From IMG/VR virus record IMGVR_UViG_3300027969_000044, positions 32,001 to 96,000 of that record: a DNA stretch of 64,000 nucleotides; one strand, 5' to 3'. Numbering within the stretch: position 1 is the first letter of the stretch; each line of letters begins with the position of its first letter. Both the position numbers and the translations under genes were made by a program. The notes beneath the pieces were generated by a model. The model was not told where the DNA came from and searched no databases. It was given only the letters and a program-made list of their open reading frames with translations. Of the stretch, positions 1-64,000 are shown in pieces. This DNA comes from a virus.

Positions 1-1
1 T

Positions 2-511
2 ACTACATTAAGTATTGGCAATGCTGGCGGAACCGCAACAGTTAACGGTGGCTTAACAGCAACTGGCACACTAACTGGTAACGGAACGGTTACATTAAAT
101 CCAGCAAACGCCAGTGTAAGTTTACAACCAACCGGTACTGGATCTGTTACAATTAATCCGGCAGCTATTGGAAGTATTAATAATATAAACATTGGTGCTA
201 CTACCGCAGGAACTGGTCGCTTTACAAGTTTAACTGTCGGATATAGAGCTGTAACGGGTGCTAGTGCAACTATTGCTGCCGCAGATGCTATTGTTGGTGT
301 TAACTATGGTGGCGCAGTAGCATTAACACTACCAGCAGTGGCCGCAGGAAAGTATATTATAATCAAAGACGAAAGTGGTGCCGCTGTCACAAACAACATT
401 ACTATTACACCAGCGTCGGGTACTATCGACGGTGGAAGCAACATAGTGTTGAACGTGAGCTATGGTTCTTACGCACTGTACAGCAACGGTACAAACTGGT
501 TCGTGGTATAA
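2..511 (+). CDS. Tail fibre-like structural protein, 5'-truncated by the window edge
   Basis: Frame 2 is open from base 2 to TAA at 509-511; T/G/N-rich beta-type sequence ending ...TLPAVAAGKYIIIKDESG...YSNGTNWFVV, typical of fibre C-terminal domains. Not in the ORF track because it lacks a start. Confidence 0.7.
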   Translation, partial: TTLSIGNAGGTATVNGGLTATGTLTGNGTVTLNPANASVSLQPTGTGSVTINPAAIGSINNINIGATTAGTGRFTSLTVGYRAVTGASATIAAADAIVGVNYGGAVALTLPAVAAGKYIIIKDESGAAVTNNITITPASGTIDGGSNIVLNVSYGSYALYSNGTNWFVV

Positions 512-521
512 GGAGAACTGA

Positions 522-1385
522 ATGTCACACTCACCAAAAGCATTTGCAATCGCTAACATTACTAATGAAAGTAAGGCTACTATGTTTAGTAGTCCTACAT
601 TTACTGGTACAGTAACTGGGGTTTCAAAATCTCACGTAGGACTAGGTAACGTTGAAAACACAGCATTAAGTACTTGGGCAGGTTCAAGTAACATTACTAC
701 CTTAGGAACGGTAACTGTAGGTAGTGCTCCAGCAAGTGATGTATATTCTTGGGCTAAACAAACATCTAAACCATCATACACAGCAAGCGAAGTAGGATTA
801 GGTAACGTTGAAAACACAACATTAAGTACATGGGCAGGTTCAAGTAACATTACCACAGTTGGCACACTAACAGGTGGTAGCGCAAGTAAAACATTTGTTG
901 GGTTAGGTAACGTTGAAAACACAACATTAAGTACATGGGCAGGTTCAAGTAACATTACCACTGTTGGTACATTAGGTAGCGTACAGATTACAAGTCTAGG
1001 TATTGGTACATCGGCGTCGGGTACAACAGGAGAAATCCGTGCTACCAATAACATCACAGGTTACTATACTTCAGATCGTTCACTAAAAGAGAACATCCGC
1101 AACATCACAGGCGCACTAGATAAAGTTCGAGCACTTAACGGAGTCATGTTTGATTGGAAACAGAGCTATATTGAAGAACGTGGTGGCGAAGATGGTTATT
1201 TTGTTCGCAAGGCAGATACTGGCGTTATTGCTCAAGAAGTTGAAGCAGTACTACCAGAAGTAGTCGGTACTAGAGAAAACGGTACTAAAGCAGTTGCCTA
1301 CGAAAAATTAGCAGGCTTATTGATCGAATCAATCAAAGAACTAGATCTTAAAGTTGAAGAAATTAAACGTCACTTGGGGATTTAA
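522..1385 (+). CDS. Tail fibre protein with C-terminal intramolecular chaperone (peptidase S74-like)
   Basis: SD AAGGAG; VGLGNVENT repeats; C-terminal SDRSLKENI...GVIAQEVEAVLPEVV...V.YEKL coiled-coil signature. Confidence 0.85.
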   Translation: MSHSPKAFAIANITNESKATMFSSPTFTGTVTGVSKSHVGLGNVENTALSTWAGSSNITTLGTVTVGSAPASDVYSWAKQTSKPSYTASEVGLGNVENTTLSTWAGSSNITTVGTLTGGSASKTFVGLGNVENTTLSTWAGSSNITTVGTLGSVQITSLGIGTSASGTTGEIRATNNITGYYTSDRSLKENIRNITGALDKVRALNGVMFDWKQSYIEERGGEDGYFVRKADTGVIAQEVEAVLPEVVGTRENGTKAVAYEKLAGLLIESIKELDLKVEEIKRHLGI

Positions 1386-1975
1386 ATGGCTTACAGTCCA
1401 GCGGCACATAATACAGCAACAGCAGGTCGAGCAGGATTTGTAAGACTAGGGTCAGGACTTGGCGGACAGTCGGACGGTACTATTGTTTCTAACGCAACAC
1501 TATTGGGATTAACAAAAAGCTCAGTTGGTTTAGGGAACGTAGAAAACACAGCACTATCTACATGGGCCGGTAATACAAGTATAACGTCACTTGGGACTGT
1601 TACAGTGGGTAGTGCTCCAGCTAGTGATGTATATTCTTGGGCCAAACAATCAACTAAGCCATCATACACAAAATCAGAAGTAGGATTAGGTAGCGTTGAT
1701 AATACTGCTGACTCTGCTAAATCAGTAAGCTATGCTACTACCGCTCGACGATTAGCACGTAGTGACTCTGCGGTTGATACATATAACGTTCAAAGTTGGT
1801 GGGACGGAACTTACTGGTACTTAAAAGGGTACAATGATAGTACATATCACGCAGGTGTTAGAGTATTATATGCCGACTCAGCAGGTAGTGCTCCGGCAAG
1901 TGATGTATATTCTTGGGCCAAAGCCGCAACTAAACCAAGTTACACTAGCAGTGAAGTAGGATTAGGTAACGTTGG
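637..1975 (+). repeat. Dispersed coding repeats shared by the two S74 fibre genes
   Basis: Near-identical DNA blocks: 'ggtaacgttgaaaacaca..attaagtac.tgggcaggttcaagtaacattac' three times in gene 1 plus a variant in gene 2; 'ggtagtgctcc.gc.agtgatgtatattcttgggc' at ~720, ~1608 and ~1884. Confidence 0.85.
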
Positions 1976-2333
1976 TAACTATACTGTAAATCAAAATGTA
2001 GGTACTGGTAATGATGTAACTTTTAATAATGTTACAGCGGCCGCTTTTTACTATAGTTCAGACGAAACATTAAAAACAAATATCAATAACTTAACTAACT
2101 ACTGGGAGATTTTAGATAAACTTCGTCCTGTTAGTTTTGATTGGATTTTAAATGGCAAAAAAGATTTAGGATTACTAGCTCAAGATGTTCAGGGAGTATT
2201 GCCAGAATCAGTTAAAGTTGCTGACGACGGTACGTTGGCAATCAGTTCATCTGGAATTATTGCCAACTTAGTTGCCGCTGTTAAGGATCTTAAATCACAG
2301 GTTGATGAACTAACAAAACAACTGAAGGGGTAA
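1386..2333 (+). CDS. Tail fibre protein with C-terminal S74 chaperone (paralogue of upstream gene)
   Basis: Same VGLGNV / SAPASDVYSWAK repeats; SSDETLKTNI...LRPVSFDW...GLLAQDV...LPE. Confidence 0.85.
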   Translation: MAYSPAAHNTATAGRAGFVRLGSGLGGQSDGTIVSNATLLGLTKSSVGLGNVENTALSTWAGNTSITSLGTVTVGSAPASDVYSWAKQSTKPSYTKSEVGLGSVDNTADSAKSVSYATTARRLARSDSAVDTYNVQSWWDGTYWYLKGYNDSTYHAGVRVLYADSAGSAPASDVYSWAKAATKPSYTSSEVGLGNVGNYTVNQNVGTGNDVTFNNVTAAAFYYSSDETLKTNINNLTNYWEILDKLRPVSFDWILNGKKDLGLLAQDVQGVLPESVKVADDGTLAISSSGIIANLVAAVKDLKSQVDELTKQLKG

Positions 2334-2336
2334 GGC

Positions 2337-2939
2337 ATGGCAAGGTTAAACAATACGGTAGCCGATTCAGTACGTAGTTGGGGACCAGGATACAATGACG
2401 GTCCTGACTATTATGCCGCGCCCACTTGGTACCACAATAGAGGAATGAAGATTACCAACAATACCGGTAAAGATCTATTCCTTCCAGACAACTCCGAAGC
2501 CGAACGAAATGCTGTATACCGAGCCGGCCCTGGATCTAGGGAAACAGGCAACTGGGTTGATATAGTCCCATATCTACGAAGAGATCAAGTAGCTGTGGGA
2601 AATTATTGTTGGAGCGGTCCTAATTTTGACTTTAATGCGGATCCCCAACCAACTCCTCCTGCGTGTCCTAGTGGATACACTGACGGTGGCATTCGCGCAA
2701 CTAATGCAGCTATGCCCGATTACGGTAATGGGCCAAAAACATATCGACCGCCCTATGACGGTACTGTACCTCCATCACAATGGGTAGCAACCTATGGAGA
2801 ACAATTAGATGTTCAATTCGCAGGAGCGACCAGGAACGCTATCTATATGTGCCAGAGCCTTGCTCAAGGTTATTTTTGGAATTGTAGTTCATCATATCCT
2901 TATCAATGGATTGTAGTTAGAATTTGTGTAAAGTCTTAA
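2337..2939 (+). CDS. Hypothetical protein, possible fibre-tip adhesin or accessory protein
   Basis: Trp/Tyr/Pro/Cys-rich ORF directly after the fibre genes; function inferred from position only. Confidence 0.5.
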   Translation: MARLNNTVADSVRSWGPGYNDGPDYYAAPTWYHNRGMKITNNTGKDLFLPDNSEAERNAVYRAGPGSRETGNWVDIVPYLRRDQVAVGNYCWSGPNFDFNADPQPTPPACPSGYTDGGIRATNAAMPDYGNGPKTYRPPYDGTVPPSQWVATYGEQLDVQFAGATRNAIYMCQSLAQGYFWNCSSSYPYQWIVVRICVKS

Positions 2940-2940
2940 T

Positions 2941-3285
2941 ATGACAGAAATAGAATTAGATAATCTTGCTAAAGAACTAGACTCGGTAGGAGGAGAATTT
3001 CTTTCATTAGTAGTACTATGGAATAGAGAATGTAGTCACTGTACCCCATTTTTAGAAATGATCGGTGGAATTGAATCAAACTTTTCTAAATACAAATTAT
3101 ATACGGTTCATGTCGAAGACGTTCCGTTATTTGCGCCTCCGGCTATTCCGTCAGTATCTGTTTTTTACAACGGAGTAAGATTTTTTGAAGGACTAGGAGT
3201 TCCGGATCAACAGACGTTTGTAAAAGGCTTAGAATTTTGGCAATCCGAATGGGAAAAGAATATAAGGAAAAATCATGGCAATTGA
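2941..3285 (+). CDS. Thioredoxin-like protein
   Basis: WNRECSHC (CxxC) motif and AIPSV (cis-Pro-like) motif; 114 aa. Confidence 0.7.
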   Translation: MTEIELDNLAKELDSVGGEFLSLVVLWNRECSHCTPFLEMIGGIESNFSKYKLYTVHVEDVPLFAPPAIPSVSVFYNGVRFFEGLGVPDQQTFVKGLEFWQSEWEKNIRKNHGN

Positions 3286-3487
3286 AATTGTTAACTCAGC
3301 AATAGGTACATCGTTTTCGCATGAAAAAGAAGGATCTATTAATCCTGGAATTGTTAAGGTAATTGTATATAAAGAAAACGATACTGAAAGTATCGTGACC
3401 TTGCCAGACCCCGATATGAATAATTTTATACCACTTGACCAAGTAACTGATGACAAATTAATTGAATGGATCGAAGCCCATAAATAA
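3275..3487 (+). CDS. Hypothetical protein
   Basis: Compact ORF in the operon; FIPLDQVTDDKLIEWIE resembles small fibre-associated proteins. Confidence 0.55.
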   Translation: MAIEIVNSAIGTSFSHEKEGSINPGIVKVIVYKENDTESIVTLPDPDMNNFIPLDQVTDDKLIEWIEAHK

Positions 3488-3490
3488 AAT

Positions 3491-5113
3491 ATGAGTGAGT
3501 TAAAACCGTACTATGTTGTTAGCGACCATCCAGATCTAACCGATGCTATTATCGCAGATCTGCAATCTTCTGAAGGCTCAGCAACAGTACCAAGTCGCGT
3601 TGTAGAAATAACTGACATGATGATGGGCAGTGAGCATACTGTCGAAGCCTTGCTTACAGATGAAGAAGCGGCTCTGTTAAACAATGATCCACGTATTCGT
3701 ATCGTTGAGCAAGATCCTATTGAATACAAAAATGTAAGAAAAGGAACGAGTGGTGTTAGAACAGGTAGCTACAGTAACTCATATTCAAACCTTGCTACAC
3801 ATAAAAATTACGGATTGATTCGCAGTACCAGTACCAGTAATGATTTTGCTACTTCCTATACAATAACTAAACCATTTAATTTTAATTTAGATGGAACAGG
3901 TGTTGACATTATTGTATTTGACACAGGTGTTGAACCATATCATCCAGAGTTTTCAAAAAACGCAGACGGGACAGGCGGTACAAGAGTCATTGACCACGAT
4001 TGGACACAGTACGGATATCTTACATCAGTAACTGGGGGGTTTTTAGGAGACTGTGACGGACACGGAACTAATTGTGCTTCAATTGCCGCAGGTAACACCA
4101 ATGGATGGGCATCTGGATCAAAAATATACAGTATGAGAACGGTTCCGGGTGATAGCTCACCATATAGAAGTATTGCCGATAATCGCAGTTTAGGATTAAT
4201 TCCCGAACTAAGCTGTTGGTATACTGTTAGAGCATTTCACAACGCAAAACCAATAGACCCTGCCACAGGATATAAGCGTCCAACAATAGTTACAGGTAGT
4301 TATGGCTATTCTGAATCATACGGTAATGGATTACAAACAGTAACTTACAGAGGAACAACAGTAGCGTTAACTACAACAACTGGTGCTGGCGCAACAAATT
4401 ATGGAACGCTCGGTCGAGCAGAGTACGGTGATGGCAGTTTTGGTTATAGATATACAACTGTTGAAACAGAAATACAGAATTGCATTAACGCAGGTGTTAT
4501 TGTAATATGCTCCGCAGGAAACAATGCTCATAAGATCGATGTTGTGGGTGGATTAGATTATAACAACTACGTTACAATGTCTGATGCTCCGGGATCACCT
4601 CGTCCATACCATAGAGGGCAAACTCCTGCGTCATGTCCGGGAGTTATCTGCGTTGGAGCATCAGACAACTACTACACAAGCTATGATAACAAGGCATATT
4701 TTAGTTCTACTGGTCCCAGGGTAGACTTGTATGCTCCGGGTGTACTAATCATGGGAGGATTTGATAATCGTACGTATCTTAGTGCCGCAGTTGTTGATCC
4801 TCGGTCAGGGTCAAGTACAAGTACTAGTGAAACATACTACCTAAATAAAATAAGTGGGACAAGTCAAGCAACTCCGCAAGTTACGGGTGTTGTAGCTTGT
4901 TTATTGCAGGCTCGCCCTTGGATGACAGCTACGCAGGTATTAAATTGGTTAAAAAGTGTTAGTCTAAAAAATCAGCTAAATGAAAGTGCTTTTGTAGGTG
5001 GATCAATTCCTAGTGTAGGAACATACACAAACTTGGCCAGCATACAGGGTGGAAATAATTACATCCTATATCAAGCATTCAACCTACCTGACCCACTAAC
5101 AATACGCGGATAA
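3491..5113 (+). CDS. Subtilisin-family (S8) serine protease with N-terminal prodomain
   Basis: Catalytic motifs VFDTG, DGHGTNCASIAAG, SAGN and ISGTSQATP. Confidence 0.92.
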   Translation: MSELKPYYVVSDHPDLTDAIIADLQSSEGSATVPSRVVEITDMMMGSEHTVEALLTDEEAALLNNDPRIRIVEQDPIEYKNVRKGTSGVRTGSYSNSYSNLATHKNYGLIRSTSTSNDFATSYTITKPFNFNLDGTGVDIIVFDTGVEPYHPEFSKNADGTGGTRVIDHDWTQYGYLTSVTGGFLGDCDGHGTNCASIAAGNTNGWASGSKIYSMRTVPGDSSPYRSIADNRSLGLIPELSCWYTVRAFHNAKPIDPATGYKRPTIVTGSYGYSESYGNGLQTVTYRGTTVALTTTTGAGATNYGTLGRAEYGDGSFGYRYTTVETEIQNCINAGVIVICSAGNNAHKIDVVGGLDYNNYVTMSDAPGSPRPYHRGQTPASCPGVICVGASDNYYTSYDNKAYFSSTGPRVDLYAPGVLIMGGFDNRTYLSAAVVDPRSGSSTSTSETYYLNKISGTSQATPQVTGVVACLLQARPWMTATQVLNWLKSVSLKNQLNESAFVGGSIPSVGTYTNLASIQGGNNYILYQAFNLPDPLTIRG

Positions 5114-5116
5114 ATA
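5110..5116 (+). promoter_or_regulatory. Putative late promoter (A)TAAATA, T4 gp55-like (representative copy)
   Basis: TAAATA recurs before genes at 3481, 5111, 9736, 12457, 14791, 18271, 18707, 24041, 26274, 43987 and 47199 (+), and at 49792-49797 and 59137-59142 (-). Confidence 0.65.
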
Positions 5117-5121
5117 TTAAC

Positions 5122-5631
5122 ATGACAAGTACAGTAACAGATACAATTAGCGGATTAGATTTAACCTACCCGGTCGCAGGGCAGGATAATGACACACAGG
5201 GGTTTAGAGATAACTTTACAATTATTAACCAAGCGTTTACCGCAACTTCATTAGAAATTACAAGTCTACAGTTCCAATTAAACAACGCCGTTACAACCAG
5301 TACAGCATTTGCCACAACTATTGCTACCACCGTAACTAATACTGTTCTATCTAATATTACTGCCACTGTTAGAACTATTGTTGCTAACTCATTAACAAAC
5401 TATTATACAACAGCATCAGTTAAGGCGTTAATACAAACTGCGCTAGTTGATGTTATTTCAACTTCTTCAAGATATACTATTGCCGCGCCAACTACATCTA
5501 AAGGTGGATTCGGTGATACAAAAGGTATGATATTTGCCACTACCGCAACTATCTACGTATGTCATAAGTCTTGGATAAATGACGGAACAGACATCTGGGC
5601 AAAAGTAACCGCAACAACAAGTCCGTGGTAA
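5122..5631 (+). CDS. Probable virion structural protein
   Basis: Thr-rich; YPVAGQDNDTQGFRDNF N-terminus; fibre-like C-terminus; preceded by TAAATA. Confidence 0.55.
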   Translation: MTSTVTDTISGLDLTYPVAGQDNDTQGFRDNFTIINQAFTATSLEITSLQFQLNNAVTTSTAFATTIATTVTNTVLSNITATVRTIVANSLTNYYTTASVKALIQTALVDVISTSSRYTIAAPTTSKGGFGDTKGMIFATTATIYVCHKSWINDGTDIWAKVTATTSPW

Positions 5632-5632
5632 T

Positions 5633-5875
5633 ATGTTCAACCCATTACTTGAAAACGTTCAGGATCTAAAAGATTTGGAATTAGAATCCAAAATAAACGA
5701 AGTTGGTCGCAAGTATCAAATTGCTTCCAGAACAATGAGCGGATCTATTCTAATACAGTTAGCAGTATGTCTAGAAGCATACAGAAATGAATTGAGCAGA
5801 CGTCAAAGTGAAAAACTTAAAGATCTGGCGCAGAAATCCAATAAGAACTTAGACGGCTTGATTAAAGTAAATTAA
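5633..5875 (+). CDS. Hypothetical protein
   Basis: Helical 80-aa ORF, tightly packed in the operon. Confidence 0.6.
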   Translation: MFNPLLENVQDLKDLELESKINEVGRKYQIASRTMSGSILIQLAVCLEAYRNELSRRQSEKLKDLAQKSNKNLDGLIKVN

Positions 5876-5886
5876 TCTGCTATAAT
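5858..5886 (+). promoter_or_regulatory. Sigma70-type promoter TTGATT-N17-TATAAT
   Basis: -35 at 5858-5863, -10 at 5881-5886; ATG follows 6 nt later. Confidence 0.7.
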
Positions 5887-5892
5887 GTTTGT

Positions 5893-6423
5893 ATGACACT
5901 CGACGAATACAATCAAGCTGTACTTAACGGAGAAGATTTAGTCCAAGCACTATACTCTGGTAAAATACAAGAACTGGTTGACATCAATGTTAAAGACGAA
6001 GAACTTGTTAACCAATTTAACAATGCAATCAATGCCAATGGCGATCGTTTTTCTAAACTATCAGTTTACCAAAAGCCCAACGTAGACGTGGCAACATTTG
6101 ATGCCAACAATCAAAACAACTGGTTCATGCCCCTAGAATATCAAGAGTTCGATATTGAAACTTGGCTAGCGGAACAATGTAACACTAATAGAAAAATGGA
6201 TAGAGTACAGGGCGAACTTGTACTTTTCCGCCAACTTAATATGATCCCACTGCTAAGATACATTAAATACTTAGTAGACACAATGCGTGAAAACAATGTA
6301 GTATGGGGAGTAGGCAGAGGAAGCTCTGTAGCAAGTTACGTACTGTACTTAATTGGTGTTCACAAAATTGACAGTATTAAATATGAGCTCGATATAAACG
6401 AGTTCTTAAAACAGGAGAATTAA
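5893..6423 (+). CDS. Stand-alone fragment of DNA polymerase III alpha (DnaE/PolC-like)
   Basis: RVQGELVLF...YLVDTMRENNVVWGVGRGSSVASYVLYLIGVHKIDSIKYEL matches the PolIII-alpha GRGS segment; only 176 aa. Confidence 0.75.
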   Translation: MTLDEYNQAVLNGEDLVQALYSGKIQELVDINVKDEELVNQFNNAINANGDRFSKLSVYQKPNVDVATFDANNQNNWFMPLEYQEFDIETWLAEQCNTNRKMDRVQGELVLFRQLNMIPLLRYIKYLVDTMRENNVVWGVGRGSSVASYVLYLIGVHKIDSIKYELDINEFLKQEN

Positions 6424-6424
6424 T

Positions 6425-6646
6425 ATGACAACACGTAGATACAAAACAATGCAAGGCAGAGAAATTGATATGGATCAATTACTAGCCAAAAACGAACTTA
6501 TGCCAGCGGTAGGAAACGTTCGTATGAATGCTCGTGGTGACGAATTAGGCCCAGGTGGCAAGATTGTTAAGAAGCGCGAAGACCAAGTTGCGGCCTATTA
6601 CGAAAATAACCCAACAGCTATCCAGGCAGCTAAGAAAGGCGAATAA
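6425..6646 (+). CDS. Hypothetical protein
   Basis: SD AGGAG; 73-aa ORF. Confidence 0.65.
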   Translation: MTTRRYKTMQGREIDMDQLLAKNELMPAVGNVRMNARGDELGPGGKIVKKREDQVAAYYENNPTAIQAAKKGE

Positions 6647-6996
6647 TGGGAATTAAAAGAGCAGTCCAAGGAACCATCGTTCCTTTACATGATAAAATCC
6701 TTGTGTCGGACATGAACTTTGGAGAAGAAACTACTAAAAGTGGTATTATCCTAAAAGGTGATGACGGACAACGTACAGGTATTCGTCCACGTTGGGCCCG
6801 TGTTTGGGCAGTTGGTCCAGAACAAAAAGAAGTCACAGAAGGCGAGTGGATTCTCATTGAACATGGTCGATGGACTCGTAAATTTGAACTTGAGATAGAT
6901 GATGGGGTTAAGGTTGCGCTACATGGTGTAGACAATAAGGCAATCTTACTAATCTCAGACGAAAGACCATCAGACGTTGTTAGAATGGGCGATTAA
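6646..6996 (+). CDS. groES: GroES-like co-chaperonin
   Basis: PLHDKILV...ETTKSGIIL...VWAVGP...V.EGEWIL pattern. Confidence 0.85.
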   Translation: MGIKRAVQGTIVPLHDKILVSDMNFGEETTKSGIILKGDDGQRTGIRPRWARVWAVGPEQKEVTEGEWILIEHGRWTRKFELEIDDGVKVALHGVDNKAILLISDERPSDVVRMGD

Positions 6997-7001
6997 TTAA
7001 A

Positions 7002-7038
7002 AACAGGGCTTGACATGCCCTGTTCTTTCCTCTATACT
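7002..7038 (+). promoter_or_regulatory. Hairpin (AACAGGGC/GCCCTGTT) with the -35 box in its loop; sigma70 promoter TTGACA-N17-TATACT
   Basis: -35 at 7010-7015, -10 at 7033-7038; inverted repeat 7002-7009 / 7017-7024. Confidence 0.75.
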
Positions 7039-7044
7039 ATATGA

Positions 7045-7506
7045 ATGATATTCAATAAAGTTAAGGAACTAAAAGACAAAGGTTTAAAGATTGGCATTAC
7101 CTTTAGTCAGTTCGACATGTTACACGCTGGACATATTGCTATGTTAAGCGAAGCCAAAAATCACTGCGACTACCTAATTGCTGGTTTACAAAATAACGCC
7201 AAGTGGGATCGCCCGGAAAAGAACGAACCAATCCAAAGTATTGTAGAAAGACAAATACAACTTAGTGCTACTCGCTTTGTTGACGAAATTGTTGTGTACA
7301 ATACAGAAAAGGATCTGGAAGACATTCTATTGACATTACCCGTAGATGTGCGTATACTAGGAGTTGAGTATAAAGATAAAGACTTTACAGGTAAAAACAT
7401 TTGTAATAGCAGAGGAATTGAAATTGTCTATAACGGACGAGATCATTCATTTAGTTCATCTAGTCTACGCAAACGTGTGGCAGAAGCAGAAAGCAAAAAG
7501 AAATGA
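7045..7506 (+). CDS. HxGH cytidylyltransferase (TagD/glycerol-3-phosphate cytidylyltransferase-like)
   Basis: FDMLHAGH, ER..QL and SSSSLR motifs. Confidence 0.85.
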   Translation: MIFNKVKELKDKGLKIGITFSQFDMLHAGHIAMLSEAKNHCDYLIAGLQNNAKWDRPEKNEPIQSIVERQIQLSATRFVDEIVVYNTEKDLEDILLTLPVDVRILGVEYKDKDFTGKNICNSRGIEIVYNGRDHSFSSSSLRKRVAEAESKKK

Positions 7507-7901
7507 GCAAGTACGGTACAGCATACGCAACACTTCCAAAGTCGGCTATGATAGGGACAACTAGGGGACTTGCTATTAATAAACGACAACGATCAAAGCT
7601 ATCCCAATACGCAGAAGATAAACCCATGAAAAGAACATTAAAACAGAAACTTAGAGATTGGATTTTTAATGATCCGGAGCAAGAAGCTAATTACGTGTCA
7701 ATTGACGAAGGTCCGGATTTAGATAGCCGCACATCTACTAGAATTACAGTACATCAAGCAGTCGGTGGAACTATTATTCAAACTCGAAGATACGATGAGA
7801 GAAAAGATAATAATGTAGAAAATTTATACATTATTCACAAAGAGTCTGACCTTGGACAAGAACTTGCTAAAATTATTACACTGGAAGGATTGCGCTCATG
7901 A
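7503..7901 (+). CDS. Hypothetical protein
   Basis: ATGA overlaps at both ends. Confidence 0.65.
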   Translation: MSKYGTAYATLPKSAMIGTTRGLAINKRQRSKLSQYAEDKPMKRTLKQKLRDWIFNDPEQEANYVSIDEGPDLDSRTSTRITVHQAVGGTIIQTRRYDERKDNNVENLYIIHKESDLGQELAKIITLEGLRS

Positions 7902-8824
7902 AAGAACTATGGACAGAGAAATATCGCCCAGCAACTATCGATGGATATGTTTTTAGGGACGACTCTCAAAAGAAGCAGATTAAGGGCTGGATCAAAGAAG
8001 GATCTATCCCGCACCTGCTACTAAGTGGTAGCCCGGGTATCGGTAAGACAACACTTGCTAAAGTCCTGTTAAACGAAATTGGTATTGAGGAATTTGATAT
8101 TCTTGAAGTTAACGCATCACGCGAAACTGGTATTGACTTTATTCGAGATAAGATTGTTCCGTTTATTCAAATGATGCCATTTGGTCCATTTAAAGTTGTA
8201 CTGTTAGACGAAGCAGATCGACTTAGTCAACACGCACAAGACTCATTAAAGGGCATTATTGAAGAGTATTCTAAGTTTGCTCGATTTATTCTAACCTGTA
8301 ACAGTCCTAATCGTATTGTTCCTGCGTTACACAGTCGTTGCCAGCAGATGCACTTTGCGTCAATTGACCAAACAGAGTATACAGCCCGTGCCGCAACTAT
8401 TCTAGTTGAAGAAGGCATTGAATTTGATCTCGACACACTTGACACTTATGTTAAAGCAGTTTATCCAGACTTGCGTAAGTGTATTAACCTGTTACAACAA
8501 AATTGTGTAGACGGAAAGTTGATTAATCCCAAAGCTGAAGATAGCGGCATTAGTGATTACAAGATTGAAATGGTCGAGTTGTTTAAGGCAAGAAAGATTA
8601 AAGAAGCTCGAGCAATGTTGTGTGCCAAAGCCCGCCCAGATGAAATGGAAGGTATCTTTACTTGGATGTATCACAATATTGAACTGTTTGGTGACGATGA
8701 AGAAACACAAGACTCTGCTATTATCATTATTAAGCAAGGACTTGTTGACAATGCGTTAATTGCTGATCCAGAAATTAACCTGTCTGCTACACTAGCCAAG
8801 CTAGGCAGACTACAAGCACAATAA
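7898..8824 (+). CDS. Clamp loader AAA+ subunit (RFC small subunit / T4 gp44-like)
   Basis: LWTEKYRP, GSPGIGKT, LDEAD and SRC motifs. Confidence 0.93.
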   Translation: MKELWTEKYRPATIDGYVFRDDSQKKQIKGWIKEGSIPHLLLSGSPGIGKTTLAKVLLNEIGIEEFDILEVNASRETGIDFIRDKIVPFIQMMPFGPFKVVLLDEADRLSQHAQDSLKGIIEEYSKFARFILTCNSPNRIVPALHSRCQQMHFASIDQTEYTARAATILVEEGIEFDLDTLDTYVKAVYPDLRKCINLLQQNCVDGKLINPKAEDSGISDYKIEMVELFKARKIKEARAMLCAKARPDEMEGIFTWMYHNIELFGDDEETQDSAIIIIKQGLVDNALIADPEINLSATLAKLGRLQAQ

Positions 8825-8826
8825 CA

Positions 8827-8869
8827 AAAACCGCATAGTACGAGGCAGGTCGATTTACTATGCGGTTTT
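8827..8869. terminator. Bidirectional intrinsic terminator between convergent clamp loader and phoH genes
   Basis: AAAACCGCATAGTA ... TACTATGCGGTTTT inverted repeat. Confidence 0.8.
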
Positions 8870-8899
8870 CTCTTGACTGTTTATTGGGGTTATAAAAGT

Positions 8900-9649
8900 T
8901 TAGTCGTTATCCAACTCCTTGTAAAGTTTTAACACTTCCCTAACAACCGGATGTCTTTCTACATCTTTCGGTTCAAACGTTGCCATAGCTATCATACGAT
9001 AATCACCCCCTTGGCCGTATAATGAGCAAAATTCTAACAATCCGTTTTCTTTCGGTCTGTCTGCTTGATTTAAATCTCCTGTGACTACCATTCGACTGTT
9101 GTCGCCGATACGTGTCAATAACATTTTCATCTGACTTGGTGTAGCATTTTGCATTTCGTCAGCAATGATAAACGCATTTTTAAATGTACGTCCACGCATA
9201 TATGCCAACGGTGATATTTCAATCACGCCATCTTCAAGCATCTCTTGGATTTCTTTAGGATGGTAATACTCCTCGAATACATCAAAAATAGGACGAGTCC
9301 ATGGGGCCATCTTAGCGTTTAAATCGCCAGGAAGGAATCCATGTTCTTCATCAACACTAACTGCTGGCCTTGTTACAATGATCTTACTAACCACCCCCTC
9401 TTTGAATAGTTTGATGGCCCATTGAACCGCAAGCATAGTCTTACCCGTACCGGCAGGGCCGATAGCAAATGTAATGTATTTCTTGGGGTTTTTCAACAGC
9501 TCTACATAAGTTTCCTGCGCTAGATTGCGCGGAACAATGTTAACCTGTTGCTTTTTACGCAGATATTGATTGATTTGAATCAAGTTTGATGTATTATCGT
9601 TACGGTTAGAGCCCATAACAACTCTCTCTTTACGTTTTGCTCTAGACAA
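8900..9649 (-). CDS. phoH: PhoH-family ATPase
   Basis: GPAGTGKT, TRPAV, GFLPG, YMRGRTF, DEMQN, TGD..QAD and RHPVV motifs; start moved to TTG 9649, downstream of SD AGGAGG. Confidence 0.93.
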   Translation of the reverse strand: MSRAKRKERVVMGSNRNDNTSNLIQINQYLRKKQQVNIVPRNLAQETYVELLKNPKKYITFAIGPAGTGKTMLAVQWAIKLFKEGVVSKIIVTRPAVSVDEEHGFLPGDLNAKMAPWTRPIFDVFEEYYHPKEIQEMLEDGVIEISPLAYMRGRTFKNAFIIADEMQNATPSQMKMLLTRIGDNSRMVVTGDLNQADRPKENGLLEFCSLYGQGGDYRMIAMATFEPKDVERHPVVREVLKLYKELDND

Positions 9650-9763
9650 ATTATGCCTCCTTGAGTGAGCGACCTGCAAAAGTAATTATCACCATTGTCT
9701 AAAAACCGTAAGATATCGCTCTTTTTTAGATAGCATAAATATTGATATAACAGAGAACTGCTC

Positions 9764-10342
9764 ATGCACGATATAGTAGATATTATTAAAAATATACAAA
9801 CTTTAACCGCTAGTGATCACTCGTTTAAAATTCTTAAAGATTTTGAAAGAGTACTAGACGAGTTAGACATATATGTTTACAAGAACTGGGAAGACGGTGA
9901 ATTGCTTGCTGGCCCCAATGTAAACAGATATTCCGTAGAATGTAAATTCTTATGGCCAGAAGAGAACATGCCTGACCCAGAAGGCGGTGCTAGATTACTA
10001 GACTACGGGTGTAAAGTAACATACCAAAAAGAACATCTACTTGTTCCACGTAAAGTACACAAGCCTAGCGACTTCCGTCCTGGCACAAAGAAAGGAAAGA
10101 TTGACGCACATCCTGTATGGATTGTAGGTATTACTATGCCTAAGAAACTATTACAAGATATGTTCCAAGGATATACCGATCAAGAACATCGTAAGATGGC
10201 AGAATACATGAAACAAGATCAGATACAAGGTGAGATTCAAGCAGAAGCTGGTGCTTCTCAAGAAGTTCCACCAGAGACCGGAGTATCAGCAACAGGAGGA
10301 GGTCCAGATGCAGGACAAGCCGCAACAGCGCCAACTATGTGA
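9764..10342 (+). CDS. Hypothetical protein (probably late)
   Basis: 192-aa ORF preceded by TAAATA at 9736-9741. Confidence 0.7.
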   Translation: MHDIVDIIKNIQTLTASDHSFKILKDFERVLDELDIYVYKNWEDGELLAGPNVNRYSVECKFLWPEENMPDPEGGARLLDYGCKVTYQKEHLLVPRKVHKPSDFRPGTKKGKIDAHPVWIVGITMPKKLLQDMFQGYTDQEHRKMAEYMKQDQIQGEIQAEAGASQEVPPETGVSATGGGPDAGQAATAPTM

Positions 10343-11066
10343 AGGCCTTAGGGCTAACGACTTGAAAGGCTTTGTTCGTGAAGTCTTTACACTTGATCAG
10401 TATCGTTCAAAGATGGGCGAGGATCAGGATGTAATCGTTGTTGGATTTACAGTTAACGAAAAAGCGCCAGCCGCTGACCTAATGGAGTTTATTGAAAAAG
10501 GATATCCTTTTGTTTTAGACGCAGACATTAGTTCCGGAGAAGAACGAGATGGCAAGTATCAAGTGTTTGTTGAGATTGAAAGAAACAAACAATTTCCAAG
10601 TAAGTTAAAAGACCTATTAAGTGGAGTTAGTCGTTTGACAGACAACTACGATTGGCGTTTCCGTTACTACAAGGATGTCACAGGACATCACTTTAGTGAA
10701 GATGCTATTTTAGAAAATGTTCCTTTAGATCTTAAAGACTACGAAACTAAGATGCTGGAAATCAAAACTAACGTAGTAGCAGAGTTTTTTAATCAAGGTG
10801 CTACTAGTATTATGGTAGATAGTGACGACACAATTATTGCACAAAAAGCATATTCGGGTCCAATTGCTATGGAACTGTTAGCATTAGGCGATTACGAAGA
10901 AGTTAAAGATAGTTTACCAGGTGGACTTATGTTAGATGAGTCAAGTCAAAGTCAAGTTGCATTTTTAGAAAAGTATCTTGGCAATTATGAGATTAATAAA
11001 ATCAATGGAAAGTTTTTAATACGCAACGGGGACCGAGGAATGATCGTGAAAAAGGACAGGTGGTAA
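10308..11066 (+). CDS. Hypothetical protein
   Basis: ATG at 10308 has a strong SD (AGGAGGAGG); N-terminal ..QLCEG resembles an L-x-E propeptide. Confidence 0.7.
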   Translation: MQDKPQQRQLCEGLRANDLKGFVREVFTLDQYRSKMGEDQDVIVVGFTVNEKAPAADLMEFIEKGYPFVLDADISSGEERDGKYQVFVEIERNKQFPSKLKDLLSGVSRLTDNYDWRFRYYKDVTGHHFSEDAILENVPLDLKDYETKMLEIKTNVVAEFFNQGATSIMVDSDDTIIAQKAYSGPIAMELLALGDYEEVKDSLPGGLMLDESSQSQVAFLEKYLGNYEINKINGKFLIRNGDRGMIVKKDRW

Positions 11067-11067
11067 T

Positions 11068-11532
11068 ATGTGGATGCTGAGTTTTATTCCGGATAGTTTT
11101 TTACTATACGTTATACACGCAGTATTAGTTACAGGGATAGTAGGGACTCTGCTATCCTTTTTCTTCCTTAATAGAATACTACGTTGGTTCCCACACCTAG
11201 CTCCATTCCATCTATTGGCACAAATTGTTAGTATTGCGTTACTGGCAAGTGGGTTATATTTTAGTGGTGGCTACCATACAGAAATGGAATGGCGAGACCG
11301 TGTTGCCAAGTTAGAACAACAAATTAAAGAAATGGAAGGCAAGAGCGAAGAGATTAATAAAAAACTCGATGCTGAAAGAAAGAAGAAACAAAAAGTTCGT
11401 ACAGAATATTACAACACAGTTAAAACTGAAATTAAAGAAGTTGAAAAAGTAATTGACGGAAAGTGCGAATTAGATCCTAAAGTTAACGAACTACATAATA
11501 AAGCCGCAAAGAATCCAGAGGGCAAGAAATGA
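11068..11532 (+). CDS. Probable inner-membrane spanin (Rz-like)
   Basis: N-terminal TM helices followed by a coiled coil with Cys; overlaps a lipoprotein gene; near the endolysin. Confidence 0.7.
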   Translation: MWMLSFIPDSFLLYVIHAVLVTGIVGTLLSFFFLNRILRWFPHLAPFHLLAQIVSIALLASGLYFSGGYHTEMEWRDRVAKLEQQIKEMEGKSEEINKKLDAERKKKQKVRTEYYNTVKTEIKEVEKVIDGKCELDPKVNELHNKAAKNPEGKK

Positions 11533-11795
11533 AAAGACTAGCATTTCTATTACCAATTCTTTTGACCGGGTGTTTATCAACACCTCCTAAGATTCCAAAC
11601 TTTCCTAATGTTCCACCTGAGCTATTAAAGGCGTGTCCTGATTTGAGACAAGTTGAACCAGGCACAACAAAGCTAAGTGAGATACTTGAAGTAGTAGCAG
11701 ATAATTACGGACAGTACTATGAGTGCAAAGCAACTGTTGATGACTGGGCACAATGGTACAACAGTCAAAAGAAACTATGGGATAGTTACAAATGA
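11529..11795 (+). CDS. Probable outer-membrane lipoprotein spanin (Rz1-like)
   Basis: Lipobox LLTGC, Pro-rich stretch, ACP..L and YYEC motifs. Confidence 0.75.
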   Translation: MKRLAFLLPILLTGCLSTPPKIPNFPNVPPELLKACPDLRQVEPGTTKLSEILEVVADNYGQYYECKATVDDWAQWYNSQKKLWDSYK

Positions 11796-12202
11796 AAAAT
11801 ATATTAATAGCAAGTGTTATATTACTGAGCGGGTGTGCTACTGTTGATACACTAGTTGAATCATTTTTAATGAAATACGATTCTAGCGAATATCAACAAA
11901 TAGCAGATATAAGAACTACCGCGGGACTAGCAAAAAATAGTTGTGATAATTTTGATGCTTCCAAACAACAAGCAGAAGTTATTTCTAAAAAAACAACAGG
12001 ATTTAAAAATCATACGCAGTATTTGCCGCACAACAATAAGGTAATTAACTCTGCTATAGATTTAGACAAAATGTCGCAGGGCTTAAAAGATCAATACGCA
12101 AAGAATGATAAAGTTAGTGCAGCATTCTGTAAAATCAAATTCGAAACTATAGAAAAATCTGCTGAAACTATACAAAAAGTCGTAGGGAATAAACCAAGAT
12201 GA
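11792..12202 (+). CDS. Lipoprotein of unknown function
   Basis: Signal peptide with lipobox LLSGC. Confidence 0.7.
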   Translation: MKNILIASVILLSGCATVDTLVESFLMKYDSSEYQQIADIRTTAGLAKNSCDNFDASKQQAEVISKKTTGFKNHTQYLPHNNKVINSAIDLDKMSQGLKDQYAKNDKVSAAFCKIKFETIEKSAETIQKVVGNKPR

Positions 12203-12453
12203 GCATAGAATACCACCAAAGTCTATTAGCAAGTATTAGCAGTAACAATCCTGATGTAAATGCCGCAGCCGCACAAGTTAATCAATTAACTGAAATGTGC
12301 GCTACTGGACAAATTAGCAAAGAAGAATACACAGAATTAGTCGAAGACGTTCAACGTCAAATTAATATACAAGCAAACATGGCTGAATTAGAAGCTATGG
12401 AAAAATTAAATACCGCAATGAACGGTCTTATAAGCATTGCCAAAGCGGTATAA
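12199..12453 (+). CDS. Hypothetical protein
   Basis: Helical 84-aa ORF within the lysis block. Confidence 0.6.
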   Translation: MSIEYHQSLLASISSNNPDVNAAAAQVNQLTEMCATGQISKEEYTELVEDVQRQINIQANMAELEAMEKLNTAMNGLISIAKAV

Positions 12454-12483
12454 AAATAAATATATACTTAACAGGACATTAAC

Positions 12484-13110
12484 ATGGCAGACGAATTTAT
12501 TTTAACACAGAGTCAATTAGGACAGATGGTTCCAGGAAACCCTCATATTGATCATTGGTACGATGCACTAGCACAATGCTTACCAGAGTACGATATTAAC
12601 ACACCCCCTAGAGTTGCAGCCTTTGTGGCACAATGCGCCCACGAAAGCGGCGGGTTTAAAGCAATCAAAGAAAATTTAAACTATCGCGCTGTAACATTAC
12701 GCAAGGTATTTCCTAAGTATTTTCCTAACGACGAGCTTGCTAATGCCTACGCACAAAAGCCGGAGATGATTGCCAATCGTGTTTACGGTGGACGTATGGG
12801 CAACGGTGACGAACATTCAGGTGACGGTTTTCGTTACTGTGGTCGAGGGCTTATTCAATTAACGGGAAAACAAAACTATCAAAATTTTGCTGACAGTTTA
12901 GAAATGTCAGTAGAAGATGTTCCTGAATATCTAGCAACATTTGAAGGAGCAGTCCAATCAGCTTGCTGGTTCTGGGAAAGCAATAATCTTAACCAATGGG
13001 CTGATAAGAGCGATATTGTAACATTAACAAAGCGTATCAATGGTGGCACCATTGGACTTGAAGATCGTATTAAACATTACAATCACGCATTACATATATT
13101 AGGAGCATAA
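12484..13110 (+). CDS. Endolysin, glycoside hydrolase family 19
   Basis: AAFVAQCAHESGGF, ENLNY, GRGLIQLTGKQNY, SACWFW and TKRINGG motifs. Confidence 0.92.
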   Translation: MADEFILTQSQLGQMVPGNPHIDHWYDALAQCLPEYDINTPPRVAAFVAQCAHESGGFKAIKENLNYRAVTLRKVFPKYFPNDELANAYAQKPEMIANRVYGGRMGNGDEHSGDGFRYCGRGLIQLTGKQNYQNFADSLEMSVEDVPEYLATFEGAVQSACWFWESNNLNQWADKSDIVTLTKRINGGTIGLEDRIKHYNHALHILGA

Positions 13111-13111
13111 C

Positions 13112-13654
13112 ATGGCAGACGGAGCAGTATCAAGCGAGAGCGAAAAGAAAAAAGAAGATTGGATGAACAGTAAATGGCGTCCAATGATGGGCTGGATGTA
13201 TATGGTAATATGTACCATGGACATGGTGATATTTCCAATATTATGGAGTCTATTACAGGCCGTTACACACACAGCAATTACTCAATGGAATCCATTAACA
13301 CTGCAAGGTGCTGGTTTATTCCACATCGCAATGGGTGCGGTACTTGGTATTGCGGCTTTTGGTCGTACACAAGAAAAACTTAACGGAGCAAATAATGGCG
13401 GAGCACAAACACCAGCACCAGCAACCACTAGCGCACCGACAACAGGATTTGGTGCTTCACCTGGGGGCTTCGGTTCTCCAGCCGCAACAACAACACCAAG
13501 TAGCTTTGGCGGAGGCGGGTTTGGAAGCACACCTCCAGTACCAACAGGCTTTAGTAGCGGTACAGGCTTTGGAGCGGGAGCGGCTCCAACGGGAGTAACT
13601 TCAGGGTTTGGAGGTAAGGCAGCGCCTCCTCCACAAGTAGATCCAGTATTATAA
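13112..13654 (+). CDS. Probable holin-like membrane protein with a Gly/Phe low-complexity tail
   Basis: W...WRPMMGW.Y motif, two TM segments, GRTQEK; next to the endolysin. Confidence 0.65.
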   Translation: MADGAVSSESEKKKEDWMNSKWRPMMGWMYMVICTMDMVIFPILWSLLQAVTHTAITQWNPLTLQGAGLFHIAMGAVLGIAAFGRTQEKLNGANNGGAQTPAPATTSAPTTGFGASPGGFGSPAATTTPSSFGGGGFGSTPPVPTGFSSGTGFGAGAAPTGVTSGFGGKAAPPPQVDPVL

Positions 13655-13666
13655 GGAAATAACATT

Positions 13667-13885
13667 ATGAAATTATTATTATCATTAGTAGCAAGTTTAG
13701 CACTTTTGGGCACAACACCTGTATTTGCCGAAGCTGTAGTAAAAGAAGTCTGCCACGATAAAGTTGGCAAGGACGGAAAACCAGTTAAAGACAAAAAAGG
13801 CGACATAGTACAAGAGTGTAAGAAAATCAAAACACACAAGAAATTAGAAGGAACTGAGGTTCCAGAAGATAAGAAAAAGAAGTAA
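13667..13885 (+). CDS. Small exported Lys-rich protein
   Basis: Signal peptide (PVFA|E) and two Cys residues. Confidence 0.65.
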   Translation: MKLLLSLVASLALLGTTPVFAEAVVKEVCHDKVGKDGKPVKDKKGDIVQECKKIKTHKKLEGTEVPEDKKKK

Positions 13886-13892
13886 TCATTAC

Positions 13893-13948
13893 TTGACTTG
13901 TTAGGCAGTCGGTAGTATAATTAACATATTACCACTGCCTATATTTTT
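13893..13948 (+). promoter_or_regulatory. Sigma70 promoter TTGACT-N17-TATAAT overlapping a terminator-like hairpin
   Basis: -35 at 13893-13898, -10 at 13916-13921; arms TAGGCAGT(C)GGTAGTAT / ATATTACCACTGCCTA followed by a T-rich run. Confidence 0.75.
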
Positions 13949-13950
13949 GG

Positions 13951-14793
13951 ATGACAGATTATTACCACGCCCTTGGTGTTCAAAAGGGAGCTTCAGATGA
14001 TGAGATTAAAAAGGCTTATCGCAAACTGGCGATGAAGCACCATCCTGACCGCGGTGGCGATGCATCTGAATTTCAAAAGATACAAGAAGCATACGCCACA
14101 CTTAGTGATCCACACAAAAGAACAGAGTATGATAACCCCACTCCACAGTTTGGCGGCGGATCGGGGTTCCCTCCCGGATTCGAAGAAATGTTTCGAAACG
14201 GACAATTTGGAGATATGTTTGGAGGAGGTAACCCATTCTTTGGAGCAGGCTTTGGACGACAACCTCGACAATCAAAGAATAGAGACATAAGCCTCGAAAC
14301 ACAAGTTACATTAGAAGATGCCTTTTCCGGCAAGACAATTATGGCGAACATAAATTTGCCTAGCGGAAGAGAGCAAGTACTAGAAATTAAAATACCCCCC
14401 GGAATTAGCACAGGTCAACGCCTAAGACTACAAGGAATGGGCGATGATTCAAATCCGCATTTAAACAAAGGTGACATATACATTACCATTCATGTAGCAA
14501 GACACAGTACATATGAAAGAGAAGGCGATGATTTAATTACAGAAATTACTATTTCGGTCTGGGATGCTATGTTAGGAACCGATACAACTATTAAAACTCT
14601 CGACAACAGACAATTACAAGTAGGAATTCCAGCAGGAACGCAACCGGGTAGTACATTACGATTAGCAGGATACGGAATGTCAAACATACAAGATAGTCGG
14701 TTTAAAGGAAATATTTTATTAAACATTAATGTTAATGTACCTACTAATTTAACTGAAGAACAAAAAAATCTAGTTAAACAACTTAAGGCGTAA
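13951..14793 (+). CDS. DnaJ-family co-chaperone without zinc finger (CbpA-like)
   Basis: J-domain with HPD, G/F-rich linker and C-terminal substrate-binding domains. Confidence 0.92.
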
Positions 14794-14801
14794 ATATCGA
14801 T

Positions 14802-15305
14802 ATGCTAGAAATTAAAAAATTCCCCGACCCAATTTTAAAAGAACGTCTACAAGACTTTGATTTTGAAAATCCAGTAATGGATCCTGTAGAACTTGAACGC
14901 GAAATGTTAGCAACTATGTTTGCCAACAACGGTATCGGTCTTGCAGCAAATCAAGTTGGGATTAATGCCCGCGTGTTTGTAATGGGTTCTAAAGAAAACT
15001 TTTTAATGGCTAAAGCGTACTTTAATCCAAAGGTGCTTGCCAATACAGATACACTACAAGAACTGGAGGAAGGATGTTTGAGTTTTTCCAATATTTTTGT
15101 TAAAATAAAAAGACCAGATGCTATTAAGGTTGAATATCAAAATTCAAAAGGTGAAACTGAAACTTCAGAATTTAGTGGGTGGGACTGTAGAGTGTTTCTA
15201 CACGAATTTGATCATTTGGAAGGTATTACTTTCCAGGATCGAACTAGCCAACTTAAATGGGCATTAGCAATTAAGAAATCAAAACCTAAAAGGAAAGTAA
15301 AATAA
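14802..15305 (+). CDS. def: Peptide deformylase
   Basis: GIGLAANQ, EGCLS and HEFDH motifs. Confidence 0.95.
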   Translation: MLEIKKFPDPILKERLQDFDFENPVMDPVELEREMLATMFANNGIGLAANQVGINARVFVMGSKENFLMAKAYFNPKVLANTDTLQELEEGCLSFSNIFVKIKRPDAIKVEYQNSKGETETSEFSGWDCRVFLHEFDHLEGITFQDRTSQLKWALAIKKSKPKRKVK

Positions 15306-15306
15306 T

Positions 15307-17595
15307 ATGATATTGGAACCAAACAGCGATCTTGAACAGATTTTTGAAAGAGCAGTTAATCTTGCCATTAAGAATCAGCACGAGTATATAACACTTGAGC
15401 ATTTCTTACACAGCATGGTCGTTGATCAAAAGTTTGGAGCATTGCTCAAGGACTTTGGAGCAGAGGTAGCTGACCTAAAAGCTAACCTAGAAAACTTCAT
15501 CGATAAAGAACTAGACGATATCAAGGTAGTTGCTAAAGATCAAAAGCCAAAGAAAACAAACACAGTTGAGCGTATGCTTAATCGTGCGTTTACACAGGTA
15601 TTGTTTAGCGGACGTAATGTAATTGATCCAGTTGATTGCTTTATTAGCCTGTTTGCCGAAAAGAAGAGTTTTGCCAACTACTTTTTACGTAAAGCTAAAG
15701 TAGACAAAGATGCGTTTATTAAATGGATTAATGAAGAAAATTCTAAAGACGAAGAAGAAGGCAGCGAAGGCGGCCGTGGTGGTGGTAGAGACTTAGATCG
15801 TTTGATTGGAAAGTATTGTGTTAACCTAACACAAAAAGTAAAGAACAAACAAATTGATCCTGTTATTGGCCGCGAAAAAGAGATCGAAGAAATTCAACTG
15901 GTACTTGCTCGCCGTACAAAGTCAAACGTTATGATGATCGGTGATCCGGGTGTAGGTAAGACTGCTATTGCTGAAGGTCTAGCACGTAAGATCTTTGAAG
16001 GTAGCGTTCCTAAATTTATTTTAAATCACACAGTTTATAGTCTAGACATCAGTGCTATGATCGCAGGTAGCAAATATCGCGGTGACTTTGAAGAACGTTT
16101 GAAAGGTGTTATTAAAGCACTTGAAAATAAGAAAGACGCTATTTTGTTTATCGACGAAGCACACATGATGAATGGTGCTGGATCAGCAGGTAGTGGTTCT
16201 AATGACATGTCTAATATGCTTAAACCAGCATTGGGCAAAGGTACTATTAAAGTTGTAGCAAGTACAACATGGGAAGAGTTCCGTAAACACTTTGAAAAAG
16301 ATCGTGCGTTGATGCGTCGATTCCAGCGTGTAGTTGTTAACGAACCTAACGAAGCTACCGCCATTAAGATCATCAAAGGTCTTAAAAAGTATTACGAAAA
16401 ACATCACGGTGTTAAGATTACAAATCAGGCCATTATTGATAGTGTTAAGTATTCTATCAAATACATGACTGATAAGAAGTTGCCAGATAAGGCAATTGAC
16501 TTAATTGACTGTGCGTGTGCTCGCTTTAAGGTTAGAGATCAGGAAGCAGGTATTGTTGATCACGACGAAATCTTGTTTGAAGTTAGTAAGATCGCAAACT
16601 TGCCTTTAGATCAAATTGCATCTAAAGAAAACAAGAATCTTGTTAACCTTGAAAAGAATATGCGTGGTAAGGTGTTTGGTCAAGAGAAAGCAATTGAAAT
16701 TCTGCTTGATAAAATCTTTATCGCACAAGCAGGGTTAAAGAGTATTAACAAACCAGTTGGTAACTTCTTGTTTGTTGGTCCAACTGGTGTTGGTAAAACT
16801 GAAACTGCTAAACAATTAGCAAGTAATATGAGTGTAGAACTTGTTCGCTTTGATATGAGCGAATTCCAAGAACAACATTCTGTTGCCAAGTTTATTGGTG
16901 CTCCTCCGGGATATGTGGGCTTTGAAGACAACGCAGGTCAGTTGATCACTAAACTACAAGAACATCCTAACTGTATCTTGTTACTTGACGAGATTGAAAA
17001 AGCTCACCCAAGTGTAGCAAACGTTCTACTACAACTTATGGATAACGGTTATGTTACTGGTTCAAATGGAAAAGTAGCAGACGGTCGTAATTGTATTTTG
17101 ATTATGACCAGTAACCTAGGTGCCGCTGATGCTGAAAAGAACGCGGTAGGATTTGGCAGTTTAGAACGTGATGATGACAGCAAAGATGCTATTAACACAT
17201 TCTTTAAACCCGAGTTTCGGAACCGTTTAGACGGCATTATCAAGTTTGGCAAGTTGGATCAAACTACTATGGTTAAGATTGTTAAGAAGTTTATTGACGA
17301 ACTTAATTCATTGTTAAAAGATCGCCATGTTCATGTTAAGCCCGATGCTGACGCAGTTGAGCTATTGATCAAGAAAGGCTTTAACAGTAAAATGGGCGCT
17401 CGTCCACTAGCACGTACTATTGACGACTTAATCAAGAAGCCGTTAAGTAAGCAGATTCTTTTTGGCAACTTACAAAATGGCGGATTAGTAGAAATACTAG
17501 TTAAAGGCGATGACCTTATGCTAAATTACATCGAAACATTACCAGTTGTTGATGTGAAAGCCGAAGAGATACAAATTGAAGACGCTGGAAACTAA
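15307..17595 (+). CDS. clpA: ClpA-type AAA+ unfoldase
   Basis: Clp N-domain, two Walker A motifs ([16 protein letters not shown]), no long ClpB M-domain, VGF ClpP-docking loop. Confidence 0.9.
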
Positions 17596-18265
17596 AAAAC
17601 TCTTTTATAGAAAGTATCCATACAAAGTAGCTTGCCGAATCCAAGGCGGCTACTATGTAGCCAGGTACGGCCAAGATGCTGTACTCAAGGCCATGGAATG
17701 GAATAAAAAGTACGCAAATAACACATACGACTATCGCGTAGGTGGTGGGACAAAACTTAACTATGACGATTTAGATAAATTTGCTAACCTATCTAGAAAA
17801 TATCTAGTTAGAGATGACATTAGGGTCCGGGCAGAAGGTAGACATTTTAATTTGTTTAGTATGGACAAAGATACACACGAACAAATTATTAAAGATCTAG
17901 GAAACTGGGTAATGGAAGTCACTGAGCCAAAAAATGATAAAGACTTAGAGTATTTGCTGGCCAATAAATCAGTCAAAGTTATTGTAGATCAGTTTCCTTA
18001 CGAACACTACAAATATAAAATTGTCTTAAAAAGTACCATGAAAGCCGACCAAAGAGTTCGGTTTAACGGATGGCTTAACAAGTATACTGAGAAGGACATA
18101 CTTGTTAGTAGCATTACTACGCAACGATGGATGGATGATAAGAAGCAGTGGGCGCAAAATCCGTTCATTTATGTATCTGATGATGGAGTACGTACACTTG
18201 TAGAGTTATACTTAGGTGCTAACAAGAGCAGGACTGAAGAATTCGTATTGCGTTCTACTATATAA
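17576..18265 (+). CDS. Hypothetical protein
   Basis: 229-aa ORF with internal repeat-like segments YPYKV / FPYEHYKYKI; start codon uncertain. Confidence 0.65.
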   Translation: MKTLETKKLFYRKYPYKVACRIQGGYYVARYGQDAVLKAMEWNKKYANNTYDYRVGGGTKLNYDDLDKFANLSRKYLVRDDIRVRAEGRHFNLFSMDKDTHEQIIKDLGNWVMEVTEPKNDKDLEYLLANKSVKVIVDQFPYEHYKYKIVLKSTMKADQRVRFNGWLNKYTEKDILVSSITTQRWMDDKKQWAQNPFIYVSDDGVRTLVELYLGANKSRTEEFVLRSTI

Positions 18266-18282
18266 TGGCATAAATACATGTT

Positions 18283-18693
18283 ATGCCAGCATTAGCCAAA
18301 TCATTCTTATTTCCAAATCTTACTAACCCTGTTAGTACCAGCACCAGCATTAACTATCCTGGTGCTACTACCACTAGTACTTTTACTCGTGTAAGCGATA
18401 AGCAACCAGGTAACGGATACTATGGTGCTAGCAACGGTGTACATACCATAGCATATACTGTACAGCATAACTTTATTGGTACATGTACCGCTCAAGCAAC
18501 ACTGGCTACTGACCCTATTGATATAAACTCAACAAATACCGACTGGTTTGACGTTGTAGATTCACAAATAGAGTACAATTTGCCTGGATATACCACTACA
18601 AACTACGTAAATTTCTCAGGAAACTTTGTGTGGGTACGTGCTAAAGTAGATATCGACCTAGGCGGTATCCAGTTTATCAACTATAACCACTAA
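18283..18693 (+). CDS. Probable virion protein
   Basis: Beta-rich; ends NFSGNFVWVRAK; TAAATA 6 nt before the ATG. Confidence 0.6.
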   Translation: MPALAKSFLFPNLTNPVSTSTSINYPGATTTSTFTRVSDKQPGNGYYGASNGVHTIAYTVQHNFIGTCTAQATLATDPIDINSTNTDWFDVVDSQIEYNLPGYTTTNYVNFSGNFVWVRAKVDIDLGGIQFINYNH

Positions 18694-18764
18694 GCCATTT
18701 TTGTCATAAATACTCTATTATTACAGAGTTAGACTCTGTTCATGACATTAAGGTACGGTTATAT

Positions 18765-19154
18765 ATGAAACTTCTCGAATTCTTCGGAAAACCTATAGAA
18801 ATACACCAGGATAAAAACGATTCCCGTAAACCGGGAGAAGATCCTAAGTTAAATCGCGAAGAAGAAGATCAGCTTGCTAACGATATATTAGAGTATATCC
18901 TTAACAACGACGAGCTACACAAAAAGCAGTTTTTACCCGTAGCAAGAAAACTCCACAAAAACCCAACAACACATCACAAGCCTGATGTATGGCTACCTTT
19001 AGTAAACAAAGGATGTATGGAGTTTTACAAAGAACGAGATATGAGTGGCGATCCAATGGATCTATTCAATAAAGAATTTAGGTCTGACTTATGTAAGAAA
19101 TTTTCAGACCATAACAAACACATCCTCATGGGTGAATACAATCTCGGAAGATAA
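18765..19154 (+). CDS. Candidate capsid-internal protein
   Basis: N-terminus MKLLEFF; TAAATA at 18707-18712 upstream. Confidence 0.55.
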   Translation: MKLLEFFGKPIEIHQDKNDSRKPGEDPKLNREEEDQLANDILEYILNNDELHKKQFLPVARKLHKNPTTHHKPDVWLPLVNKGCMEFYKERDMSGDPMDLFNKEFRSDLCKKFSDHNKHILMGEYNLGR

Positions 19155-19157
19155 CCC

Positions 19158-22100
19158 ATGCTATTAAATGAATTTTTTAAAAGATCATTAACCGAGGGCG
19201 GAAATCTTGCCATTGGTCAAGATCAAGCGCAAAGCATTGATTTAAAAGTACACAACAGAGCTTTTATAGTTCCTATACTTACAAAACTATTATACGGAAT
19301 TAACGATGGGTTTGCCGCAGTTAATCAAAAGCCATTGTGGAATCCCGCCCTATTACAAAAGGGAGAATTCCTAAGCGGCTCTAGTTTACATTTCTTCAAC
19401 ACAAAGATTCCCGACGAGCAATTTGAAAAAGTTAAACCTAAAGTAGGCGACATTGACACACAAGTTGATAAGTTAATGGAGAAAGAACTAGAAGGATGGT
19501 TAAACTCTGTTAAGGGTAAACTTATTGGCGGAGGTAAGTTAATTGGCTTTGAGAGAGGCAACGAGCAATACAGTAGTCTATGGGAATTACAAGACCCTCC
19601 TATTAAAATACAAATTGACTTAGAGTTTGTTGCGTTTGACAAAGAAGAACCAACAGCATGGAGTAAATTTAGTCACTCAAGTGATTGGGAAGATATACAA
19701 GCAGGTGTCAAAGGTGTATTCCACAAATGGTTGATACAGTCATTTACAGATCTAACTACTCGTGATTTCTTATTGCGTAAACTAGTAGGTCGCGGCAAAG
19801 CCCGTGTTGAGCAAGATGTACCTGCCAATGACAACTTATTATCCTTTGCTGTTAGCAGTAAAGAAGGTGGCGGACTACGTCCTAAGTACGAGCCAGTGAC
19901 AGACGAAGCTGGACAGCCGTTAATTGTAGACGGGCTACCTGTTATGCGAGCATTGCCTCCTGCGGGATACGAACAAGACATTGGTAAGATATTTGCTCTA
20001 ATCTTTGGAGACAGAATTGATCCTAAGAAAGCAAAACAACTAAGCACTAAGTTTTGGTCATTTACTGGCTTGCTAGATGTAATGACACAGGTGTTAAGTC
20101 CTGAAGAACAACAACAAGTTGTACAGGCATTTATACATAAACTGTATGACAAGGGCGCACAAGGTCTTTATAAAAATGATCCAGAACGTGATGCCGAAGA
20201 AAAAGATGCCGCTATGGCCAAGATGCTTGAAGTATTAAAAATAGCGCCTCCTCCAGAACTAGCACAGATGAAGCAGTCATATCAAGCAAATTACAGAATG
20301 ACTACAAATGAAAGCCTGCGTGAAGCTGAAGAACCAGCACCAGTTAAGGCACAGCTACGCAAAGGTATGCCACACTTACACGATCTAAAGGCTCCTGATT
20401 TTTTAGACCTATTAGATGAGATTCACGACGGCAACGGTAACTTCAAGTTACAAAACGTTCCATTAAATGTCAAAGTAGACGGCTTTGGTGGACGATTTGG
20501 TAAAGATGCTAACGGTAAACCATTCATGGGTACTAGCCGAACAGAGCCACGTTACGAAGCCAGCTTTGTCAAGTATCATCAACAAAAGGGCACAACAGAT
20601 CCAGAGATCTTAGGTCGTGCTCAAATGTTTGACGACTTGTTTAAAGAAATGATGAACGCTATTAAACTAGTCGATGGCAAACTAGGCCCAGACTTTTTAA
20701 TCAACAAACAAGTAACTTGTGAAGTATTGTTCTTACCATTTGCTACACAAACTGACGAAGGTCGTTTAAAGTTTGTGGGCATTGAATACGATCAACTACC
20801 ACAAGGTGTACAACTGGCACTAGTTCCATTTCATGCTGTAGAAGCAGATAGTGGAGAGCCTGTTGAAGATCCAGAATTTATTGATAGCTTACTTGAAGTA
20901 GGTAATCAAGGTAGTGTTATGTTTATTAACAATAGACTAGCACAGAAAGAAGGACTTGACGTTACAGAAATTATCAATGTATTAGATAACATTGAAGAAC
21001 TAAAACAAATTGTATCTGATACAGCAGGCAAGCGTGACCGCGCTAGTCTACAGTTAAAGAAAGAAGTAGAAGAAAAACTACAACCTATTAAAGATCAATT
21101 AGAGCAAGCAATTATTAAAGATCCTAACATTATTGGAAAAGATATGTTAGGTAAAGACTATGAAGGCATTGTTATTAACAGTCGTCTCGGTCCTATCAAA
21201 ATTACCAGTCAAGAACAGCGTGATGTTATCAGTGCCAAGTTAGATGCTAAGAAAAATGCTCGCACAGAACGTCCCCGTGATAATCAAAACAAGACAGCAG
21301 TAGTTGCCATTGGTAGCTTTGTTGGACACAAGGGTCATCAAGAACTTTGGCAGTATACACAACAAGAAGCCCAAACACTGGGCGGCGATCCGTATTTGTT
21401 CATCGGTAATGCCGAAGGCAAAGACGATCCTATTCCTGTTCCCGACAAACTTAAAACATGGCACATGTTGTATCCGCAGTTTGCCAAAAACATCAGCGCG
21501 GTTACGCACGAAGGTGGAAGCATTATGCAGAAGATTAAACACGAGTTGATTAATCCTTTACCAGGCAAGCCTCCACGTTACGACAATATTGTTATTATGG
21601 TTGGCGAAGATCGTAAAGACTTACCGTTAGGTAAAGCTCTAATGAAAGCTGTTAATAAGTTTCCAGGATACGAGCACGTTAAAGTAGACTTAAAAGTTAC
21701 TCCACGTGGTCAAGGAGTAAGCGGCACTGCTCTTAGAAATATTCTAAAGACAGGCAACCCTAACCAACAATACACATTCTGGAATGACACATTTAACGGT
21801 GGCAAGTTTGGATCACAACAATTAACTCCAGAATGGATTAAACACCTAATGGATGTAACCAAGAAAGGTATGGGCATTACTACCCCTTCAGTTACAGCAC
21901 CAATTAAGAAACAGGAACAACCAACTATGGCTAAACCTCAACAACCAGTACAGCAACAGCAACCAGAGCAAGAGCCGTTAGCTGAAAGTATCCGTAGAGA
22001 AATTATGATTACTCGAGCAGAGATTGCTTGGCAGAAAGAATTGTCGGAAGCAAGGATGAGTGCTGCCGTTAAACTTCAACGAGCCTTTGATAGAGAGCGT

Positions 22101-23633
22101 TCTAAGAGTGACGCTAGTCGTCAACGTGCTGACGCGGCCAAGGCAGCGTTTGAGAAAGAGTGGAAAGCTAAACAAGAAAAAGAAAAGCAAGGTGTGGCAG
22201 AAGATTTAGAAACAGGACATGTGCAAATGCTTTTACATAAAGCATTACAGGCACGCAGAGAAGGCAAACCATTGCAAAGTGTAATGCGTAAAGAAGAAAT
22301 TGCATTATTATCTATGTTGCAAGGAAGTGGAAAACTACAAGGTATGGTTAAAAATAAAAGTGTAGGCGAGGCGCCAATTGAAATGGATCCTGCAGAACCA
22401 ATGAATCCTACAATCTACGGACATCAAGGAGTTAACTCTGCCGAATTAAAAACTCGCATGATGCGAGCTCAAGGACAATTAGCAGACCTGGCAAAGAGAG
22501 CACAAAACGCTAGCCCAATTGAATGGGAAATAATTACACGTAATTTTAAAGAGTTGTCAATGAACATTGAACAGATTCGTCACGCACTAGAAGAACTAGC
22601 TAAAGTTCGCAAGCGTGGTGGGATTCGATCTAGAGGCATTGATAAAAATATTGGTGAGCAAGGTGTGGCGGAAGGCTTATTAGACCCTTCTAAAAGAACT
22701 CAGCTTATTCGTTTCCTAGCAAAGAAAATGGATTGGGAAGTTAACTATCTCGAACTTGCTACTGATCATGAACTTATCAAATGGTACAAAAAAGTACAAG
22801 CCGGTCAAGATCCAATGAAGGAAGATTCGGTAAATGAATTAGTTGGTTATAAAAGCGATAAAAATTATCTAGCGGTAGGTACCCATAAACGATACGATGT
22901 ATATGTGGGTAAAAAGAAGTTTAATAATTTATACTTTATTGCAATTGCAGAAAATCCAAGAACATTAGATGCTAAATTTAAAGCCAAGGGCAATACTCCA
23001 CAAGAGGCAGTAAATAATTTAAAATTAGAAATTGATAAAGAAATTGATGTTGCTACCAAAGTTAGTGGTGCGGCTATATTAGATTTTAATGTAGATTTTG
23101 TAAAAGAAATATTAGAAATGAGTATTGATACGTTTTACGCTAAAATTATTTCAGGTCCTAAATTAGTAATAGCAGGTAGAGAAATGATGGAATACCCTGA
23201 TATTATGAAAAGTGAAGGGTTTAAACCTAGTACCATTAGAACTTACAAAGGCGGAGAAGGTACTACTAAACTACCCGGAGTACCATTAAGCGCCGGAGCG
23301 GCTGCGGCTGCAAGTCTTATTGCCAACGGTAGATATGTATTAGGCGCAGAAACTACAGATAAAGACGGTAACAGAGTATTCAATTTAGAATTTGATAGCG
23401 TTGTTCAAGCATCAAACGATAAAATGAGATTAAGAGCACCTGCGGTTACTGTAGGAACTAATAGATCACAAGGTGTTGCGGAGGCCGGTAAGATTAAGGG
23501 CGCTGACGGTAAAGCCTGTTGGAAAGGTTATAAGTACGCAGGTACTAAGAACGGTAAAGACAAGTGTGTTCCAGTTAGCGAAGATGCGGAACAACTAATG
23601 GCAGGTTTTATTAAGTTGTTGGAATCAAAGTAA
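19158..23633 (+). CDS. Large multidomain protein: Pol-beta-like NTase + ligase-like KxDG domain + HxGH nucleotidyltransferase + modular C-terminal cargo; candidate internal head polyprotein
   Basis: LSGS...GDID...QIDL; NVKVDG...EGIV...IKI; GHKGH...VGEDR...SGTALR; QGVAE three times; CWKGY...CVP terminal module. Confidence 0.7.
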   Translation: MLLNEFFKRSLTEGGNLAIGQDQAQSIDLKVHNRAFIVPILTKLLYGINDGFAAVNQKPLWNPALLQKGEFLSGSSLHFFNTKIPDEQFEKVKPKVGDIDTQVDKLMEKELEGWLNSVKGKLIGGGKLIGFERGNEQYSSLWELQDPPIKIQIDLEFVAFDKEEPTAWSKFSHSSDWEDIQAGVKGVFHKWLIQSFTDLTTRDFLLRKLVGRGKARVEQDVPANDNLLSFAVSSKEGGGLRPKYEPVTDEAGQPLIVDGLPVMRALPPAGYEQDIGKIFALIFGDRIDPKKAKQLSTKFWSFTGLLDVMTQVLSPEEQQQVVQAFIHKLYDKGAQGLYKNDPERDAEEKDAAMAKMLEVLKIAPPPELAQMKQSYQANYRMTTNESLREAEEPAPVKAQLRKGMPHLHDLKAPDFLDLLDEIHDGNGNFKLQNVPLNVKVDGFGGRFGKDANGKPFMGTSRTEPRYEASFVKYHQQKGTTDPEILGRAQMFDDLFKEMMNAIKLVDGKLGPDFLINKQVTCEVLFLPFATQTDEGRLKFVGIEYDQLPQGVQLALVPFHAVEADSGEPVEDPEFIDSLLEVGNQGSVMFINNRLAQKEGLDVTEIINVLDNIEELKQIVSDTAGKRDRASLQLKKEVEEKLQPIKDQLEQAIIKDPNIIGKDMLGKDYEGIVINSRLGPIKITSQEQRDVISAKLDAKKNARTERPRDNQNKTAVVAIGSFVGHKGHQELWQYTQQEAQTLGGDPYLFIGNAEGKDDPIPVPDKLKTWHMLYPQFAKNISAVTHEGGSIMQKIKHELINPLPGKPPRYDNIVIMVGEDRKDLPLGKALMKAVNKFPGYEHVKVDLKVTPRGQGVSGTALRNILKTGNPNQQYTFWNDTFNGGKFGSQQLTPEWIKHLMDVTKKGMGITTPSVTAPIKKQEQPTMAKPQQPVQQQQPEQEPLAESIRREIMITRAEIAWQKELSEARMSAAVKLQRAFDRERSKSDASRQRADAAKAAFEKEWKAKQEKEKQGVAEDLETGHVQMLLHKALQARREGKPLQSVMRKEEIALLSMLQGSGKLQGMVKNKSVGEAPIEMDPAEPMNPTIYGHQGVNSAELKTRMMRAQGQLADLAKRAQNASPIEWEIITRNFKELSMNIEQIRHALEELAKVRKRGGIRSRGIDKNIGEQGVAEGLLDPSKRTQLIRFLAKKMDWEVNYLELATDHELIKWYKKVQAGQDPMKEDSVNELVGYKSDKNYLAVGTHKRYDVYVGKKKFNNLYFIAIAENPRTLDAKFKAKGNTPQEAVNNLKLEIDKEIDVATKVSGAAILDFNVDFVKEILEMSIDTFYAKIISGPKLVIAGREMMEYPDIMKSEGFKPSTIRTYKGGEGTTKLPGVPLSAGAAAAASLIANGRYVLGAETTDKDGNRVFNLEFDSVVQASNDKMRLRAPAVTVGTNRSQGVAEAGKIKGADGKACWKGYKYAGTKNGKDKCVPVSEDAEQLMAGFIKLLESK

Positions 23634-24040
23634 TGCTATTAACACAGCTATTTGAATCAGCAACTAATGACGCAACCCTAATGGATATGTTGCCTACGTT
23701 CTTACCTTTAGCTTTAGAAATTTTAGAATTACGCAACGTGCCTAATATTAAATTAGAAAAGTTTATTGACGACGAAGTACAACCTACATTTGGTAAATTT
23801 GTCAGTGATGAGAACATAATTTACTTAGGAATTGCCAACAGACACCCTGTAGATATTTTACGTACACTGGCACACGAAATGGTACATTATAAACAAAACA
23901 TAGAGCACGATCTAGATAGCGAATCAGGTCGCACAGGAAGTCCTCAAGAAAATCAAGCACATGAAATTGCCGGAGTTATTATGCGAGAGTTTAATAAAGC
24001 AAATCCAGAATTCCTAAAAGCTAGGCCATTAGAGTTTTAA
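23633..24040 (+). CDS. Small HExxH zinc metallopeptidase-like protein
   Basis: LRTLAHEMVHYKQ followed by ENQA; N-terminus MLLTQLFE. Confidence 0.75.
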   Translation: MLLTQLFESATNDATLMDMLPTFLPLALEILELRNVPNIKLEKFIDDEVQPTFGKFVSDENIIYLGIANRHPVDILRTLAHEMVHYKQNIEHDLDSESGRTGSPQENQAHEIAGVIMREFNKANPEFLKARPLEF

Positions 24041-24051
24041 TAAATACCCAT

Positions 24052-24435
24052 ATGAGAGCAAACGAATTTATTTCTGAAAATCGCAAAGCAGGCAAAGTAA
24101 AGAAACGTGCCGCGGCTGTACAGCAAGGCATTAGAAAGTCTCGCGATGTTGGCGGATATGATCGTGTAAATCACATGAATCGTTTGTGGATGGCAACTGC
24201 TATGGCAGACGGCCAAAGTAAAAAAGGTGTAGATATGGATAGTTACAGTTGGATGGAAAAATACAACACACAACATCCATATACACAAGAAGAATACAAT
24301 ATGTTCAGGCAAGCAGAAAATACTGTCCCAACGGATAGTAAAGAAGTTACACCATGGACAAAGAGTGTAGAGCCAGAAGATACTTATAAAGTAAGTCCGT
24401 CCTCTACATGGAATGTTAAGAAGAAAAAGAAATGA
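24052..24435 (+). CDS. Candidate capsid-internal protein
   Basis: N-terminus MRANEFISE; basic; TAAATA 5 nt before the ATG. Confidence 0.65.
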   Translation: MRANEFISENRKAGKVKKRAAAVQQGIRKSRDVGGYDRVNHMNRLWMATAMADGQSKKGVDMDSYSWMEKYNTQHPYTQEEYNMFRQAENTVPTDSKEVTPWTKSVEPEDTYKVSPSSTWNVKKKKK

Positions 24436-24608
24436 AGATTAGAGAATTATTAGAAGCGGCAAGTAGCGGAGCAACTGGCTCCGGTTCTATTGCGACCGTA
24501 ACTAATCCTGGTGGGAAACCAGCTAGTCAAGTAGGATCTCTGTTTGGTGGTACTTACGGAGAATCTAAAAAAACTAAACCTAAAAAATTTATTAAGAGAC
24601 CGCAATGA
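24432..24608 (+). CDS. Small candidate capsid-internal protein (58 aa, below the ORF-track cutoff)
   Basis: MKIRELLEAASSGATGSGSIATV...KKFIKRPQ*; ATGA overlaps with both neighbours. Confidence 0.7.
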   Translation: MKIRELLEAASSGATGSGSIATVTNPGGKPASQVGSLFGGTYGESKKTKPKKFIKRPQ

Positions 24609-25645
24609 CTAAAAAAATAAAAGAAATTAGTACAGGTGACTATTACTCTAAAGCACACAAGGGGAAAATTTCTGCAGCATCTAAAATGATGTTTGCTGAT
24701 CCTGCTAAGCCAGAAGTACAAAAAGCAATGCGTGACTTTAAGAATAGAGACGCAGGAATGAAACGTGTTTCAGCAAGAAATCAAAAAGCCAGACAGACAA
24801 CTGCTGATAAGAACCGTCAGGGTGCCCTTGCAGCCGATAAAGAAAATCTTCCAGCGTTAATGGCACAGTTTCAAAAGCTAAGAGGTCAGTATGATCCTAA
24901 TTTTGAATACAGTGACGATCACAGTTTTTGGTCAAAGCAAAAAGATATCCAGCAACAATTAAGTGCGTTACAAAAACGTATTAACGATGCTGGTGGAAAA
25001 GTATCAGAGGGAACTAATCCCGAGTATGACGACGAAGCAGGTATGTCTGATAATAATCTAGAAACACTGAGAAGAACAATCGACGGCATAGATGGTTTGA
25101 TTAAGCCCGGTGATAATTTACCAGAATGGTGTCAGGAAAAAATTGCTGTTGCCAAATCTATGTTAGTAGCAGTATGGGACTACATGCAGTCCGAACAGGA
25201 AAGAGGCGCAATGGAAGGTGTTGGCGATTTAGGATATGACGCACAATCTTTAATAATGAAACTGCGACGAGATGTTGAAGAAAAAAGATTACAACCAACT
25301 CCGCAAGCAGTATTAGCGGCCGCATCAGAATTAGCAGGAGATATGAAATTTGCTCCTCAACTACTAGTTCAACAAGTCTTGGGCAAGGGTGTAGCAGAAG
25401 GCGGTGTTAAAGAATGGAAAAAGGGAGTCAAGGCTCCGGTTAAACCACGTAACTTTGTAGCCAAAAATGCGTCAACTGGCGGTGCTGGCGCACATAAAGA
25501 TAAAAAGAAAGATGCTAAACAAGGAAAAGCCAAGCATAAAAAAACTCCAGAGTTAGCCGAAACAGCAACATATGATCGTAGATTAAATGTATTATTAGAA
25601 GCGAAAATGCTAACTAGCCAAATTAGAGATTATAGAAAGAAATAA
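24605..25645 (+). CDS. Modular candidate capsid-internal protein
   Basis: Segments separated by IKE, VSE, AME, KGVAE, LAE and LLE; contains an LPEWCQEKI...DYM module. Confidence 0.65.
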   Translation: MTKKIKEISTGDYYSKAHKGKISAASKMMFADPAKPEVQKAMRDFKNRDAGMKRVSARNQKARQTTADKNRQGALAADKENLPALMAQFQKLRGQYDPNFEYSDDHSFWSKQKDIQQQLSALQKRINDAGGKVSEGTNPEYDDEAGMSDNNLETLRRTIDGIDGLIKPGDNLPEWCQEKIAVAKSMLVAVWDYMQSEQERGAMEGVGDLGYDAQSLIMKLRRDVEEKRLQPTPQAVLAAASELAGDMKFAPQLLVQQVLGKGVAEGGVKEWKKGVKAPVKPRNFVAKNASTGGAGAHKDKKKDAKQGKAKHKKTPELAETATYDRRLNVLLEAKMLTSQIRDYRKK

Positions 25646-25657
25646 ATCATAAAAGAC

Positions 25658-25707
25658 TTGACTTCTCCTGTGTACATCTATATACTATAGAACACAGGAG
25701 ATTTTTT
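25658..25707 (+). promoter_or_regulatory. Sigma70 promoter TTGACT-N17-TATACT inside a terminator hairpin that also covers the SD
   Basis: -35 at 25658-25663, -10 at 25681-25686; arms TCTCCTGTGT (25664-25673) / ACACAGGAGA (25692-25701), then T6 and ATG. Confidence 0.8.
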
Positions 25708-25977
25708 ATGAGCAAAGCATTTGGCGCCCCAGAACAAGCAAAGATTAAACAGATTGTTTCAGAGGGCATGACAGTTATGCAAGAAATTCAAGACCTAACA
25801 GAAGGCTTGAACGAAACAATTAAAGCTGTCGCAGAAGAACTAGAAGTTAAACCTAGCGTGATCAAAAAAGCGATTAAAATTGCGCTTAAAGATCAATGGG
25901 ATCAAGTATTCCGCGAGTTTGACGATTTGGAAACTATTGTTGATATTAGTGGTCATAGCTTCCGCAAGGAAGATTAA
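25708..25977 (+). CDS. Small dsDNA-binding protein (T4 DsbA / GapR-like)
   Basis: Coiled coil followed by IKAVAEELEVKPSVIKKAIK, typical of this fold; 89 aa. Confidence 0.55.
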   Translation: MSKAFGAPEQAKIKQIVSEGMTVMQEIQDLTEGLNETIKAVAEELEVKPSVIKKAIKIALKDQWDQVFREFDDLETIVDISGHSFRKED

Positions 25978-26273
25978 TGTTAGGAACAATCTTTGAACCA
26001 ACTATACAGTGGATAAAAGATGATTGGAGTTCTAATAAGCCTCGCTTTATTATTGAGCTCCTTGCTTGGGCTGTGTCTATTGGCTGTAGTATCACAATGG
26101 CAGTCACAGTCCCTAATCCTCCTCTTCTCGTATTATATCCTATCTGGATTAGTGGCTGTGCTATGTATGCTTGGGCTTCATGGACTAGGAAGAGCTTCGG
26201 TATGCTGGCTAATTACATCTTGCTAACAACCATTGACACAATCGGACTCATGAGAATGTTGTTCTGGCAATAA
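25977..26273 (+). CDS. Small membrane protein
   Basis: About three hydrophobic segments. Confidence 0.7.
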   Translation: MLGTIFEPTIQWIKDDWSSNKPRFIIELLAWAVSIGCSITMAVTVPNPPLLVLYPIWISGCAMYAWASWTRKSFGMLANYILLTTIDTIGLMRMLFWQ

Positions 26274-26288
26274 TAAATAATATTGAGA

Positions 26289-26347
26289 AAGGTTCAGTCA
26301 GCCACAAATGACTAAGATAGAAGGTTGCCGGCCATAAGCGGTAGGAG
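26289..26347 (+). promoter_or_regulatory. Tandem RNA hairpins in the DNA polymerase leader (candidate translational operator)
   Basis: AGTCA-GCCACAAA-TGACT and TGCCG-GCCATAAG-CGGTA, each preceded by AAGGT(T), 30 nt apart; the second abuts SD AGGAG. Confidence 0.6.
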
Positions 26348-26352
26348 AGATT

Positions 26353-29022
26353 ATGAGTTATGTAGATGCGATCTGGAATCGCGACGACAACGTTATTCGC
26401 GTCGTTGAACGCGATCCAAAAAAGGGTAGAATCTTTACAGACTATCCAGCAAAGTATATTTTTTACTATCCCGATCAAAGGGGCAAGTACAAATCAATTT
26501 ACGGTGAAAACCTATCAAAAGTTCAATGTAAAGACTTTAAAGAATTTGCTAAAGAACAAAGAATCCATAGTGGACATAAGTTATACGAAAGTGATATTAA
26601 TCCAATCTTTCGTGTACTAGAAGAAAACTATCTAGGACAAGACTCCCCAAATTTAAATGTAGCGTTCTTCGACATTGAAGTAGACTTTGATCCAGAACGT
26701 GGCTACGCATCACCTGAAGATGCGTTTATGCCAATTACTGCAATCAGTGTCTACCTACAGTGGATGGAAACAATGATTACTCTGGCTATTCCTCCAAAGA
26801 CTATGACTATGGAGCAGGCCAAGGAAGCTGTTAAAGAGTTTTCAAATACTATACTGTATGAAAATGAAGGAGAGATGCTTGATGAGTTTCTCAACTTAAT
26901 TCAGGACGCAGATGTTATTAGTGGTTGGAATAGCGAAGGATTCGACGTTCCGTATACCGTTAATCGTGTTACTAAAGTCCTAAGCAAAGAGGACACACGT
27001 AGATTCTGTCTGTGGGACAAGTTTCCCAAGAAACGTGAATATGAAAAATATGGTAAAGATGCTGTAACATATGACTTCCACGGTCGTGTACACTTGGACA
27101 GTTTAGAATTGTATCGCAAGTATACATATGAAGAGCGCCATACCTATAGACTAGATGCTATCGGTGAAATGGAAATTGGCGAAAGCAAAACTGTCTACGA
27201 AGGTACATTAGATCAACTGTACAACAATGACTTTCGAAAGTTTATCGAATACAACAGACAAGATACTTTCTTGTTAGACAAACTAGATAAGAAGCTAAAG
27301 TTTATTTCTCTTGCCAGTACCGTCGCTCACGAAAACACAGTATTGTTACAAACAACAATGGGTGCGGTAGCTGTAACTGAACAGGCTATTATTAACGAAG
27401 CCCATCACAGGGGACTCATTGTTCCTAGTCGTCCAAAACGTGATGAAACTAAAGACGCACAGGCCGCAGGTGCTTACGTTGCGTATCCAAAGAAAGGCAT
27501 TCATGATTGGATTGGTTCGTTAGACATTAACTCACTATACCCATCTGTCATTCGTGCGTTGAACATGGGTCCGGAAACTATCATTGGGCAGTTGCGTCAA
27601 GATTACACGCAAACAGAAATTGATGCTAAGATAGCTAAAGGTTCTAGTTTTGCCGCGGCATGGGAAGGTAAGTTTGCGTCTAACGAATATGAATTTGTTA
27701 TGGCAAAGGACAAAGCCAACGAAATCATTATTGACTGGGAAGATGGAAACACCAATGTATTAACTGGTGCTCAAGTATACGATCTAATATATGAAAGCAA
27801 TCAACCGTGGATGCTCAGTGCCAACGGTACAATCTTTACGCATGAACATGAAGGTATTATTCCTGGACTACTAGCACGTTGGTACAAAGAACGTAAAGAT
27901 ATGCAGAAGAAATTAAAGGAAGCTATTAATGCTGGAAACAAAATTGAAGAAGAATACTGGGATAAACGTCAGCTCGTTAAAAAGATTAATCTTAACAGCC
28001 TGTACGGTGCTATTCTCAACGTTGGTTGTCGTTTCTTTGACAATCGTATTGGTCAATCAACCACACTTACTGGGCGAGCCATTGCTCGCCACATGGCCTC
28101 AAAAATAAATGAAGTCGTTACTGGCGAATACAATCATTTAGGTAAAGCTATTATCTATGGTGATACTGACTCTGCTTATTTTAGTGCGTATGCTAGCCTT
28201 AAGAAAGACATTGACAAAGGTTCCATTCCTTGGGACAAAGAAACTGTTATTCAAATTTACGATCAAATCGCAGATGAAGTTAACGGAACATTTCCACAGT
28301 TTATGTTAGATGCGTTTCACTCTCCAAAGTCTCGTGGAGAAGTTATCAAAGCAGGTCGAGAACTTGTTGCGATCAAAGGCCTATTCATTACCAAGAAACG
28401 CTATGCTGTTCTTTATTTTGATAAAGAAGGCAAGAGAAGTGACATAGAAGGAAAGCCGGGCAAGATCAAAGCCATGGGCTTAGATTTGAAACGCAGTGAT
28501 ACTCCAGAATTTATGCAAAAGTTTTTAGAAGAACTTCTAACTAAGGTACTTAACGGTAGCAAGGAAGAAGAGATTCTAGACCGAATTGGCGAATTTAGAA
28601 CTGAGTTCAAAGCTAGACCCGGTTGGGAGAAAGGTAGTCCGAAAAGGGCTAACAATATTACAGAGTACGAGGCCAAAGAAAAGAAAGCTGGCAAAACAAA
28701 TATGCCAGGCCACGTTCGGGCCAGTATTAACTGGAATACACTAAAACGTATGAACGGAGACAAATACTCTGTAAACATCGTTGACGGTATGAAGGTTATT
28801 GTATGTAAGCTAAAAGCCAATCCACTAGGGTATACATCAGTTGCGTACCCAGTTGACGAATTACGCTTACCAAAGTGGTTCCAAGAATTGCCGTTTGATC
28901 ACGGGGAAATGGAAACTACTATTATTAATAACAAACTGGAAAACCTTATTGGAGTTCTGGAATGGGATTTAGAATCGACTACACAAGATAACACCTTTGG
29001 TAGTCTGTTTAGTTTTGATTAA
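26353..29022 (+). CDS. Family B DNA polymerase with 3'-5' exonuclease
   Basis: DIEVD, WNSEGFDVPY, YNRQD, DINSLYPS, KINLNSLYG, YGDTDS and KKRY motifs. Confidence 0.97.
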   Translation: MSYVDAIWNRDDNVIRVVERDPKKGRIFTDYPAKYIFYYPDQRGKYKSIYGENLSKVQCKDFKEFAKEQRIHSGHKLYESDINPIFRVLEENYLGQDSPNLNVAFFDIEVDFDPERGYASPEDAFMPITAISVYLQWMETMITLAIPPKTMTMEQAKEAVKEFSNTILYENEGEMLDEFLNLIQDADVISGWNSEGFDVPYTVNRVTKVLSKEDTRRFCLWDKFPKKREYEKYGKDAVTYDFHGRVHLDSLELYRKYTYEERHTYRLDAIGEMEIGESKTVYEGTLDQLYNNDFRKFIEYNRQDTFLLDKLDKKLKFISLASTVAHENTVLLQTTMGAVAVTEQAIINEAHHRGLIVPSRPKRDETKDAQAAGAYVAYPKKGIHDWIGSLDINSLYPSVIRALNMGPETIIGQLRQDYTQTEIDAKIAKGSSFAAAWEGKFASNEYEFVMAKDKANEIIIDWEDGNTNVLTGAQVYDLIYESNQPWMLSANGTIFTHEHEGIIPGLLARWYKERKDMQKKLKEAINAGNKIEEEYWDKRQLVKKINLNSLYGAILNVGCRFFDNRIGQSTTLTGRAIARHMASKINEVVTGEYNHLGKAIIYGDTDSAYFSAYASLKKDIDKGSIPWDKETVIQIYDQIADEVNGTFPQFMLDAFHSPKSRGEVIKAGRELVAIKGLFITKKRYAVLYFDKEGKRSDIEGKPGKIKAMGLDLKRSDTPEFMQKFLEELLTKVLNGSKEEEILDRIGEFRTEFKARPGWEKGSPKRANNITEYEAKEKKAGKTNMPGHVRASINWNTLKRMNGDKYSVNIVDGMKVIVCKLKANPLGYTSVAYPVDELRLPKWFQELPFDHGEMETTIINNKLENLIGVLEWDLESTTQDNTFGSLFSFD

Positions 29023-29029
29023 AAAATAT

Positions 29030-29058
29030 TTGACTTTGCTCAAACACCTAACTATAAT
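29030..29058 (+). promoter_or_regulatory. Sigma70 promoter TTGACT-N17-TATAAT
   Basis: Near-consensus hexamers with 17-nt spacing upstream of 29077. Confidence 0.8.
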
Positions 29059-29076
29059 ATACAAAAGGACTATATC

Positions 29077-29811
29077 ATGAAAGACATTTTACAAGACATC
29101 GTATCACATACGCACAACCTAGGTTTTCTTAACATTGTTAAGGTAACTGGTACAGAAGACAAGACATTAGTAGATTCAATGGCAGATGACCGTTCGGTTA
29201 TTATGTACGCTGAAACTGCTAATCCGTACCCAGATATGATCGGCGTGTTTGGTATGCCACAATTGAACAAGTTAAAATACTTGATCGACGGCAACGAATA
29301 CAAAGACGGTGCTAAGATTGAAGTTGTTAAGCAAGATCGTAACGGTGAAGAACTTCCAGTAGGTATTCACTTTGAAAACAAAGACGGTGACTTTAAGAAC
29401 GACTACCGCTTTATGAACACAGAAATTATCAACGAAAAGTTGAAGACTGTTAAGTTCCGCGGTGTCAAGTGGGATGTAACTGTACAGCCTAGCGTACAAG
29501 CTATCCAACGTTTTGCTTTCCAAGCAGGTGCTAACACAGAGCACACAACATTCTTGGCTAAGACAGATGGTACAAATTTAAAGTTTACATTTGGTGATCA
29601 AAGTAGTCACGGTGGTGAGTTTGTATTTGCCACTGATGTAGTTGGTAAGATTACAAAGGGCTGGACATGGCCAGTTAGTAGCGTTTTAAGCATCCTTAAG
29701 ATTGCCGATGCTAACAATGCTAGTATTAGCTTTAGTAACGAAGGCGCAATGCAAATCGAACTAGACAGCGGTTTGGCAATTTACAAGTATATTATTCCAG
29801 CACAGGCATGA
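29077..29811 (+). CDS. Probable sliding clamp (gp45/PCNA-like)
   Basis: 244 aa, clamp-like alternating beta/alpha pattern and C-terminal YKYIIPA; next to PolB, with a clamp loader in the window. Confidence 0.55.
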   Translation: MKDILQDIVSHTHNLGFLNIVKVTGTEDKTLVDSMADDRSVIMYAETANPYPDMIGVFGMPQLNKLKYLIDGNEYKDGAKIEVVKQDRNGEELPVGIHFENKDGDFKNDYRFMNTEIINEKLKTVKFRGVKWDVTVQPSVQAIQRFAFQAGANTEHTTFLAKTDGTNLKFTFGDQSSHGGEFVFATDVVGKITKGWTWPVSSVLSILKIADANNASISFSNEGAMQIELDSGLAIYKYIIPAQA

Positions 29812-30176
29812 TAAACGGAATAACCCAACACGGAAAGTATATGTATATACATGGGGGCCATGCTGGTGGTCCTTATGTTAATATGAGTAATCCGTCTGCC
29901 GGTATGGTTCGATTTGACGGTGCTAACCTACAGGCATATGACGGCAATACTTGGATGACCATTGCCGGTTCAACGGCATCTGTTGGGATGAGTCCTGTTG
30001 CCGAGGAAGCAATTGACTGGGTCCGCCAGCAGATGGAAAAAGAAAAACAATTTTTTGACTTGGCAAAGACTTCTAAATCTGTTAGTATTGCATTAGAAAA
30101 CCTAAATAAAGCCAAAGCAGAACTAGAATTAATAGCCATCTTGGCGAAAGAGCACAATGAAGAAACCACCACTTAA
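29808..30176 (+). CDS. Hypothetical protein
   Basis: Overlapping start and stop with neighbours. Confidence 0.65.
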   Translation: MINGITQHGKYMYIHGGHAGGPYVNMSNPSAGMVRFDGANLQAYDGNTWMTIAGSTASVGMSPVAEEAIDWVRQQMEKEKQFFDLAKTSKSVSIALENLNKAKAELELIAILAKEHNEETTT

Positions 30177-31836
30177 CTTAACCCCACTACAGAAAGACTA
30201 CGCAGTATATCTACCTGCGATTAGTTCGTTCTACAGTACATATATTGCTAAACAACGTTTAGAAGAATTTGTTTCTAAAGATCGTATTCCTAAAGGATTT
30301 GATCGTGGCATCGAAGGCATGAATTTTTTAAATGAAGAAGAAGGATACTTTACATACAGATACGGCCTGTACTCTGCGGGTCACGCACAATTAGACTTAA
30401 ACAAAAGTATGGTACAGGAGTCTATGATCCAACAACGTGATCGCAGTAAGACTATGATCTTAGGCGACTCGGGCGGATACCAGATCGGTAAAGGTGTTCT
30501 TAAATTTGATTGGTTAGACTTTGAAGGTAAGAGTGCTAACAAGACTCGTCAAAATATTCTAGAGTGGTTAGAACTAACTGCTGATTGGTCAATGATGCTG
30601 GACGTTCCTACTTGGGCGTGTGATCACATTCATAGTCCAAAGACCGGACTAAAAACATTTGAAGACTGTTTAGAAAAAACACGTTTTAATAACGACTACT
30701 TCCTACAAAATAGATTAGGTCAAACTAAATGGCTTAATGTACTACAAGGTGGTGACTGGGATACTGCTGAAAAGTGGTACAACGGTGTTAAAGAATTTAG
30801 CGATCCAACTGGTCCATACGCAGGCAAAGAAGCCGAAGGATGGGCAATGGGGGGTGCTAATATGTGTAAGATGGATATTACGTTAAAGCGTCTAATGACA
30901 CTACGTGAAGACAACTTACTAAAAGGAAAAGACTGGATGCACTTTTTGGGTACTGCTCAACTAGACTGGTCTTGTTATCTAACTTTAATTCAACGTCAAA
31001 TTAGGAAGCATATCAATGAAAACTTTACCATCTCTTTTGATTGCGCCTCACCGTTTATCGCAACAGCGCACGGACTTGTCTACACAAACGCACAACACAC
31101 GAACAAAAGGTGGAGTGTTATTATGGACAAAGCCCCAGATAACAAATCATTGTCAGGACGTTCAGACATTCCATTCCCATTCGCAAGCGAAACAGGAAGT
31201 AGATTAACAATGGAAGATATTGCGTACTATGATATTGGTACACGCAAGACCGATGCCGAGTTAGGTACTAAGAAAGATAAAAACGGCAATGACGTTCAGA
31301 TTGAATTTGATCACTTGAAAAAAGAGCATTACAATATTGTCCCAAGACTTAACAAATTAGACAAGATTCCAAACAAAACATCTTGGGACAGTTTTGCCTA
31401 CGCTCTAATGATGGGCCATAACGTAGAATGCCATATTGTTGCTGTACAACGTGCTCAACAATTAATGGACATTGAGACTGTACGATTTAAACCTAATTGG
31501 AGAAGTTGGGGTATCGAGGGTAAGAAGGAAAAAGAATTTAGTGATTGGGTTCCCCGTAGAATCTTGTACTTTGCTACATTCATTGAAGAACTATTTGAAA
31601 CTAAGACAAAATCTGAAGCTTTTGAGTTAATCGATAGTGCTACTGTATTCTTACGTAGTTTAGAAGGTGCTCGTTTACAAGGCGGTCCTGCTCAAAACGA
31701 ATTTAATAATTTGTTTACAATTGAAGACAAGTCTATAGTAAGACTTGCGCCAGATGGCACGCCACTTTTCGATCAACAAGATGATCCAAGTTTACGTATA
31801 CTAGAGGAAAACATCCAAGATGCGAATGAGCCTTGA
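30157..31836 (+). CDS. dpdA: TGT-fold guanine transglycosylase, probably DNA-acting (DpdA-like)
   Basis: GDSGGYQ, MLDVP, NVLQG, GWAMGG, HFLG and SFD motifs in TGT order; clustered with folE and queE. Confidence 0.75.
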   Translation: MKKPPLNLTPLQKDYAVYLPAISSFYSTYIAKQRLEEFVSKDRIPKGFDRGIEGMNFLNEEEGYFTYRYGLYSAGHAQLDLNKSMVQESMIQQRDRSKTMILGDSGGYQIGKGVLKFDWLDFEGKSANKTRQNILEWLELTADWSMMLDVPTWACDHIHSPKTGLKTFEDCLEKTRFNNDYFLQNRLGQTKWLNVLQGGDWDTAEKWYNGVKEFSDPTGPYAGKEAEGWAMGGANMCKMDITLKRLMTLREDNLLKGKDWMHFLGTAQLDWSCYLTLIQRQIRKHINENFTISFDCASPFIATAHGLVYTNAQHTNKRWSVIMDKAPDNKSLSGRSDIPFPFASETGSRLTMEDIAYYDIGTRKTDAELGTKKDKNGNDVQIEFDHLKKEHYNIVPRLNKLDKIPNKTSWDSFAYALMMGHNVECHIVAVQRAQQLMDIETVRFKPNWRSWGIEGKKEKEFSDWVPRRILYFATFIEELFETKTKSEAFELIDSATVFLRSLEGARLQGGPAQNEFNNLFTIEDKSIVRLAPDGTPLFDQQDDPSLRILEENIQDANEP

Positions 31837-32020
31837 TAAAATGGAAAAACACATTGAAATCTTAAAAGAGATTAGAAATGTGCTTGACAGAGACATAGCA
31901 GAGAAGTTAAAATATAGTAGTGCTAGTCAAGACGAGATTGATCAAATGAAAGCTCGTCTACTAGAAATGGACAGACAAATCGAACAAGAATTAAAGAGTA
32001 TTGGAAACAGATATGAATAG
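31820..32020 (+). CDS. Small coiled-coil hypothetical protein
   Basis: 66-aa ORF overlapping its neighbours. Confidence 0.55.
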   Translation: MRMSLDKMEKHIEILKEIRNVLDRDIAEKLKYSSASQDEIDQMKARLLEMDRQIEQELKSIGNRYE

Positions 32021-32537
32021 AGATTACATAACTGGTAAAGCTGAAGCAGTTGAGTTTTTTACTGGAATTGAAATTGAACACACTCCTGCTTACGGAATGG
32101 AAACATTGTTTGTAACAGGTGTACACAGTCCCGATACTATCCTAGCAATGGCTGAAGAAAATAATGTTAAACATATTTATTTTGGAGCTAACCAAAGTTT
32201 TAGAACCGGTGGTGTTAACGATGCCGTAACTTGGGGACTTTGGGAAAAGATGATCTTTCCATGTCTTAAAAAAGGATACTGGTGTACATTAGACTTTGAT
32301 GTTAAAGAAGTTGAGGGACTAGTTGAGGGCGGATTTTGTGAGCACCGAAAATTCATTCCTATGATTTCGGTAAAAATTCCCTACTTGACACAACTCAATT
32401 ATAATGCTACAATTAAGATTGACGACAAGGGGTTTGAAGCAACTAACCCCGGTGTGTGGACTCATCAACTTCATGATCTTATGAAGCGTGAGAAATTTAC
32501 TGACTGGGATCAGTATAAGGACGATGAAATTTTATGA
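32013..32537 (+). CDS. Hypothetical protein in the modification cluster
   Basis: Globular enzyme-like ORF (EIEHTPAYG..TLFV, HIYFGANQSF, KIDD..F.ATNPGVW); ATG 32013 chosen as start. Confidence 0.7.
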   Translation: MNRDYITGKAEAVEFFTGIEIEHTPAYGMETLFVTGVHSPDTILAMAEENNVKHIYFGANQSFRTGGVNDAVTWGLWEKMIFPCLKKGYWCTLDFDVKEVEGLVEGGFCEHRKFIPMISVKIPYLTQLNYNATIKIDDKGFEATNPGVWTHQLHDLMKREKFTDWDQYKDDEIL

Positions 32538-32956
32538 GTTCAGTCATTAACAATTATGCTCCGGAATGCTCTTATCCCGGTTGTACTAATAAAGTTGGTT
32601 ATCATAAAAAGTACAATAAACAAGATGGATCTCCCGGCGCAAAATGGAAGAGTTGTTGCGAGTTTCACAGAAAGGCTCAAAAACCCGCTATGGATAAATT
32701 TAAAATGAAATCTGGATGTGCTAATGTTGACGCTCATCACGGATTTAAATGTACCTCAAATATTACTAGCCCCGGACAATTAGATATTAATCACATTGAC
32801 GGTAATAGATATAACAACTCCCCAGAAAATCGAGAAGTGTTATGTAAGGTGTGCCATCAACAAGTTACAATTGATAACGAACACTACTTAAATAGATACT
32901 CGCACATAAATCCTAATTTTAATAAACATTTTGAAGAAATAAAGCATGAACAATGA
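32534..32956 (+). CDS. HNH endonuclease (free-standing, possibly homing)
   Basis: LDINHIDGNRYNNSPENREVLCKVCH motif plus N-terminal Cys pairs. Confidence 0.85.
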   Translation: MSSVINNYAPECSYPGCTNKVGYHKKYNKQDGSPGAKWKSCCEFHRKAQKPAMDKFKMKSGCANVDAHHGFKCTSNITSPGQLDINHIDGNRYNNSPENREVLCKVCHQQVTIDNEHYLNRYSHINPNFNKHFEEIKHEQ

Positions 32957-33347
32957 ACTATCTATGATTTGGGTTACCTTCCGTAAAGAAGGCATTCACC
33001 TGTACCCTGCCGCGGCAACTGATCCAAAGTTAGCTACAGGCGACGAATACGATGTCAGTTTCCTTGGAACTCCGCATCGTCATATTTTCCATTTTAAAGT
33101 TTCTATCCAGGTCTTCCAAGATGACCGCGATATTGAATTTATCCAGTTTAAGCGTTGGCTTGAAAAGTGCTACAGCGATGGCACATTAGAGCTCAACCAC
33201 AAATCCTGTGAGATGATTGCTCGTGATCTTAACGACATTATCAAAGCAAGATACCCCGGTCGCAAGACCATCATTGACGTAAGTGAAGACGGCGAGAATG
33301 GCGCCACACTTACATTCCTTAATCATATTTCTACAATGGAATCTTAA
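32946..33347 (+). CDS. dpdL: QueD-like T-fold protein with LxxxHRHxF motif (DpdL-like, putative CDG decarboxylase)
   Basis: LGTPHRHIF at 33063-33089 instead of the QueD CxxxHGH motif; SCEMIA and VSEDGEN T-fold acidic motifs. The DpdL motif is from recall and needs confirming by alignment. Confidence 0.6.
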   Translation: MNNELSMIWVTFRKEGIHLYPAAATDPKLATGDEYDVSFLGTPHRHIFHFKVSIQVFQDDRDIEFIQFKRWLEKCYSDGTLELNHKSCEMIARDLNDIIKARYPGRKTIIDVSEDGENGATLTFLNHISTMES

Positions 33348-33348
33348 A

Positions 33349-33594
33349 ATGGCAGTCCCTGCTTATATCCAAAAAACCCTCCGTATGAAACCCGAAGTCG
33401 AAAAGATTTTTGACGACCTCGAAGCATGGCACGACTACTGTCGTTTTAATATGCTTAACTTCAATCAGGCGGATTTGTATCGCTCACATGATTGGCGTAA
33501 TTCTCAACGTGCTAACGGCACATATGAGCGCAAGCCATACCTGGGCAAAAAGCCACGTTACGAAGGTCGTCCTGAATACAGGAACAATCGTTAA
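33349..33594 (+). CDS. Hypothetical protein
   Basis: ATG 33349 immediately after the upstream stop; IFDDLEAWHDYCR segment. Confidence 0.65.
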   Translation: MAVPAYIQKTLRMKPEVEKIFDDLEAWHDYCRFNMLNFNQADLYRSHDWRNSQRANGTYERKPYLGKKPRYEGRPEYRNNR

Positions 33595-34692
33595 ATGAAA
33601 GTATTCCTCGTTGATCTCGAGGCAGTAGAGACTAGGTACACTGGTCAATGGAAGACTCATGTACCTGCTCTACTTAGAAAGAGAGGTTTTAATGTTCAAG
33701 TTATATCGGGTCCTAGCGATATTCCTAGCGCCACTACTCCTGGTGCCTTTCTCAATTTTGGGGGCACTAATATCTATAAGGCAAACCAAGTGGAACAGCT
33801 TGGAAGACTTTTTTGTTCAGGATCCGTCAAGGCTGGCGATCATTTTATTTTTACTGACGCTTGGCATCCGGGCATTATAAACTTAAAGTACATGAGTGAG
33901 TTGTTAGGTATTCCTATTACAACACACGGTCTTTGGCATGCCGGCAGTTATGATCCACAAGATTTCTTAGGACGTTTAGTTGGTAATAAGCCCTGGGTAA
34001 GGCACGCCGAAAAGAGTTTCTTCCACGCATTTGATCATAACTACTTTGCTACGCAATTCCATATTAAACTGTTCTATACTAATCTATTAAACGATTATCC
34101 TACAGAGAATCCGTGGTTTAGTGAACACCTTGATGAAATTCTAAAAGGTGAAGATCCTAGATTTGTGCGTACTGGTTGGCCTATGGAGTATATGCCAGAT
34201 ATGTTTACTATGTATAAGAACATGCCCAAGCGTGATCTTATACTGTTCCCTCATCGCATAGCGCCAGAGAAACAGGTTGAAATATTCCGTGACTTAGCTA
34301 CACATTTGCCGCAATATGAATTTGTTGTCTGTCAGGATCAACAGCTAACCAAGAACGAATATCATAATTTACTAGGCGAATCTAAACTAGTGTTTAGTGC
34401 TAACTTACAAGAAACATTAGGCATCAGTTGGTACGAAGGCGCATTAGTTGATGCTATTCCAATGGTTCCAGATCGTCTAAGCTATTCAGAAATGGCTTAT
34501 GATACATTTAAGTATCCTAGCGAGTGGACTGAAAGTTGGAATCATTATGTAGCAAATCGTAAAGAAATTTGTAATAAGATTATCCAGTATATGGAAAACT
34601 ATGACAAGTTCCTTCCTCAGTTACAAAAGCAGGCACAAGACCTAACTAAGTTATTCTTTAGTGCTAATAACCTTATACAAAATATAAAATGA
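33595..34692 (+). CDS. GT-B glycosyltransferase
   Basis: FPHRIAPEKQ and ETLGISWYEG (GT4-like E-x7-E) motifs in the C-terminal Rossmann domain. Confidence 0.8.
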   Translation: MKVFLVDLEAVETRYTGQWKTHVPALLRKRGFNVQVISGPSDIPSATTPGAFLNFGGTNIYKANQVEQLGRLFCSGSVKAGDHFIFTDAWHPGIINLKYMSELLGIPITTHGLWHAGSYDPQDFLGRLVGNKPWVRHAEKSFFHAFDHNYFATQFHIKLFYTNLLNDYPTENPWFSEHLDEILKGEDPRFVRTGWPMEYMPDMFTMYKNMPKRDLILFPHRIAPEKQVEIFRDLATHLPQYEFVVCQDQQLTKNEYHNLLGESKLVFSANLQETLGISWYEGALVDAIPMVPDRLSYSEMAYDTFKYPSEWTESWNHYVANRKEICNKIIQYMENYDKFLPQLQKQAQDLTKLFFSANNLIQNIK

Positions 34693-35501
34693 ATGATTCT
34701 TTTTACCCTCGAATAGGCATTGTTGGTTTAGGATTTGTAGGCGAAGCAATTCGTTCTTCTACTGAATTTGTACCAGACAACGTAGTATGCGTAGACTCAG
34801 ATGTACGTAAAGGATATGTTGGAACTTACGCAGACTTAATGACGTGTGAAGGCATCTTTATATGTGTGCCAAGTCCGATGGGTCCGGACGGGAAGTGCGA
34901 TACAAGCATTTTAGAAAATGTTTTAGAAAAGCTAAAAGACTTTCGAGGTGTTATTATTTCTAAAGTAACAGCACCTCCAGACATTTACCAACGCCTTAAC
35001 AAACAATATCCCAATCTAGTTCATGCTCCTGAATTTTTAACGGCGGCCAATGCCAGTAGAGATTATGCCAATGCTAAATGGTGTATCATTGGCGGCGATG
35101 TCCGTGCTTATAGAAACGAAGCCGAACGCATTATTAAGATGACACAACCTGGACTAGAAACTGTTAAATTTTGTAGTATTGGAGACGCCGCTCTAGCCAA
35201 ATATGCTATTAATAATTTCTTAGCTACCAAAGTGGTTTTTATGAATGAGCTGTATCAACTGGCTAATAAGACAGGATTAAATTATGATGTAGTGGCTAAT
35301 TTAATTAAACAAGATATACGCATCGGCGATAGTCATATGCGTGTTCCAGGAACAGACGGATCATTAGGATTTGGCGGATACTGCTTTCCTAAAGATACCG
35401 AAGCACTATTAAATTATGCAAAGCAATACGGTATTGACCTAAATGTAATATCATCAGCAGTACAGAAAAATTTGCTGTTGAGGTTGACTGAACCTAAATA
35501 A
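34689..35501 (+). CDS. UDP-glucose/GDP-mannose dehydrogenase-like protein lacking the C-terminal domain
   Basis: GLGFVG, ICVPSP, PEFL, KY..N.FLATKV.F.NE and GFGGYCFPKD motifs; 270 aa. Confidence 0.88.
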   Translation: MNDSFYPRIGIVGLGFVGEAIRSSTEFVPDNVVCVDSDVRKGYVGTYADLMTCEGIFICVPSPMGPDGKCDTSILENVLEKLKDFRGVIISKVTAPPDIYQRLNKQYPNLVHAPEFLTAANASRDYANAKWCIIGGDVRAYRNEAERIIKMTQPGLETVKFCSIGDAALAKYAINNFLATKVVFMNELYQLANKTGLNYDVVANLIKQDIRIGDSHMRVPGTDGSLGFGGYCFPKDTEALLNYAKQYGIDLNVISSAVQKNLLLRLTEPK

Positions 35502-35512
35502 TAGTATAAAAT
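35484..35512 (+). promoter_or_regulatory. Sigma70-type promoter TTGACT-N17-TAAAAT for folE
   Basis: -35 at 35484-35489, -10 at 35507-35512; a TAAATA also lies at 35495-35500. Confidence 0.65.
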
Positions 35513-35520
35513 AAACAAAT

Positions 35521-35546
35521 GGCAATCCACTGCCTTAACATCGGAG
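35521..35546 (+). ncRNA. Candidate miniature pseudoknot cis-regulator in the folE leader
   Basis: GGCA-ATCCAC-TGCC-TTAACATC-GGAG; loop TCC is complementary to GGA of the SD. Confidence 0.4.
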
Positions 35547-35556
35547 AATAAAAACA

Positions 35557-36321
35557 ATGACAGAATCATTAACATACAAAAATACACTTGCTGGCGCTGA
35601 ACAGCAAGATGATGACAACAAAGAATATAAAGAAGCATACTTGGGCGATCACATTCGCTTTAAAATGAAGCGTGAAGGCAAACGCTTTTGGGCGGGCGAT
35701 AACATTAGCGATTATTTGTACGAAGGCGATATAGAAAAACTAATCGACGAAGCAACACCAGCATTTGAAAAAGTGTTAGACTGTTTGCTGATTGATCGTG
35801 AAAACGATCCTAATAGTAAAGGTACAGCAAGACGTCTTGCTAAAATGTACTTTAATGAAATAATGGCAGGAAGATATGAACCAGGACCAGATGCAACAGC
35901 GTTTCCAAATGATTCGGCGGACCGTTACGAAGGTATGTTGGTTGTTCGCAGTGAGCTTCGCAGTATGTGTAGCCATCATCACCAACCCGTTAGTGGCGTT
36001 GCTTATATTGGTATTATTGCGGCTCAGAAACTCATCGGACTTAGCAAGTATACGAGGATCGCTCAGTGGTGTGCCCGTCGAGGTACTCTCCAGGAGGAAC
36101 TTTGTAATGACATTGCTAGGGAAATCAGCAGAGCAACAGAGTCAGAAAACGTAGCAGTCTATGTTCAAGCAGTACATGGGTGTTGCGAGAATCGTGGCAT
36201 TATGGCACATTCATCATTGACTCAGACTACAGTACTAAAAGGAACATTCAAAGATGATCCTCATACAAAGAAAGAGTTCTTTGACAACATTAAACTCCAA
36301 CAAGAGTTTGCTCCTCGATGA
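35557..36321 (+). CDS. folE: GTP cyclohydrolase I
   Basis: SMCSHH, GLSK..R, LQE and HGCCENRG motifs. Confidence 0.95.
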   Translation: MTESLTYKNTLAGAEQQDDDNKEYKEAYLGDHIRFKMKREGKRFWAGDNISDYLYEGDIEKLIDEATPAFEKVLDCLLIDRENDPNSKGTARRLAKMYFNEIMAGRYEPGPDATAFPNDSADRYEGMLVVRSELRSMCSHHHQPVSGVAYIGIIAAQKLIGLSKYTRIAQWCARRGTLQEELCNDIAREISRATESENVAVYVQAVHGCCENRGIMAHSSLTQTTVLKGTFKDDPHTKKEFFDNIKLQQEFAPR

Positions 36322-36431
36322 GATACATTACAAATAAATTTGAAAGTATCCGTTTACCAGTAGAAGCAGGGTTATTAGAATGGTTACAGGAAAACTACCC
36401 TGCTTCTAAATATTATATAAAGGAAATATAA
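36318..36431 (+). CDS. Small hypothetical protein (37 aa)
   Basis: MRYITNKFESIRLPVEAGLLEWLQENYPASKYYIKEI*; ATGA overlap with folE; fills the gap exactly. Confidence 0.55.
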   Translation: MRYITNKFESIRLPVEAGLLEWLQENYPASKYYIKEI

Positions 36432-36432
36432 A

Positions 36433-36624
36433 ATGACAAAACTAGCTAAACTGGCAAAAGTAAATGAGAATATCAGTGTCAATCGTTACGACAACGGTTG
36501 GATGGTAGAAATTGGTGGACGTGATGGTGAGAGTGATTGGAAAAATTGTAAAATTCTTTGTAACACAGAAGAAGAGATGATTTCTGTAATCAAAGAATGG
36601 AACACTAAAGATTTGGACAACTAA
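36433..36624 (+). CDS. Hypothetical protein
   Basis: SD AAGGA; 63 aa. Confidence 0.65.
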   Translation: MTKLAKLAKVNENISVNRYDNGWMVEIGGRDGESDWKNCKILCNTEEEMISVIKEWNTKDLDN

Positions 36625-36625
36625 T

Positions 36626-36841
36626 ATGAATTCCGTAGACATGGCTAACAACCTAATTTTTAGAGCCAAACACTTAGAAGAATTTACTGTAACTACGGAT
36701 GTTCCCGAAGACTTTCGTTTTAATGGAGTTATTCCATTTGACATGACCATCGAAGATAGTGTAATATATGCTAAAGTGTTCGCTGTCGATTTTAATGAGG
36801 CAGTTGAACGTTTGAATAACTTTTTAGAAAGTTGCAAATGA
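36626..36841 (+). CDS. Hypothetical protein
   Basis: 71 aa, tightly packed. Confidence 0.6.
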   Translation: MNSVDMANNLIFRAKHLEEFTVTTDVPEDFRFNGVIPFDMTIEDSVIYAKVFAVDFNEAVERLNNFLESCK

Positions 36842-37308
36842 AATGGTTTTTAAACTGGCTTGATAGCATTGGAAGGAAGCGTGTTATTATGGATCGTCTT
36901 TGTAACGAACCATATTTAGAACGCTATTACTTGTTCTTGAAAGATAGGAACAAGTTCCCATTTAATGTGTTCCTACACAAATTTTTAAAAGGTGATCCAG
37001 ATGATGTACACGACCATCCGTGGCCCTATGCTACACTAATTTTAAAAGGCGGTTATTATGAATGGATTCCACAATTTAATACAGACGGTACAAAAAGTTG
37101 CGAGATTCGTAAGTGGCGTGGACCCGGCCATTTTAGGATTTGTAGCCCTAACAGTTATCATCGTGTTGAACTAAAATCAGGTGTTACAGCTTGGACATTG
37201 TTTATGCCAGGTCCACATAAACGAGACTGGGGTTTCCTAGTTAATAATAAATGGATCCAAAATGAAACTTATTTGAAAGAACGTTATGAAGCAAGTAATA
37301 AGCAATAA
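36838..37308 (+). CDS. Cupin-fold protein
   Basis: HDHPW...ILKGGYYE...HRVEL...WTLF metal-binding cupin pattern. Confidence 0.75.
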   Translation: MKWFLNWLDSIGRKRVIMDRLCNEPYLERYYLFLKDRNKFPFNVFLHKFLKGDPDDVHDHPWPYATLILKGGYYEWIPQFNTDGTKSCEIRKWRGPGHFRICSPNSYHRVELKSGVTAWTLFMPGPHKRDWGFLVNNKWIQNETYLKERYEASNKQ

Positions 37309-37846
37309 AGAGTACAAAGGCCTTATCAATAAAATCTGTCGCGATATCGCAAATAGCGAGTGGCGTCCTGATTACATTGCTGGTATTAGTCGCGGCGGGT
37401 TGCCGGCGGCTGTAATGATCAGTCATTATTTAGACGTACCTATGTACACGCTAAACGTAAGTTTGCGTGATCATGCGTTTGGTCCAGAAAGTAATTTGTG
37501 GATGGCTGAAGATGCCTACGGTTACATTAACTACGAAGGTGAAATTCCTGCCCCCAAAGGTCGTATTACTAGTGATCCTGTCCTACGTAAGAAGATTCTT
37601 ATTGTAGACGACATTAACGATACCGGGGCTACTATTAACTGGATCTTAAATGATTGGCCAAGTGGGTGTTTACCAACTGATCCCGCATGGGAAGACATCT
37701 GGAACAATAGTGTTCGATTTGCCACAGTAGTAGATAATCAAAGTAGCAAGGCAAACGTACCCATGGACTATGTCGGTATGGAAATTAACAAAGCAGAAAA
37801 GAATGTTTGGATTGAATTTCCATACGAAGAATGGTGGACAAAATGA
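37286..37846 (+). CDS. Type I phosphoribosyltransferase (purine PRT-like)
   Basis: GISRGG, ILIVDDINDTGAT (PRPP-binding loop) and WIEFPYE motifs. Confidence 0.9.
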   Translation: MKQVISNKEYKGLINKICRDIANSEWRPDYIAGISRGGLPAAVMISHYLDVPMYTLNVSLRDHAFGPESNLWMAEDAYGYINYEGEIPAPKGRITSDPVLRKKILIVDDINDTGATINWILNDWPSGCLPTDPAWEDIWNNSVRFATVVDNQSSKANVPMDYVGMEINKAEKNVWIEFPYEEWWTK

Positions 37847-38124
37847 CTCCGCAAATAAAAGAAGCAATGGACATTCTTCAAGAAGAGTGTGCCGAGGTTA
37901 TACAAGCGGTAAGTAAAATTAGTCGCTTTGGTTTAGATAATTATAAACCAAATAAGCCTAAAACTAATCGAGAACATCTCGAAGAAGAACTAGGTGATAT
38001 GTTAGCTATGATCGACATCTTACAAGAAATGGATGTCGTGTCATATACTAACATTGAAAAAGCACAAGCGGCCAAAATTGAAAAACTTAAACAATGGTCA
38101 AATATCTATGAGCAATCTACCTAA
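37843..38124 (+). CDS. MazG-like nucleotide pyrophosphohydrolase
   Basis: QEECAEVIQA...LEEELGDML motif. Confidence 0.85.
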   Translation: MTPQIKEAMDILQEECAEVIQAVSKISRFGLDNYKPNKPKTNREHLEEELGDMLAMIDILQEMDVVSYTNIEKAQAAKIEKLKQWSNIYEQST

Positions 38125-38305
38125 AGATGGAAGCAGATGGTCTGGAAGTGATAATAGTGTGTTTCACGTATTACATACTATTGTAATAGAAGGTCAAATC
38201 TGGGTTCATTATATTAAAGAAACAACAAAAGAAACTAATGAAGCACGAGAATATAGTTGTTATCTCGAAAGTTTCTTACAAAGATTTAGAGCACTACCAG
38301 AATGA
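38108..38305 (+). CDS. Hypothetical protein
   Basis: MSNLPKDGSRW...ESFLQRF; small beta-rich ORF. Confidence 0.6.
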   Translation: MSNLPKDGSRWSGSDNSVFHVLHTIVIEGQIWVHYIKETTKETNEAREYSCYLESFLQRFRALPE

Positions 38306-38670
38306 CACAACTAAAAGGCCTAGTACCAAAAGGTTGGGGATCAGAATTTATCTGGGCCACAAACGACAAATACTGCGGCAAGTTTATGAACTTTAACGCA
38401 GGTGCTAAGTTTAGTATGCACTTTCATCGAGACAAAGAAGAAACTTGGTATGTACAAAGCGGCAAATTTATTGTTCGTTGGATTGATACTGCCACTGCCG
38501 AACTACACGAAGAAGAAATACGTGACGGATCAGTTTGGCATAATTCCCCATGTATGCCTCATCAACTCATTTGTTTAGAAGCTGGTACAGTTATCGAAGT
38601 ATCTACTCCAGATAGCGTTGAAGACAATTATCGTGTAATGCCTGGTGACAGTCAAAATGCCAAGATATAG
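38302..38670 (+). CDS. Cupin protein (sugar isomerase / PMI type II C-terminal-like)
   Basis: KGWGSE, SMHFH..KEETW, PHQL and EVST motifs. Confidence 0.8.
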   Translation: MTQLKGLVPKGWGSEFIWATNDKYCGKFMNFNAGAKFSMHFHRDKEETWYVQSGKFIVRWIDTATAELHEEEIRDGSVWHNSPCMPHQLICLEAGTVIEVSTPDSVEDNYRVMPGDSQNAKI

Positions 38671-38872
38671 AAAAGACTCAGACGGTAATGGTCCCTCTTA
38701 TAAGAAAGGCGACCGAGTATGGGTTGCCTCTTTAAAAATGGAAGCTACTGTAATTGAACAGGTGCTTCATTGGGACTATCCTGAATCATTTTACGGCAAT
38801 GTCAAATTAAAGTATGACGACGGTGTTGAAGGAATTAGTAATTGTTGGCAATTGTCAAGGGTAGTTAGATGA
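38657..38872 (+). CDS. Small SH3/KOW-like hypothetical protein
   Basis: YKKGDRVWV pattern. Confidence 0.55.
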   Translation: MPRYRKDSDGNGPSYKKGDRVWVASLKMEATVIEQVLHWDYPESFYGNVKLKYDDGVEGISNCWQLSRVVR

Positions 38873-39270
38873 AAACTGTAATTGTTAACGGAACATTTGA
38901 TATACTTCACCCTGGACATATCAGAATGTTAAACACAGCACGTAGTTTAGGTGACTATCTCATTGTGTGTATTGATACTGACCGTCGTGTTAAAGAACTT
39001 AAAGGCGATCAGCGTCCAATTAATGATCAAAACTTTCGAAGAGTAATGCTACAAAATCTCAAGGCTGTAGACATAGTAGAATTCTTTGACAGTCGAGAAC
39101 AATTAATAGATTTAATTAAATTGTACAAGCCAGATATTATGGTTAAAGGTAGTGACTGGAAAGGTAAGAGTATAACTGCTCAAGAACACGTTAAGGAAAT
39201 CTTTTGGTATGATAGATTCGATGAATACTCAACAACAAAAATCATTCAAGATATTATTAATCGGGGATAA
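38869..39270 (+). CDS. HldE/RfaE domain II-like sugar-1-phosphate nucleotidyltransferase
   Basis: NGTFDILHPGH, LKG..RPIN, PDI.VKGSDW and STTKII motifs. Confidence 0.88.
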   Translation: MKTVIVNGTFDILHPGHIRMLNTARSLGDYLIVCIDTDRRVKELKGDQRPINDQNFRRVMLQNLKAVDIVEFFDSREQLIDLIKLYKPDIMVKGSDWKGKSITAQEHVKEIFWYDRFDEYSTTKIIQDIINRG

Positions 39271-39982
39271 TTGTAATGACATTTATACATATGGTTATGT
39301 AAACCGTATTAGCCCCGAAGCCCCGGTGCCTATCTTTGAACCGCACTATACCATTCACAAAGATGGCATGGCTGGCAACGTGTGTAAGAACTTAGAAGCA
39401 TTGGGATGTAATGTTGATTTCCTAAGAGATAAAGACAAAGTCAGTGAGAAGAACAGACTAATTGATCATCGTACCAAACAACAATTACTACGTATAGACA
39501 GAGATAGTGAAAGTAAGCCCATTATATTTGAAACAGCAATACCGCCAGTATATGATGCTATAGTTGTTAGTGACTACGGCAAAGGCACAGTGACTTATGA
39601 GTTGATTGAAGAATTAGTTAAGACTCAAACAATTCCTATTTTTATTGACACAAAGAAGCACGACCTGGCACGTATGAACGGTTGTTATATTAAAGTAAAT
39701 GCTCTAGAAAGAAGTCGTGCTGTTAGTTTGCCCGACGCTAAATGGTTAATTGTTACACACGGCGGAGATGGCGCTTCGTGGGATGGATGGGTATTACCTG
39801 CTGAAATTGCAGGTGATGTTGTTGATGTATGTGGAGCCGGTGACACGTTCTTATCGGCTTTAGTTTATGAATTTTTACAAACAAACAATATTCGTAGCGC
39901 AATAAAATTTGCAAACAAGGCAGCGGCAGTAACAGTTCAACATACAGGTGTATACGCACCAAGACTAGAGGAAATAAAATGA
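39209..39982 (+). CDS. HldE/RfaE domain I-like PfkB sugar kinase
   Basis: RISPEAPVP, GMAGNV, SDYGKG and DVCGAGDTF motifs. Confidence 0.9.
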   Translation: MIDSMNTQQQKSFKILLIGDNCNDIYTYGYVNRISPEAPVPIFEPHYTIHKDGMAGNVCKNLEALGCNVDFLRDKDKVSEKNRLIDHRTKQQLLRIDRDSESKPIIFETAIPPVYDAIVVSDYGKGTVTYELIEELVKTQTIPIFIDTKKHDLARMNGCYIKVNALERSRAVSLPDAKWLIVTHGGDGASWDGWVLPAEIAGDVVDVCGAGDTFLSALVYEFLQTNNIRSAIKFANKAAAVTVQHTGVYAPRLEEIK

Positions 39983-40374
39983 CTAAAATATTTGAAGGAC
40001 CGGAACATATCGAGGATAGTGAAGCACCTTGGGATGACACAATGCGTGACGATTTTCATGTAACAGTTTTTTATGACAAGTATCCAGTAACAAACGGACA
40101 TCTATTGTTCGTGCCTAAATATAATACAGTAGGAGTATTGAATGAAGCTTTTCAAGATGCTTTTAGAGAAGGTAAGAAACAAGTCGACAACGGAAACTGG
40201 GACGGTTTCAACATTGGCTTTAACTATGGCGAAGCTGCAGGTCAAACTGTCAACTGGCCTCACATCCATCTTATTCCCCGTCATAAAGGCGATGTCGAAG
40301 ACCCAATTGGCGGCGTTAGAAACACAATCCCAGGCAAAGGCAACTATCGCTCGGCACACTATAAGCAAGATTAA
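39979..40374 (+). CDS. HIT-family hydrolase
   Basis: YPVTNGHLLFVPK and AGQTVNWPHIHLIPR (the first triad His is replaced by W). Confidence 0.88.
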   Translation: MTKIFEGPEHIEDSEAPWDDTMRDDFHVTVFYDKYPVTNGHLLFVPKYNTVGVLNEAFQDAFREGKKQVDNGNWDGFNIGFNYGEAAGQTVNWPHIHLIPRHKGDVEDPIGGVRNTIPGKGNYRSAHYKQD

Positions 40375-40816
40375 ACCAGTCCAGTTTCAATGGAGTGGAA
40401 CTCCAACAGTTGGAATTATAGCTCAGACTATTGGACCATTAACTCCATCTTCGTGGAGCACATATAATATTCCTCCTCCAACTGTCCATTCTGGGCAGTT
40501 TGTTCCTAACAACTCTATCCAATTTAATAATTCTAACAGTAAGCCGGTATTAACTATTACACACGATGGCGAGGTTGTTTGGGATGGAAAGCCCAGTGAA
40601 GCCGCAGAAGCATTAAAGCGAACTTTCCAATTTACAGTAGAAGATATGAAGGGCGTTACCAAAGCCGCACGTAGACGCTACTATTGGAGAGCAGTAGACA
40701 ACCTTGCTAAAAAATCTAAAACAATGTCGGCAGAACAATTTGTTGACTTTGTTCAAAAGCAAGCGTATAATAGAGAATGTAAGGTACTAATTGATACATT
40801 GAAAGGAACATTATGA
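40292..40816 (+). CDS. Hypothetical protein overlapping the 3' end of the HIT gene
   Basis: The nearest in-frame ATG is 40292, giving an 83-nt overlap; start uncertain. Confidence 0.55.
   Translation: MSKTQLAALETQSQAKATIARHTISKIKPVQFQWSGTPTVGIIAQTIGPLTPSSWSTYNIPPPTVHSGQFVPNNSIQFNNSNSKPVLTITHDGEVVWDGKPSEAAEALKRTFQFTVEDMKGVTKAARRRYYWRAVDNLAKKSKTMSAEQFVDFVQKQAYNRECKVLIDTLKGTL
40743..40771 (+). promoter_or_regulatory. Intragenic sigma70 promoter TTGACT-N17-TATAAT driving the queE region
   Basis: Same hexamers and spacing as the other promoters in the window. Confidence 0.7.
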
Positions 40817-41016
40817 AACAATTTACAGTTAAAGAAACCGAAGGTTTTCGTCTTCGTGTTAAAAGTTGGAAATGCGTTAACCCAGCAGATTTAAATTCTA
40901 TTGAGTTTATTCAAGAAACATTGACAGATGGAAAAGTAAGTGGCAGTTCTGTTTATAACTTTTTCATGACAGATGTAGAAGTCAAAGAACTAGCCGCAGG
41001 ACTTGTAAATGAGTAA
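40813..41016 (+). CDS. Hypothetical protein
   Basis: SD AAGGA; 67 aa. Confidence 0.65.
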   Translation: MKQFTVKETEGFRLRVKSWKCVNPADLNSIEFIQETLTDGKVSGSSVYNFFMTDVEVKELAAGLVNE

Positions 41017-41860
41017 GATTAAAATAGCAGAACTATTTTATAGCATTCAAGGTGAAGGACGCTTTATGGGCGTCCCATCTGTGTTTCTGCGTACATTTGG
41101 CTGTAACTTTACTTGTCAAGGTTTTGGCATGCCGCTTGGTGAACTAAGCAAAGAAGCAGAATTTGTTGACCCTACAAAATATAAAACATATAATGAACTT
41201 CCGCTCGTTAGTACTGGTTGCGATAGTTATGCTTCTTGGGATCCACGTTTTAAAGACCTTAGTCCTATGCTCACTACAGACGCAATCGCAGACAGAATTA
41301 TGGAGATATTGCCCTTCAATGAATGGCAGGACGAGCATCTAGTTATTACAGGCGGTGAGCCGTTACTAGGTTGGCAAAAAGCATATCCAGCATTGTTAGA
41401 TAATCCTAAAATGAAAGGGTTAAAAGAAATTACGTTTGAAACAAATGGTTCAATGCGTTTGACTAAAGATTTTAGACAATATCTACTAAACTGGTCATTA
41501 GGTAATAAAGAAAGAGGACGCAACGCCCTTACATTTAGTGTAAGCGCAAAACTTCCGTGTTCTGGAGAACCGTGGAAAGATGCTATTAAGCCAGAAGTAG
41601 TTTGTGCTTACGAAGAAGTTGGGTACACCTATTTGAAGTTTGTAGTTTCTACAGAACAAGATATTGAAGATGCGCTAAAAGCTACAGACGAATTTCGAAA
41701 AGGCGGGTTTAAAGGCCCTGTTTATCTAATGCCAGTTGGCGGAGTTGAGTCAGTATATGCTTTAAATAATAAAGCAGTAGCAGTGGCCGCAATGAAACAC
41801 GGACTTAGATATAGTGATAGATTACAGGTGCCGTTATTTAAAAACGAGTGGGGAACTTGA
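41009..41860 (+). CDS. queE: 7-carboxy-7-deazaguanine synthase (radical SAM)
   Basis: ELFYSIQGEG...G.PSVFLR..GCN..C, CDS, ITGGEPLL, ETNG, VSAKL and RLQV motifs. Confidence 0.9.
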   Translation: MSKIKIAELFYSIQGEGRFMGVPSVFLRTFGCNFTCQGFGMPLGELSKEAEFVDPTKYKTYNELPLVSTGCDSYASWDPRFKDLSPMLTTDAIADRIMEILPFNEWQDEHLVITGGEPLLGWQKAYPALLDNPKMKGLKEITFETNGSMRLTKDFRQYLLNWSLGNKERGRNALTFSVSAKLPCSGEPWKDAIKPEVVCAYEEVGYTYLKFVVSTEQDIEDALKATDEFRKGGFKGPVYLMPVGGVESVYALNNKAVAVAAMKHGLRYSDRLQVPLFKNEWGT

Positions 41861-42285
41861 TGAAAAATTGGTTAAAGAAAATAACAGGACTTGACAAGTT
41901 AGAAAAAGAACGATCTGACGCATTGGCTAGAGCGGCAGAAGCACTTGTTAAAGAAAAAGAAGCAGTAGAATCAGCTCGCCTTGCTAAACTTAATCCAAAA
42001 GAACTTGCTAATGAAAAAGCAGAGCCGTATATAGCAGTACTTGAAACAAAAGTAAACGTAGATAATCCACGTAACGGATTTTTTGAACTTGACTGGAATG
42101 AGCACTTTGTTACTCAACTAAAAAATGCCGGGTACTCCGGAGAAACAGATGAAGAAATTGTAGATCAATGGTTCCAGGATCTCTGCCGTAATGTTGGAGC
42201 TGAAGCGGGTGTTAGCATGGATCGTAGAGGTAGTGGTTATATAAACGTAAACAAGATAGACGGAAATAGATCGGAAATTGGTTAA
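41860..42285 (+). CDS. Hypothetical protein
   Basis: GFFELDWN...IVDQWF segment; ATG 41860 overlaps the queE stop. Confidence 0.7.
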   Translation: MKNWLKKITGLDKLEKERSDALARAAEALVKEKEAVESARLAKLNPKELANEKAEPYIAVLETKVNVDNPRNGFFELDWNEHFVTQLKNAGYSGETDEEIVDQWFQDLCRNVGAEAGVSMDRRGSGYINVNKIDGNRSEIG

Positions 42286-43271
42286 TGACTTACATTTTAG
42301 TAGATACAGCAAATTTGTTCTTTCGTGCTAGGCACGTAGTACGTGGAGATCTTGAAGAAAAGATCGGCATGTGTCTACATGTTACATTTAATAGTGTACG
42401 CAAGGCGTGGCGTGACTTTGGAGGCACACACGTTATCTTCTGTTTGGAGGGACGTAGCTGGCGTAAGAACTTTTACAAGCCGTATAAGGCGCAACGAGCA
42501 GACGCACGTTCAAAACACACAGTAAAAGAAGCAGAAGAAGAAAAGCTCTTTTGGGAAACGTTTGATAAGTTTAAAGAGTATATTCATGCTCAAACTAATT
42601 GTACTGTTCTACAACATCCAGAATTAGAAGCTGATGATTTAATTGCGGGTTTTATCCAAAGTCATCCAAATGACAATCATGTTGTGATTTCAACAGACGG
42701 AGATTTTGCACAACTTATTGCTCCAAACGTAAAACAGTATAACGGTGTAATGGGTATTACAACTACGCATGAGGGATACTTTGATGACAAAAATAAACCT
42801 GTCACTGATAAGAAAACTAAACAAGTTAAGCCCGCGCCGGATCCGGCCTGGTTGCTATTTGAGAAGTGTATGCGTGGAGACACCTCCGACAACATCTTTA
42901 GTGCTTATCCGGGAGTACGTGAGAAAGGGACAAAGAATAAAGTTGGTCTCCGTGAGGCCTTTGCAGACAGAGATTCCAAAGGATATTCTTGGAACAATCT
43001 CATGTTGCAACGTTGGACTGACCACGAAGGTGTCGAGCATCGTGTACTAGATGATTACAACCGTAATGTTAAATTATGTGACTTAAAAGCACAGCCAGAA
43101 GATATTCGAGCAAAGATGACTGAATGTATTCAGGCAGAATTTGCTAAACACAAAGAAGTAAAACAAGTTGGCATTCGTTTAATGAAGTTTGCTAACTCTT
43201 ACGAACTACAAAAAGTAGTTGAGCAGGCAGAAAGTTATGCTGAACCTTTGAACGCGAGATATCATGTATGA
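42285..43271 (+). CDS. 5'-3' exonuclease / flap endonuclease (T4 RNase H-like)
   Basis: LVD..N, YKAQR, EADD, STDGD..QL and GDTSDNI motifs. Confidence 0.92.
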   Translation: MTYILVDTANLFFRARHVVRGDLEEKIGMCLHVTFNSVRKAWRDFGGTHVIFCLEGRSWRKNFYKPYKAQRADARSKHTVKEAEEEKLFWETFDKFKEYIHAQTNCTVLQHPELEADDLIAGFIQSHPNDNHVVISTDGDFAQLIAPNVKQYNGVMGITTTHEGYFDDKNKPVTDKKTKQVKPAPDPAWLLFEKCMRGDTSDNIFSAYPGVREKGTKNKVGLREAFADRDSKGYSWNNLMLQRWTDHEGVEHRVLDDYNRNVKLCDLKAQPEDIRAKMTECIQAEFAKHKEVKQVGIRLMKFANSYELQKVVEQAESYAEPLNARYHV

Positions 43272-43753
43272 AGGAAATTATGACCAAAGTTAAAGTATTG
43301 ATTCCAAACAAAAGTTGGTTAATAGAGAATGGCGGAGAAAAGATAGGAACACTGAGTAAAGAAAAATCAGGATATTCTATTTTACAAAATGGACAAAAGT
43401 ATGAAATTGGCAATGCCAATAATGTTCGAGAGCAATTGGGCATCAACATCACAGAAGAACTTGTAAAGACTAAAAAGGTAGCAGTTCCAAAAGAACTTAC
43501 AAATAGTGTTTATGAATTTCCGTGTTCAAGCAAACCATTTAGTCCATTGTACAATGTTCGTAAAAAATTGCCAATATATGCTAAAAGTACAAAAAGTAAA
43601 AGTCAGTATTGTGCCGGATACTATGTAATTCAATTCCGAAAAGGTTGGGTTAAATCGTTCTGTCCTAAACTTATTACACTAGAACGATATCCGTTTAAAG
43701 GCCCGTTTAGAACAGAACAAGAAATGCGTCAACAACTCAACTTACTTAAATGA
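43268..43753 (+). CDS. Hypothetical protein
   Basis: 161-aa ORF in the operon. Confidence 0.7.
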   Translation: MKEIMTKVKVLIPNKSWLIENGGEKIGTLSKEKSGYSILQNGQKYEIGNANNVREQLGINITEELVKTKKVAVPKELTNSVYEFPCSSKPFSPLYNVRKKLPIYAKSTKSKSQYCAGYYVIQFRKGWVKSFCPKLITLERYPFKGPFRTEQEMRQQLNLLK

Positions 43754-43980
43754 AACCAATTAACACGGTTCCAATTGAAATGTTCTTGGAAAAGGCCAGG
43801 ATTGCTATCAAATCCGGCCAAAAACAAATGAATATTGACATAAAAGACGTTATTGCTATCAATGATAGCATTGCCATTGTTATGACACGTCTGGCGGGAA
43901 AATTAGACGAGCAGATGTATAATGCTCCTAAGCAGGATGATGTTCTCGAAGTAAGAATGGATGGTGGCGGTTTTAAGTAA
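43750..43980 (+). CDS. Hypothetical protein
   Basis: 76 aa; ends MDGGGF. Confidence 0.65.
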   Translation: MKPINTVPIEMFLEKARIAIKSGQKQMNIDIKDVIAINDSIAIVMTRLAGKLDEQMYNAPKQDDVLEVRMDGGGFK

Positions 43981-44021
43981 ACTTAATAAATATATGCGTA
44001 TATATTTCGGAGTACGCATAA

Positions 44022-44309
44022 ATGAGCCGCCCAAAACCAAATGTTTTATTAGAACTAACAAACAAAAAAACTTTTAAAGTTGAACAAGTTTTAGAAGCTG
44101 AGGCCATTTGGGCTGTGTTTCATAAAGGTAAACCTGTCAATCTTAAAACTAATAGTGTTATTGCACAGGATTTAGGTCCTAAGTATAAAAAGGTAAGTTT
44201 TTCAAATGCTGGTCACGCACATAACCTAGCAGAAAAATTAAACAAGATGTTTAACACATCAGATTTTTCGGTATTCAAACTAACAAATGGTGAAGAAATT
44301 AAAGAGTGA
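44022..44309 (+). CDS. Hypothetical protein
   Basis: MSRPKP...; preceded by TAAATA (43987-43992) and a hairpin TATGCGTA/TACGCATA with GGAG in its loop. Confidence 0.7.
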   Translation: MSRPKPNVLLELTNKKTFKVEQVLEAEAIWAVFHKGKPVNLKTNSVIAQDLGPKYKKVSFSNAGHAHNLAEKLNKMFNTSDFSVFKLTNGEEIKE

Positions 44310-44706
44310 TAAGAGACAAATAATTACTCAAGGAATGATTGAGAAGTTAGGTCTTGATCCGAAAAAAATTAAACAGTATCATGCCGCATGGTGGGTCAAC
44401 CCGAGAAGTAAGACAACCGGCGGCTTTCGTTTGACCGAGTTTGGATACAAATCATTTAAGGCGTTAGATATTGAAGAATTCAAAGTTACGTTGGATCAAA
44501 AGATAGAATGGACCAGTAAAATGGTATTACAACTAGACCATTTTGTAGATGTTCCATTTTATTTGGATACTGATGCTATATACGTATTTGATAGTAACAT
44601 GGCTATCCAATTGATACTATTCTCTGGCAATCTTCAAAAATTTGGACAAGCTCGTGCTCGTAGTGTAGCATTAAAACAACAAGAAAAAATAGAAAAAAAC
44701 ACTTGA
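44287..44706 (+). CDS. Hypothetical protein
   Basis: GGFRLTEFG winged-helix-like segment. Confidence 0.65.
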   Translation: MVKKLKSDKRQIITQGMIEKLGLDPKKIKQYHAAWWVNPRSKTTGGFRLTEFGYKSFKALDIEEFKVTLDQKIEWTSKMVLQLDHFVDVPFYLDTDAIYVFDSNMAIQLILFSGNLQKFGQARARSVALKQQEKIEKNT

Positions 44707-44731
44707 CATTTTACCAAGACCGCTGTATAAT
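44703..44731 (+). promoter_or_regulatory. Consensus sigma70 promoter TTGACA-N17-TATAAT
   Basis: Exact consensus hexamers with 17-nt spacing. Confidence 0.9.
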
Positions 44732-44784
44732 AAACACATACAGACGCAAACTGTAGCAAATTTTTAATTTTTGAAAGGTCTAAA

Positions 44785-45867
44785 ATGGCAGAGCAAATTT
44801 CCGCAAATCGTAGCGTTACTCCTAATGAAGCAAAACGTAGCCTACGTAAGTGTTTGAAGATTAAGCGTCCGGTCTTCATCTGGGGTGCCCCAGGTATTGG
44901 CAAATCCGATATTGTTAAACAACTTGGCGATGAATCCAATCGTGAAGTGATTGACGTGCGTTTATCACTTTGGGAACCTACCGACATTAAAGGTATTCCT
45001 TATTACAATTCCGACAAGGGCACAATGACTTGGGCTCCTCCATCAGAGCTCCCTACAGATCCAGAATCTACCGCAATTTTGTTCCTAGACGAACTTAACT
45101 CTGCGGCTCCTGCTACACAGGCCGCGGCCTATCAACTTATTCTAAACCGTCGTGTAGGTACTTACATCCTGCCAAAGGGCGTTAGCATTGTTGCCGCCGG
45201 TAACCGAGATAGCGACAAGGGTGTAACTTATCGTATGCCTGCTCCGTTGGCTAATCGCTTCCTTCACTTGGAATTAAAAACTAGTTTTGATGACTGGCTC
45301 CAGTGGGCTACTAACAATACCGTAAATGAACAGGTTGTTGGTTATTTGGGCTTTGCCAAACAAGACCTTTACGACTTTGACCCACGTAGCGGTAGCCGTT
45401 CTTTTGCTACTCCTCGCTCTTGGTCCTTTGTTAGCGAGTTGTTGGAAGATGACGACTTGGATGAAAACACGCTAACTGATTTGGTTGCTGGTGCTGTTGG
45501 CGAAGGTCTTGCTGTTAAGTTTATGGCACACCGTAAGGTTGCCAAGCAAATGCCAAATCCAATGGATATTCTAAAAGGTACCGTAGACAAGATTACAATT
45601 AAAGAAATCTCTGCTATGTATTCTTTGACTATTAGTATGTGCTACGAACTCCGTGATGCCGCAGAAAAGACTCCTAAAGAGTTTGATAAAATGGCAGATA
45701 ACTTCTTTAAATTCATTATGGATAACTTTCCAACTGAATTGGTTGTTATGGGTGCTAAGATTGCGCTTACACAATACGACTTGCCGTTTGATCCTCACGC
45801 AATGGACAATTTTGACAAGTTCCATAAGGTGTACGGCAAATACATCCATGCCGCTAACGCAAACTAA
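44785..45867 (+). CDS. MoxR-like AAA+ ATPase
   Basis: GAPGIGKS, LFLDELN, AAGN, PLANRF and TPRSW motifs. Confidence 0.9.
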   Translation: MAEQISANRSVTPNEAKRSLRKCLKIKRPVFIWGAPGIGKSDIVKQLGDESNREVIDVRLSLWEPTDIKGIPYYNSDKGTMTWAPPSELPTDPESTAILFLDELNSAAPATQAAAYQLILNRRVGTYILPKGVSIVAAGNRDSDKGVTYRMPAPLANRFLHLELKTSFDDWLQWATNNTVNEQVVGYLGFAKQDLYDFDPRSGSRSFATPRSWSFVSELLEDDDLDENTLTDLVAGAVGEGLAVKFMAHRKVAKQMPNPMDILKGTVDKITIKEISAMYSLTISMCYELRDAAEKTPKEFDKMADNFFKFIMDNFPTELVVMGAKIALTQYDLPFDPHAMDNFDKFHKVYGKYIHAANAN

Positions 45868-45872
45868 AATGG

Positions 45873-45913
45873 TAAAATGGGCTCTTGCCCATTTTATGTT
45901 TTCAGCGTATAAT
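45873..45913 (+). promoter_or_regulatory. Hairpin TAAAATGGGC/GCCCATTTTA overlapping promoter TTGCCC-N17-TATAAT
   Basis: Inverted repeat 45873-45896; -35 at 45885-45890; -10 at 45908-45913. Confidence 0.65.
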
Positions 45914-45939
45914 TATATGTATAGTAACAAGGAGCTCAA

Positions 45940-47205
45940 ATGTCTAGTGTAATGAAAGCAGAAAAGCAAGGCAAAGTTCTTGCTAAAGAATATACAGACG
46001 CAGAAAAAGCAAAGGCCGTTGACACACTGATTACAGCCCGTGTCCGTTTGCTGTTGCGTCATCCCTTTTTTGGTAACATGGCAACCCGCCTGCGCCTAGT
46101 AGACGGCAGTGACTGGTGTAGTACTCTTGCTACAGACGGTCGTACATTTTACTACAATGTTGGCTTTGTCAATAAATGTGATGCTACAGAAATGGAATTT
46201 GGCTTCGCACACGAAGTTCTACACAACGTATTTGATCACATGGGTCGTCGTCAAAGTCGCGATCCCCAGTTGTCTAATATTGCCGCAGACTATGCCGCTA
46301 ATCAAATTCTTGTAGATGAGAAAATTGGAGCAGTGCCTAAGTTTATTAAAATCTTCCAAGATCATAAGTACCGCGGTAAAAGCTACGAAGAAATTTACGA
46401 AGAGTTAGAAGCTAAGGCTATTAAAATTGATTTCTCCAAACTTGGAGAATTGCTAGACGAGCACTTGGACGGTGAAGGAGAAGACGGACAAGACGGACAA
46501 GACGGTGAAGAAATTGACGGTAGCGGTAAAGGCAAAGGACGTCCTAAACTTTCTGAAGAAGAAAAGAAAAAGATTAAAGACGAAATTAAAGAGGCAATGA
46601 TCTCTGCGATGCAGAATACCGAGGCAGGTCGTATGCCCGCAGGTATTGCTCGTTTAGTTAAGGACTTTACTGAGCCTAAAATGGACTGGCGTGAAATGTT
46701 GCGTATGAATATTCAAAGCATTTTCAAAAGCAATTTTAGTTTTAACCGTCCTAATCGTAAGTCACAACATTGCGGAGCAATTTTGCCCGGAATGATGAAC
46801 GATGAAACAATTGATGTAAGTGTCTGTATTGACATGTCAGGTAGTATTTCTGACAAAATGGCTAAAGACTTCTTGTCAGAAGTTAAAGGCATTATGGAAG
46901 AATATGTAGACTTCAAATTAGACTTGTGGTGCTTTGACACAGAAGTATACGAGTACAAGCGTTTTACTGGTGACACAGCCGATGAAATTAACGACTACGA
47001 ATGTAAAGGTGGTGGCGGTACTGATTTTGATGCTAACTATCGCTTTATGAAAGACGAACTAATTGAGCCTAAAAAACTCATTATGTTTACTGATGGATAT
47101 CCTTGCGGTAGTTGGGGTGATGAAGATTACTGCGATACGCTGTTTATTATCCATGGTAACGAAACCATAAAGCCGCCATTCGGCCAAGTAGCATATTATA
47201 AATAA
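45940..47205 (+). CDS. Metallopeptidase-like (HExxH) plus VWA domain protein, MoxR partner
   Basis: ATDG, AHEVLH, DMSGS (MIDAS), GGGTDF and FTDG motifs. Confidence 0.88.
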   Translation: MSSVMKAEKQGKVLAKEYTDAEKAKAVDTLITARVRLLLRHPFFGNMATRLRLVDGSDWCSTLATDGRTFYYNVGFVNKCDATEMEFGFAHEVLHNVFDHMGRRQSRDPQLSNIAADYAANQILVDEKIGAVPKFIKIFQDHKYRGKSYEEIYEELEAKAIKIDFSKLGELLDEHLDGEGEDGQDGQDGEEIDGSGKGKGRPKLSEEEKKKIKDEIKEAMISAMQNTEAGRMPAGIARLVKDFTEPKMDWREMLRMNIQSIFKSNFSFNRPNRKSQHCGAILPGMMNDETIDVSVCIDMSGSISDKMAKDFLSEVKGIMEEYVDFKLDLWCFDTEVYEYKRFTGDTADEINDYECKGGGGTDFDANYRFMKDELIEPKKLIMFTDGYPCGSWGDEDYCDTLFIIHGNETIKPPFGQVAYYK

Positions 47206-47219
47206 AGTACGTATATAAA

Positions 47220-47504
47220 ATGGCGTTAGTTAGAAATAAGGTAAACCCGTTAAATGTGTTAGGTGTAAGAAAGCTAAAACATTTACCGCCCAATTTTGCC
47301 AAGATTACTCTTTCGTTTGAATATATACATAAGATTAAAGATATTGATAGATGGATTTACGCTAACCTAGATAGTAGGTATTGTATCCGAAATATCCAAA
47401 CAGTTGGTAATGACAATAAACTTGTTATGGTAACTGAAGTAGGTATGGAAGACGCAAAAGAGTTAACCTTTCTATCGCTATCTTGTCCATATCTGAACAA
47501 CTAA
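47220..47504 (+). CDS. Hypothetical protein
   Basis: 94 aa; TATAAATA at 47197-47204 upstream. Confidence 0.65.
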   Translation: MALVRNKVNPLNVLGVRKLKHLPPNFAKITLSFEYIHKIKDIDRWIYANLDSRYCIRNIQTVGNDNKLVMVTEVGMEDAKELTFLSLSCPYLNN

Positions 47505-47514
47505 GGAGAAATTG

Positions 47515-47748
47515 ATGTCAGAAGCAGAACAACAAGTAGATCAAACCGCAGAAGAGCAAGCACCCGCTCAACCGGATCTTACTATTACAGATTTACAAAA
47601 TCTAAGAGCAATCATCGACGTAGCATCTACACGTGGCGCATTCAAAGCCGCAGAAATGGCCGCTGTCGGGACTGTCTTTAATAAGTTGGATGCGTTTTTG
47701 AATGCCGTAGCACCAGCACAGCAAGCACAAACACCTCCAGCACAATAA
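47515..47748 (+). CDS. Hypothetical protein
   Basis: SD AAGGAG; LTITDL...IIDVASTRGAFKA.E segment. Confidence 0.7.
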   Translation: MSEAEQQVDQTAEEQAPAQPDLTITDLQNLRAIIDVASTRGAFKAAEMAAVGTVFNKLDAFLNAVAPAQQAQTPPAQ

Positions 47749-47758
47749 GGAGAATGTC

Positions 47759-48385
47759 ATGAAACATATCGGCAAAATGAAAAACAATGGCGCAAAAATT
47801 GCTATTGTTTTCCGCACATTACCAGGCGATGTCCACAGCGCCTTAGTTGTAGCATCAAATGGACTACCTGACATGTACCACGATTCTTTTATGTCAGTAT
47901 TAGAACATTCAAGTGGTCAGTCAGCAAATGAATTAGCGGACATTTTGGCCGTTCGCAAGTTTCCAGATGGTAACAATATTCTTGAATGGCTCCACGGTGG
48001 CGGCCACTTAAAGAAAGTTTCTACTAAGGCAGTTGTAATGACTCCTGATAGTAAAACTATGGTACCACTTGACGAGTTGAATAGAATTATTGCTGAGCAA
48101 AAAGGTTTGTCTAGCGTAGAAGATCTAAATCCTGCTCCAGTCGGAGAAGCAATAGCATCTCAGAAAGAACAAGCCGCTGGCGCTTATTCTGGAAAAGAAG
48201 TTAAGGAACCCGAAGTTACAGAAGAGTCTAAGTCAAACGCAAGCGCCGCTGGTTTTGAACTAACTCCATCTGAAATGAGATCACGTGCTGATGCGTTGTT
48301 TAAAGAAGCACAACGTTTACGTAAAGAAGCCGATGCTGTTGATCCACCAAAGAAGAAAGCAAAAGCTGAAGAAGCTGAAGCATAA
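47759..48385 (+). CDS. Hypothetical protein
   Basis: SD AAGGAG; 208 aa. Confidence 0.75.
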   Translation: MKHIGKMKNNGAKIAIVFRTLPGDVHSALVVASNGLPDMYHDSFMSVLEHSSGQSANELADILAVRKFPDGNNILEWLHGGGHLKKVSTKAVVMTPDSKTMVPLDELNRIIAEQKGLSSVEDLNPAPVGEAIASQKEQAAGAYSGKEVKEPEVTEESKSNASAAGFELTPSEMRSRADALFKEAQRLRKEADAVDPPKKKAKAEEAEA

Positions 48386-48413
48386 AAAAAGCACCCCTGG
48401 GGTGCTTTTTTTT
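48384..48413. terminator. Bidirectional intrinsic terminator at the strand switch
   Basis: A7-GCACCC-CTG-GGGTGC-T8. Confidence 0.9.
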
Positions 48414-48416
48414 GAC

Positions 48417-49775
48417 TTAGTTTAAGTCTACCCAAGCAGTACCATTGTACCCTTGGAATTTAGTTCCGGTTAATATTAATGTTCCAGACGCAGGGGTGCC
48501 TACGTATGCGGCATCACGTAATGTGGTATTAGCATATACAGGAACTGCTAATCCTGTTAAAGAAACACTATCAGCAACAACGTTGGTAGCATATATAGTA
48601 TCAAATTTCTGAGTAGGTGTTCCGATTGTAGGATTTAATAGTCCGTTTGATTGATCCGGCAATAATGTTCTAACTGTAGCTGTAGTAACTGACGCAGAAT
48701 ATGAAGTGATATTACGAACATAAGCATTATTAAAACGGTACGGGTCGTTTCCTGGAGTGCCTGTTTTTCCTAAATTTGTTAGGTAATTAATGTTAGCAGA
48801 TCTAGTAGAAGGAAGAACATTAACTTCTCCGGCGGCGTCGCCAACTTGAAAGTTAACTACATCAATTAAGCCGCCGCCTGAACCTACGTTAACACGTACT
48901 GCTAACTTACCACCTGGAATCAAATTAGCAAGAGATGTACTATTATCGTCTTCTGATTTTAATCGAGTTGTATAAGATCCGCTTGAAGCTTGAATATCAA
49001 GCCCTTCTTTATTGTCAATGTATAATTTACTAGATAAGCGTGGTGTCGATTTAAAGACAAACTGATCTGAAGAATAACTGTTAAACAACTTAGAGTTAGC
49101 AGATGTTCCCCATAATGAAATTGTCGGAACACCTGTTGCGCTACTATCTTCAGTTGGACTTATACCTGTATCTTTATTAGAACCTGCTAGTGTAATACCC
49201 TTTTTAACATAGAAAAACTCTGCCTTAACTGATTCAGTTGACGCTACAGTAAATGCCTCTGGACTTGTAATGGCTACTGTATATTTTGTGCCGTTTGTTT
49301 TTTGTATGTTATGCTGTAATACTCTGTGTAAAGCACCATTAATGTCATATAAACTAGCAACTTCCATTAAGTTATTAGCATTTTCTCCGCTAATTTGCGG
49401 GCCAATAACTATGTAATTTGTACCATCAAAGTATTTTAACTTGGAAACAGATTCGTCATACCATAAATCTGTTTTAACAGAACTAGTAGGCTGAGTAATT
49501 CCGCTTTCGATATTAGCAAGAGGCTTGTAAGTAGAACCAATATAAACTTTTAACTTTCCATTAGTACTATCATACCATAGTTGTCCTGTTAAACTTTTAG
49601 TTGGTTGTAATTTACCGGAAAAGTTTTCAAGCAATTTAACAAGGTCTTGATTTACGATTGCTCCGTATCCGGAATAGTTTTTTCCAACAAATACAAGATC
49701 CGTAGTAGAGTCGAGTGACCCGTCTTCTACTGTGGTCAACTTGTTGCCGTTTGTTTTGTATAATGTATAACTCAT
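48417..49775 (-). CDS. Baseplate/tail fibre protein (paralogue family)
   Basis: Shared N-terminal domain DG..D..T.L...GKN...YG...N.....LLENF...GQLWYD. Confidence 0.75.
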   Translation of the reverse strand: MSYTLYKTNGNKLTTVEDGSLDSTTDLVFVGKNYSGYGAIVNQDLVKLLENFSGKLQPTKSLTGQLWYDSTNGKLKVYIGSTYKPLANIESGITQPTSSVKTDLWYDESVSKLKYFDGTNYIVIGPQISGENANNLMEVASLYDINGALHRVLQHNIQKTNGTKYTVAITSPEAFTVASTESVKAEFFYVKKGITLAGSNKDTGISPTEDSSATGVPTISLWGTSANSKLFNSYSSDQFVFKSTPRLSSKLYIDNKEGLDIQASSGSYTTRLKSEDDNSTSLANLIPGGKLAVRVNVGSGGGLIDVVNFQVGDAAGEVNVLPSTRSANINYLTNLGKTGTPGNDPYRFNNAYVRNITSYSASVTTATVRTLLPDQSNGLLNPTIGTPTQKFDTIYATNVVADSVSLTGLAVPVYANTTLRDAAYVGTPASGTLILTGTKFQGYNGTAWVDLN

Positions 49776-49797
49776 ATTTGTCTCTGCTCTTTATTTA

Positions 49798-51261
49798 TTA
49801 ACCGTAATTTCCACTAGTAAAAGACTCCGGAATAGGAGCACCGCCACTAACAAGTTTCCAAACTCCGTTAGCTTTAGTCCAAGAATTCCGTATTTCTTTC
49901 CACTGTGTTCCTACTTTTATATAGTTGCTTGTAATTTGTTTCCAGCTTCCGCCGACTTTAACTTTACCAGAACCTAATTCTGAAAATGTAACGGAGCAGT
50001 ATCCATTAGAACCGTTGAACGGGCCACCTCCCCATCTACCAATTTTACTAAAAGAATATAAGGGATTTATATAATTTGATCCACCATATGCGCCACTACT
50101 TGGAGCATCATCGTAATATATAAATCCTCCGGCAGCACCTCCTACATAACCACCTCCACCTCCGGGAGTACCGCCAATGTCATATCCATTAGACCCGTCT
50201 TGGCCAGCACCATACGTATAGATATCCGGATTTGATCCGGAGCCTGCCTCGCCGGCATCATATCCTGCTCCGCCGGCAGCACCGTGGCCACCTTCTGCGC
50301 CGCCACCGCCGCCGCCTCCGGCAATTACAACAAGGGTGCCGTTTAAAAAAACTGCACTACCACCGCCGCCGCCGCCGGCGCCCGGATATATGTAATTACC
50401 GTCAGGGTATGTATTACCTCCATTGCCACCTCTCAACCAGTATGTATTAGCAGGAGGTTGTGGCTGAAGCCGTGTATGCCAAATAACTGTACCAACTGCT
50501 GCCGCGGCTTTTAATTGGGGAGTTAATCCTGTATCTGGGTCAACTTCAAAATAACCATAATAATAACCCCAGTCGAAGCCGCCACCGTAGTCCACAACCG
50601 GGTCAGTTCCTCGAGCAATCTCAACAGCAAACCCTGCTGGGCCTCCCCAATTAGATACTGCCATTGTAATAAGATGATTTCCCTGTGTAAGGGACATGTC
50701 CGCATATGTACCGTAGACACTTTGAAAGTCACTTGTATTGATAATATTACTACCATCAACATACAAATTCATCCAGTTATCGCATTCTGCTCGAATACGA
50801 TATGTTCCGGTTTCAGGAACATAAAATGTTCTAGTAACTGTAGATGTTGCGTTAACAGGATTTACTCCGTCCGGGTTTACCCAAACAGCATAATCATTCA
50901 TAAACTGAGACCATGCCCAACTTAAGGTAACTGGCCAAACTTGTCCTGAACCTATGCCGGATGTAAAATCACCGATCTTCGGTCCTCTACCTCCAGGGCC
51001 GCCGTAAAAATTATACCCACCTCGTTGGCCACCTTCACCTAGATATACTTCTAATGTGTCTCCGGCTTTTACAGGAATACTACCTTTAAGGATAGCACCA
51101 TATCCTCCACCGCCGCCCCCTGCGTAATAGGCCTGGCCACCTTGGCCACCGCCAGCACCTGCTAATTCAATATCAACGGTAGGGGTATATCCATTAGGTA
51201 TTGTCAAGGTATAGTACCCTGCCGACCAACCTAGAGTTTTAACAACTTGGCGTGTTGACAT
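49798..51261 (-). CDS. Glycine-rich putative receptor-binding/adhesin protein with PA14-like insert
   Basis: Poly-Gly motifs; F...ETGTYRIRAECDN...LYVDG...L.QG.H.I PA14-like pattern; C-terminal KV...WK repeats. Confidence 0.65.
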   Translation of the reverse strand: MSTRQVVKTLGWSAGYYTLTIPNGYTPTVDIELAGAGGGQGGQAYYAGGGGGGYGAILKGSIPVKAGDTLEVYLGEGGQRGGYNFYGGPGGRGPKIGDFTSGIGSGQVWPVTLSWAWSQFMNDYAVWVNPDGVNPVNATSTVTRTFYVPETGTYRIRAECDNWMNLYVDGSNIINTSDFQSVYGTYADMSLTQGNHLITMAVSNWGGPAGFAVEIARGTDPVVDYGGGFDWGYYYGYFEVDPDTGLTPQLKAAAAVGTVIWHTRLQPQPPANTYWLRGGNGGNTYPDGNYIYPGAGGGGGGSAVFLNGTLVVIAGGGGGGGAEGGHGAAGGAGYDAGEAGSGSNPDIYTYGAGQDGSNGYDIGGTPGGGGGYVGGAAGGFIYYDDAPSSGAYGGSNYINPLYSFSKIGRWGGGPFNGSNGYCSVTFSELGSGKVKVGGSWKQITSNYIKVGTQWKEIRNSWTKANGVWKLVSGGAPIPESFTSGNYG

Positions 51262-53394
51262 TTATGCTTCCCTCTGGAACCAGAAATCGCCGTCAACTCC
51301 TTGATCGTTTGTCGGAGCACTTGTACTAATAAATTTATTAGAACCATTCCATAAAACAGAATTATCTGCTACTCCGTGTAATGCGTTACATCCAATATCA
51401 CCATTAACATCCAAGGCGTACCTAGGAGATTGTGTTTTAACACCGACACCCCCTACAGCATTTAGATATAGACTATCTTGTATTGCGCCACTCGGATCAT
51501 TAGCAACTCCAATTTCTAATACAGTTTTTTCTCCAGATACAGCATAATAGCTCATCCATGCTGTATCTCCGCTGCCGCCGCCGGGATCATTAGGGAATCT
51601 AATACCATTGCTTGCGCCAGCAGATGGATAGAATTTTACTGCCGATGCTGAAGTAGCGGAAACATCAGTAGTAGATACCGTTGTAGCATATACGTCGCCT
51701 GTTAAAGTACCAGTTACATTACCTGTTACTCTTCCAGTAAACACAGCGTCTGTGCCGGCGCCGTTATCAAGAATTCTAGTACCATTAGACGCAATTATGT
51801 CGCCTGTTAAGTTACCCACTACGTTACCAACAACAGGTCCTGTATGTGTTCCGGCTGTGTTGCCTACAAGATTACCTGTTACGTTACCTGTTACAGCACC
51901 TACAACAGGTCCTGTATGTGTACCGACTGTATTACCTGTTACATTCCCCGAAATATTACCTGTAATATTACCTACAACAGGTCCTGTATGTGTACCGGCT
52001 GTGTTGCCTACAAGATTACCTGTTACGTTACCCACTACAGGTCCTGTATGTGTACCAGATGTATTACCTGTAATGTTACCGGTAACATCTCCAGTAACTG
52101 CTCCCCTTAGAGGACCTAAAAATTCTGTTGCTTTAATCTGTCCTGTACCTGTACGTTTAGCAATAGTATTAATTGTGGCATTTTCATCTGGTAAGAAAGT
52201 ATTTCCGTTCCCGTCAATTAATGCTGTAGCTTGCCATGTACTTCCACTACCTAATAGCCATTGTCCTTGAATTGTTCCTACAGCAGGTACGCTTCCAGAT
52301 GTTAAAAAAATTGTACTAAGATATCGTGAAGTTAATTTACTGTTTGTAGTTAATCTCCAATCACCCTCTAGTGTTCCTATATTAGTTTCGTTACCTGATG
52401 ATACTTGATATGTAAAAAAGTTTTTCCACCTTGAAGCAGTTGACCCTAAGATAACATTGTTATCGTTAAATGGTCTTACTTTACTATTTGTACCAACAAC
52501 AATATCGCCTAAGAATTCTAATTCTTTTAAGGCAGATCCTGATGTAACAGCATTAGTGTATACAGCATCAAACGGTTGTAAATTACTACCAACTGTAGTA
52601 TTAACACTATACGGAACTAGACTAGTTCCGTTTACAATAACATTGTTGACTCCAGAATTTAAAACTAAGTTGCCATTTGAATCAGATGCAACAGAGCTGT
52701 TAGATCCTAGTTTAATACCGCTTGAAAAATTCCATTGAGTATTAATTGTTTCAGCATTAGTACGACTAGGAATATCAAGTCCTCTAATTGACGCACCGTC
52801 TTTTAAAGTTAATCCCCTAACTAAGCTAGTAAATCCTGAAGCAAATTCTGCCTCATTACCACCTATAGAAAATGCATCTTTTGAATATATGCCCAGTACA
52901 TCGTTGTCAACTGAGATGTTGATTACAGCATGAGCAGTATCATTAATGTCTTTAATACTTTTAGAAACTAATTTAGTAACACCAAATCCGGTTGTAACTT
53001 CTGGGCCAACTAAAATAAATTCCTCAGCAGTTGCTGAAGTTTTAACCCATATTTGTTTATTAGCAGAATCAAACCAAAAATCACCTAACTTTAAATTAGT
53101 AGGCTGTGTTGCTGATGTTTGAGAAACTGCTAACCCTCTCCATATGGTCCCGTCATAAACTTTTAAACTATTTGCGCTTTTATCAAACCAAGTTTGCCCG
53201 ATCATTTTATGTTCTGGGGCAGTAGTACTGGCAAAATTTTCTAGTAGATAAAGAAAGTTTTCATTTTGCCTAGTTCCATAACTTGTAACATTCTTACCAA
53301 TAAGAAACAGACTAGTTGATACCTGATCGTCTACTGATCCATCGGCAATAGTTACTAGACTTGTTCCATCATAGGTCTTTAAACTGTATGGCAT
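51262..53394 (-). CDS. Tail fibre protein (paralogue family) with GNxTG repeats
   Basis: Shared N-terminal domain; GNTxGTHTGPVVGxxTG repeats; ends GDFWFQ. Confidence 0.8.
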   Translation of the reverse strand: MPYSLKTYDGTSLVTIADGSVDDQVSTSLFLIGKNVTSYGTRQNENFLYLLENFASTTAPEHKMIGQTWFDKSANSLKVYDGTIWRGLAVSQTSATQPTNLKLGDFWFDSANKQIWVKTSATAEEFILVGPEVTTGFGVTKLVSKSIKDINDTAHAVINISVDNDVLGIYSKDAFSIGGNEAEFASGFTSLVRGLTLKDGASIRGLDIPSRTNAETINTQWNFSSGIKLGSNSSVASDSNGNLVLNSGVNNVIVNGTSLVPYSVNTTVGSNLQPFDAVYTNAVTSGSALKELEFLGDIVVGTNSKVRPFNDNNVILGSTASRWKNFFTYQVSSGNETNIGTLEGDWRLTTNSKLTSRYLSTIFLTSGSVPAVGTIQGQWLLGSGSTWQATALIDGNGNTFLPDENATINTIAKRTGTGQIKATEFLGPLRGAVTGDVTGNITGNTSGTHTGPVVGNVTGNLVGNTAGTHTGPVVGNITGNISGNVTGNTVGTHTGPVVGAVTGNVTGNLVGNTAGTHTGPVVGNVVGNLTGDIIASNGTRILDNGAGTDAVFTGRVTGNVTGTLTGDVYATTVSTTDVSATSASAVKFYPSAGASNGIRFPNDPGGGSGDTAWMSYYAVSGEKTVLEIGVANDPSGAIQDSLYLNAVGGVGVKTQSPRYALDVNGDIGCNALHGVADNSVLWNGSNKFISTSAPTNDQGVDGDFWFQREA
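51805..52100 (-). repeat. Coding tandem repeat with ~60-bp unit
   Basis: 'caggtcctgtatgtgt' recurs at ~51833, ~51906, ~51977 and ~52037 (spacings of roughly 60-72 bp). Confidence 0.85.
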
Positions 53395-53420
53395 AATTAA
53401 TTCTTTCCTTTATATTAAGT

Positions 53421-55670
53421 TCACAGGTCTTTAATATAGACCCAACCTTTAAATCCCGGTACCATTGTAAACGTTATTACTCCGGCATTGCTAGGTATTC
53501 CATTTGGACCATAGCTAGTAACAAGTGTGTTTGTACTTAAAATTTCAGTTACAATCTGTCCCTGAGAATAGCCGTTACCGCTTATTACGGCTCCTGCTCC
53601 AATTCCTGCTGTGCTGTCAATGACTAAAGAGGTGCCTGTATGAATAACATATTGAGCAGTCTCTGTAACATTAATCGATCCGTCATTTGAAATAACTTGG
53701 AACAATTTACTGGTATAATTACATGTCGGTAACGGACCAGTGACTGTTACTAGGCCAGCAACGTCAGTTACTATAGTAGTTGCTGTATTAAATGATGTTG
53801 TAATACTTGTAACTGTATTTGTGCTTGTTACAGTATACGAATAAGGAATTTTATTTTCGCTTAGGTCTAATATAAATGTAGCACTAGACGCAACGTATGT
53901 AGAACATAAAACTGCGGCTCGTGTTCCTGGAGGCTGAGCATAGTATTTTACATCGCCGCCGTCTACTGGCAATAGAATATCTAAATAATTTTTAACTGAC
54001 GCATTGACATTAGTAAATCCAGTTACATCCATAGACAATGCATGTGTCTTACGACCATAATCGCCCAGAGCACTTGCTAGAGCGTTATCTACATATCGTT
54101 TATTAACTGCACGTTTATTTTCAACATCGTTTTGATCAGTAATGTATCCAAGATTTGGTTCAGCAACATTAAACAGACCGCTATTATTAAAACTGATATA
54201 CTTATTGTATCCGCCAAGACTGCCCGGCTCGATATAAAGCGGTCCAGTTGATTTAATTGTGCCAGTTGTTAGTATTAACTGACTTGCAGCGTGTGTACTA
54301 TCGGACCAAGATATATCACCAATAGTTAACAAATCTAAACCAGATATGCCGGGACTACCAATAGTTCTCAAATACGGAGCGTATAAGACAGCATTACCTA
54401 ATGCGCCGTCTGTTCCTAATACTTTGTTATCGCCTAAATAAATGTCTGCGCCAACTTTTAATCCGTCGTTAGTGGTCCATCTGCCCGATGCTAGTGTTCC
54501 TTGATATAACAAGTAATGGTTTGTACTTCCGGGGTTATCAATTAAAATACCCGAGCCGTTAATACCAGAATCAGTTGCCGGTTGCCCTGTTCCAATTAAA
54601 ATTTGTTTTCCGTTTGCTCTAATTACATCAACTTCAATGTAATTTGTTGATCCCTTAACATTTAAATCTCCGTAGATATCAACGTCTTTATGTATCTCAA
54701 CTTTATTAGAAGCCACGGTTGCTGTAAATAACCCAAGTCCATTGTTAACACTATCAATCATGATAGCATTCTTTTGAGTTTGAGTTACGCCGGTCTGTGT
54801 AGTGTATCGAATAAATGTTTTTGCGCCGGCATCAGTGTTTAATAAAATTGTATCATTTGAAGGAGAGTAAATTCTAAATACTGTACCAGTACCGCCAGTT
54901 ACTAACCCAGGGCCAATACCAAGACCTTCAGGATTGTATATTTCCACGGATCCGTAAGTATATTCCATTTGATAATCAGAACTTGTTGTAAGATACTTTT
55001 TAAATACCTGATCAGCAGAGAATCCAGATAAACTATCAGCACTTGTAGCAGTTCCGTAGAATTTTGTTCCACTAATTGTTGACGCTAGTGTAAATCCTTT
55101 TCTAATTGTACTTGTAGAAGAAATATGTAACGGATTTGATGCTATGTTTAAAGGAATTTCAATATCGCTTGCCCAACCAATTAATACACCATTTGTATAA
55201 AAATTAATAATGGGGCGTAGCGTATTGGTAGAACTTTCTACTACAGTTTCTACAATCGCTCCAGTCTTTCCGTCAAAGTCACTATAAGGTTTAGCTAGAT
55301 CAACTAATGAAACTCCGTTATAATACCATAACTTTTGGGCAGAAGTATCAAACCAAAATTCTCCACCAATTAGTGTAGATGGCTGTGTTGCACTGATAAC
55401 TGGACTGCCTACCGGTTTCCATAAATTATTAGAATAAACTTTCAATTGCCCTTGAGCGGTGTCATACCATAACTGTCCAGATAGTGGACTAGGCGGAGCA
55501 GTTCGTTTGGCAAAATTTTCTAATAGGTGAACAAAATTATTATTAATTGATTCACCGTAGGCATTAGAATTCTTACCGACTAATGTTAAACTTGTTGAAA
55601 TACTATCAGCAGACTGATCTGCTAATAGTGCTAACACTCTACCGTTACTATATTTGATTGTATATGCCAT
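53421..55670 (-). CDS. Baseplate/tail fibre protein (paralogue family)
   Basis: Shared N-terminal domain; AVNKRYVD fibre motif. Confidence 0.78.
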   Translation of the reverse strand: MAYTIKYSNGRVLALLADQSADSISTSLTLVGKNSNAYGESINNNFVHLLENFAKRTAPPSPLSGQLWYDTAQGQLKVYSNNLWKPVGSPVISATQPSTLIGGEFWFDTSAQKLWYYNGVSLVDLAKPYSDFDGKTGAIVETVVESSTNTLRPIINFYTNGVLIGWASDIEIPLNIASNPLHISSTSTIRKGFTLASTISGTKFYGTATSADSLSGFSADQVFKKYLTTSSDYQMEYTYGSVEIYNPEGLGIGPGLVTGGTGTVFRIYSPSNDTILLNTDAGAKTFIRYTTQTGVTQTQKNAIMIDSVNNGLGLFTATVASNKVEIHKDVDIYGDLNVKGSTNYIEVDVIRANGKQILIGTGQPATDSGINGSGILIDNPGSTNHYLLYQGTLASGRWTTNDGLKVGADIYLGDNKVLGTDGALGNAVLYAPYLRTIGSPGISGLDLLTIGDISWSDSTHAASQLILTTGTIKSTGPLYIEPGSLGGYNKYISFNNSGLFNVAEPNLGYITDQNDVENKRAVNKRYVDNALASALGDYGRKTHALSMDVTGFTNVNASVKNYLDILLPVDGGDVKYYAQPPGTRAAVLCSTYVASSATFILDLSENKIPYSYTVTSTNTVTSITTSFNTATTIVTDVAGLVTVTGPLPTCNYTSKLFQVISNDGSINVTETAQYVIHTGTSLVIDSTAGIGAGAVISGNGYSQGQIVTEILSTNTLVTSYGPNGIPSNAGVITFTMVPGFKGWVYIKDL

Positions 55671-55674
55671 AGTC

Positions 55675-58470
55675 TTATGTCTTTATAATGTAATTCAATG
55701 CGTGAAAATGTAACGCGGTATTTGATGCCGCATTAGTTGAAGTGCTATAAGCAAATCCTGTGCTACCACTAGCATTTATTTGACCAGTTATAGGTCCTGT
55801 AGATCCTAACGCATATGATTGAGCATACTCAGCGTGTACATTTGAAGTCCTGCCTACCCCAGAATTACTTGGTGCTGCCGGTACTAATGCCGCTTGACCG
55901 TTAACTGTTTCAGCATTGGTCATGTTGTCATATCCCATAATAACTCTAGATCTTAAATCTGGAAGTCTAAACTGACTTGTAACTGAGCCCTTTCCGTATA
56001 CGTATTTGATAGCATTGAATAAGTTTGGAAAATATCCTGCGTCAACTAATGATCCGTCACATAACAACCAACCTTGCGGTGTATTGTCTACAGGGCCTGC
56101 ATAAGGCATAACAGCACCAGTTGGAACTTTGTATTCTGCTAGATCTTTTAATAGGTCATTTTTAGTTGTTTTTCTCAAGGCACCAGTAGCAGTTTGAGAC
56201 ATTAAGAATGTATCATTATCAGCTACTGTGGTTGCTGAAGCCTGACCAGCTACTGCGGAATTTGTAAGACTAGCTGTGAATGTTTTTAACCCTGCTTCAC
56301 CTGCGTAAACAAAACCTGCGGCAGATACTTGACCGGTAATACTCCAAGTTGAACTGTTTGTTAATCTTGTAGCTCCACCAGTTAAATTTCCAACAAAAGT
56401 GTTTTCTAATTTTGTACCACCTTGATATGTTACGCCAGTAACGCTTCTACTTGCGTTTAAAGATATAGGTGTGTTCAATTGAACATTAGCTTGAGAATCA
56501 GATACCGCAATAGTATTGATATCATAAACTCTTAAAATATAATAAATTACATTACTTCCTAATCCTAGAGCATTTGGGCCTCCCGCATTATATGTTACAC
56601 CATTAGGACCAGGAATATTAATACTTGATCCCAACGCTAATATAGTGCCATTATATGATGCGCTAATAGTAATCTTTGGAAGAGCAGGGTCAATAGATTT
56701 AATATAGTAAGTTGTACCCGAAACTAATCCGCCGAGTACACTACCTATGGCAGCGGTGTAGCTACCAGATCCTGCTGTTAATGTTAACGATGACGATCCC
56801 GGAGTAGCAGACACCGTTACACAATTGCCTGTTTGAATACTTTGAATATAATATGTCTGTCCGCCAACTAGCCCACCGATACTATTACTCGGAACAATAC
56901 TCATTCCAATGGCAAATCCAGTAGTATCGCCAAGTTGAACATAATTTGGTCTACCAGCATCTGTTGATGCAAAAGTTTGAATTAATGTTGTGCTTGAAGA
57001 ACTAAATGTAAATTTAATAGGCATTCCAACCGATAACCCAACTTTAGAACTTAAAGAGATTGTGTTAACAGCCGGGGGAGTTGTTTGAGTTACTATTCCA
57101 GTAACCGAAGTATGACTAAAAATAATAGGATCGCCTGAAGATAGCCCTCCTGCGTTGCTAATAGTTAATCTACCTGATGAATCTGTTCCTGTTACTGACC
57201 CTGGTACAATTGGAGGTCCGGCAAATACCTTGGAATATACTATCCCAAAAGGATTAGTTTCAGAACCAATGTTTGGGGCGTTATTACCTGTCCCAACGGG
57301 TAAAATTCCCGGAGTACTAATTGGCCAATCCTGTGTTCCAATATACATTGTATTAACAAATGTGCTTGTACTAAATGTACTAGACCCAGATGATACAATG
57401 TTTTTAAAGTAAGAAATACCTTTAGTTACATTAAGGGCAACAGTCGAAGAAGTAATAGTTAAAGAGTTTGCTACTTTAACACTTCCATTTACATCTAATT
57501 CTGCTTTAGGATTCTCGGTTGATTTTAAATTAATACCAACACCAGACGACGCTCCGTCAATTGTTAGTACGTTAACAGGAAGACTTCCGTTACTTTCTAA
57601 TGTAGTTGTTTGGAATACAAACTTACCACCCGGAATAGGATTTTGTAAATTGGCCTGATATCCGTTATCAGCCATGTTCATAATCCACGGAGTAGTTGTT
57701 CCGTTACTAGATGCCTTGCCTACTGCTAGTTCCTTAATATACAATCTAGCATTAATTGTACTATCGCCAGTAGTCTTTACTAAACTATCTCCAGTAATTG
57801 TTGTACCGTCTGCTAAATTTAAAGCGTCTGCTGTAGTAGCTGTAGCATTTAATTTTCCGTTATAGGTTGAACTAAGGTTGACTCCAGGATGAAGGCCGTC
57901 AGCAAATCCACTTATAGGAGGTTGAGGATAAAATGTATCACTGGCAATAATTTCTACAACATTGTCATCAATGTAATTTTTAATAACCCTGTGTGTTCCT
58001 CCAAGATTATCTTTAATTTCGTCAGCATAGCTACCAGTTTTAAGAACATTACTATATGTCGGGCCTACTAAGGTCCAACCGCTTAATGTTCTAATGTACA
58101 ATTGAGCGTTAGCTGTGTTAACCCAAATGTCGCCGCGTTCGGGAGTTTCAGGAGGACTGTCTTGTTGCCAAACACCATTAATAGGTTTCCATACGGTACT
58201 GTCAAATACTTTTAATTTTTTTCCAGTAAGTGTATCGTTAGAACTATCATACCACAACTGGCCTTCGGTAGGATGAAGTGGAGGAGATATGTTGGCAAAA
58301 TTTTCTAATAGGTATAAAAAGTCTTGGTTAACAGAAATACCAAAACTTGGAGCACCCTTACCAATAAAGGTTAAACTTGTATCAGTGTCATTAGTTTTGC
58401 CGTCACGAACAATAATTGCTTCGCTAAGTTTGGCAACATTATATTTGTAAAGGGTGATATAATCGGCCAT
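55675..58470 (-). CDS. Tail fibre protein with C-terminal tail-collar domain
   Basis: Shared N-terminal domain; PTGAVMPYAG..P.GWLLCDGS...FRLPDLR collar motif; ends LNYIIK. Confidence 0.85.
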   Translation of the reverse strand: MADYITLYKYNVAKLSEAIIVRDGKTNDTDTSLTFIGKGAPSFGISVNQDFLYLLENFANISPPLHPTEGQLWYDSSNDTLTGKKLKVFDSTVWKPINGVWQQDSPPETPERGDIWVNTANAQLYIRTLSGWTLVGPTYSNVLKTGSYADEIKDNLGGTHRVIKNYIDDNVVEIIASDTFYPQPPISGFADGLHPGVNLSSTYNGKLNATATTADALNLADGTTITGDSLVKTTGDSTINARLYIKELAVGKASSNGTTTPWIMNMADNGYQANLQNPIPGGKFVFQTTTLESNGSLPVNVLTIDGASSGVGINLKSTENPKAELDVNGSVKVANSLTITSSTVALNVTKGISYFKNIVSSGSSTFSTSTFVNTMYIGTQDWPISTPGILPVGTGNNAPNIGSETNPFGIVYSKVFAGPPIVPGSVTGTDSSGRLTISNAGGLSSGDPIIFSHTSVTGIVTQTTPPAVNTISLSSKVGLSVGMPIKFTFSSSSTTLIQTFASTDAGRPNYVQLGDTTGFAIGMSIVPSNSIGGLVGGQTYYIQSIQTGNCVTVSATPGSSSLTLTAGSGSYTAAIGSVLGGLVSGTTYYIKSIDPALPKITISASYNGTILALGSSINIPGPNGVTYNAGGPNALGLGSNVIYYILRVYDINTIAVSDSQANVQLNTPISLNASRSVTGVTYQGGTKLENTFVGNLTGGATRLTNSSTWSITGQVSAAGFVYAGEAGLKTFTASLTNSAVAGQASATTVADNDTFLMSQTATGALRKTTKNDLLKDLAEYKVPTGAVMPYAGPVDNTPQGWLLCDGSLVDAGYFPNLFNAIKYVYGKGSVTSQFRLPDLRSRVIMGYDNMTNAETVNGQAALVPAAPSNSGVGRTSNVHAEYAQSYALGSTGPITGQINASGSTGFAYSTSTNAASNTALHFHALNYIIKT

Positions 58471-58471
58471 C

Positions 58472-59131
58472 TTATGCTCCTACTCCGCTAATACTTTGAA
58501 TACGGATTGTGTAGTCAATTTGAATTAAACGATTTAATGATTTTTGAACAGGGTGAAAGATAACATGAGTTAATAACGGCCCCGAGTTTGCTCCATCAGT
58601 ACTATAAGCCTTCAAACCCAATTCATCAAAAATAAAATCATTTGATAAGTTTGTACCTGTATCAAACGCCAATTGTCCGCTTGGTTCACCGAAATCTAAC
58701 AGACAACTAACTAATAGGTCACTATAAGTGGCTCCCGATACATGACGTGCTTCCATGAAGTTTCGTGTCGGATCCAGGTCTAAAACACTGGATGCATCGA
58801 CGTTTTTGTAGTAAGTTTGATTATAAAGTTGACTATTTTGCCCCAGGGTGTTAGGAGTTAGATAAGTGATAATCCCAGTGGGATCAATACGACTTCCACC
58901 GTTTCCAAAAACCATTTCAGTAATAAAGCCACTGCCAAGATTACCAATACTTCTTACCAAAGCAAGGCTAAAGTTTTCATAATGAATAGCATTACGCTTG
59001 TCGACATAGACGTGCTTAGTTTCGGGATCAAAAATCTTGATGTGACCCTGTAGTTTTACGGCTCCGGATTCATTTAAATCCGAGCTAGGTTGAGGTTGTT
59101 GTACTGGCATTTTGTTCTCATCATTAGTCAT
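58472..59131 (-). CDS. Conserved-looking virion/baseplate protein
   Basis: Start reassigned to ATG 59131 (TAAATA 5 nt upstream, no overlap with the upstream gene); FDELGL...LLTHVIF.PVQKS..R...I.YT.RI resembles fibre-attachment domains. Confidence 0.65.
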   Translation of the reverse strand: MTNDENKMPVQQPQPSSDLNESGAVKLQGHIKIFDPETKHVYVDKRNAIHYENFSLALVRSIGNLGSGFITEMVFGNGGSRIDPTGIITYLTPNTLGQNSQLYNQTYYKNVDASSVLDLDPTRNFMEARHVSGATYSDLLVSCLLDFGEPSGQLAFDTGTNLSNDFIFDELGLKAYSTDGANSGPLLTHVIFHPVQKSLNRLIQIDYTIRIQSISGVGA

Positions 59132-59153
59132 AGTGCTATTTATTCTTATAAAA

Positions 59154-60761
59154 TTAGGCGATCTGTGTTCTTCCATTTACTGTAAACCAATTAGTACCAT
59201 TAAAGAAACAAGGTTGTGCTCCGCCAGACGCATCAGTTACATAAACCATTGCTCCTCGCTGTGTAATGCCGCCAAGTGCCGATAATTGTGCTGTAGTTGC
59301 GTTAGTTAATACAAACGGGGCGTTAGTTGTAATTTGCCCAGCGGCTTTAAGTGCTAGATCGTTTCCACTTTGTACTGTAGTAATTCCAACAGTACTTACA
59401 GTTAGTGTACTTACATACAATGTCTGTACTGTATACGTGTTTCCGGTAATGACCATTGCGCCGGTTGCGCCACTAGAGCCGGCTGCTCCGGTTGCTCCTG
59501 CCGGGCCAGTAGATCCTTGAACACCTGTTGCTCCTTGAGGAGAAACATCACCAATATTAATTGTACCTACCATTGCTGAATGGAACTGACAAATATAATA
59601 TAGGGTACTAGGAGCATTATACGGAACTGCAAAAGTTATAGTTCCAGACTGGGCTCCGTTGTTAGTTACACCAGAACTATAAGCATCGCCAGTTCCAGTA
59701 GATTGGGCAGTTTTGATCCAAAATGGATGTCCTGATGCGTTTACACTAAACGTATAAGTAAATCCGCGTAGTAAGAATAACGTTGGATCATTGGATCCAT
59801 CAATAACATAGGCCGAAGATCCGCTGTTTGTCACTGTATACACTCTTGCGCCACTTAGTCCTTGAACTCCGGTAGCACCAGTAGCACCTACTCCAGATGG
59901 GCCAGTTGCCCCTTGAACGCCAGTTGCGCCAGTTGCGCCATTAAGTCCAGCCGAGCCCGATGCGCCGGTGGCACCTACTCCAGATGGGCCAGTTGCTCCC
60001 ATAATACCTTCAGGTCCTCCTGCGCCAGTTGCTCCTGTTGGTCCAGACGCACCTGTTGCTCCTGCGCCAGTAGCACCCGTGTTGCCCTGGGGACCTGTTG
60101 CTCCGGCAGCACCTGTTGCGCCCTGACCTGCAAATAGTCCGTCTAATCCAGTAGCACCTTGAGATCCGGTTACACCAGTAGAACCTCGTATTCCGGTAGA
60201 ACCAGTATTTCCAATAGGACCTTGTGTTCCAGTAGCCCCTGTTGCTCCCTGTAATCCTGATTGTCCTTGAGGACCAGTGGACCCAGTTGCTCCCTGTGCC
60301 GCATATAATCCATCTAATCCAGTTGCTCCTTGAGAACCACTTGGTCCTGTAGCACCAGTTGATCCTCTGCCAGTAGCGCCAGTAGCACCTGCTTGTCCTT
60401 GAACACCAGTAGAACCCCTGGCACCTAACCCAGTAGCACCTTGCGGGCCAGTTGCGCCTGTTGCTCCGTCTGGTCCTGTGCCCCCAACAGCAACAGCAGT
60501 ACCCGGAGTCCCTTGTGGTCCTTGTGGTCCTGTAGACCCGGTTGCGCCATCATTTCCTGTGGAACCTTTAACTCCTGTAGCACCTGGATTACCCACAGGC
60601 CCTGTTAAACCAGTTGATCCTGTCGGTCCTTTAAGTTGACTAGCCAGTGTATTCTTTAGTGTACCGATGCTTAATTTATAGTTTGTGCCGCCGTCTAAAA
60701 TAGGCATAACAGCCGCATTTGACGGGTTAGTGCTTGTTGTTAAATCTGATATTCTTGCCAT
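59154..60761 (-). CDS. Collagen-like fibre protein with an embedded cupredoxin-like domain
   Basis: Long G-x-y (GATG/GPQG) tract; HPFWI...[13 protein letters not shown]. Confidence 0.8.
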
Positions 60762-60762
60762 A

Positions 60763-63700
60763 TTATTCGCCTACAAAAGGTTCTCCGCTTTCGGTATCGA
60801 TGGTGTCACCGAGTTCTGTAACTAGCACAGGTTGTGAATCTGTATTTTGTCCGTATAGATATTTATCTGGCAATCTAGCAGGGCTTGCTCGTAGGAACCT
60901 AACTTGTTCAGTAGTCTGATCAACTAGCGACTTGTCGCTACTAATATCATACCAAATCTCAGTTCCTCTATAAACAACCCTAACTATTGATTCCATTTGC
61001 TTTGAAACGCCAGTGTTGTCAATAAAAGTAGGATCTAGTGGAACAAATAATTCTAAGAAATATCGATCATTGTAACGTTTAATTCTATATTCATCACTGA
61101 CAATTGGGTCTCCGAACACGCCCTGACTTGTTACTTCTCCACTGTCGTATGTCAACGTACCTTGTTTACGCATTTCTGATAACGAATGTTTCAACATACG
61201 ACCTTGGTAATATACACTGGCCTGACGAGACAAGTCGTTTTCGCTACCGCTAAACGGAATACCTGTTAGTTCCCAAATTGATGTACCGGTAGTAGAAATC
61301 TGTGTTGACGTTGTAACTTGACGCTTTCCCGGAATAAGTTTTGTAGTAACTACAGTACGGGGTACATTTAAAACATACGCATCTGAAACATTTTGCCATA
61401 ACAATTTAACTGCGCTTCCAGGCACAAATGTATATCCCGGATTGATCGTAGCTGTCACGTTTATATACCAAACAGTCGAAGTTGTACCTTGTGAGTTCTT
61501 AACAAATCGAGGGCCAAACAATGGAATCCCAAACGCTGTCTCGTATTCTTTTTTGTATCCGTTATAAAGAGCATTAACATCAAATACAACAGGACCTGCT
61601 ACTAACGATATTGTACCAGATGTTCGATTTGCTACCTGAGTCTGAAGTCTTGTAAACCAAGAAGTATTGGCTCTTGGTTTATTACCAATACTGTCTTCCG
61701 AAATAGCTAACCATTTTACCTCACCTGCTGTAGGATTGTTTCCTGCCCATAGATAGTTTGTATCGGAGTTAAAAGATAAAAATGTTGTATAGTTAACTGC
61801 ATTAACTAAATCAAATGTATAGTCTAATATTGCTCCTTGATCAATATAACTTCTTGTAACTACAGATGTGAATGTAGTTGTAGAAACTGTAACTGAAGAA
61901 TCTGGGATTTCAGGACTTGATACAACGTCAAAACTTGATGTAGTGCTTGTAACAGTTGTTGAAATATTGATAGTTTTAGGCGTATCTTTAATTCTAATAG
62001 TTTGATTAATACCTTGATCAAGTACTGAAGATCCGGCAACGTGTTGATCTTTAATGCCTGTTCCCAATGCTCCGCGTTTTAATTGTGTTAAACGATTGCC
62101 TATCATTTGATAGAACTCAATTCGTTCGCCGTCAACTAATATCACTCCTGGTATGCGATTAACTAAATCAGGAGGTGTTAGTTTATCAGCATCTAGTACA
62201 CTGATGCTTTCATCACTAGGATTTAGATCGGCTATTAGTTCAGTTACGTTTGCTCCGCTTAATCGTTTGTAATGTGTACGACCAAAATTATCGTAGAACA
62301 TTCTAAATCCAATTAGGTCGTGACTACCGTAGTCAAACGATGTTATAACTACGTCGTCAGTTTCTGCTAGAGAAACATTTAAACGTACTGTCATGCGATC
62401 TGAATCAAGTTTATAATCTTCTTCATTAATTAACGGACGTCCGTTTAGTTCTACCCAAACATAATCAGTATTAAGAGCCGCTCTACTTAACAGATAACGT
62501 CCACTAGAGTTTCCACTAAATCTTTCTTTTCTAATTCCCAATCCGTCATGATTATTGTATGTTGTAACTCGCAATGTGTCATTACCAGTTTGTTCAACAT
62601 TACGCATTAATGTCAAGTATGTTCCGTTAGCAGTTTCGTTAATCTCGTATTCGTGGCCAGCAAGGATAACAATAGCAATAGCATCGCCGTTTACTATTTT
62701 TCCAGCTTTAAAAGAAATTGTTCCTTTAATTTCTCTAAACTGATAATCTTTGCCTACAAATCTCTTGACTCCGTTTACATAAACTTCAACATCGTTAGCA
62801 CTAACAGTACCATAGTCAATTCCTCGAATAACTGGATATGTCTTTTGATTGTTAGCAACAACATAATAAACAATATCAGGCGGTAACAATCTTCTACCAT
62901 CGTATGTAACAATCGCTTGATTGTGTAGTGGTGCTAGTTTACCCGGAGCAGGCTCTAGTTTAAATATACGTTCCTTGTTACTTAGGTTAGCAAAAACTTG
63001 TTCATTAACTTCATTGAAAGCCTTAACTGGTGCGGCAAAGAACCACACTTGTAATACATCTCCAATAGATAATTCATTAGGTAATTCAATAACTATACGA
63101 CCTCTATTTTTAGAAGTTTTCTTAATATAGTTTGTAATACTAACGCCATTCAAAGTAACATATTCACTTTGAATAGTAGTGTATTCAGATTCAAATTCAA
63201 ACTCTGTAAAAGATAATTCTCTTCCAGTAATTGTAACAGAACTTGATTCTAACATTCTTGTTCCGCCAACGCCCACACTAGTAATTGATAATACTTGCGG
63301 AGTTGATGTAGATATTGTTTGTACTAACCCTTGAGGTTTGAACGGGTCAAAACTTCCCTTGCCGGCGTACTTCCAATCACCGCCATTCTTAGTACTATAG
63401 AATACGTGGCTAGTGTTGTTAGCAATCTGCGATGGACTTACAATGACCCCTGCTCCAGGATTACCGATTGTTCCGGCATTGGCAATACCAAATACTGAAC
63501 CAATGTCTGATCCTGTTCCAGGGCCAGTGAACAACGTTTCATAAATTGTTTCAACATATTGATTAGTTCCGTCACTGTATAAGGTACATTCATAATCGTA
63601 CGCAGGAATTGTAGGAGTGTCATTTCGTTTTACATAATGACTACCTTGGAATCTCATACGCCAATATTTAAAATTACCAATAGTACCGGTAGCTCTAAAG

Positions 63701-63999
63701 ATACCCGGTTCTTCACCAGTTTCTAAAGGTTGGCCGTTTACGCCGTATCCCTGCCATAAGTCAGTATACTCGGCATAGATTGCTGGAAACGGAAGAACTC
63801 CAACAGCCACAGGTGTATACAATCCTGTGCCGCCACCAAATGTCAAGTAGCCGTTTGTTCCTACGTATAGTTCTGTAAACTTTGTTCCAAACATATTCCA
63901 TTCAAAGCCAATTGGGTATGGCCCTTGATAGAAGTCGTCAACGTTACCGCCAGTGTCCTGTATGATATTTTCAAAGTTACCTTCTCTACGAGGACCAAT
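60763..63999 (-). CDS. Very large virion (baseplate-like) protein, 5'-truncated by the window edge
   Basis: The frame remains open upstream of ATG 63894 to the window end; repeated V.vNG...DY and GD.i.i beta modules; nidogen-like FG..F..LYVGTNG.LTF segment. Confidence 0.75.
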
Positions 64000-64000
64000 A

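Follow-up and report, generated by a model that had tools for sequence, protein, structure and literature searches.

The locus examined here places genes resembling those of 7-deazaguanine biosynthesis directly behind a phage DNA polymerase and mixes them with sugar and nucleotide enzymes, which raises the question of what base it makes and whether its glycosyltransferase has a share in making it. Our window is a 64,000-nucleotide stretch of IMG/VR record IMGVR_UViG_3300027969_000044, lying on a 166-kb contig that represents about 46% of the genome.

Gene content of the locus

Every gene named in the initial annotation was present where it had been placed, on the + strand, confirming FolE, QueE, a GT-B glycosyltransferase, a truncated UDP-sugar dehydrogenase, two cupins, a split HldE-like pair, a PRTase, MazG and HIT. 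The features are as follows, with counts out of 40 close relatives.

26353..29022, +, family B DNA polymerase (PolB), by tblastn; opens the replication/modification gene array
29077..29811, +, 244-aa protein, putative "clamp" of the initial annotation; phrog_12062
30157..31836, +, predicted divergent DpdA-type guanine transglycosylase, TGT fold, 559 aa; AlphaFold model, Foldseek, VIA, hhalign
32001..32537, +, conserved 178-aa protein; 40/40
32534..32956, +, HNH homing endonuclease; phrog_10822 1e-5, Pfam HNH_3 under cut-off
32946..33347, +, T-fold protein, DpdL by homology; LGTPHRHIF, tblastn to known DpdL
33283..33594, +, small conserved ORF between DpdL and the glycosyltransferase, start uncertain; 38/40
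33595..34692, +, GT4-like GT-B glycosyltransferase; AF2 model, Foldseek
34689..35501, +, truncated UDP-glucose/GDP-mannose dehydrogenase-family protein; Pfam PF03721 and PF00984 only
35557..36321, +, FolE, GTP cyclohydrolase I, first step from GTP; PF01227 9.8e-39, NCBIfam FolE 8e-40
36832..37308, +, cupin A, overlapping the PRTase start; phrog_4786 6.6e-37; 36/40
37286..37846, +, type I purine-type PRTase; PF00156 3e-12; 28/40
37831..38124, +, MazG-type nucleoside triphosphate pyrophosphohydrolase; PF03819 2.7e-7, phrog_4856 7e-25; 16/40
38302..38670, +, cupin B, accessory; Cupin_2 1.7e-6, phrog_7851 7e-42; 2/40
38869..39270, +, HldE domain II-like sugar-1-phosphate nucleotidyltransferase, accessory; TIGR02199 2e-37 (under cut-off), phrog_7878 3e-45
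39209..39982, +, HldE domain I-like PfkB sugar kinase, accessory; TIGR02198 2e-38 (under cut-off), PF00294
39979..40374, +, HIT-family nucleotide hydrolase or transferase; PF01230 3.5e-9; 20/40
41009..41860, +, QueE, radical-SAM 7-carboxy-7-deazaguanine synthase; phrog_2076 2.8e-52

The polymerase is 50% identical to that of Sinorhizobium phage Phosso and 45% identical to those of Rak2/121Q-like phages (tblastn). For the 244-aa protein there was no match in Pfam or among PDB sequences; Phosso has a 246-aa gene in the same place after PolB that its depositors annotated as a sliding clamp, with no similarity to the 244-aa protein (tblastn), and in PA5oct the homologue, 37% identical, has been labelled a virion structural protein. 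Each gene overlaps or abuts the next from the 178-aa protein, at the upstream end, through to the dehydrogenase. The 178-aa protein, with a 34% identical homologue immediately upstream of ACP17 dpdA, yielded no family, PDB or Atlas lead, and the small ORF yielded no family match. The HNH homing endonuclease, present in one of the 40 relatives, is a mobile insertion outside the pathway. Five NCBIfam QueE models match QueE, each under its own cut-off, and the gene occurs in all 40 relatives.

The 7-deazaguanine core and its transglycosylase

The LGTPHRHIF motif of the T-fold protein matches the published DpdL signature LxxxHRHxF, and the protein is 57% identical to the DpdL of ACP17 and 34% identical to those of phiST, phi13:1 and phi19:2 (tblastn); by this homology it is DpdL, the proposed decarboxylase of 7-carboxy-7-deazaguanine (CDG) (Cui et al. 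2023, PMC10516641). An earlier suggestion that the T-fold protein might decarboxylate CDG agrees with that proposal (PMC10516641). QueD had been reported missing, which is correct for the window but not for the contig, where a QueD of the CxxxHGY type found in phiST and ACP17 (PTPS/QueD family) lies 54 kb upstream of the cluster, outside the window. QueC was absent across the entire contig and likewise in PA5oct and Phosso, and near-complete relatives offered a single PP-loop candidate, a generic one; the missing part of the genome could hold QueC or other tailoring genes.

A close characterized parallel in enzyme content is Cellulophaga phage phiST, which has FolE, CxxxHGY-type QueD, QueE, an LxxxHRHxF DpdL, a TGT-fold transglycosylase and a nearby MazG with no QueC, and whose DNA contains 2'-deoxy-7-deazaguanosine (dDG) (PMC10516641). 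It differs in its DpdA3, which has 259 aa and aligns weakly to the window DpdA family (hhalign 60%), and in a Pol III alpha-type polymerase where the window has PolB; no glycosyltransferase of the window family was found in its records (BLAST), and the locus viewed has no annotated glycosyltransferase or PRTase and no homologue of the 178-aa protein. Because of the DpdL homology, the QueD on the contig and the rarity of the HldE-like genes, we place the window core, as a new member, in the known QueC-less, DpdL-type pathway to dDG. The gene identities are established here, and the chemistry is read by analogy from phiST, with its same enzyme set and dDG-containing DNA; a dDG-type module in this uncultured giant phage is judged probable. 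FolE would convert GTP to dihydroneopterin triphosphate, the upstream QueD would make CPH4, QueE would make CDG, and DpdL would strip the carboxyl group to leave 7-deazaguanine, which the 559-aa DpdA would put in place of guanine once phage DNA is replicated; the resulting dDG would block restriction. In E. coli, dpdL together with dpdA of phiST or ACP17 did not yield dDG when Cui et al. tried to reconstitute it (PMC10516641). The 7-deazaguanine DNA-modification cluster originally proposed, which lacks QueC and carries a DpdA-type transglycosylase, is supported; as to novelty, dCDG and dDG are already described and the T-fold protein belongs to a named family.

The transglycosylase itself had no match in Pfam, PHROG or NCBIfam, and no PF01702 TGT was found on the entire contig. 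Upon modeling with AlphaFold (pLDDT 88.5), the best 50 Foldseek matches were all TGTs (E 3e-6), as were the top VIA matches (Z 18.9 across 305 residues to 2ash). An hhalign comparison with E. coli Tgt (88%) aligned DSGGFQ, the substrate Asp, GYAVGG and the FDC nucleophile motif, and among 61 diverse homologues D104, S105, G107, H262 and D295 are invariant, with D143 kept in at least 90%. By its predicted structure the protein is a TGT-fold enzyme with intact catalytic motifs. This fold and these motifs, together with the alignment to Tgt, are also those of tRNA-guanine transglycosylases, so that the protein might work on phage or host tRNA, the pathway feeding tRNA modification. We regard this as very unlikely: Pfam TGT is not matched, conserved zinc-site cysteines are missing from the invariant columns, the order of polymerase, putative clamp and transglycosylase resembles that of phage 9g, PA5oct has modified DNA along with a homologue of the protein, and Tgt is more distant from the protein than are the transglycosylases of DpdL clusters.

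Those clusters are found in Acidovorax phage ACP17, Xanthomonas phage BUDD and Synechococcus phage BUCT-ZZ01, which, like the window, combine a glycosyltransferase of the same family with DpdA, DpdL, QueE and FolE. Their DpdA proteins match the window family at hhalign probabilities of 92-96% (96.5% for the 424-aa protein of ACP17, 95% for BUDD, 92% for BUCT-ZZ01); they differ in gene order and in a shorter DpdA (~416-437 aa) with ISYDS replacing SFDCASP. The dG+ system of Enterobacteria phage 9g similarly runs from polymerase, clamp and transglycosylase to FolE, QueD and QueE, but its QueD is of the canonical CxxxHGH kind, it has Gat-QueC, and its DpdA1 showed no significant profile similarity to the window DpdA family.

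Pseudomonas jumbo phage PA5oct (Wroclawvirus) is syntenic for PolB, the 244-aa protein, a DpdA-like protein (EST35_0316, 43% identical to the 559-aa protein), the glycosyltransferase (42%), DpdL (54%), PRTase, QueE and RNase H. It differs in a truncated NAD-epimerase-like gene at the place of the truncated dehydrogenase, and its cluster is without HldE-like genes, cupins, MazG and HIT (BLAST). PA5oct DNA resists five restriction enzymes, which the authors of a preprint on the END nuclease read as modified G; of the genes at issue they listed QueE and a PTPS, and neither a transglycosylase nor DpdL nor a glycosyltransferase (PMC12191111). Through the shared syntenic genes, this modified DNA may be counted, by analogy, as support for the window module.

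Sugar and nucleotide genes between the glycosyltransferase and QueE

Among the interleaved genes, the glycosyltransferase is constant in close relatives (40/40), but the HldE-like kinase and nucleotidyltransferase and cupin B (2/40) and the dehydrogenase (10/40) are not. The same stretch in relatives carries Bax1-I, homing endonucleases and an HhH-GPD-like gene, making it a hotspot that gathers unrelated cargo too; given this cargo and the low occurrence, for most of the sugar genes interleaving by itself is weak evidence. The truncated dehydrogenase retains the N-terminal NAD and central domains and the catalytic-Cys motif (GFGGYCFPKD), aligning to residues 5-293 of a 450-aa dehydrogenase, while the C-terminal UDP-binding domain is missing. 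Its start overlaps the glycosyltransferase stop codon, and it abuts the glycosyltransferase in all 12 relatives' loci that have one (266-272 aa, to 51% identity). If the glycosyltransferase adds a sugar in this pathway, the dehydrogenase would belong, together with the HldE-like pair, the cupins and HIT, to a lineage-variable set of sugar-supply or tailoring genes.

The PRTase, also found in the PA5oct and BUCT-ZZ01 clusters, has HGPRT, XPRT and purine PRT 1vdm as its best, weak matches, and most likely recycles guanine freed by base exchange into GMP; alternatively, it could make deazapurine nucleotides. The latter role would fit a tubercidin-like route, where the PRTase joins CDG or 7-deazaguanine to PRPP, the product reaches the phage polymerase as a dNTP, MazG removes dGTP, and the TGT-fold protein is secondary or proofreading. 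PRTase recurs in the window clade (70%) and the two clusters just named, MazG recurs as well (in phiST it adjoins DpdL), and the tubercidin pathway is a precedent for a QueC-less route, using CDG, a PF00156 PRTase and a decarboxylase (10.64898/2026.04.15.718813). We nevertheless consider this route improbable, as PRTase is absent from 30% of close relatives, all of which have DpdA, and from the ACP17 cluster (no homologue by BLAST); its weak matches are guanine, hypoxanthine and xanthine PRTs; and the cluster is without the reductase or kinase set for a full route. Modification of PA5oct G in GA and/or GG contexts and not at every G, in its authors' reading, also suits a post-replicative transglycosylase.

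The glycosyltransferase and the final base

The AF2 model of the glycosyltransferase (pLDDT 89.8) has a GT-B/GT4 fold, with BshA (9e-9), glycogen synthase, GlgM and a BH4 glucosyltransferase among its Foldseek matches. Across the family E273-x7-E281 and H220/R221/K226 are invariant, and 15 of 32 members match PF00534. Co-occurrence with dpdA in relatives, a check proposed with the initial annotation, was positive in all 40 close relatives spanning the cluster and in cultured and metagenomic loci. The gene lies less than 3 kb from DpdL in seven cultured-phage lineages and in 18 of 32 metagenomic (MAG-embedded) DpdL loci, including some with DpdL at just 33-46% identity; the distance is between 10 bp and 2.8 kb in Phosso, the PA5oct group, ACP17, BUDD/X1, BCSR5 and BUCT-ZZ01. 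Since it is tightly packed with DpdL and co-inherited across many phage lineages, we propose that it would add a sugar at some step of the pathway, acting on the base or on the modified DNA.

Phage T4 alpha- and beta-glucosyltransferases are GT-B enzymes that add sugar to 5-hydroxymethylcytosine after replication as protection against restriction. Like the window, T4 encodes a GT-B enzyme with a base-modification pathway; its acceptor, however, is a hydroxymethyl pyrimidine from a ThyA-family enzyme, and its glucosyltransferases were not among the 39 matches listed (to rank 50) for our model. ThyA-family hydroxymethylases were absent from four of the five glycosyltransferase-bearing genomes examined (this contig, a 93%-complete relative, ACP17 and BUCT-ZZ01), so the usual hydroxymethyl-pyrimidine acceptor is unlikely. 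A deazaguanine base or deazaguanine-containing DNA is a tentative proposal for the acceptor, as is action of the enzyme within this pathway; against it counts that 7-deazaguanine has no obvious hydroxyl acceptor. We found no description in the literature of a GT4-like glycosyltransferase in this setting. Precedent for glycosylation of a free 7-deazapurine comes from huimycin, where HuiG acts on a preQ0-derived base (10.64898/2026.04.15.718813). Huimycin and tubercidin, both actinomycete, are likened by pathway and not by sequence: theirs are secondary-metabolite clusters with no transglycosylase, and the decarboxylase is UbiD-type, not T-fold.

The phage may instead make dDG (or dCDG) without further decoration; the glycosyltransferase and the sugar-nucleotide genes would then have a target other than DNA, for example a small molecule, a virion protein or the host envelope, and simply share the early-gene block. 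DNA of phiST has full dDG replacement without this glycosyltransferase, and DpdL occurs without it in RHph_I1_18, Vibrio D479 and others, so it is dispensable for dDG; its nearest structures use small-molecule or glycan acceptors and not DNA, and the unrelated cargo and rarity of HldE-like genes (5%) fit as well. That the gene adjoins DpdL in no fewer than seven cultured-phage lineages and in distant metagenomic ones, with varying gene order, is nonetheless hard to explain without functional coupling, and in the window it begins directly at the end of the small ORF after DpdL, in an array of overlapping or abutting genes; on balance we find this reading rather unlikely. Far less probable still, and the least probable alternative, is a glycosylated pterin (compare cyanobacterial biopterin glucoside) made by FolE, the T-fold proteins and the glycosyltransferase, with no DNA base. 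FolE and PTPS-family genes are present and tetrahydrobiopterin glucosyltransferases (5zes, 9v0l) match the model, but only 16th and 24th among generic GT4 matches; QueE belongs specifically to the deazapurine branch and accompanies the module in 100% of close relatives, and pterin synthesis has no use for a TGT-fold enzyme.

Overall, a QueC-less, DpdL-type 7-deazaguanine module is the best explanation, at a probability of roughly 0.6; that the glycosyltransferase works within the pathway is somewhat less likely than not, and a sugar-bearing deazaguanine in phage DNA is plausible, though tentatively so. The window DpdA belongs to a large subfamily lacking annotation so far, which also provides the transglycosylase previously unreported for PA5oct; and if the glycosyltransferase acts in the pathway, the final base may carry a sugar, nowhere described so far.

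Composition and setting of the cluster

The source contig is a linear, 166-kb IMG/VR virus sequence with a completeness estimate of 46%, of which the window covers bases 32001–96000. The family B polymerase encoded there shares 50% identity with the Sinorhizobium jumbo phage Phosso enzyme and approximately 45% with those of Rak2/121Q-like phages. More than 400 viral contigs, the longest 331 kb, carry relatives at 78–85% protein identity; a megablast comparison of the cluster with GenBank phages gave no match. From approximately 24 kb to 48 kb of the window all predicted genes lie on the plus strand, and between 29808 and 35501 successive genes overlap or abut. Every gene named in the initial annotation was found in the window, and profile searches confirmed FolE, QueE, the phosphoribosyltransferase (PRTase), MazG, two cupins, HIT, and the split HldE-like pair at the family level; for the putative clamp, sequence searches gave no confirmation of clamp identity.

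Principal features of the cluster (window positions)
30157–31836, plus strand: 559-aa candidate DpdA-type transglycosylase
32001–32537, plus strand: 178-aa protein (g178)
32534–32956, plus strand: HNH homing endonuclease
32946–33347, plus strand: DpdL, predicted T-fold protein
33595–34692, plus strand: 365-aa GT4-like glycosyltransferase (GT365)
35557–36321, plus strand: FolE
41009–41860, plus strand: QueE
41848–42285, plus strand: 145-aa protein following QueE

The HNH gene, inserted between the g178 gene and dpdL, occurs in just one of the 40 close relatives whose loci span the glycosyltransferase to QueE, which indicates a recent mobile insertion. The 145-aa protein matches phrog_13349, "virion structural protein" (4e-14), and its gene is kept with the cluster in 90% of the relatives and in PA5oct. 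For g178, an ESM Atlas search gave no lead (best score 0.76), and a Phosso "glycosylase" considered as its homologue showed no homology. Rfam searches over window positions 29000–44000, including the folE leader (35440–35560), returned zero family matches at E ≤ 1, leaving a preQ1-like riboswitch unsupported.

DpdL, the transglycosylase, and the core pathway

Among the purine modifications known from phage DNA, 7-deazaguanine bases are the main ones, and they serve as a model for anti-restriction chemistry. DpdL was described as having the QueD motif CxxxHGH changed to LxxxHRHxF and was proposed to be a decarboxylase of 7-carboxy-7-deazaguanine (CDG), occurring in phages with DpdA, FolE, QueD, and QueE and without QueC (Cui et al. 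2023, PMC10516641). In that study, the Cellulophaga phages phiST, phi19:2, and phi13:1, which carry DpdL, had 2′-deoxy-7-deazaguanosine (dDG) in their DNA, with the dG signal of phiST undetected; dpdL plus dpdA from phiST or ACP17 gave no product in E. coli (PMC10516641). The protein encoded in the window carries L40-G-T-P-H44-R45-H46-I-F48, which fits LxxxHRHxF; 11 homologues all keep H44, H46, and F48, and nearly all keep R45. By tblastn it is 56.7% identical to the ACP17 protein (E 7e-38) and 33.9% identical to those of phiST, phi13:1, and phi19:2 (E 1e-7). The motif LGTPHRHIF and the 57% and 34% identities to the DpdL of ACP17 and phiST thus identify it as DpdL. Its predicted T-fold is taken from Cui et al. 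and from homology to their DpdL; a DpdL profile searched against the PDB found no T-fold entry.

All four DpdL partners, DpdA, FolE, QueD, and QueE, are present on the contig. QueE matches phrog_2076, "QueE-like radical SAM domain", over its full length (2.8e-52), and five NCBIfam QueE models also match, all below their equivalog cut-offs. The initial annotation reported no canonical QueD in the window, which holds for the window itself and fails for the contig, where a PTPS-family QueD (52 bits) lies 54 kb upstream of the cluster at C1:8418–8831 (L089:1447–1953) with CNLNHGY instead of CxxxHGH. This protein aligns with the QueDs of phiST, ACP17, BUCT-ZZ01, and Phosso, the CxxxHGY variant being common to all, and an HGY-type QueD seems from these alignments to be typical of DpdL-bearing phages. 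The HGY variant also appears in a second PTPS-family protein of PA5oct and in the PTPS match of one relative (G002).

The reported lack of QueC extends beyond the window: no QueC was found on the whole 166-kb contig (approximately 46% complete), nor on PA5oct or Phosso. Among relatives that are 80–93% complete, a single QueC candidate was detected, in two near-complete ones, at 23.7 bits against a cut-off of 22; it is an unlikely QueC and resembles a generic PP-loop ATPase, with the TilS N-terminal model as its best NCBIfam match and no PDB QueC match. The candidate (L084:1093–3049, L083:1480–2316) sits beside radical-SAM/SPASM and Asp/Arg beta-hydroxylase-like genes approximately 180 kb from dpdA, and these genes together may form a separate modification module. 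Our contig, which ends short of the equivalent position, lacks a homologue of this ATPase.

The 559-aa protein had no match in Pfam, NCBIfam, PHROGs, or PDB sequences (phmmer), the PF01702 (TGT) profile hit nothing on the whole contig, and a 61-sequence profile of the family reached a TGT in the PDB at E 1.8 only; with sequence searches blank, structure was needed for the assignment. Its AlphaFold (AF2) model (pLDDT 88.5) retrieved TGTs throughout the entire top 50 in Foldseek (E approximately 3e-6, probability 1.00), and VIA aligned 305 residues to 2ash at Z 18.9 and rmsd 4.5 Å, so that the protein is, as modeled, a TIM-barrel TGT fold. In an alignment of 61 diverse homologues, D104, S105, G107, H262, and D295 never vary and D143 is nearly constant (≥90%). 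No invariant or nearly invariant column of these 61 sequences holds a cysteine, and the zinc-binding CxCxxC...H subdomain of tRNA TGTs is thus not seen. In the hhalign alignment to E. coli Tgt (probability 88%), DSGGYQ falls on DSGGFQ with the substrate Asp matched, GWAMGG falls on GYAVGG, and the nucleophile motif MFDCVMP is matched by SFDCASP.

Profile alignments to the transglycosylases of other DpdL clusters reached hhalign probabilities of 96.5% for ACP17 (E 7e-10), 95% for Xanthomonas phage BUDD, and 92% for Synechococcus phage BUCT-ZZ01, from which the family is distantly but clearly kin to these proteins. The match to phiST DpdA3 (CGPG_00065) was weak (probability 60%, E 8e-5, 84 columns), and DpdA1 of phage 9g had no detectable relationship to the family. 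Out of DpdA1, DpdA2, DpdA3, DpdA4, and bDpdA, the comparison covered DpdA1 (9g) and DpdA3 (phiST); a large divergent DpdA subfamily of this kind is not described in the literature searched. It comprises 843 clusters at 50% identity, with more than 6,350 matches in a 90%-identity database, none of them named, and the analysis places this very large, unannotated family in the DpdA class. The window gene comes after that of the polymerase and before dpdL; its product is 43% identical to EST35_0316 of PA5oct, annotated as hypothetical. We propose, from this context and from the modified DNA of the homologue-bearing PA5oct, that the protein is a putative enzyme for exchange of guanine for 7-deazaguanine in DNA.

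On the observed identities, folds, motifs, and co-inheritance of its genes, the core of the cluster is best read as a DpdL-type dDG system, a known kind. Since the gene set equals that of phiST, 7-deazaguanine is the most likely final base of the core pathway.

A glycosyltransferase linked to DpdL

Retaining glycosyltransferases of family GT4 use an E-x7-E motif together with basic residues for the diphosphate of the NDP-sugar. The AF2 model of GT365 (pLDDT 89.8) has the two-Rossmann GT-B/GT4 fold, with BshA as a Foldseek match (9e-9, TM 0.65) alongside glycogen synthase, GlgM, PglA, and PimA. E273 and E281, which form an E-x7-E, and H220, R221, and K226 are all invariant among 32 homologues. 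PF00534 left the window protein unmatched at E 0.01 and matched 15 of the 32 family members, the best at 1e-10.

The initial annotation had suggested examining whether the glycosyltransferase co-occurs with dpdA in related phages, and it does so in 40 of 40 close relatives; DpdA, g178, DpdL, GT365, and QueE are each present in all 40. Within GenBank, GT365-family genes were found by BLAST in 23 phage records, 18 of which also carry DpdL, and the same DpdA–glycosyltransferase–DpdL core occurs in the cultured phages PA5oct, ACP17, BUDD, and BUCT-ZZ01. The glycosyltransferase stays near DpdL despite changing gene order, which argues for selection on the linkage.

Distance between the glycosyltransferase (GT) and DpdL genes, and gene order, in phages
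ACP17: 10–25 bp; g178-like, DpdA, GT, DpdL, QueE
BUCT-ZZ01: 10–25 bp; QueE, PRTase, QueD, FolE, DpdA, DpdL, GT
Phosso: 10–25 bp
PA5oct: 145 bp
BUDD: 1.5 kb; GT, DpdA, DpdL, QueE
X1: 1.5 kb
BCSR5: 2.8 kb

In contigs of metagenome-assembled genomes (MAGs), a GT365-family gene lies within 2.3 kb of DpdL in 18 of 32 loci, including loci whose DpdL is just 33–46% identical. All 32 DpdL matches in GTDB "prokaryotic genomes" (L100–L131) are on MAG contigs of unrelated phyla, archaea included; some of these contigs are 330–335 kb long with the phage order PolB–DpdA–DpdL–GT. The matches seem to come from giant phages whose contigs were wrongly binned into MAGs. Several DpdL carriers gave no BLAST match to the GT365 family, namely the phiST group, RHph_I1_18, Vibrio phages D479 and Bakedbeans, Aeromonas phage Ahp1, and Chryseobacterium phage MA9V-3, and inspection of the loci of phiST, RHph_I1_18, and D479 confirmed the absence. 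As DpdL phages without it exist, the glycosyltransferase is an add-on that is not required for dDG. No ThyA-family hydroxymethylase was found on the contig, in a 93%-complete relative, in ACP17, or in BUCT-ZZ01, so that a hydroxymethyl pyrimidine, which usually accepts the sugar when DNA is glycosylated, is an unlikely acceptor here. A glycosyltransferase is not mentioned by Cui et al. (PMC10516641), no paper on its pairing with DpdL was found in the literature searched, and its consistent linkage to DpdL is not described there.

For PA5oct, a modified G was inferred in GA and/or GG contexts, with only QueE and a PTPS cited (PMC12191111); synteny with the window adds a likely transglycosylase, DpdL, glycosyltransferase, and PRTase. 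The six genes EST35_0316 to EST35_0321 (MK797984.1; L001:11995–16380) are annotated as "hypothetical".

Apparent identities of PA5oct proteins
EST35_0316: DpdA-type transglycosylase
EST35_0317: GT4-like glycosyltransferase
EST35_0318: DpdL
EST35_0320: truncated NAD-epimerase-like protein
EST35_0321: PRTase

Accessory genes and a possible sugar-bearing base

The remaining genes between the glycosyltransferase and QueE vary among the 40 relatives. Bax1-I, homing endonucleases, and a gene with a weak HhH-GPD-like match are found in this stretch of relatives as well.

Occurrence of further cluster genes in the 40 close relatives
Cupin A: 90%
FolE: 85%
PRTase: 70%
HIT: 50%
MazG: 40%
Truncated dehydrogenase: 25%
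HldE-like pair and cupin B: 5%

The truncated dehydrogenase retains its NAD domain, its central domain, and the catalytic motif GFGGYCFPKD, and ends approximately 150 residues early, without the C-terminal UDP-binding domain. Loci of 12 relatives carry it; in every one it is 266–272 aa long, at identities down to 51%, and it starts at most approximately 30 bases from the glycosyltransferase stop or overlaps it. Its short length, conserved in 12 relatives, makes it a shortened derivative, not a standard member of the UDP-glucose/GDP-mannose dehydrogenases, and it is a maintained form, not a pseudogene. The HldE-like domains, encoded by separate genes, have rfaE domain I (132 bits, cut-off 345) and rfaE domain II (128 bits, cut-off 181.5) as their best NCBIfam matches. 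Sugar genes other than the glycosyltransferase appear to be lineage-variable accessories, some of which may help to supply or tailor a sugar. The HhH-GPD-like (EndoIII-like) protein of 155 aa (L060:6054–6521; E 1.5e-4, below cut-off) has homologues encoded in the interval from FolE to the PRTase in 17 related loci, and none in the window; it may matter here, as an inactive EndoIII domain is what END nucleases use to sense modified DNA.

The best matches of the PRTase, all weak, are to PRTs for guanine, hypoxanthine, and xanthine, and the BUCT-ZZ01 counterpart is annotated XGPRT; recycling of the guanine released by base exchange would be its simplest role, a place in a nucleotide-level route instead being a minor alternative.

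In the pathway suggested by phiST and by established queuosine-pathway chemistry, FolE, QueD, QueE, and DpdL would convert GTP to 7-deazaguanine, which DpdA would then swap for guanine in DNA; from its linkage, the glycosyltransferase may add a sugar somewhere within this route. Specifically, we give about one chance in three to the reading that the GT4-like enzyme sugars 7-deazaguanine, as the free base before insertion or in DNA, with some lineages tailoring the sugar through the truncated dehydrogenase, epimerase-like, and HldE-like genes. Chemical precedents exist in HuiG of the huimycin pathway, which glycosylates a free deazapurine, and in the QueC-less tubercidin route, which uses CDG and a PRTase (10.64898/2026.04.15.718813). 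If true, no purine analogue bearing a sugar would have been found earlier in a natural genome, such a base would be expected in a very abundant clade of uncultured giant phages as well as in PA5oct and ACP17, and it could account for dpdA and dpdL alone yielding nothing in E. coli.

For PA5oct, a phage studied for therapy, a likely transglycosylase, DpdL, and glycosyltransferase now stand behind an experimentally evident modified G. Should DNA glycosylation extend to deazapurines, the interactions of these abundant phages with restriction, CRISPR, and END-type nucleases, as well as their sequencing and base-calling, would need re-reading.

What the first reader, a model, noticed from the sequence alone, without database searches (positions are those of the whole stretch)
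35484..35559. Miniature preQ1-I-like pseudoknot filling the folE 5' leader: candidate phage riboswitch
Seen: the promoter TTGACT-N17-TAAAAT puts the start site near 35518-35519. The leader then reads GGCA-AUCCAC-UGCC-UUAACAUC-GGAG-A-rich-AUG: a 4-bp stem, a 6-nt loop whose UCC can pair with GGA of the SD, a loop ending in C next to the stem, and a UUAACA linker. Established: preQ1-I riboswitches are small H-type pseudoknots in which a loop C pairs with the guanine-like ligand and P2 sequesters the SD. Inference: this may be an even smaller sensor for a guanine or deazaguanine compound that feedback-controls the first committed enzyme of the pathway. The helices are short, so chance occurrence cannot be excluded from one sequence.
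Basis: partly seen in the sequence, partly recalled or inferred. Interest (0 to 1): 0.75.

Follow-up and report, generated by a model that had tools for sequence, protein, structure and literature searches.

The report
Conserved mini-pseudoknot leader on phage folE
The ~26-base leader of this giant aquatic phage's GTP cyclohydrolase gene (folE) is a real RNA pseudoknot, kept with compensating base changes in front of folE in hundreds of uncultured phages; it ties up the ribosome-binding site and is a good but untested candidate for the smallest known riboswitch.

Summary
One sequence alone is not better than chance (fold z = -1.0). Comparison settles the structure.

- **Distribution.** The motif lies once per genome, always just 5' of folE. 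It is present in 151 of 240 folE loci sampled without regard to the leader. It accompanies two FolE clades only 40% identical.
- **P1.** The stem is 100% paired in 65 distinct sequences. All three inner pairs change on both sides (covariation 0.40 against 0.07 in shuffles, 0 of 500).
- **P2 (loop with SD).** Loops AUCC go with GGAG (112 of 112). Loops ACCC go with GGGAG, tested in both directions. SD AGGAA goes mostly with xCCU loops, a shift of register.
- **Loop C.** The unpaired C next to the P1 3' strand is essentially invariant.
- **Absence from bacteria.** A scan of 185,579 species' genomes with the GGCA-stem form gave one true hit, on a phage-like contig.

The element has no Rfam match and I found no paper on it. 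It fails several defining features of preQ1-I, so it works like a preQ1-I riboswitch but is not a member.

The motif-bearing phages carry FolE and a QueE-like gene, and this genome also has a QueD-like gene. None has a detectable QueC. Ligand sensing is inferred, not shown (about 45%).

This scan found the same motif before on other phage DNA (e1-5610790, e1-5366884, e1-5363296, e1-5610776).

The parts
35484..35512 (+). Sigma-70-type promoter TTGACT-N17-TAAAAT. Its spacer holds CCTAAATA (35493-35500), which is conserved in front of folE in related phages.
   Evidence: sequence. (10 of 12 match). (same TTGACA..CCTAAATA..TATAAT layout in most related folE loci). (in the 166-kb genome the full layout is clear only here, with a looser second site before the QueE region).
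35521..35524 (+). P1 5' strand (GGCA). The predicted transcript start is 1-2 nt upstream (about 35519-35520).
   Evidence: the inner 3 pairs are 100% paired in 65 distinct sequences, all three with changes on both sides. The outer pair is seen as A-U, U-A, C-G, G-C and U.G.
35525..35525 (+). L1 (A). It is 1 nt long here and 3-4 variable nt in the AGGAA subtype.
35526..35528 (+). P2 5' strand (UCC), complementary to GGA of the SD.
   Evidence: AUCC loops: 112 of 112 with GGAG. (ACCC loops and GGGAG go together, tested in both directions). (xCCU loops with AGGAA).
35529..35530 (+). L2. A35529 is variable (A, U or C; once G). C35530 is essentially invariant, unpaired and directly 5' of the P1 3' strand. 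This is the position of the specificity cytosine in preQ1-I.
   Evidence: The position of the specificity base in preQ1-I is from PMC11625349 and PMC10622847.
35531..35534 (+). P1 3' strand (UGCC).
35535..35542 (+). L3 linker UUAACAUC. This is the 8-nt form that always accompanies an A-U closing pair. The form ending in CUC accompanies C-G or G-C closing pairs.
   Evidence: 23 against 44 distinct sequences, perfect association, both forms present in both FolE clades.
35543..35546 (+). Shine-Dalgarno GGAG. GGA (35543-35545) is the P2 3' strand.
35557..36321 (+). folE (GTP cyclohydrolase I, 254 aa), the regulated gene.
   Evidence: PF01227, 9.8e-39. (phrog_2197). (NCBIfam FolE models, below their cut-offs).

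Best explanation
**Shown by comparison.** Window 35521-35546 encodes a compact H-type RNA pseudoknot at or near the 5' end of the folE mRNA.
- P1 is a 4-bp hairpin (GGCA/UGCC).
- Three loop bases (UCC) pair with GGA of the Shine-Dalgarno sequence to form P2.
- One conserved cytosine stays unpaired, directly 5' of the P1 3' strand.
- A conserved UAAC(A)UC strand (L3) runs back along P1.

**Inferred.**
- P2 on its own is marginal, so the ribosome site is free unless something stabilises the knot.
- The most likely stabiliser is a small molecule with a guanine-like face made downstream of FolE. Candidates are 7-carboxy-7-deazaguanine, 7-deazaguanine, preQ0 or a pterin intermediate.
- The ligand would be read by the invariant C, stacked between P1 and P2 as in preQ1-I riboswitches.
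- Binding would close P2, hide the SD and shut off translation of the first enzyme of the pathway. This is product feedback, a translational OFF switch.

The element works like a miniature preQ1-I (type III) riboswitch but is not a member of that family.
For: 1. **Specific to folE, one copy per genome.** Seen, and in two 100%-complete genomes. The only extra hit is antisense inside an epimerase ORF.
2. **Pattern scans find it only at folE.** Scans that fix only parts of the motif return hairpin-bearing hits only in front of folE homologues of 40-95% identity. Random hits have no hairpin.
3. **P1 covaries**. Covariation score is 0.400 against 0.073 in shuffles (0 of 500) and at most 0.024 with slid partners. 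Stems seen: GGCA/UGCC, CGCA/UGCG, CCCA/UGGG, UGUC/GACA, UGAC/GUCA, AGAC/GUCU, GGAC/GUCC, GGUC/GACC, AGGG/CCCU, GGUG/CACC.
4. **P2 covaries.**
   - With P1 and linker fixed, AUCC loops have GGAG 112 of 112 times.
   - With loop ACCCNC fixed, 3 of 3 have GGGAG. With GGGAG fixed, all true instances (about 28) have ACCC[U/A]C.
   - With SD AUAGGAA, 7 of 10 distinct loops lose the U before CC and carry CCU, so CCU pairs with AGG. Their L1 varies in length and sequence. The other 3 keep UCC, which pairs with GGA (counts).
5. **Invariant C.** The loop-final C does not vary across these sets.
6. **Energetics**. P1 is -2.9 to -5.2 kcal/mol. A 3-bp P2 is only -0.8 to -2.5. Nested folding leaves the SD mostly unpaired. 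This fits a switch rather than a fixed block.
7. **Architecture matches published preQ1-I features**: an H-type knot, GGA of the SD in P2, a pyrimidine-rich short loop, and a specificity C preceded by A or U just before the P1 3' strand.
8. **Pathway context.** There are QueE-like and QueD-like genes. A QueE homologue is present in 10 of 10 motif-bearing large contigs.
9. **Not tied to one FolE sequence.** The motif occurs with two FolE clades 40% identical, and also in front of an unrelated ORF inserted before folE. This argues against a co-evolving FolE-RNA pair.
Against: - No ligand binding, structure probing or expression data exist.
- At about 26 nt it would be smaller than any known natural aptamer.
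- It lacks the A-rich L3 tract, the conserved G-C closing pair and the L1 uridine that contact the ligand in preQ1-I.
- It has no Rfam hit.
- About a third of related folE genes do without it and have a short plain leader. It is therefore dispensable.
- The two P2 variant classes may each be a single evolutionary event.
- The conserved promoter spacer hints that a dedicated protein regulator may exist for this gene.
- Rare sequences break P2: L460 has loop ACACAC, and L283 has AUCCAU with SD AGAGAG.
Confidence: 0.45

Rival explanations
1. Protein-dependent translational operator. The same pseudoknot is real, but a phage-encoded (or host) RNA-binding protein recognises the loop and linker and stabilises it. 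This would resemble ribosomal protein S15 on the rpsO pseudoknot or T4 gp32 on its own leader.
For: - The element appears restricted to phages. The genome-contig scan of the GGCA-stem form gave one true hit, on a phage-like 335-kb contig. This fits a phage-encoded partner.
- Loop and linker bases are strongly conserved.
- The folE promoter has an unusually conserved spacer, which suggests dedicated regulation of this gene.
- Small hairpin and pseudoknot operators bound by proteins are well established (general knowledge).
Against: - No candidate protein was identified.
- The motif serves two FolE clades only 40% identical and an unrelated inserted ORF. FolE autoregulation would therefore need a very conserved surface.
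- L1 varies freely in length and sequence in the AGGAA subtype, while only the P2 bases and the terminal C stay fixed. That pattern fits a knot better than a protein-read loop.
- The layout parallels a known ligand-binding fold.
Confidence: 0.2
2. Ligand-independent element. The hairpin at the 5' end protects the mRNA, and the weak loop-SD pairing merely tunes folE translation to a fixed low level (or makes it depend on temperature or ions), with no specific effector.
For: - In the window and many relatives the hairpin starts 1-10 nt after the predicted transcript start.
- 5'-terminal hairpins stabilise bacterial mRNAs (general knowledge).
- The helices are short.
- Relatives without the motif show that regulation is not essential.
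Against: - A stabiliser hairpin needs no invariant loop, no invariant unpaired C and no conserved linker.
- Simple attenuation would be expected to select any anti-SD. Instead a fixed 3-bp pairing is kept through two kinds of compensatory change.
- In several relatives 20-30 extra nt precede the hairpin, so it is not always 5'-terminal.
- The closing pair and the form of L3 covary, which suggests a defined tertiary fold.
Confidence: 0.25
3. Chance hairpin next to an ordinary SD, or a DNA-level palindrome or terminator.
For: - The single-sequence fold is not significant (z = -1.03).
- The consensus scan flags the reverse strand of the hairpin as terminator-like.
Against: - There are hundreds of conserved, covarying instances always in front of folE.
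- No minus-strand gene ends here.
- The stem covaries instead of keeping fixed half-sites.
- The loop pairs with the SD, which only makes sense in the mRNA.
Confidence: 0.02

Closest known systems
preQ1-I riboswitch, type III (E. coli / Shigella yhhQ leader; PDB 8FZA; Rfam RF00522; PMC10622847, PMC11625349)
   Same: - H-type pseudoknot with a short pyrimidine-rich loop.
- P2 is made with GGA of the Shine-Dalgarno sequence.
- A conserved cytosine preceded by A or U lies directly 5' of the P1 3' strand.
- The aptamer and the expression platform are one unit.
- It is a translational OFF design on a 7-deazaguanine-related gene.
   Different: - P1 is 4 bp rather than 5, and the loop is 6 nt.
- L1 is A, not UU.
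- There is no conserved G-C closing pair (C-G, A-U or G-C are seen).
- L3 is UAAC(A)UC, not a poly-A tract.
- There is no RF00522 hit even at E <= 10 in 71 nt.
- It is found in phages in front of folE, not in gamma-proteobacteria in front of yhhQ.
- The ligand is unknown. The phages lack QueC, so preQ1 and preQ0 are unlikely products.
preQ1-I type II (Thermoanaerobacter tengcongensis and Bacillus subtilis queC leaders)
   Same: - AC precedes the P1 3' strand.
- L3 begins UUAAC, as in the Tte aptamer (sequence recalled from memory, not checked here).
- The SD is partly buried in P2.
   Different: - The known aptamers are 33-34 nt, with a longer L2 and an A-rich L3.
- Their ligand contacts from U6 and A29 have no clear equivalents here.
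THF-II riboswitch (folE motif; PMC9881143, PMC11317127)
   Same: - It lies in the folE 5' leader.
- It controls translation.
- It reads a ligand with a guanine- or pterin-like face through pyrimidines.
   Different: - THF-II is a longer rod-like hairpin with internal loops, found in Gram-negative bacteria.
- There is no Rfam match here, and this element is a pseudoknot.
Protein-stabilised RBS pseudoknots (E. coli rpsO/S15; T4 gene 32 leader)
   Same: A pseudoknot at the ribosome-binding region controls translation initiation.
   Different: - Those are larger and need a specific protein.
- No protein partner is known here.

Membership tests
preQ1-I riboswitch (Rfam RF00522) | Scores at or above the family's covariance-model threshold (39 bits) | tested here: not met
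   No PreQ1 hit at E <= 10 in 2 kb or in a 71-nt search of the leader alone.
preQ1-I riboswitch (Rfam RF00522) | H-type pseudoknot whose P2 includes part of the SD | tested here: met
   P1 covariation. P2 covariation: AUCC with GGAG, ACCC with GGGAG, xCCU with AGGAA.
preQ1-I riboswitch (Rfam RF00522) | Conserved unpaired specificity cytosine, preceded by A or U, directly 5' of the P1 3' strand | tested here: met
   The loop ends in (A/U/C)C in essentially all instances. The feature definition is from PMC11625349 and PMC10622847. Whether the C reads a ligand is not tested.
preQ1-I riboswitch (Rfam RF00522) | A-rich L3 (4-6 adenines) docking in the P1 minor groove | tested here: not met
   L3 is (U/A/C)(U/A)AAC(A)UC with only 2-3 adenines.
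preQ1-I riboswitch (Rfam RF00522) | Conserved G-C closing pair of P1 (G5) that contacts the aminomethyl group, and a conserved L1 uridine | tested here: not met
   The closing pair is C-G, A-U or G-C. L1 is A, or 3-4 variable nt.
preQ1-I riboswitch (Rfam RF00522) | Binds preQ1 or preQ0 | not testable with these tools
   Needs in-line probing, ITC or a similar assay.
preQ1-I riboswitch (Rfam RF00522) | Association with queuosine or 7-deazaguanine genes | tested here: met
   Always 5' of folE. QueE-like and QueD-like genes are in the same genomes.
THF-II riboswitch (folE motif) | Match to the Rfam model; long hairpin with conserved internal loops | tested here: not met
   No hit. The structure here is a 4-bp hairpin plus a pseudoknot.
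Protein-dependent pseudoknot operators (S15 rpsO, T4 gene 32) | A specific regulatory protein binds and stabilises the RNA | not testable with these tools
   No candidate partner identified. No co-occurrence analysis was done.

The most novel reading that the evidence does not exclude
A phage-specific riboswitch class and the smallest natural aptamer known (about 26 nt: 4-bp P1, 3-bp P2 and one reading cytosine). It would sense a QueC-independent 7-deazaguanine product (CDG or 7-deazaguanine) or a pterin intermediate rather than preQ1. It would shut off translation of folE in a large fraction of aquatic giant and T4-like phages.
Probability: 0.4. Interest if true: 0.88.

Novelty: new variant of a known kind. 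Interest (0 to 1): 0.75.

Why it matters
- **Minimum aptamer size.** If it binds a metabolite, this element would lower the known minimum size of a natural aptamer. It would show how far the preQ1-I architecture can be stripped down.
- **Riboswitches in phages.** Riboswitches are rarely reported in phages. This one would be an abundant class that appears restricted to phages.
- **Handle on the pathway.** It would offer a way to identify the still unknown modified-guanine product of a widespread QueC-less phage pathway, because the ligand of the RNA should be a pathway metabolite.
- **Use as a part.** A 26-nt translational switch would also be an attractive synthetic-biology part.
- **Value without a ligand.** Even so, a pseudoknot this small with covariation in both helices is a clean model for minimal RNA tertiary folds.

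Tried and rejected
- **Rfam.** cmscan at E <= 10 on 34500-36500 and on the leader alone gave no relevant hit.
- **Close cultivated relatives.** blastn against 50,697 phage records found only a partial folE match.
- **Cultivated phages with related FolE.** Phosso, Vibrio 2.275.O, RHph_I1_18, NCTB, GR11A and phiST do not carry the mini-motif.
- **Vibrio phage 2.275.O.** It has only a sub-threshold PreQ1-like leader (12.5 bits against a threshold of 39).
- **Flavobacterium phage immuto.** Its leader looks preQ1-I-like by eye but gave no Rfam hit.
- **Second copy in G011.** The 18.9-bit hit is antisense inside an epimerase ORF, so it is chance.
- **Terminator reading.** The stem is too weak, no U-run follows it on the + strand, and no minus-strand gene ends here.
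- **DpdA identity of ORF 30157-31836.** There was no Pfam, PHROG, NCBIfam, PADLOC or PDB-sequence hit. The only support is a weak Atlas lead to clusters partly carrying TGT.
- **Inserted ORF before folE in L163 and L203.** No family was found.
- **Literature.** Searches found no description of this motif. One preprint could not be opened.
- **Two of my scripts.** They failed on indexing and were rewritten.
Full report
**What is in the window**

The window is bases 32001-96000 of a 166-kb, roughly 46%-complete viral record. ORF 35557-36321 is GTP cyclohydrolase I (PF01227, E 9.8e-39; phrog_2197).

Upstream, one search shows these elements in order:

| Element | Coordinates |
|---|---|
| TTGACT (-35) | 35484-35489 |
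| spacer, 17 nt, containing CCTAAATA | 35490-35506 |
| TAAAAT (-10) | 35507-35512 |
| GGCA | 35521-35524 |
| AUCCAC | 35525-35530 |
| UGCC | 35531-35534 |
| UUAACAUC | 35535-35542 |
| GGAG | 35543-35546 |
| spacer, 10 nt | 35547-35556 |
| AUG | 35557-35559 |

The promoter scan scores the promoter 10 of 12.

RNAfold recovers the 4-bp hairpin. The fold of the single sequence is not significant: z = -1.03, and 30 of 200 shuffles fold as well.

**Is it more than chance? Comparison**

A FolE-based search of viral contigs gave more than 597 relatives, of which 80 loci were kept. In most of them the same layout sits directly before folE: stem, AUCC(A/U)C loop, stem, UAAC(A)UC, GGAGAA, then an ATG or TTG start.

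A covariance model built from 30 distinct copies (A1, R1) gave these results:
- It finds the element once in the window's own genome (36.9 bits, E 4e-9). The next hit has E 0.5.
- It finds one copy per locus in 56 of 80 loci.
- Two further FolE-seeded samples gave 34 of 80 and 61 of 80 (and 61/103). One used a FolE only 40% identical.
- In five large contigs, two of them 100% complete, there is one true copy each. The one extra hit is antisense inside an epimerase gene.

Pattern scans that fix only part of the motif point the same way:
- Every hit that has the hairpin lies before a folE homologue (40-95% identity). Hits without a hairpin are scattered in GC-rich coding DNA.
- A scan of 185,579 species' genomes for the GGCA-stem form gave 13 hits. 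Only one is real. It lies on a 335-kb contig with the phage-type promoter and folE, binned into a Neomarinimicrobiota MAG.

On this evidence the element looks restricted to phages. Only the GGCA-stem form was scanned in bacterial genomes.

**P1**

On the model-made alignment A2 (66 sequences, 65 distinct):
- The three inner pairs are 100% paired and all three change on both sides.
- 66 cells carry double changes, against 19.9 in shuffles.
- The covariation score is 0.400 against 0.073 (0 of 500 shuffles). Slid controls give at most 0.024.
- The outer, fourth pair appears as A-U, U-A, C-G, G-C and U.G, with some mismatches.

**P2, the loop-SD helix**

In the GGAG type both sides are invariant, which by itself says nothing. 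Three tests that left one side free are informative:

1. With P1 and the linker fixed and the loop and SD free, 112 of 120 hits have AUCC(A/U/C)C plus GGAG. The other 8 are random and have neither.
2. With loop ACCCNC fixed, 3 of 3 have GGGAG. With GGGAG fixed in the metagenome collection, all true instances (about 28, roughly 18 distinct) have ACCC(U/A)C and none has AUCC. This is a U-A to C-G exchange.
3. With the SD form AUAGGAA fixed, most loops lose the U before CC and carry CCU instead. Examples are AUACCUC, AUGACCUC, ACACCCUC, ACUACCUC, AUAACCUC and ACGACCUC, plus AUACCUAC in L470.
   - The helix thus shifts register to CCU:AGG.
   - The stretch before it (L1) varies in length and sequence.
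   - Three loops keep UCC, which still pairs with GGA.

Each variant class may be one evolutionary event. Both preserve a 3-bp helix, however, and both have since diversified.

The loop-final C, directly 5' of the P1 3' strand, stays constant throughout. The base before it varies (A, U or C; once G).

A further coupling was seen:
- An A-U closing pair always comes with an L3 ending CAU(C/A) (23 distinct sequences).
- C-G or G-C closing pairs come with an L3 ending CUC (44 distinct sequences).
- Both forms occur with both FolE clades.
- This suggests a defined tertiary fold.

Rare exceptions look like decay:
- L460 has loop ACACAC.
- L283 has loop AUCCAU with SD AGAGAG.
- L493 and L325 are truncated.

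**Energetics**

From:
- P1 is worth -2.9 to -5.2 kcal/mol.
- A 3-bp P2 duplex is worth only -0.8 to -2.5 kcal/mol.
- In nested folding the SD is mostly unpaired (pair probability 0.12-0.38).

P2 should therefore need help to form. That fits a switch better than a permanent block. This step is inference.

**Context**

- The window has a QueE-like radical SAM gene at 41009-41860 (phrog_2076, 2.8e-52; weak NCBIfam QueE hits).
- It also has a PRTase, cupins and HldE-like genes.
- A PTPS/QueD-like gene lies at G000:8418-8831.
- QueC and Pfam TGT are absent from this genome and from 20 related large contigs, including three that are 96-100% complete.
- A QueE homologue is present in 10 of 10 motif-bearing large contigs.
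- The pathway therefore probably ends at CDG or a derivative. Published phage systems without QueC make dCDG or dDG (bioRxiv 10.1101/2023.04.13.536721).
- ORF 30157-31836, which first readers called TGT-fold, has no family or PDB-sequence hit. There is only a weak Atlas lead: a cluster with TGT on 22% of members, score 0.93.

**Comparison with known systems**

Published preQ1-I features are given in PMC11625349 and PMC10622847:
- an H-type pseudoknot;
- a specificity C preceded by A or U just before the P1 3' strand;
- an A-rich L3 in the P1 minor groove;
- a conserved G5 closing pair;
- an L1 uridine;
- in type III, a short pyrimidine-rich loop and P2 made with GGA of the SD.

The phage element shares the knot, the GGA pairing, the short pyrimidine loop and the C. 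It lacks the poly-A tract, the G5 pair and the L1 uridine, and RF00522 does not detect it. It works like preQ1-I type III but is not a member. THF-II, the other folE-leader riboswitch, is unrelated in structure.

Two cultivated phages have preQ1-I-like sequences at the same place. Both are leads only:
- Vibrio phage 2.275.O scores 12.5 bits, sub-threshold.
- Flavobacterium phage immuto resembles preQ1-I by eye but has no Rfam hit.

I found no paper describing the mini-motif.

Earlier follow-ups in this scan reached the same structural conclusion on other phage genomes.

**Verdict**

| Explanation | Estimate |
|---|---|
| Metabolite sensor | about 45% |
| Ligand-independent tuner or mRNA stabiliser | about 25% |
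| Protein-stabilised operator | about 20% |

What matters next is bench work: binding assays with CDG, 7-deazaguanine, preQ0 and pterins, and P2 and loop-C mutants in reporter fusions.

Noticed in passing
window 35484-35512; also 40105-40135; related loci L433-L511: The folE promoter keeps not only its -35 and -10 but also its spacer (TTGACA-AAAA-CCTAAATA-N5-8-TATAAT) across most related phages, with or without the pseudoknot. In the 166-kb genome the full layout is clear only at folE, with a looser copy just upstream of the ORF before the QueE-like gene. This could be a dedicated regulator site or a mobile promoter-leader-folE cassette.
   Followed up: partly
L484, L487, L463, L434, L448, L477 (about 20-60 nt upstream of the hairpin): In some relatives a 10-11-bp inverted repeat spans the -10 box and the first transcribed bases. 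Its sequence differs between loci but stays complementary. Its function is unknown.
   Followed up: no
L163:548-937, L170, L203:1479-1877: A 129-132-aa ORF of no known family is inserted exactly between the pseudoknot leader and folE. Its stop overlaps the folE start (TAATG). Here the leader's SD therefore serves the inserted ORF, and folE is probably translationally coupled to it.
   Followed up: partly
L294:2268-2298 (Vibrio phage 2.275.O, MG592671): The folE leader of this cultivated jumbo phage, which also encodes QueF, a QueC-like protein and a YhhQ-type transporter, aligns to Rfam PreQ1 over P1, the UCCC motif and the AAAAAACUA tail. It scores only 12.5 bits against a threshold of 39.
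   Followed up: partly
[quoted passage not shown]: The folE leader reads GGAG-UCGUAGAAC-CUCC-AUAAAAAC, which resembles a type II preQ1-I aptamer by eye. cmscan gave no PreQ1 hit.
   Followed up: partly
L430 (PBPT01000016.1, 335-kb contig of a Candidatus Neomarinimicrobiota MAG): The contig carries the phage-type CCTAAATA promoter, the mini-pseudoknot and a phage-like folE (64% identity). It is probably a giant-phage contig binned into a bacterial MAG.
   Followed up: no
window 36360-36430: A strong hairpin (GUAGAAGCAGGG...CCCUGCUUCUAAAU) follows folE and precedes the next ORF's SD. It is probably a terminator or processing hairpin. Only weak, sub-threshold Rfam hits were found (cow-rumen-4, DUF2815).
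   Followed up: no
window 30157-31836: This 559-aa ORF was called TGT-fold (DpdA-like) by first readers. No Pfam, PHROG, NCBIfam, PADLOC or PDB-sequence match was found. The Atlas nearest named cluster carries TGT on 22% of its members. Its identity is still open.
   Followed up: partly
L460, L283, L493, L325: These look like decayed copies of the leader: loop ACACAC (L460), loop AUCCAU with SD AGAGAG (L283), linker deleted (L493), SD lost with a shortened folE (L325).
   Followed up: no
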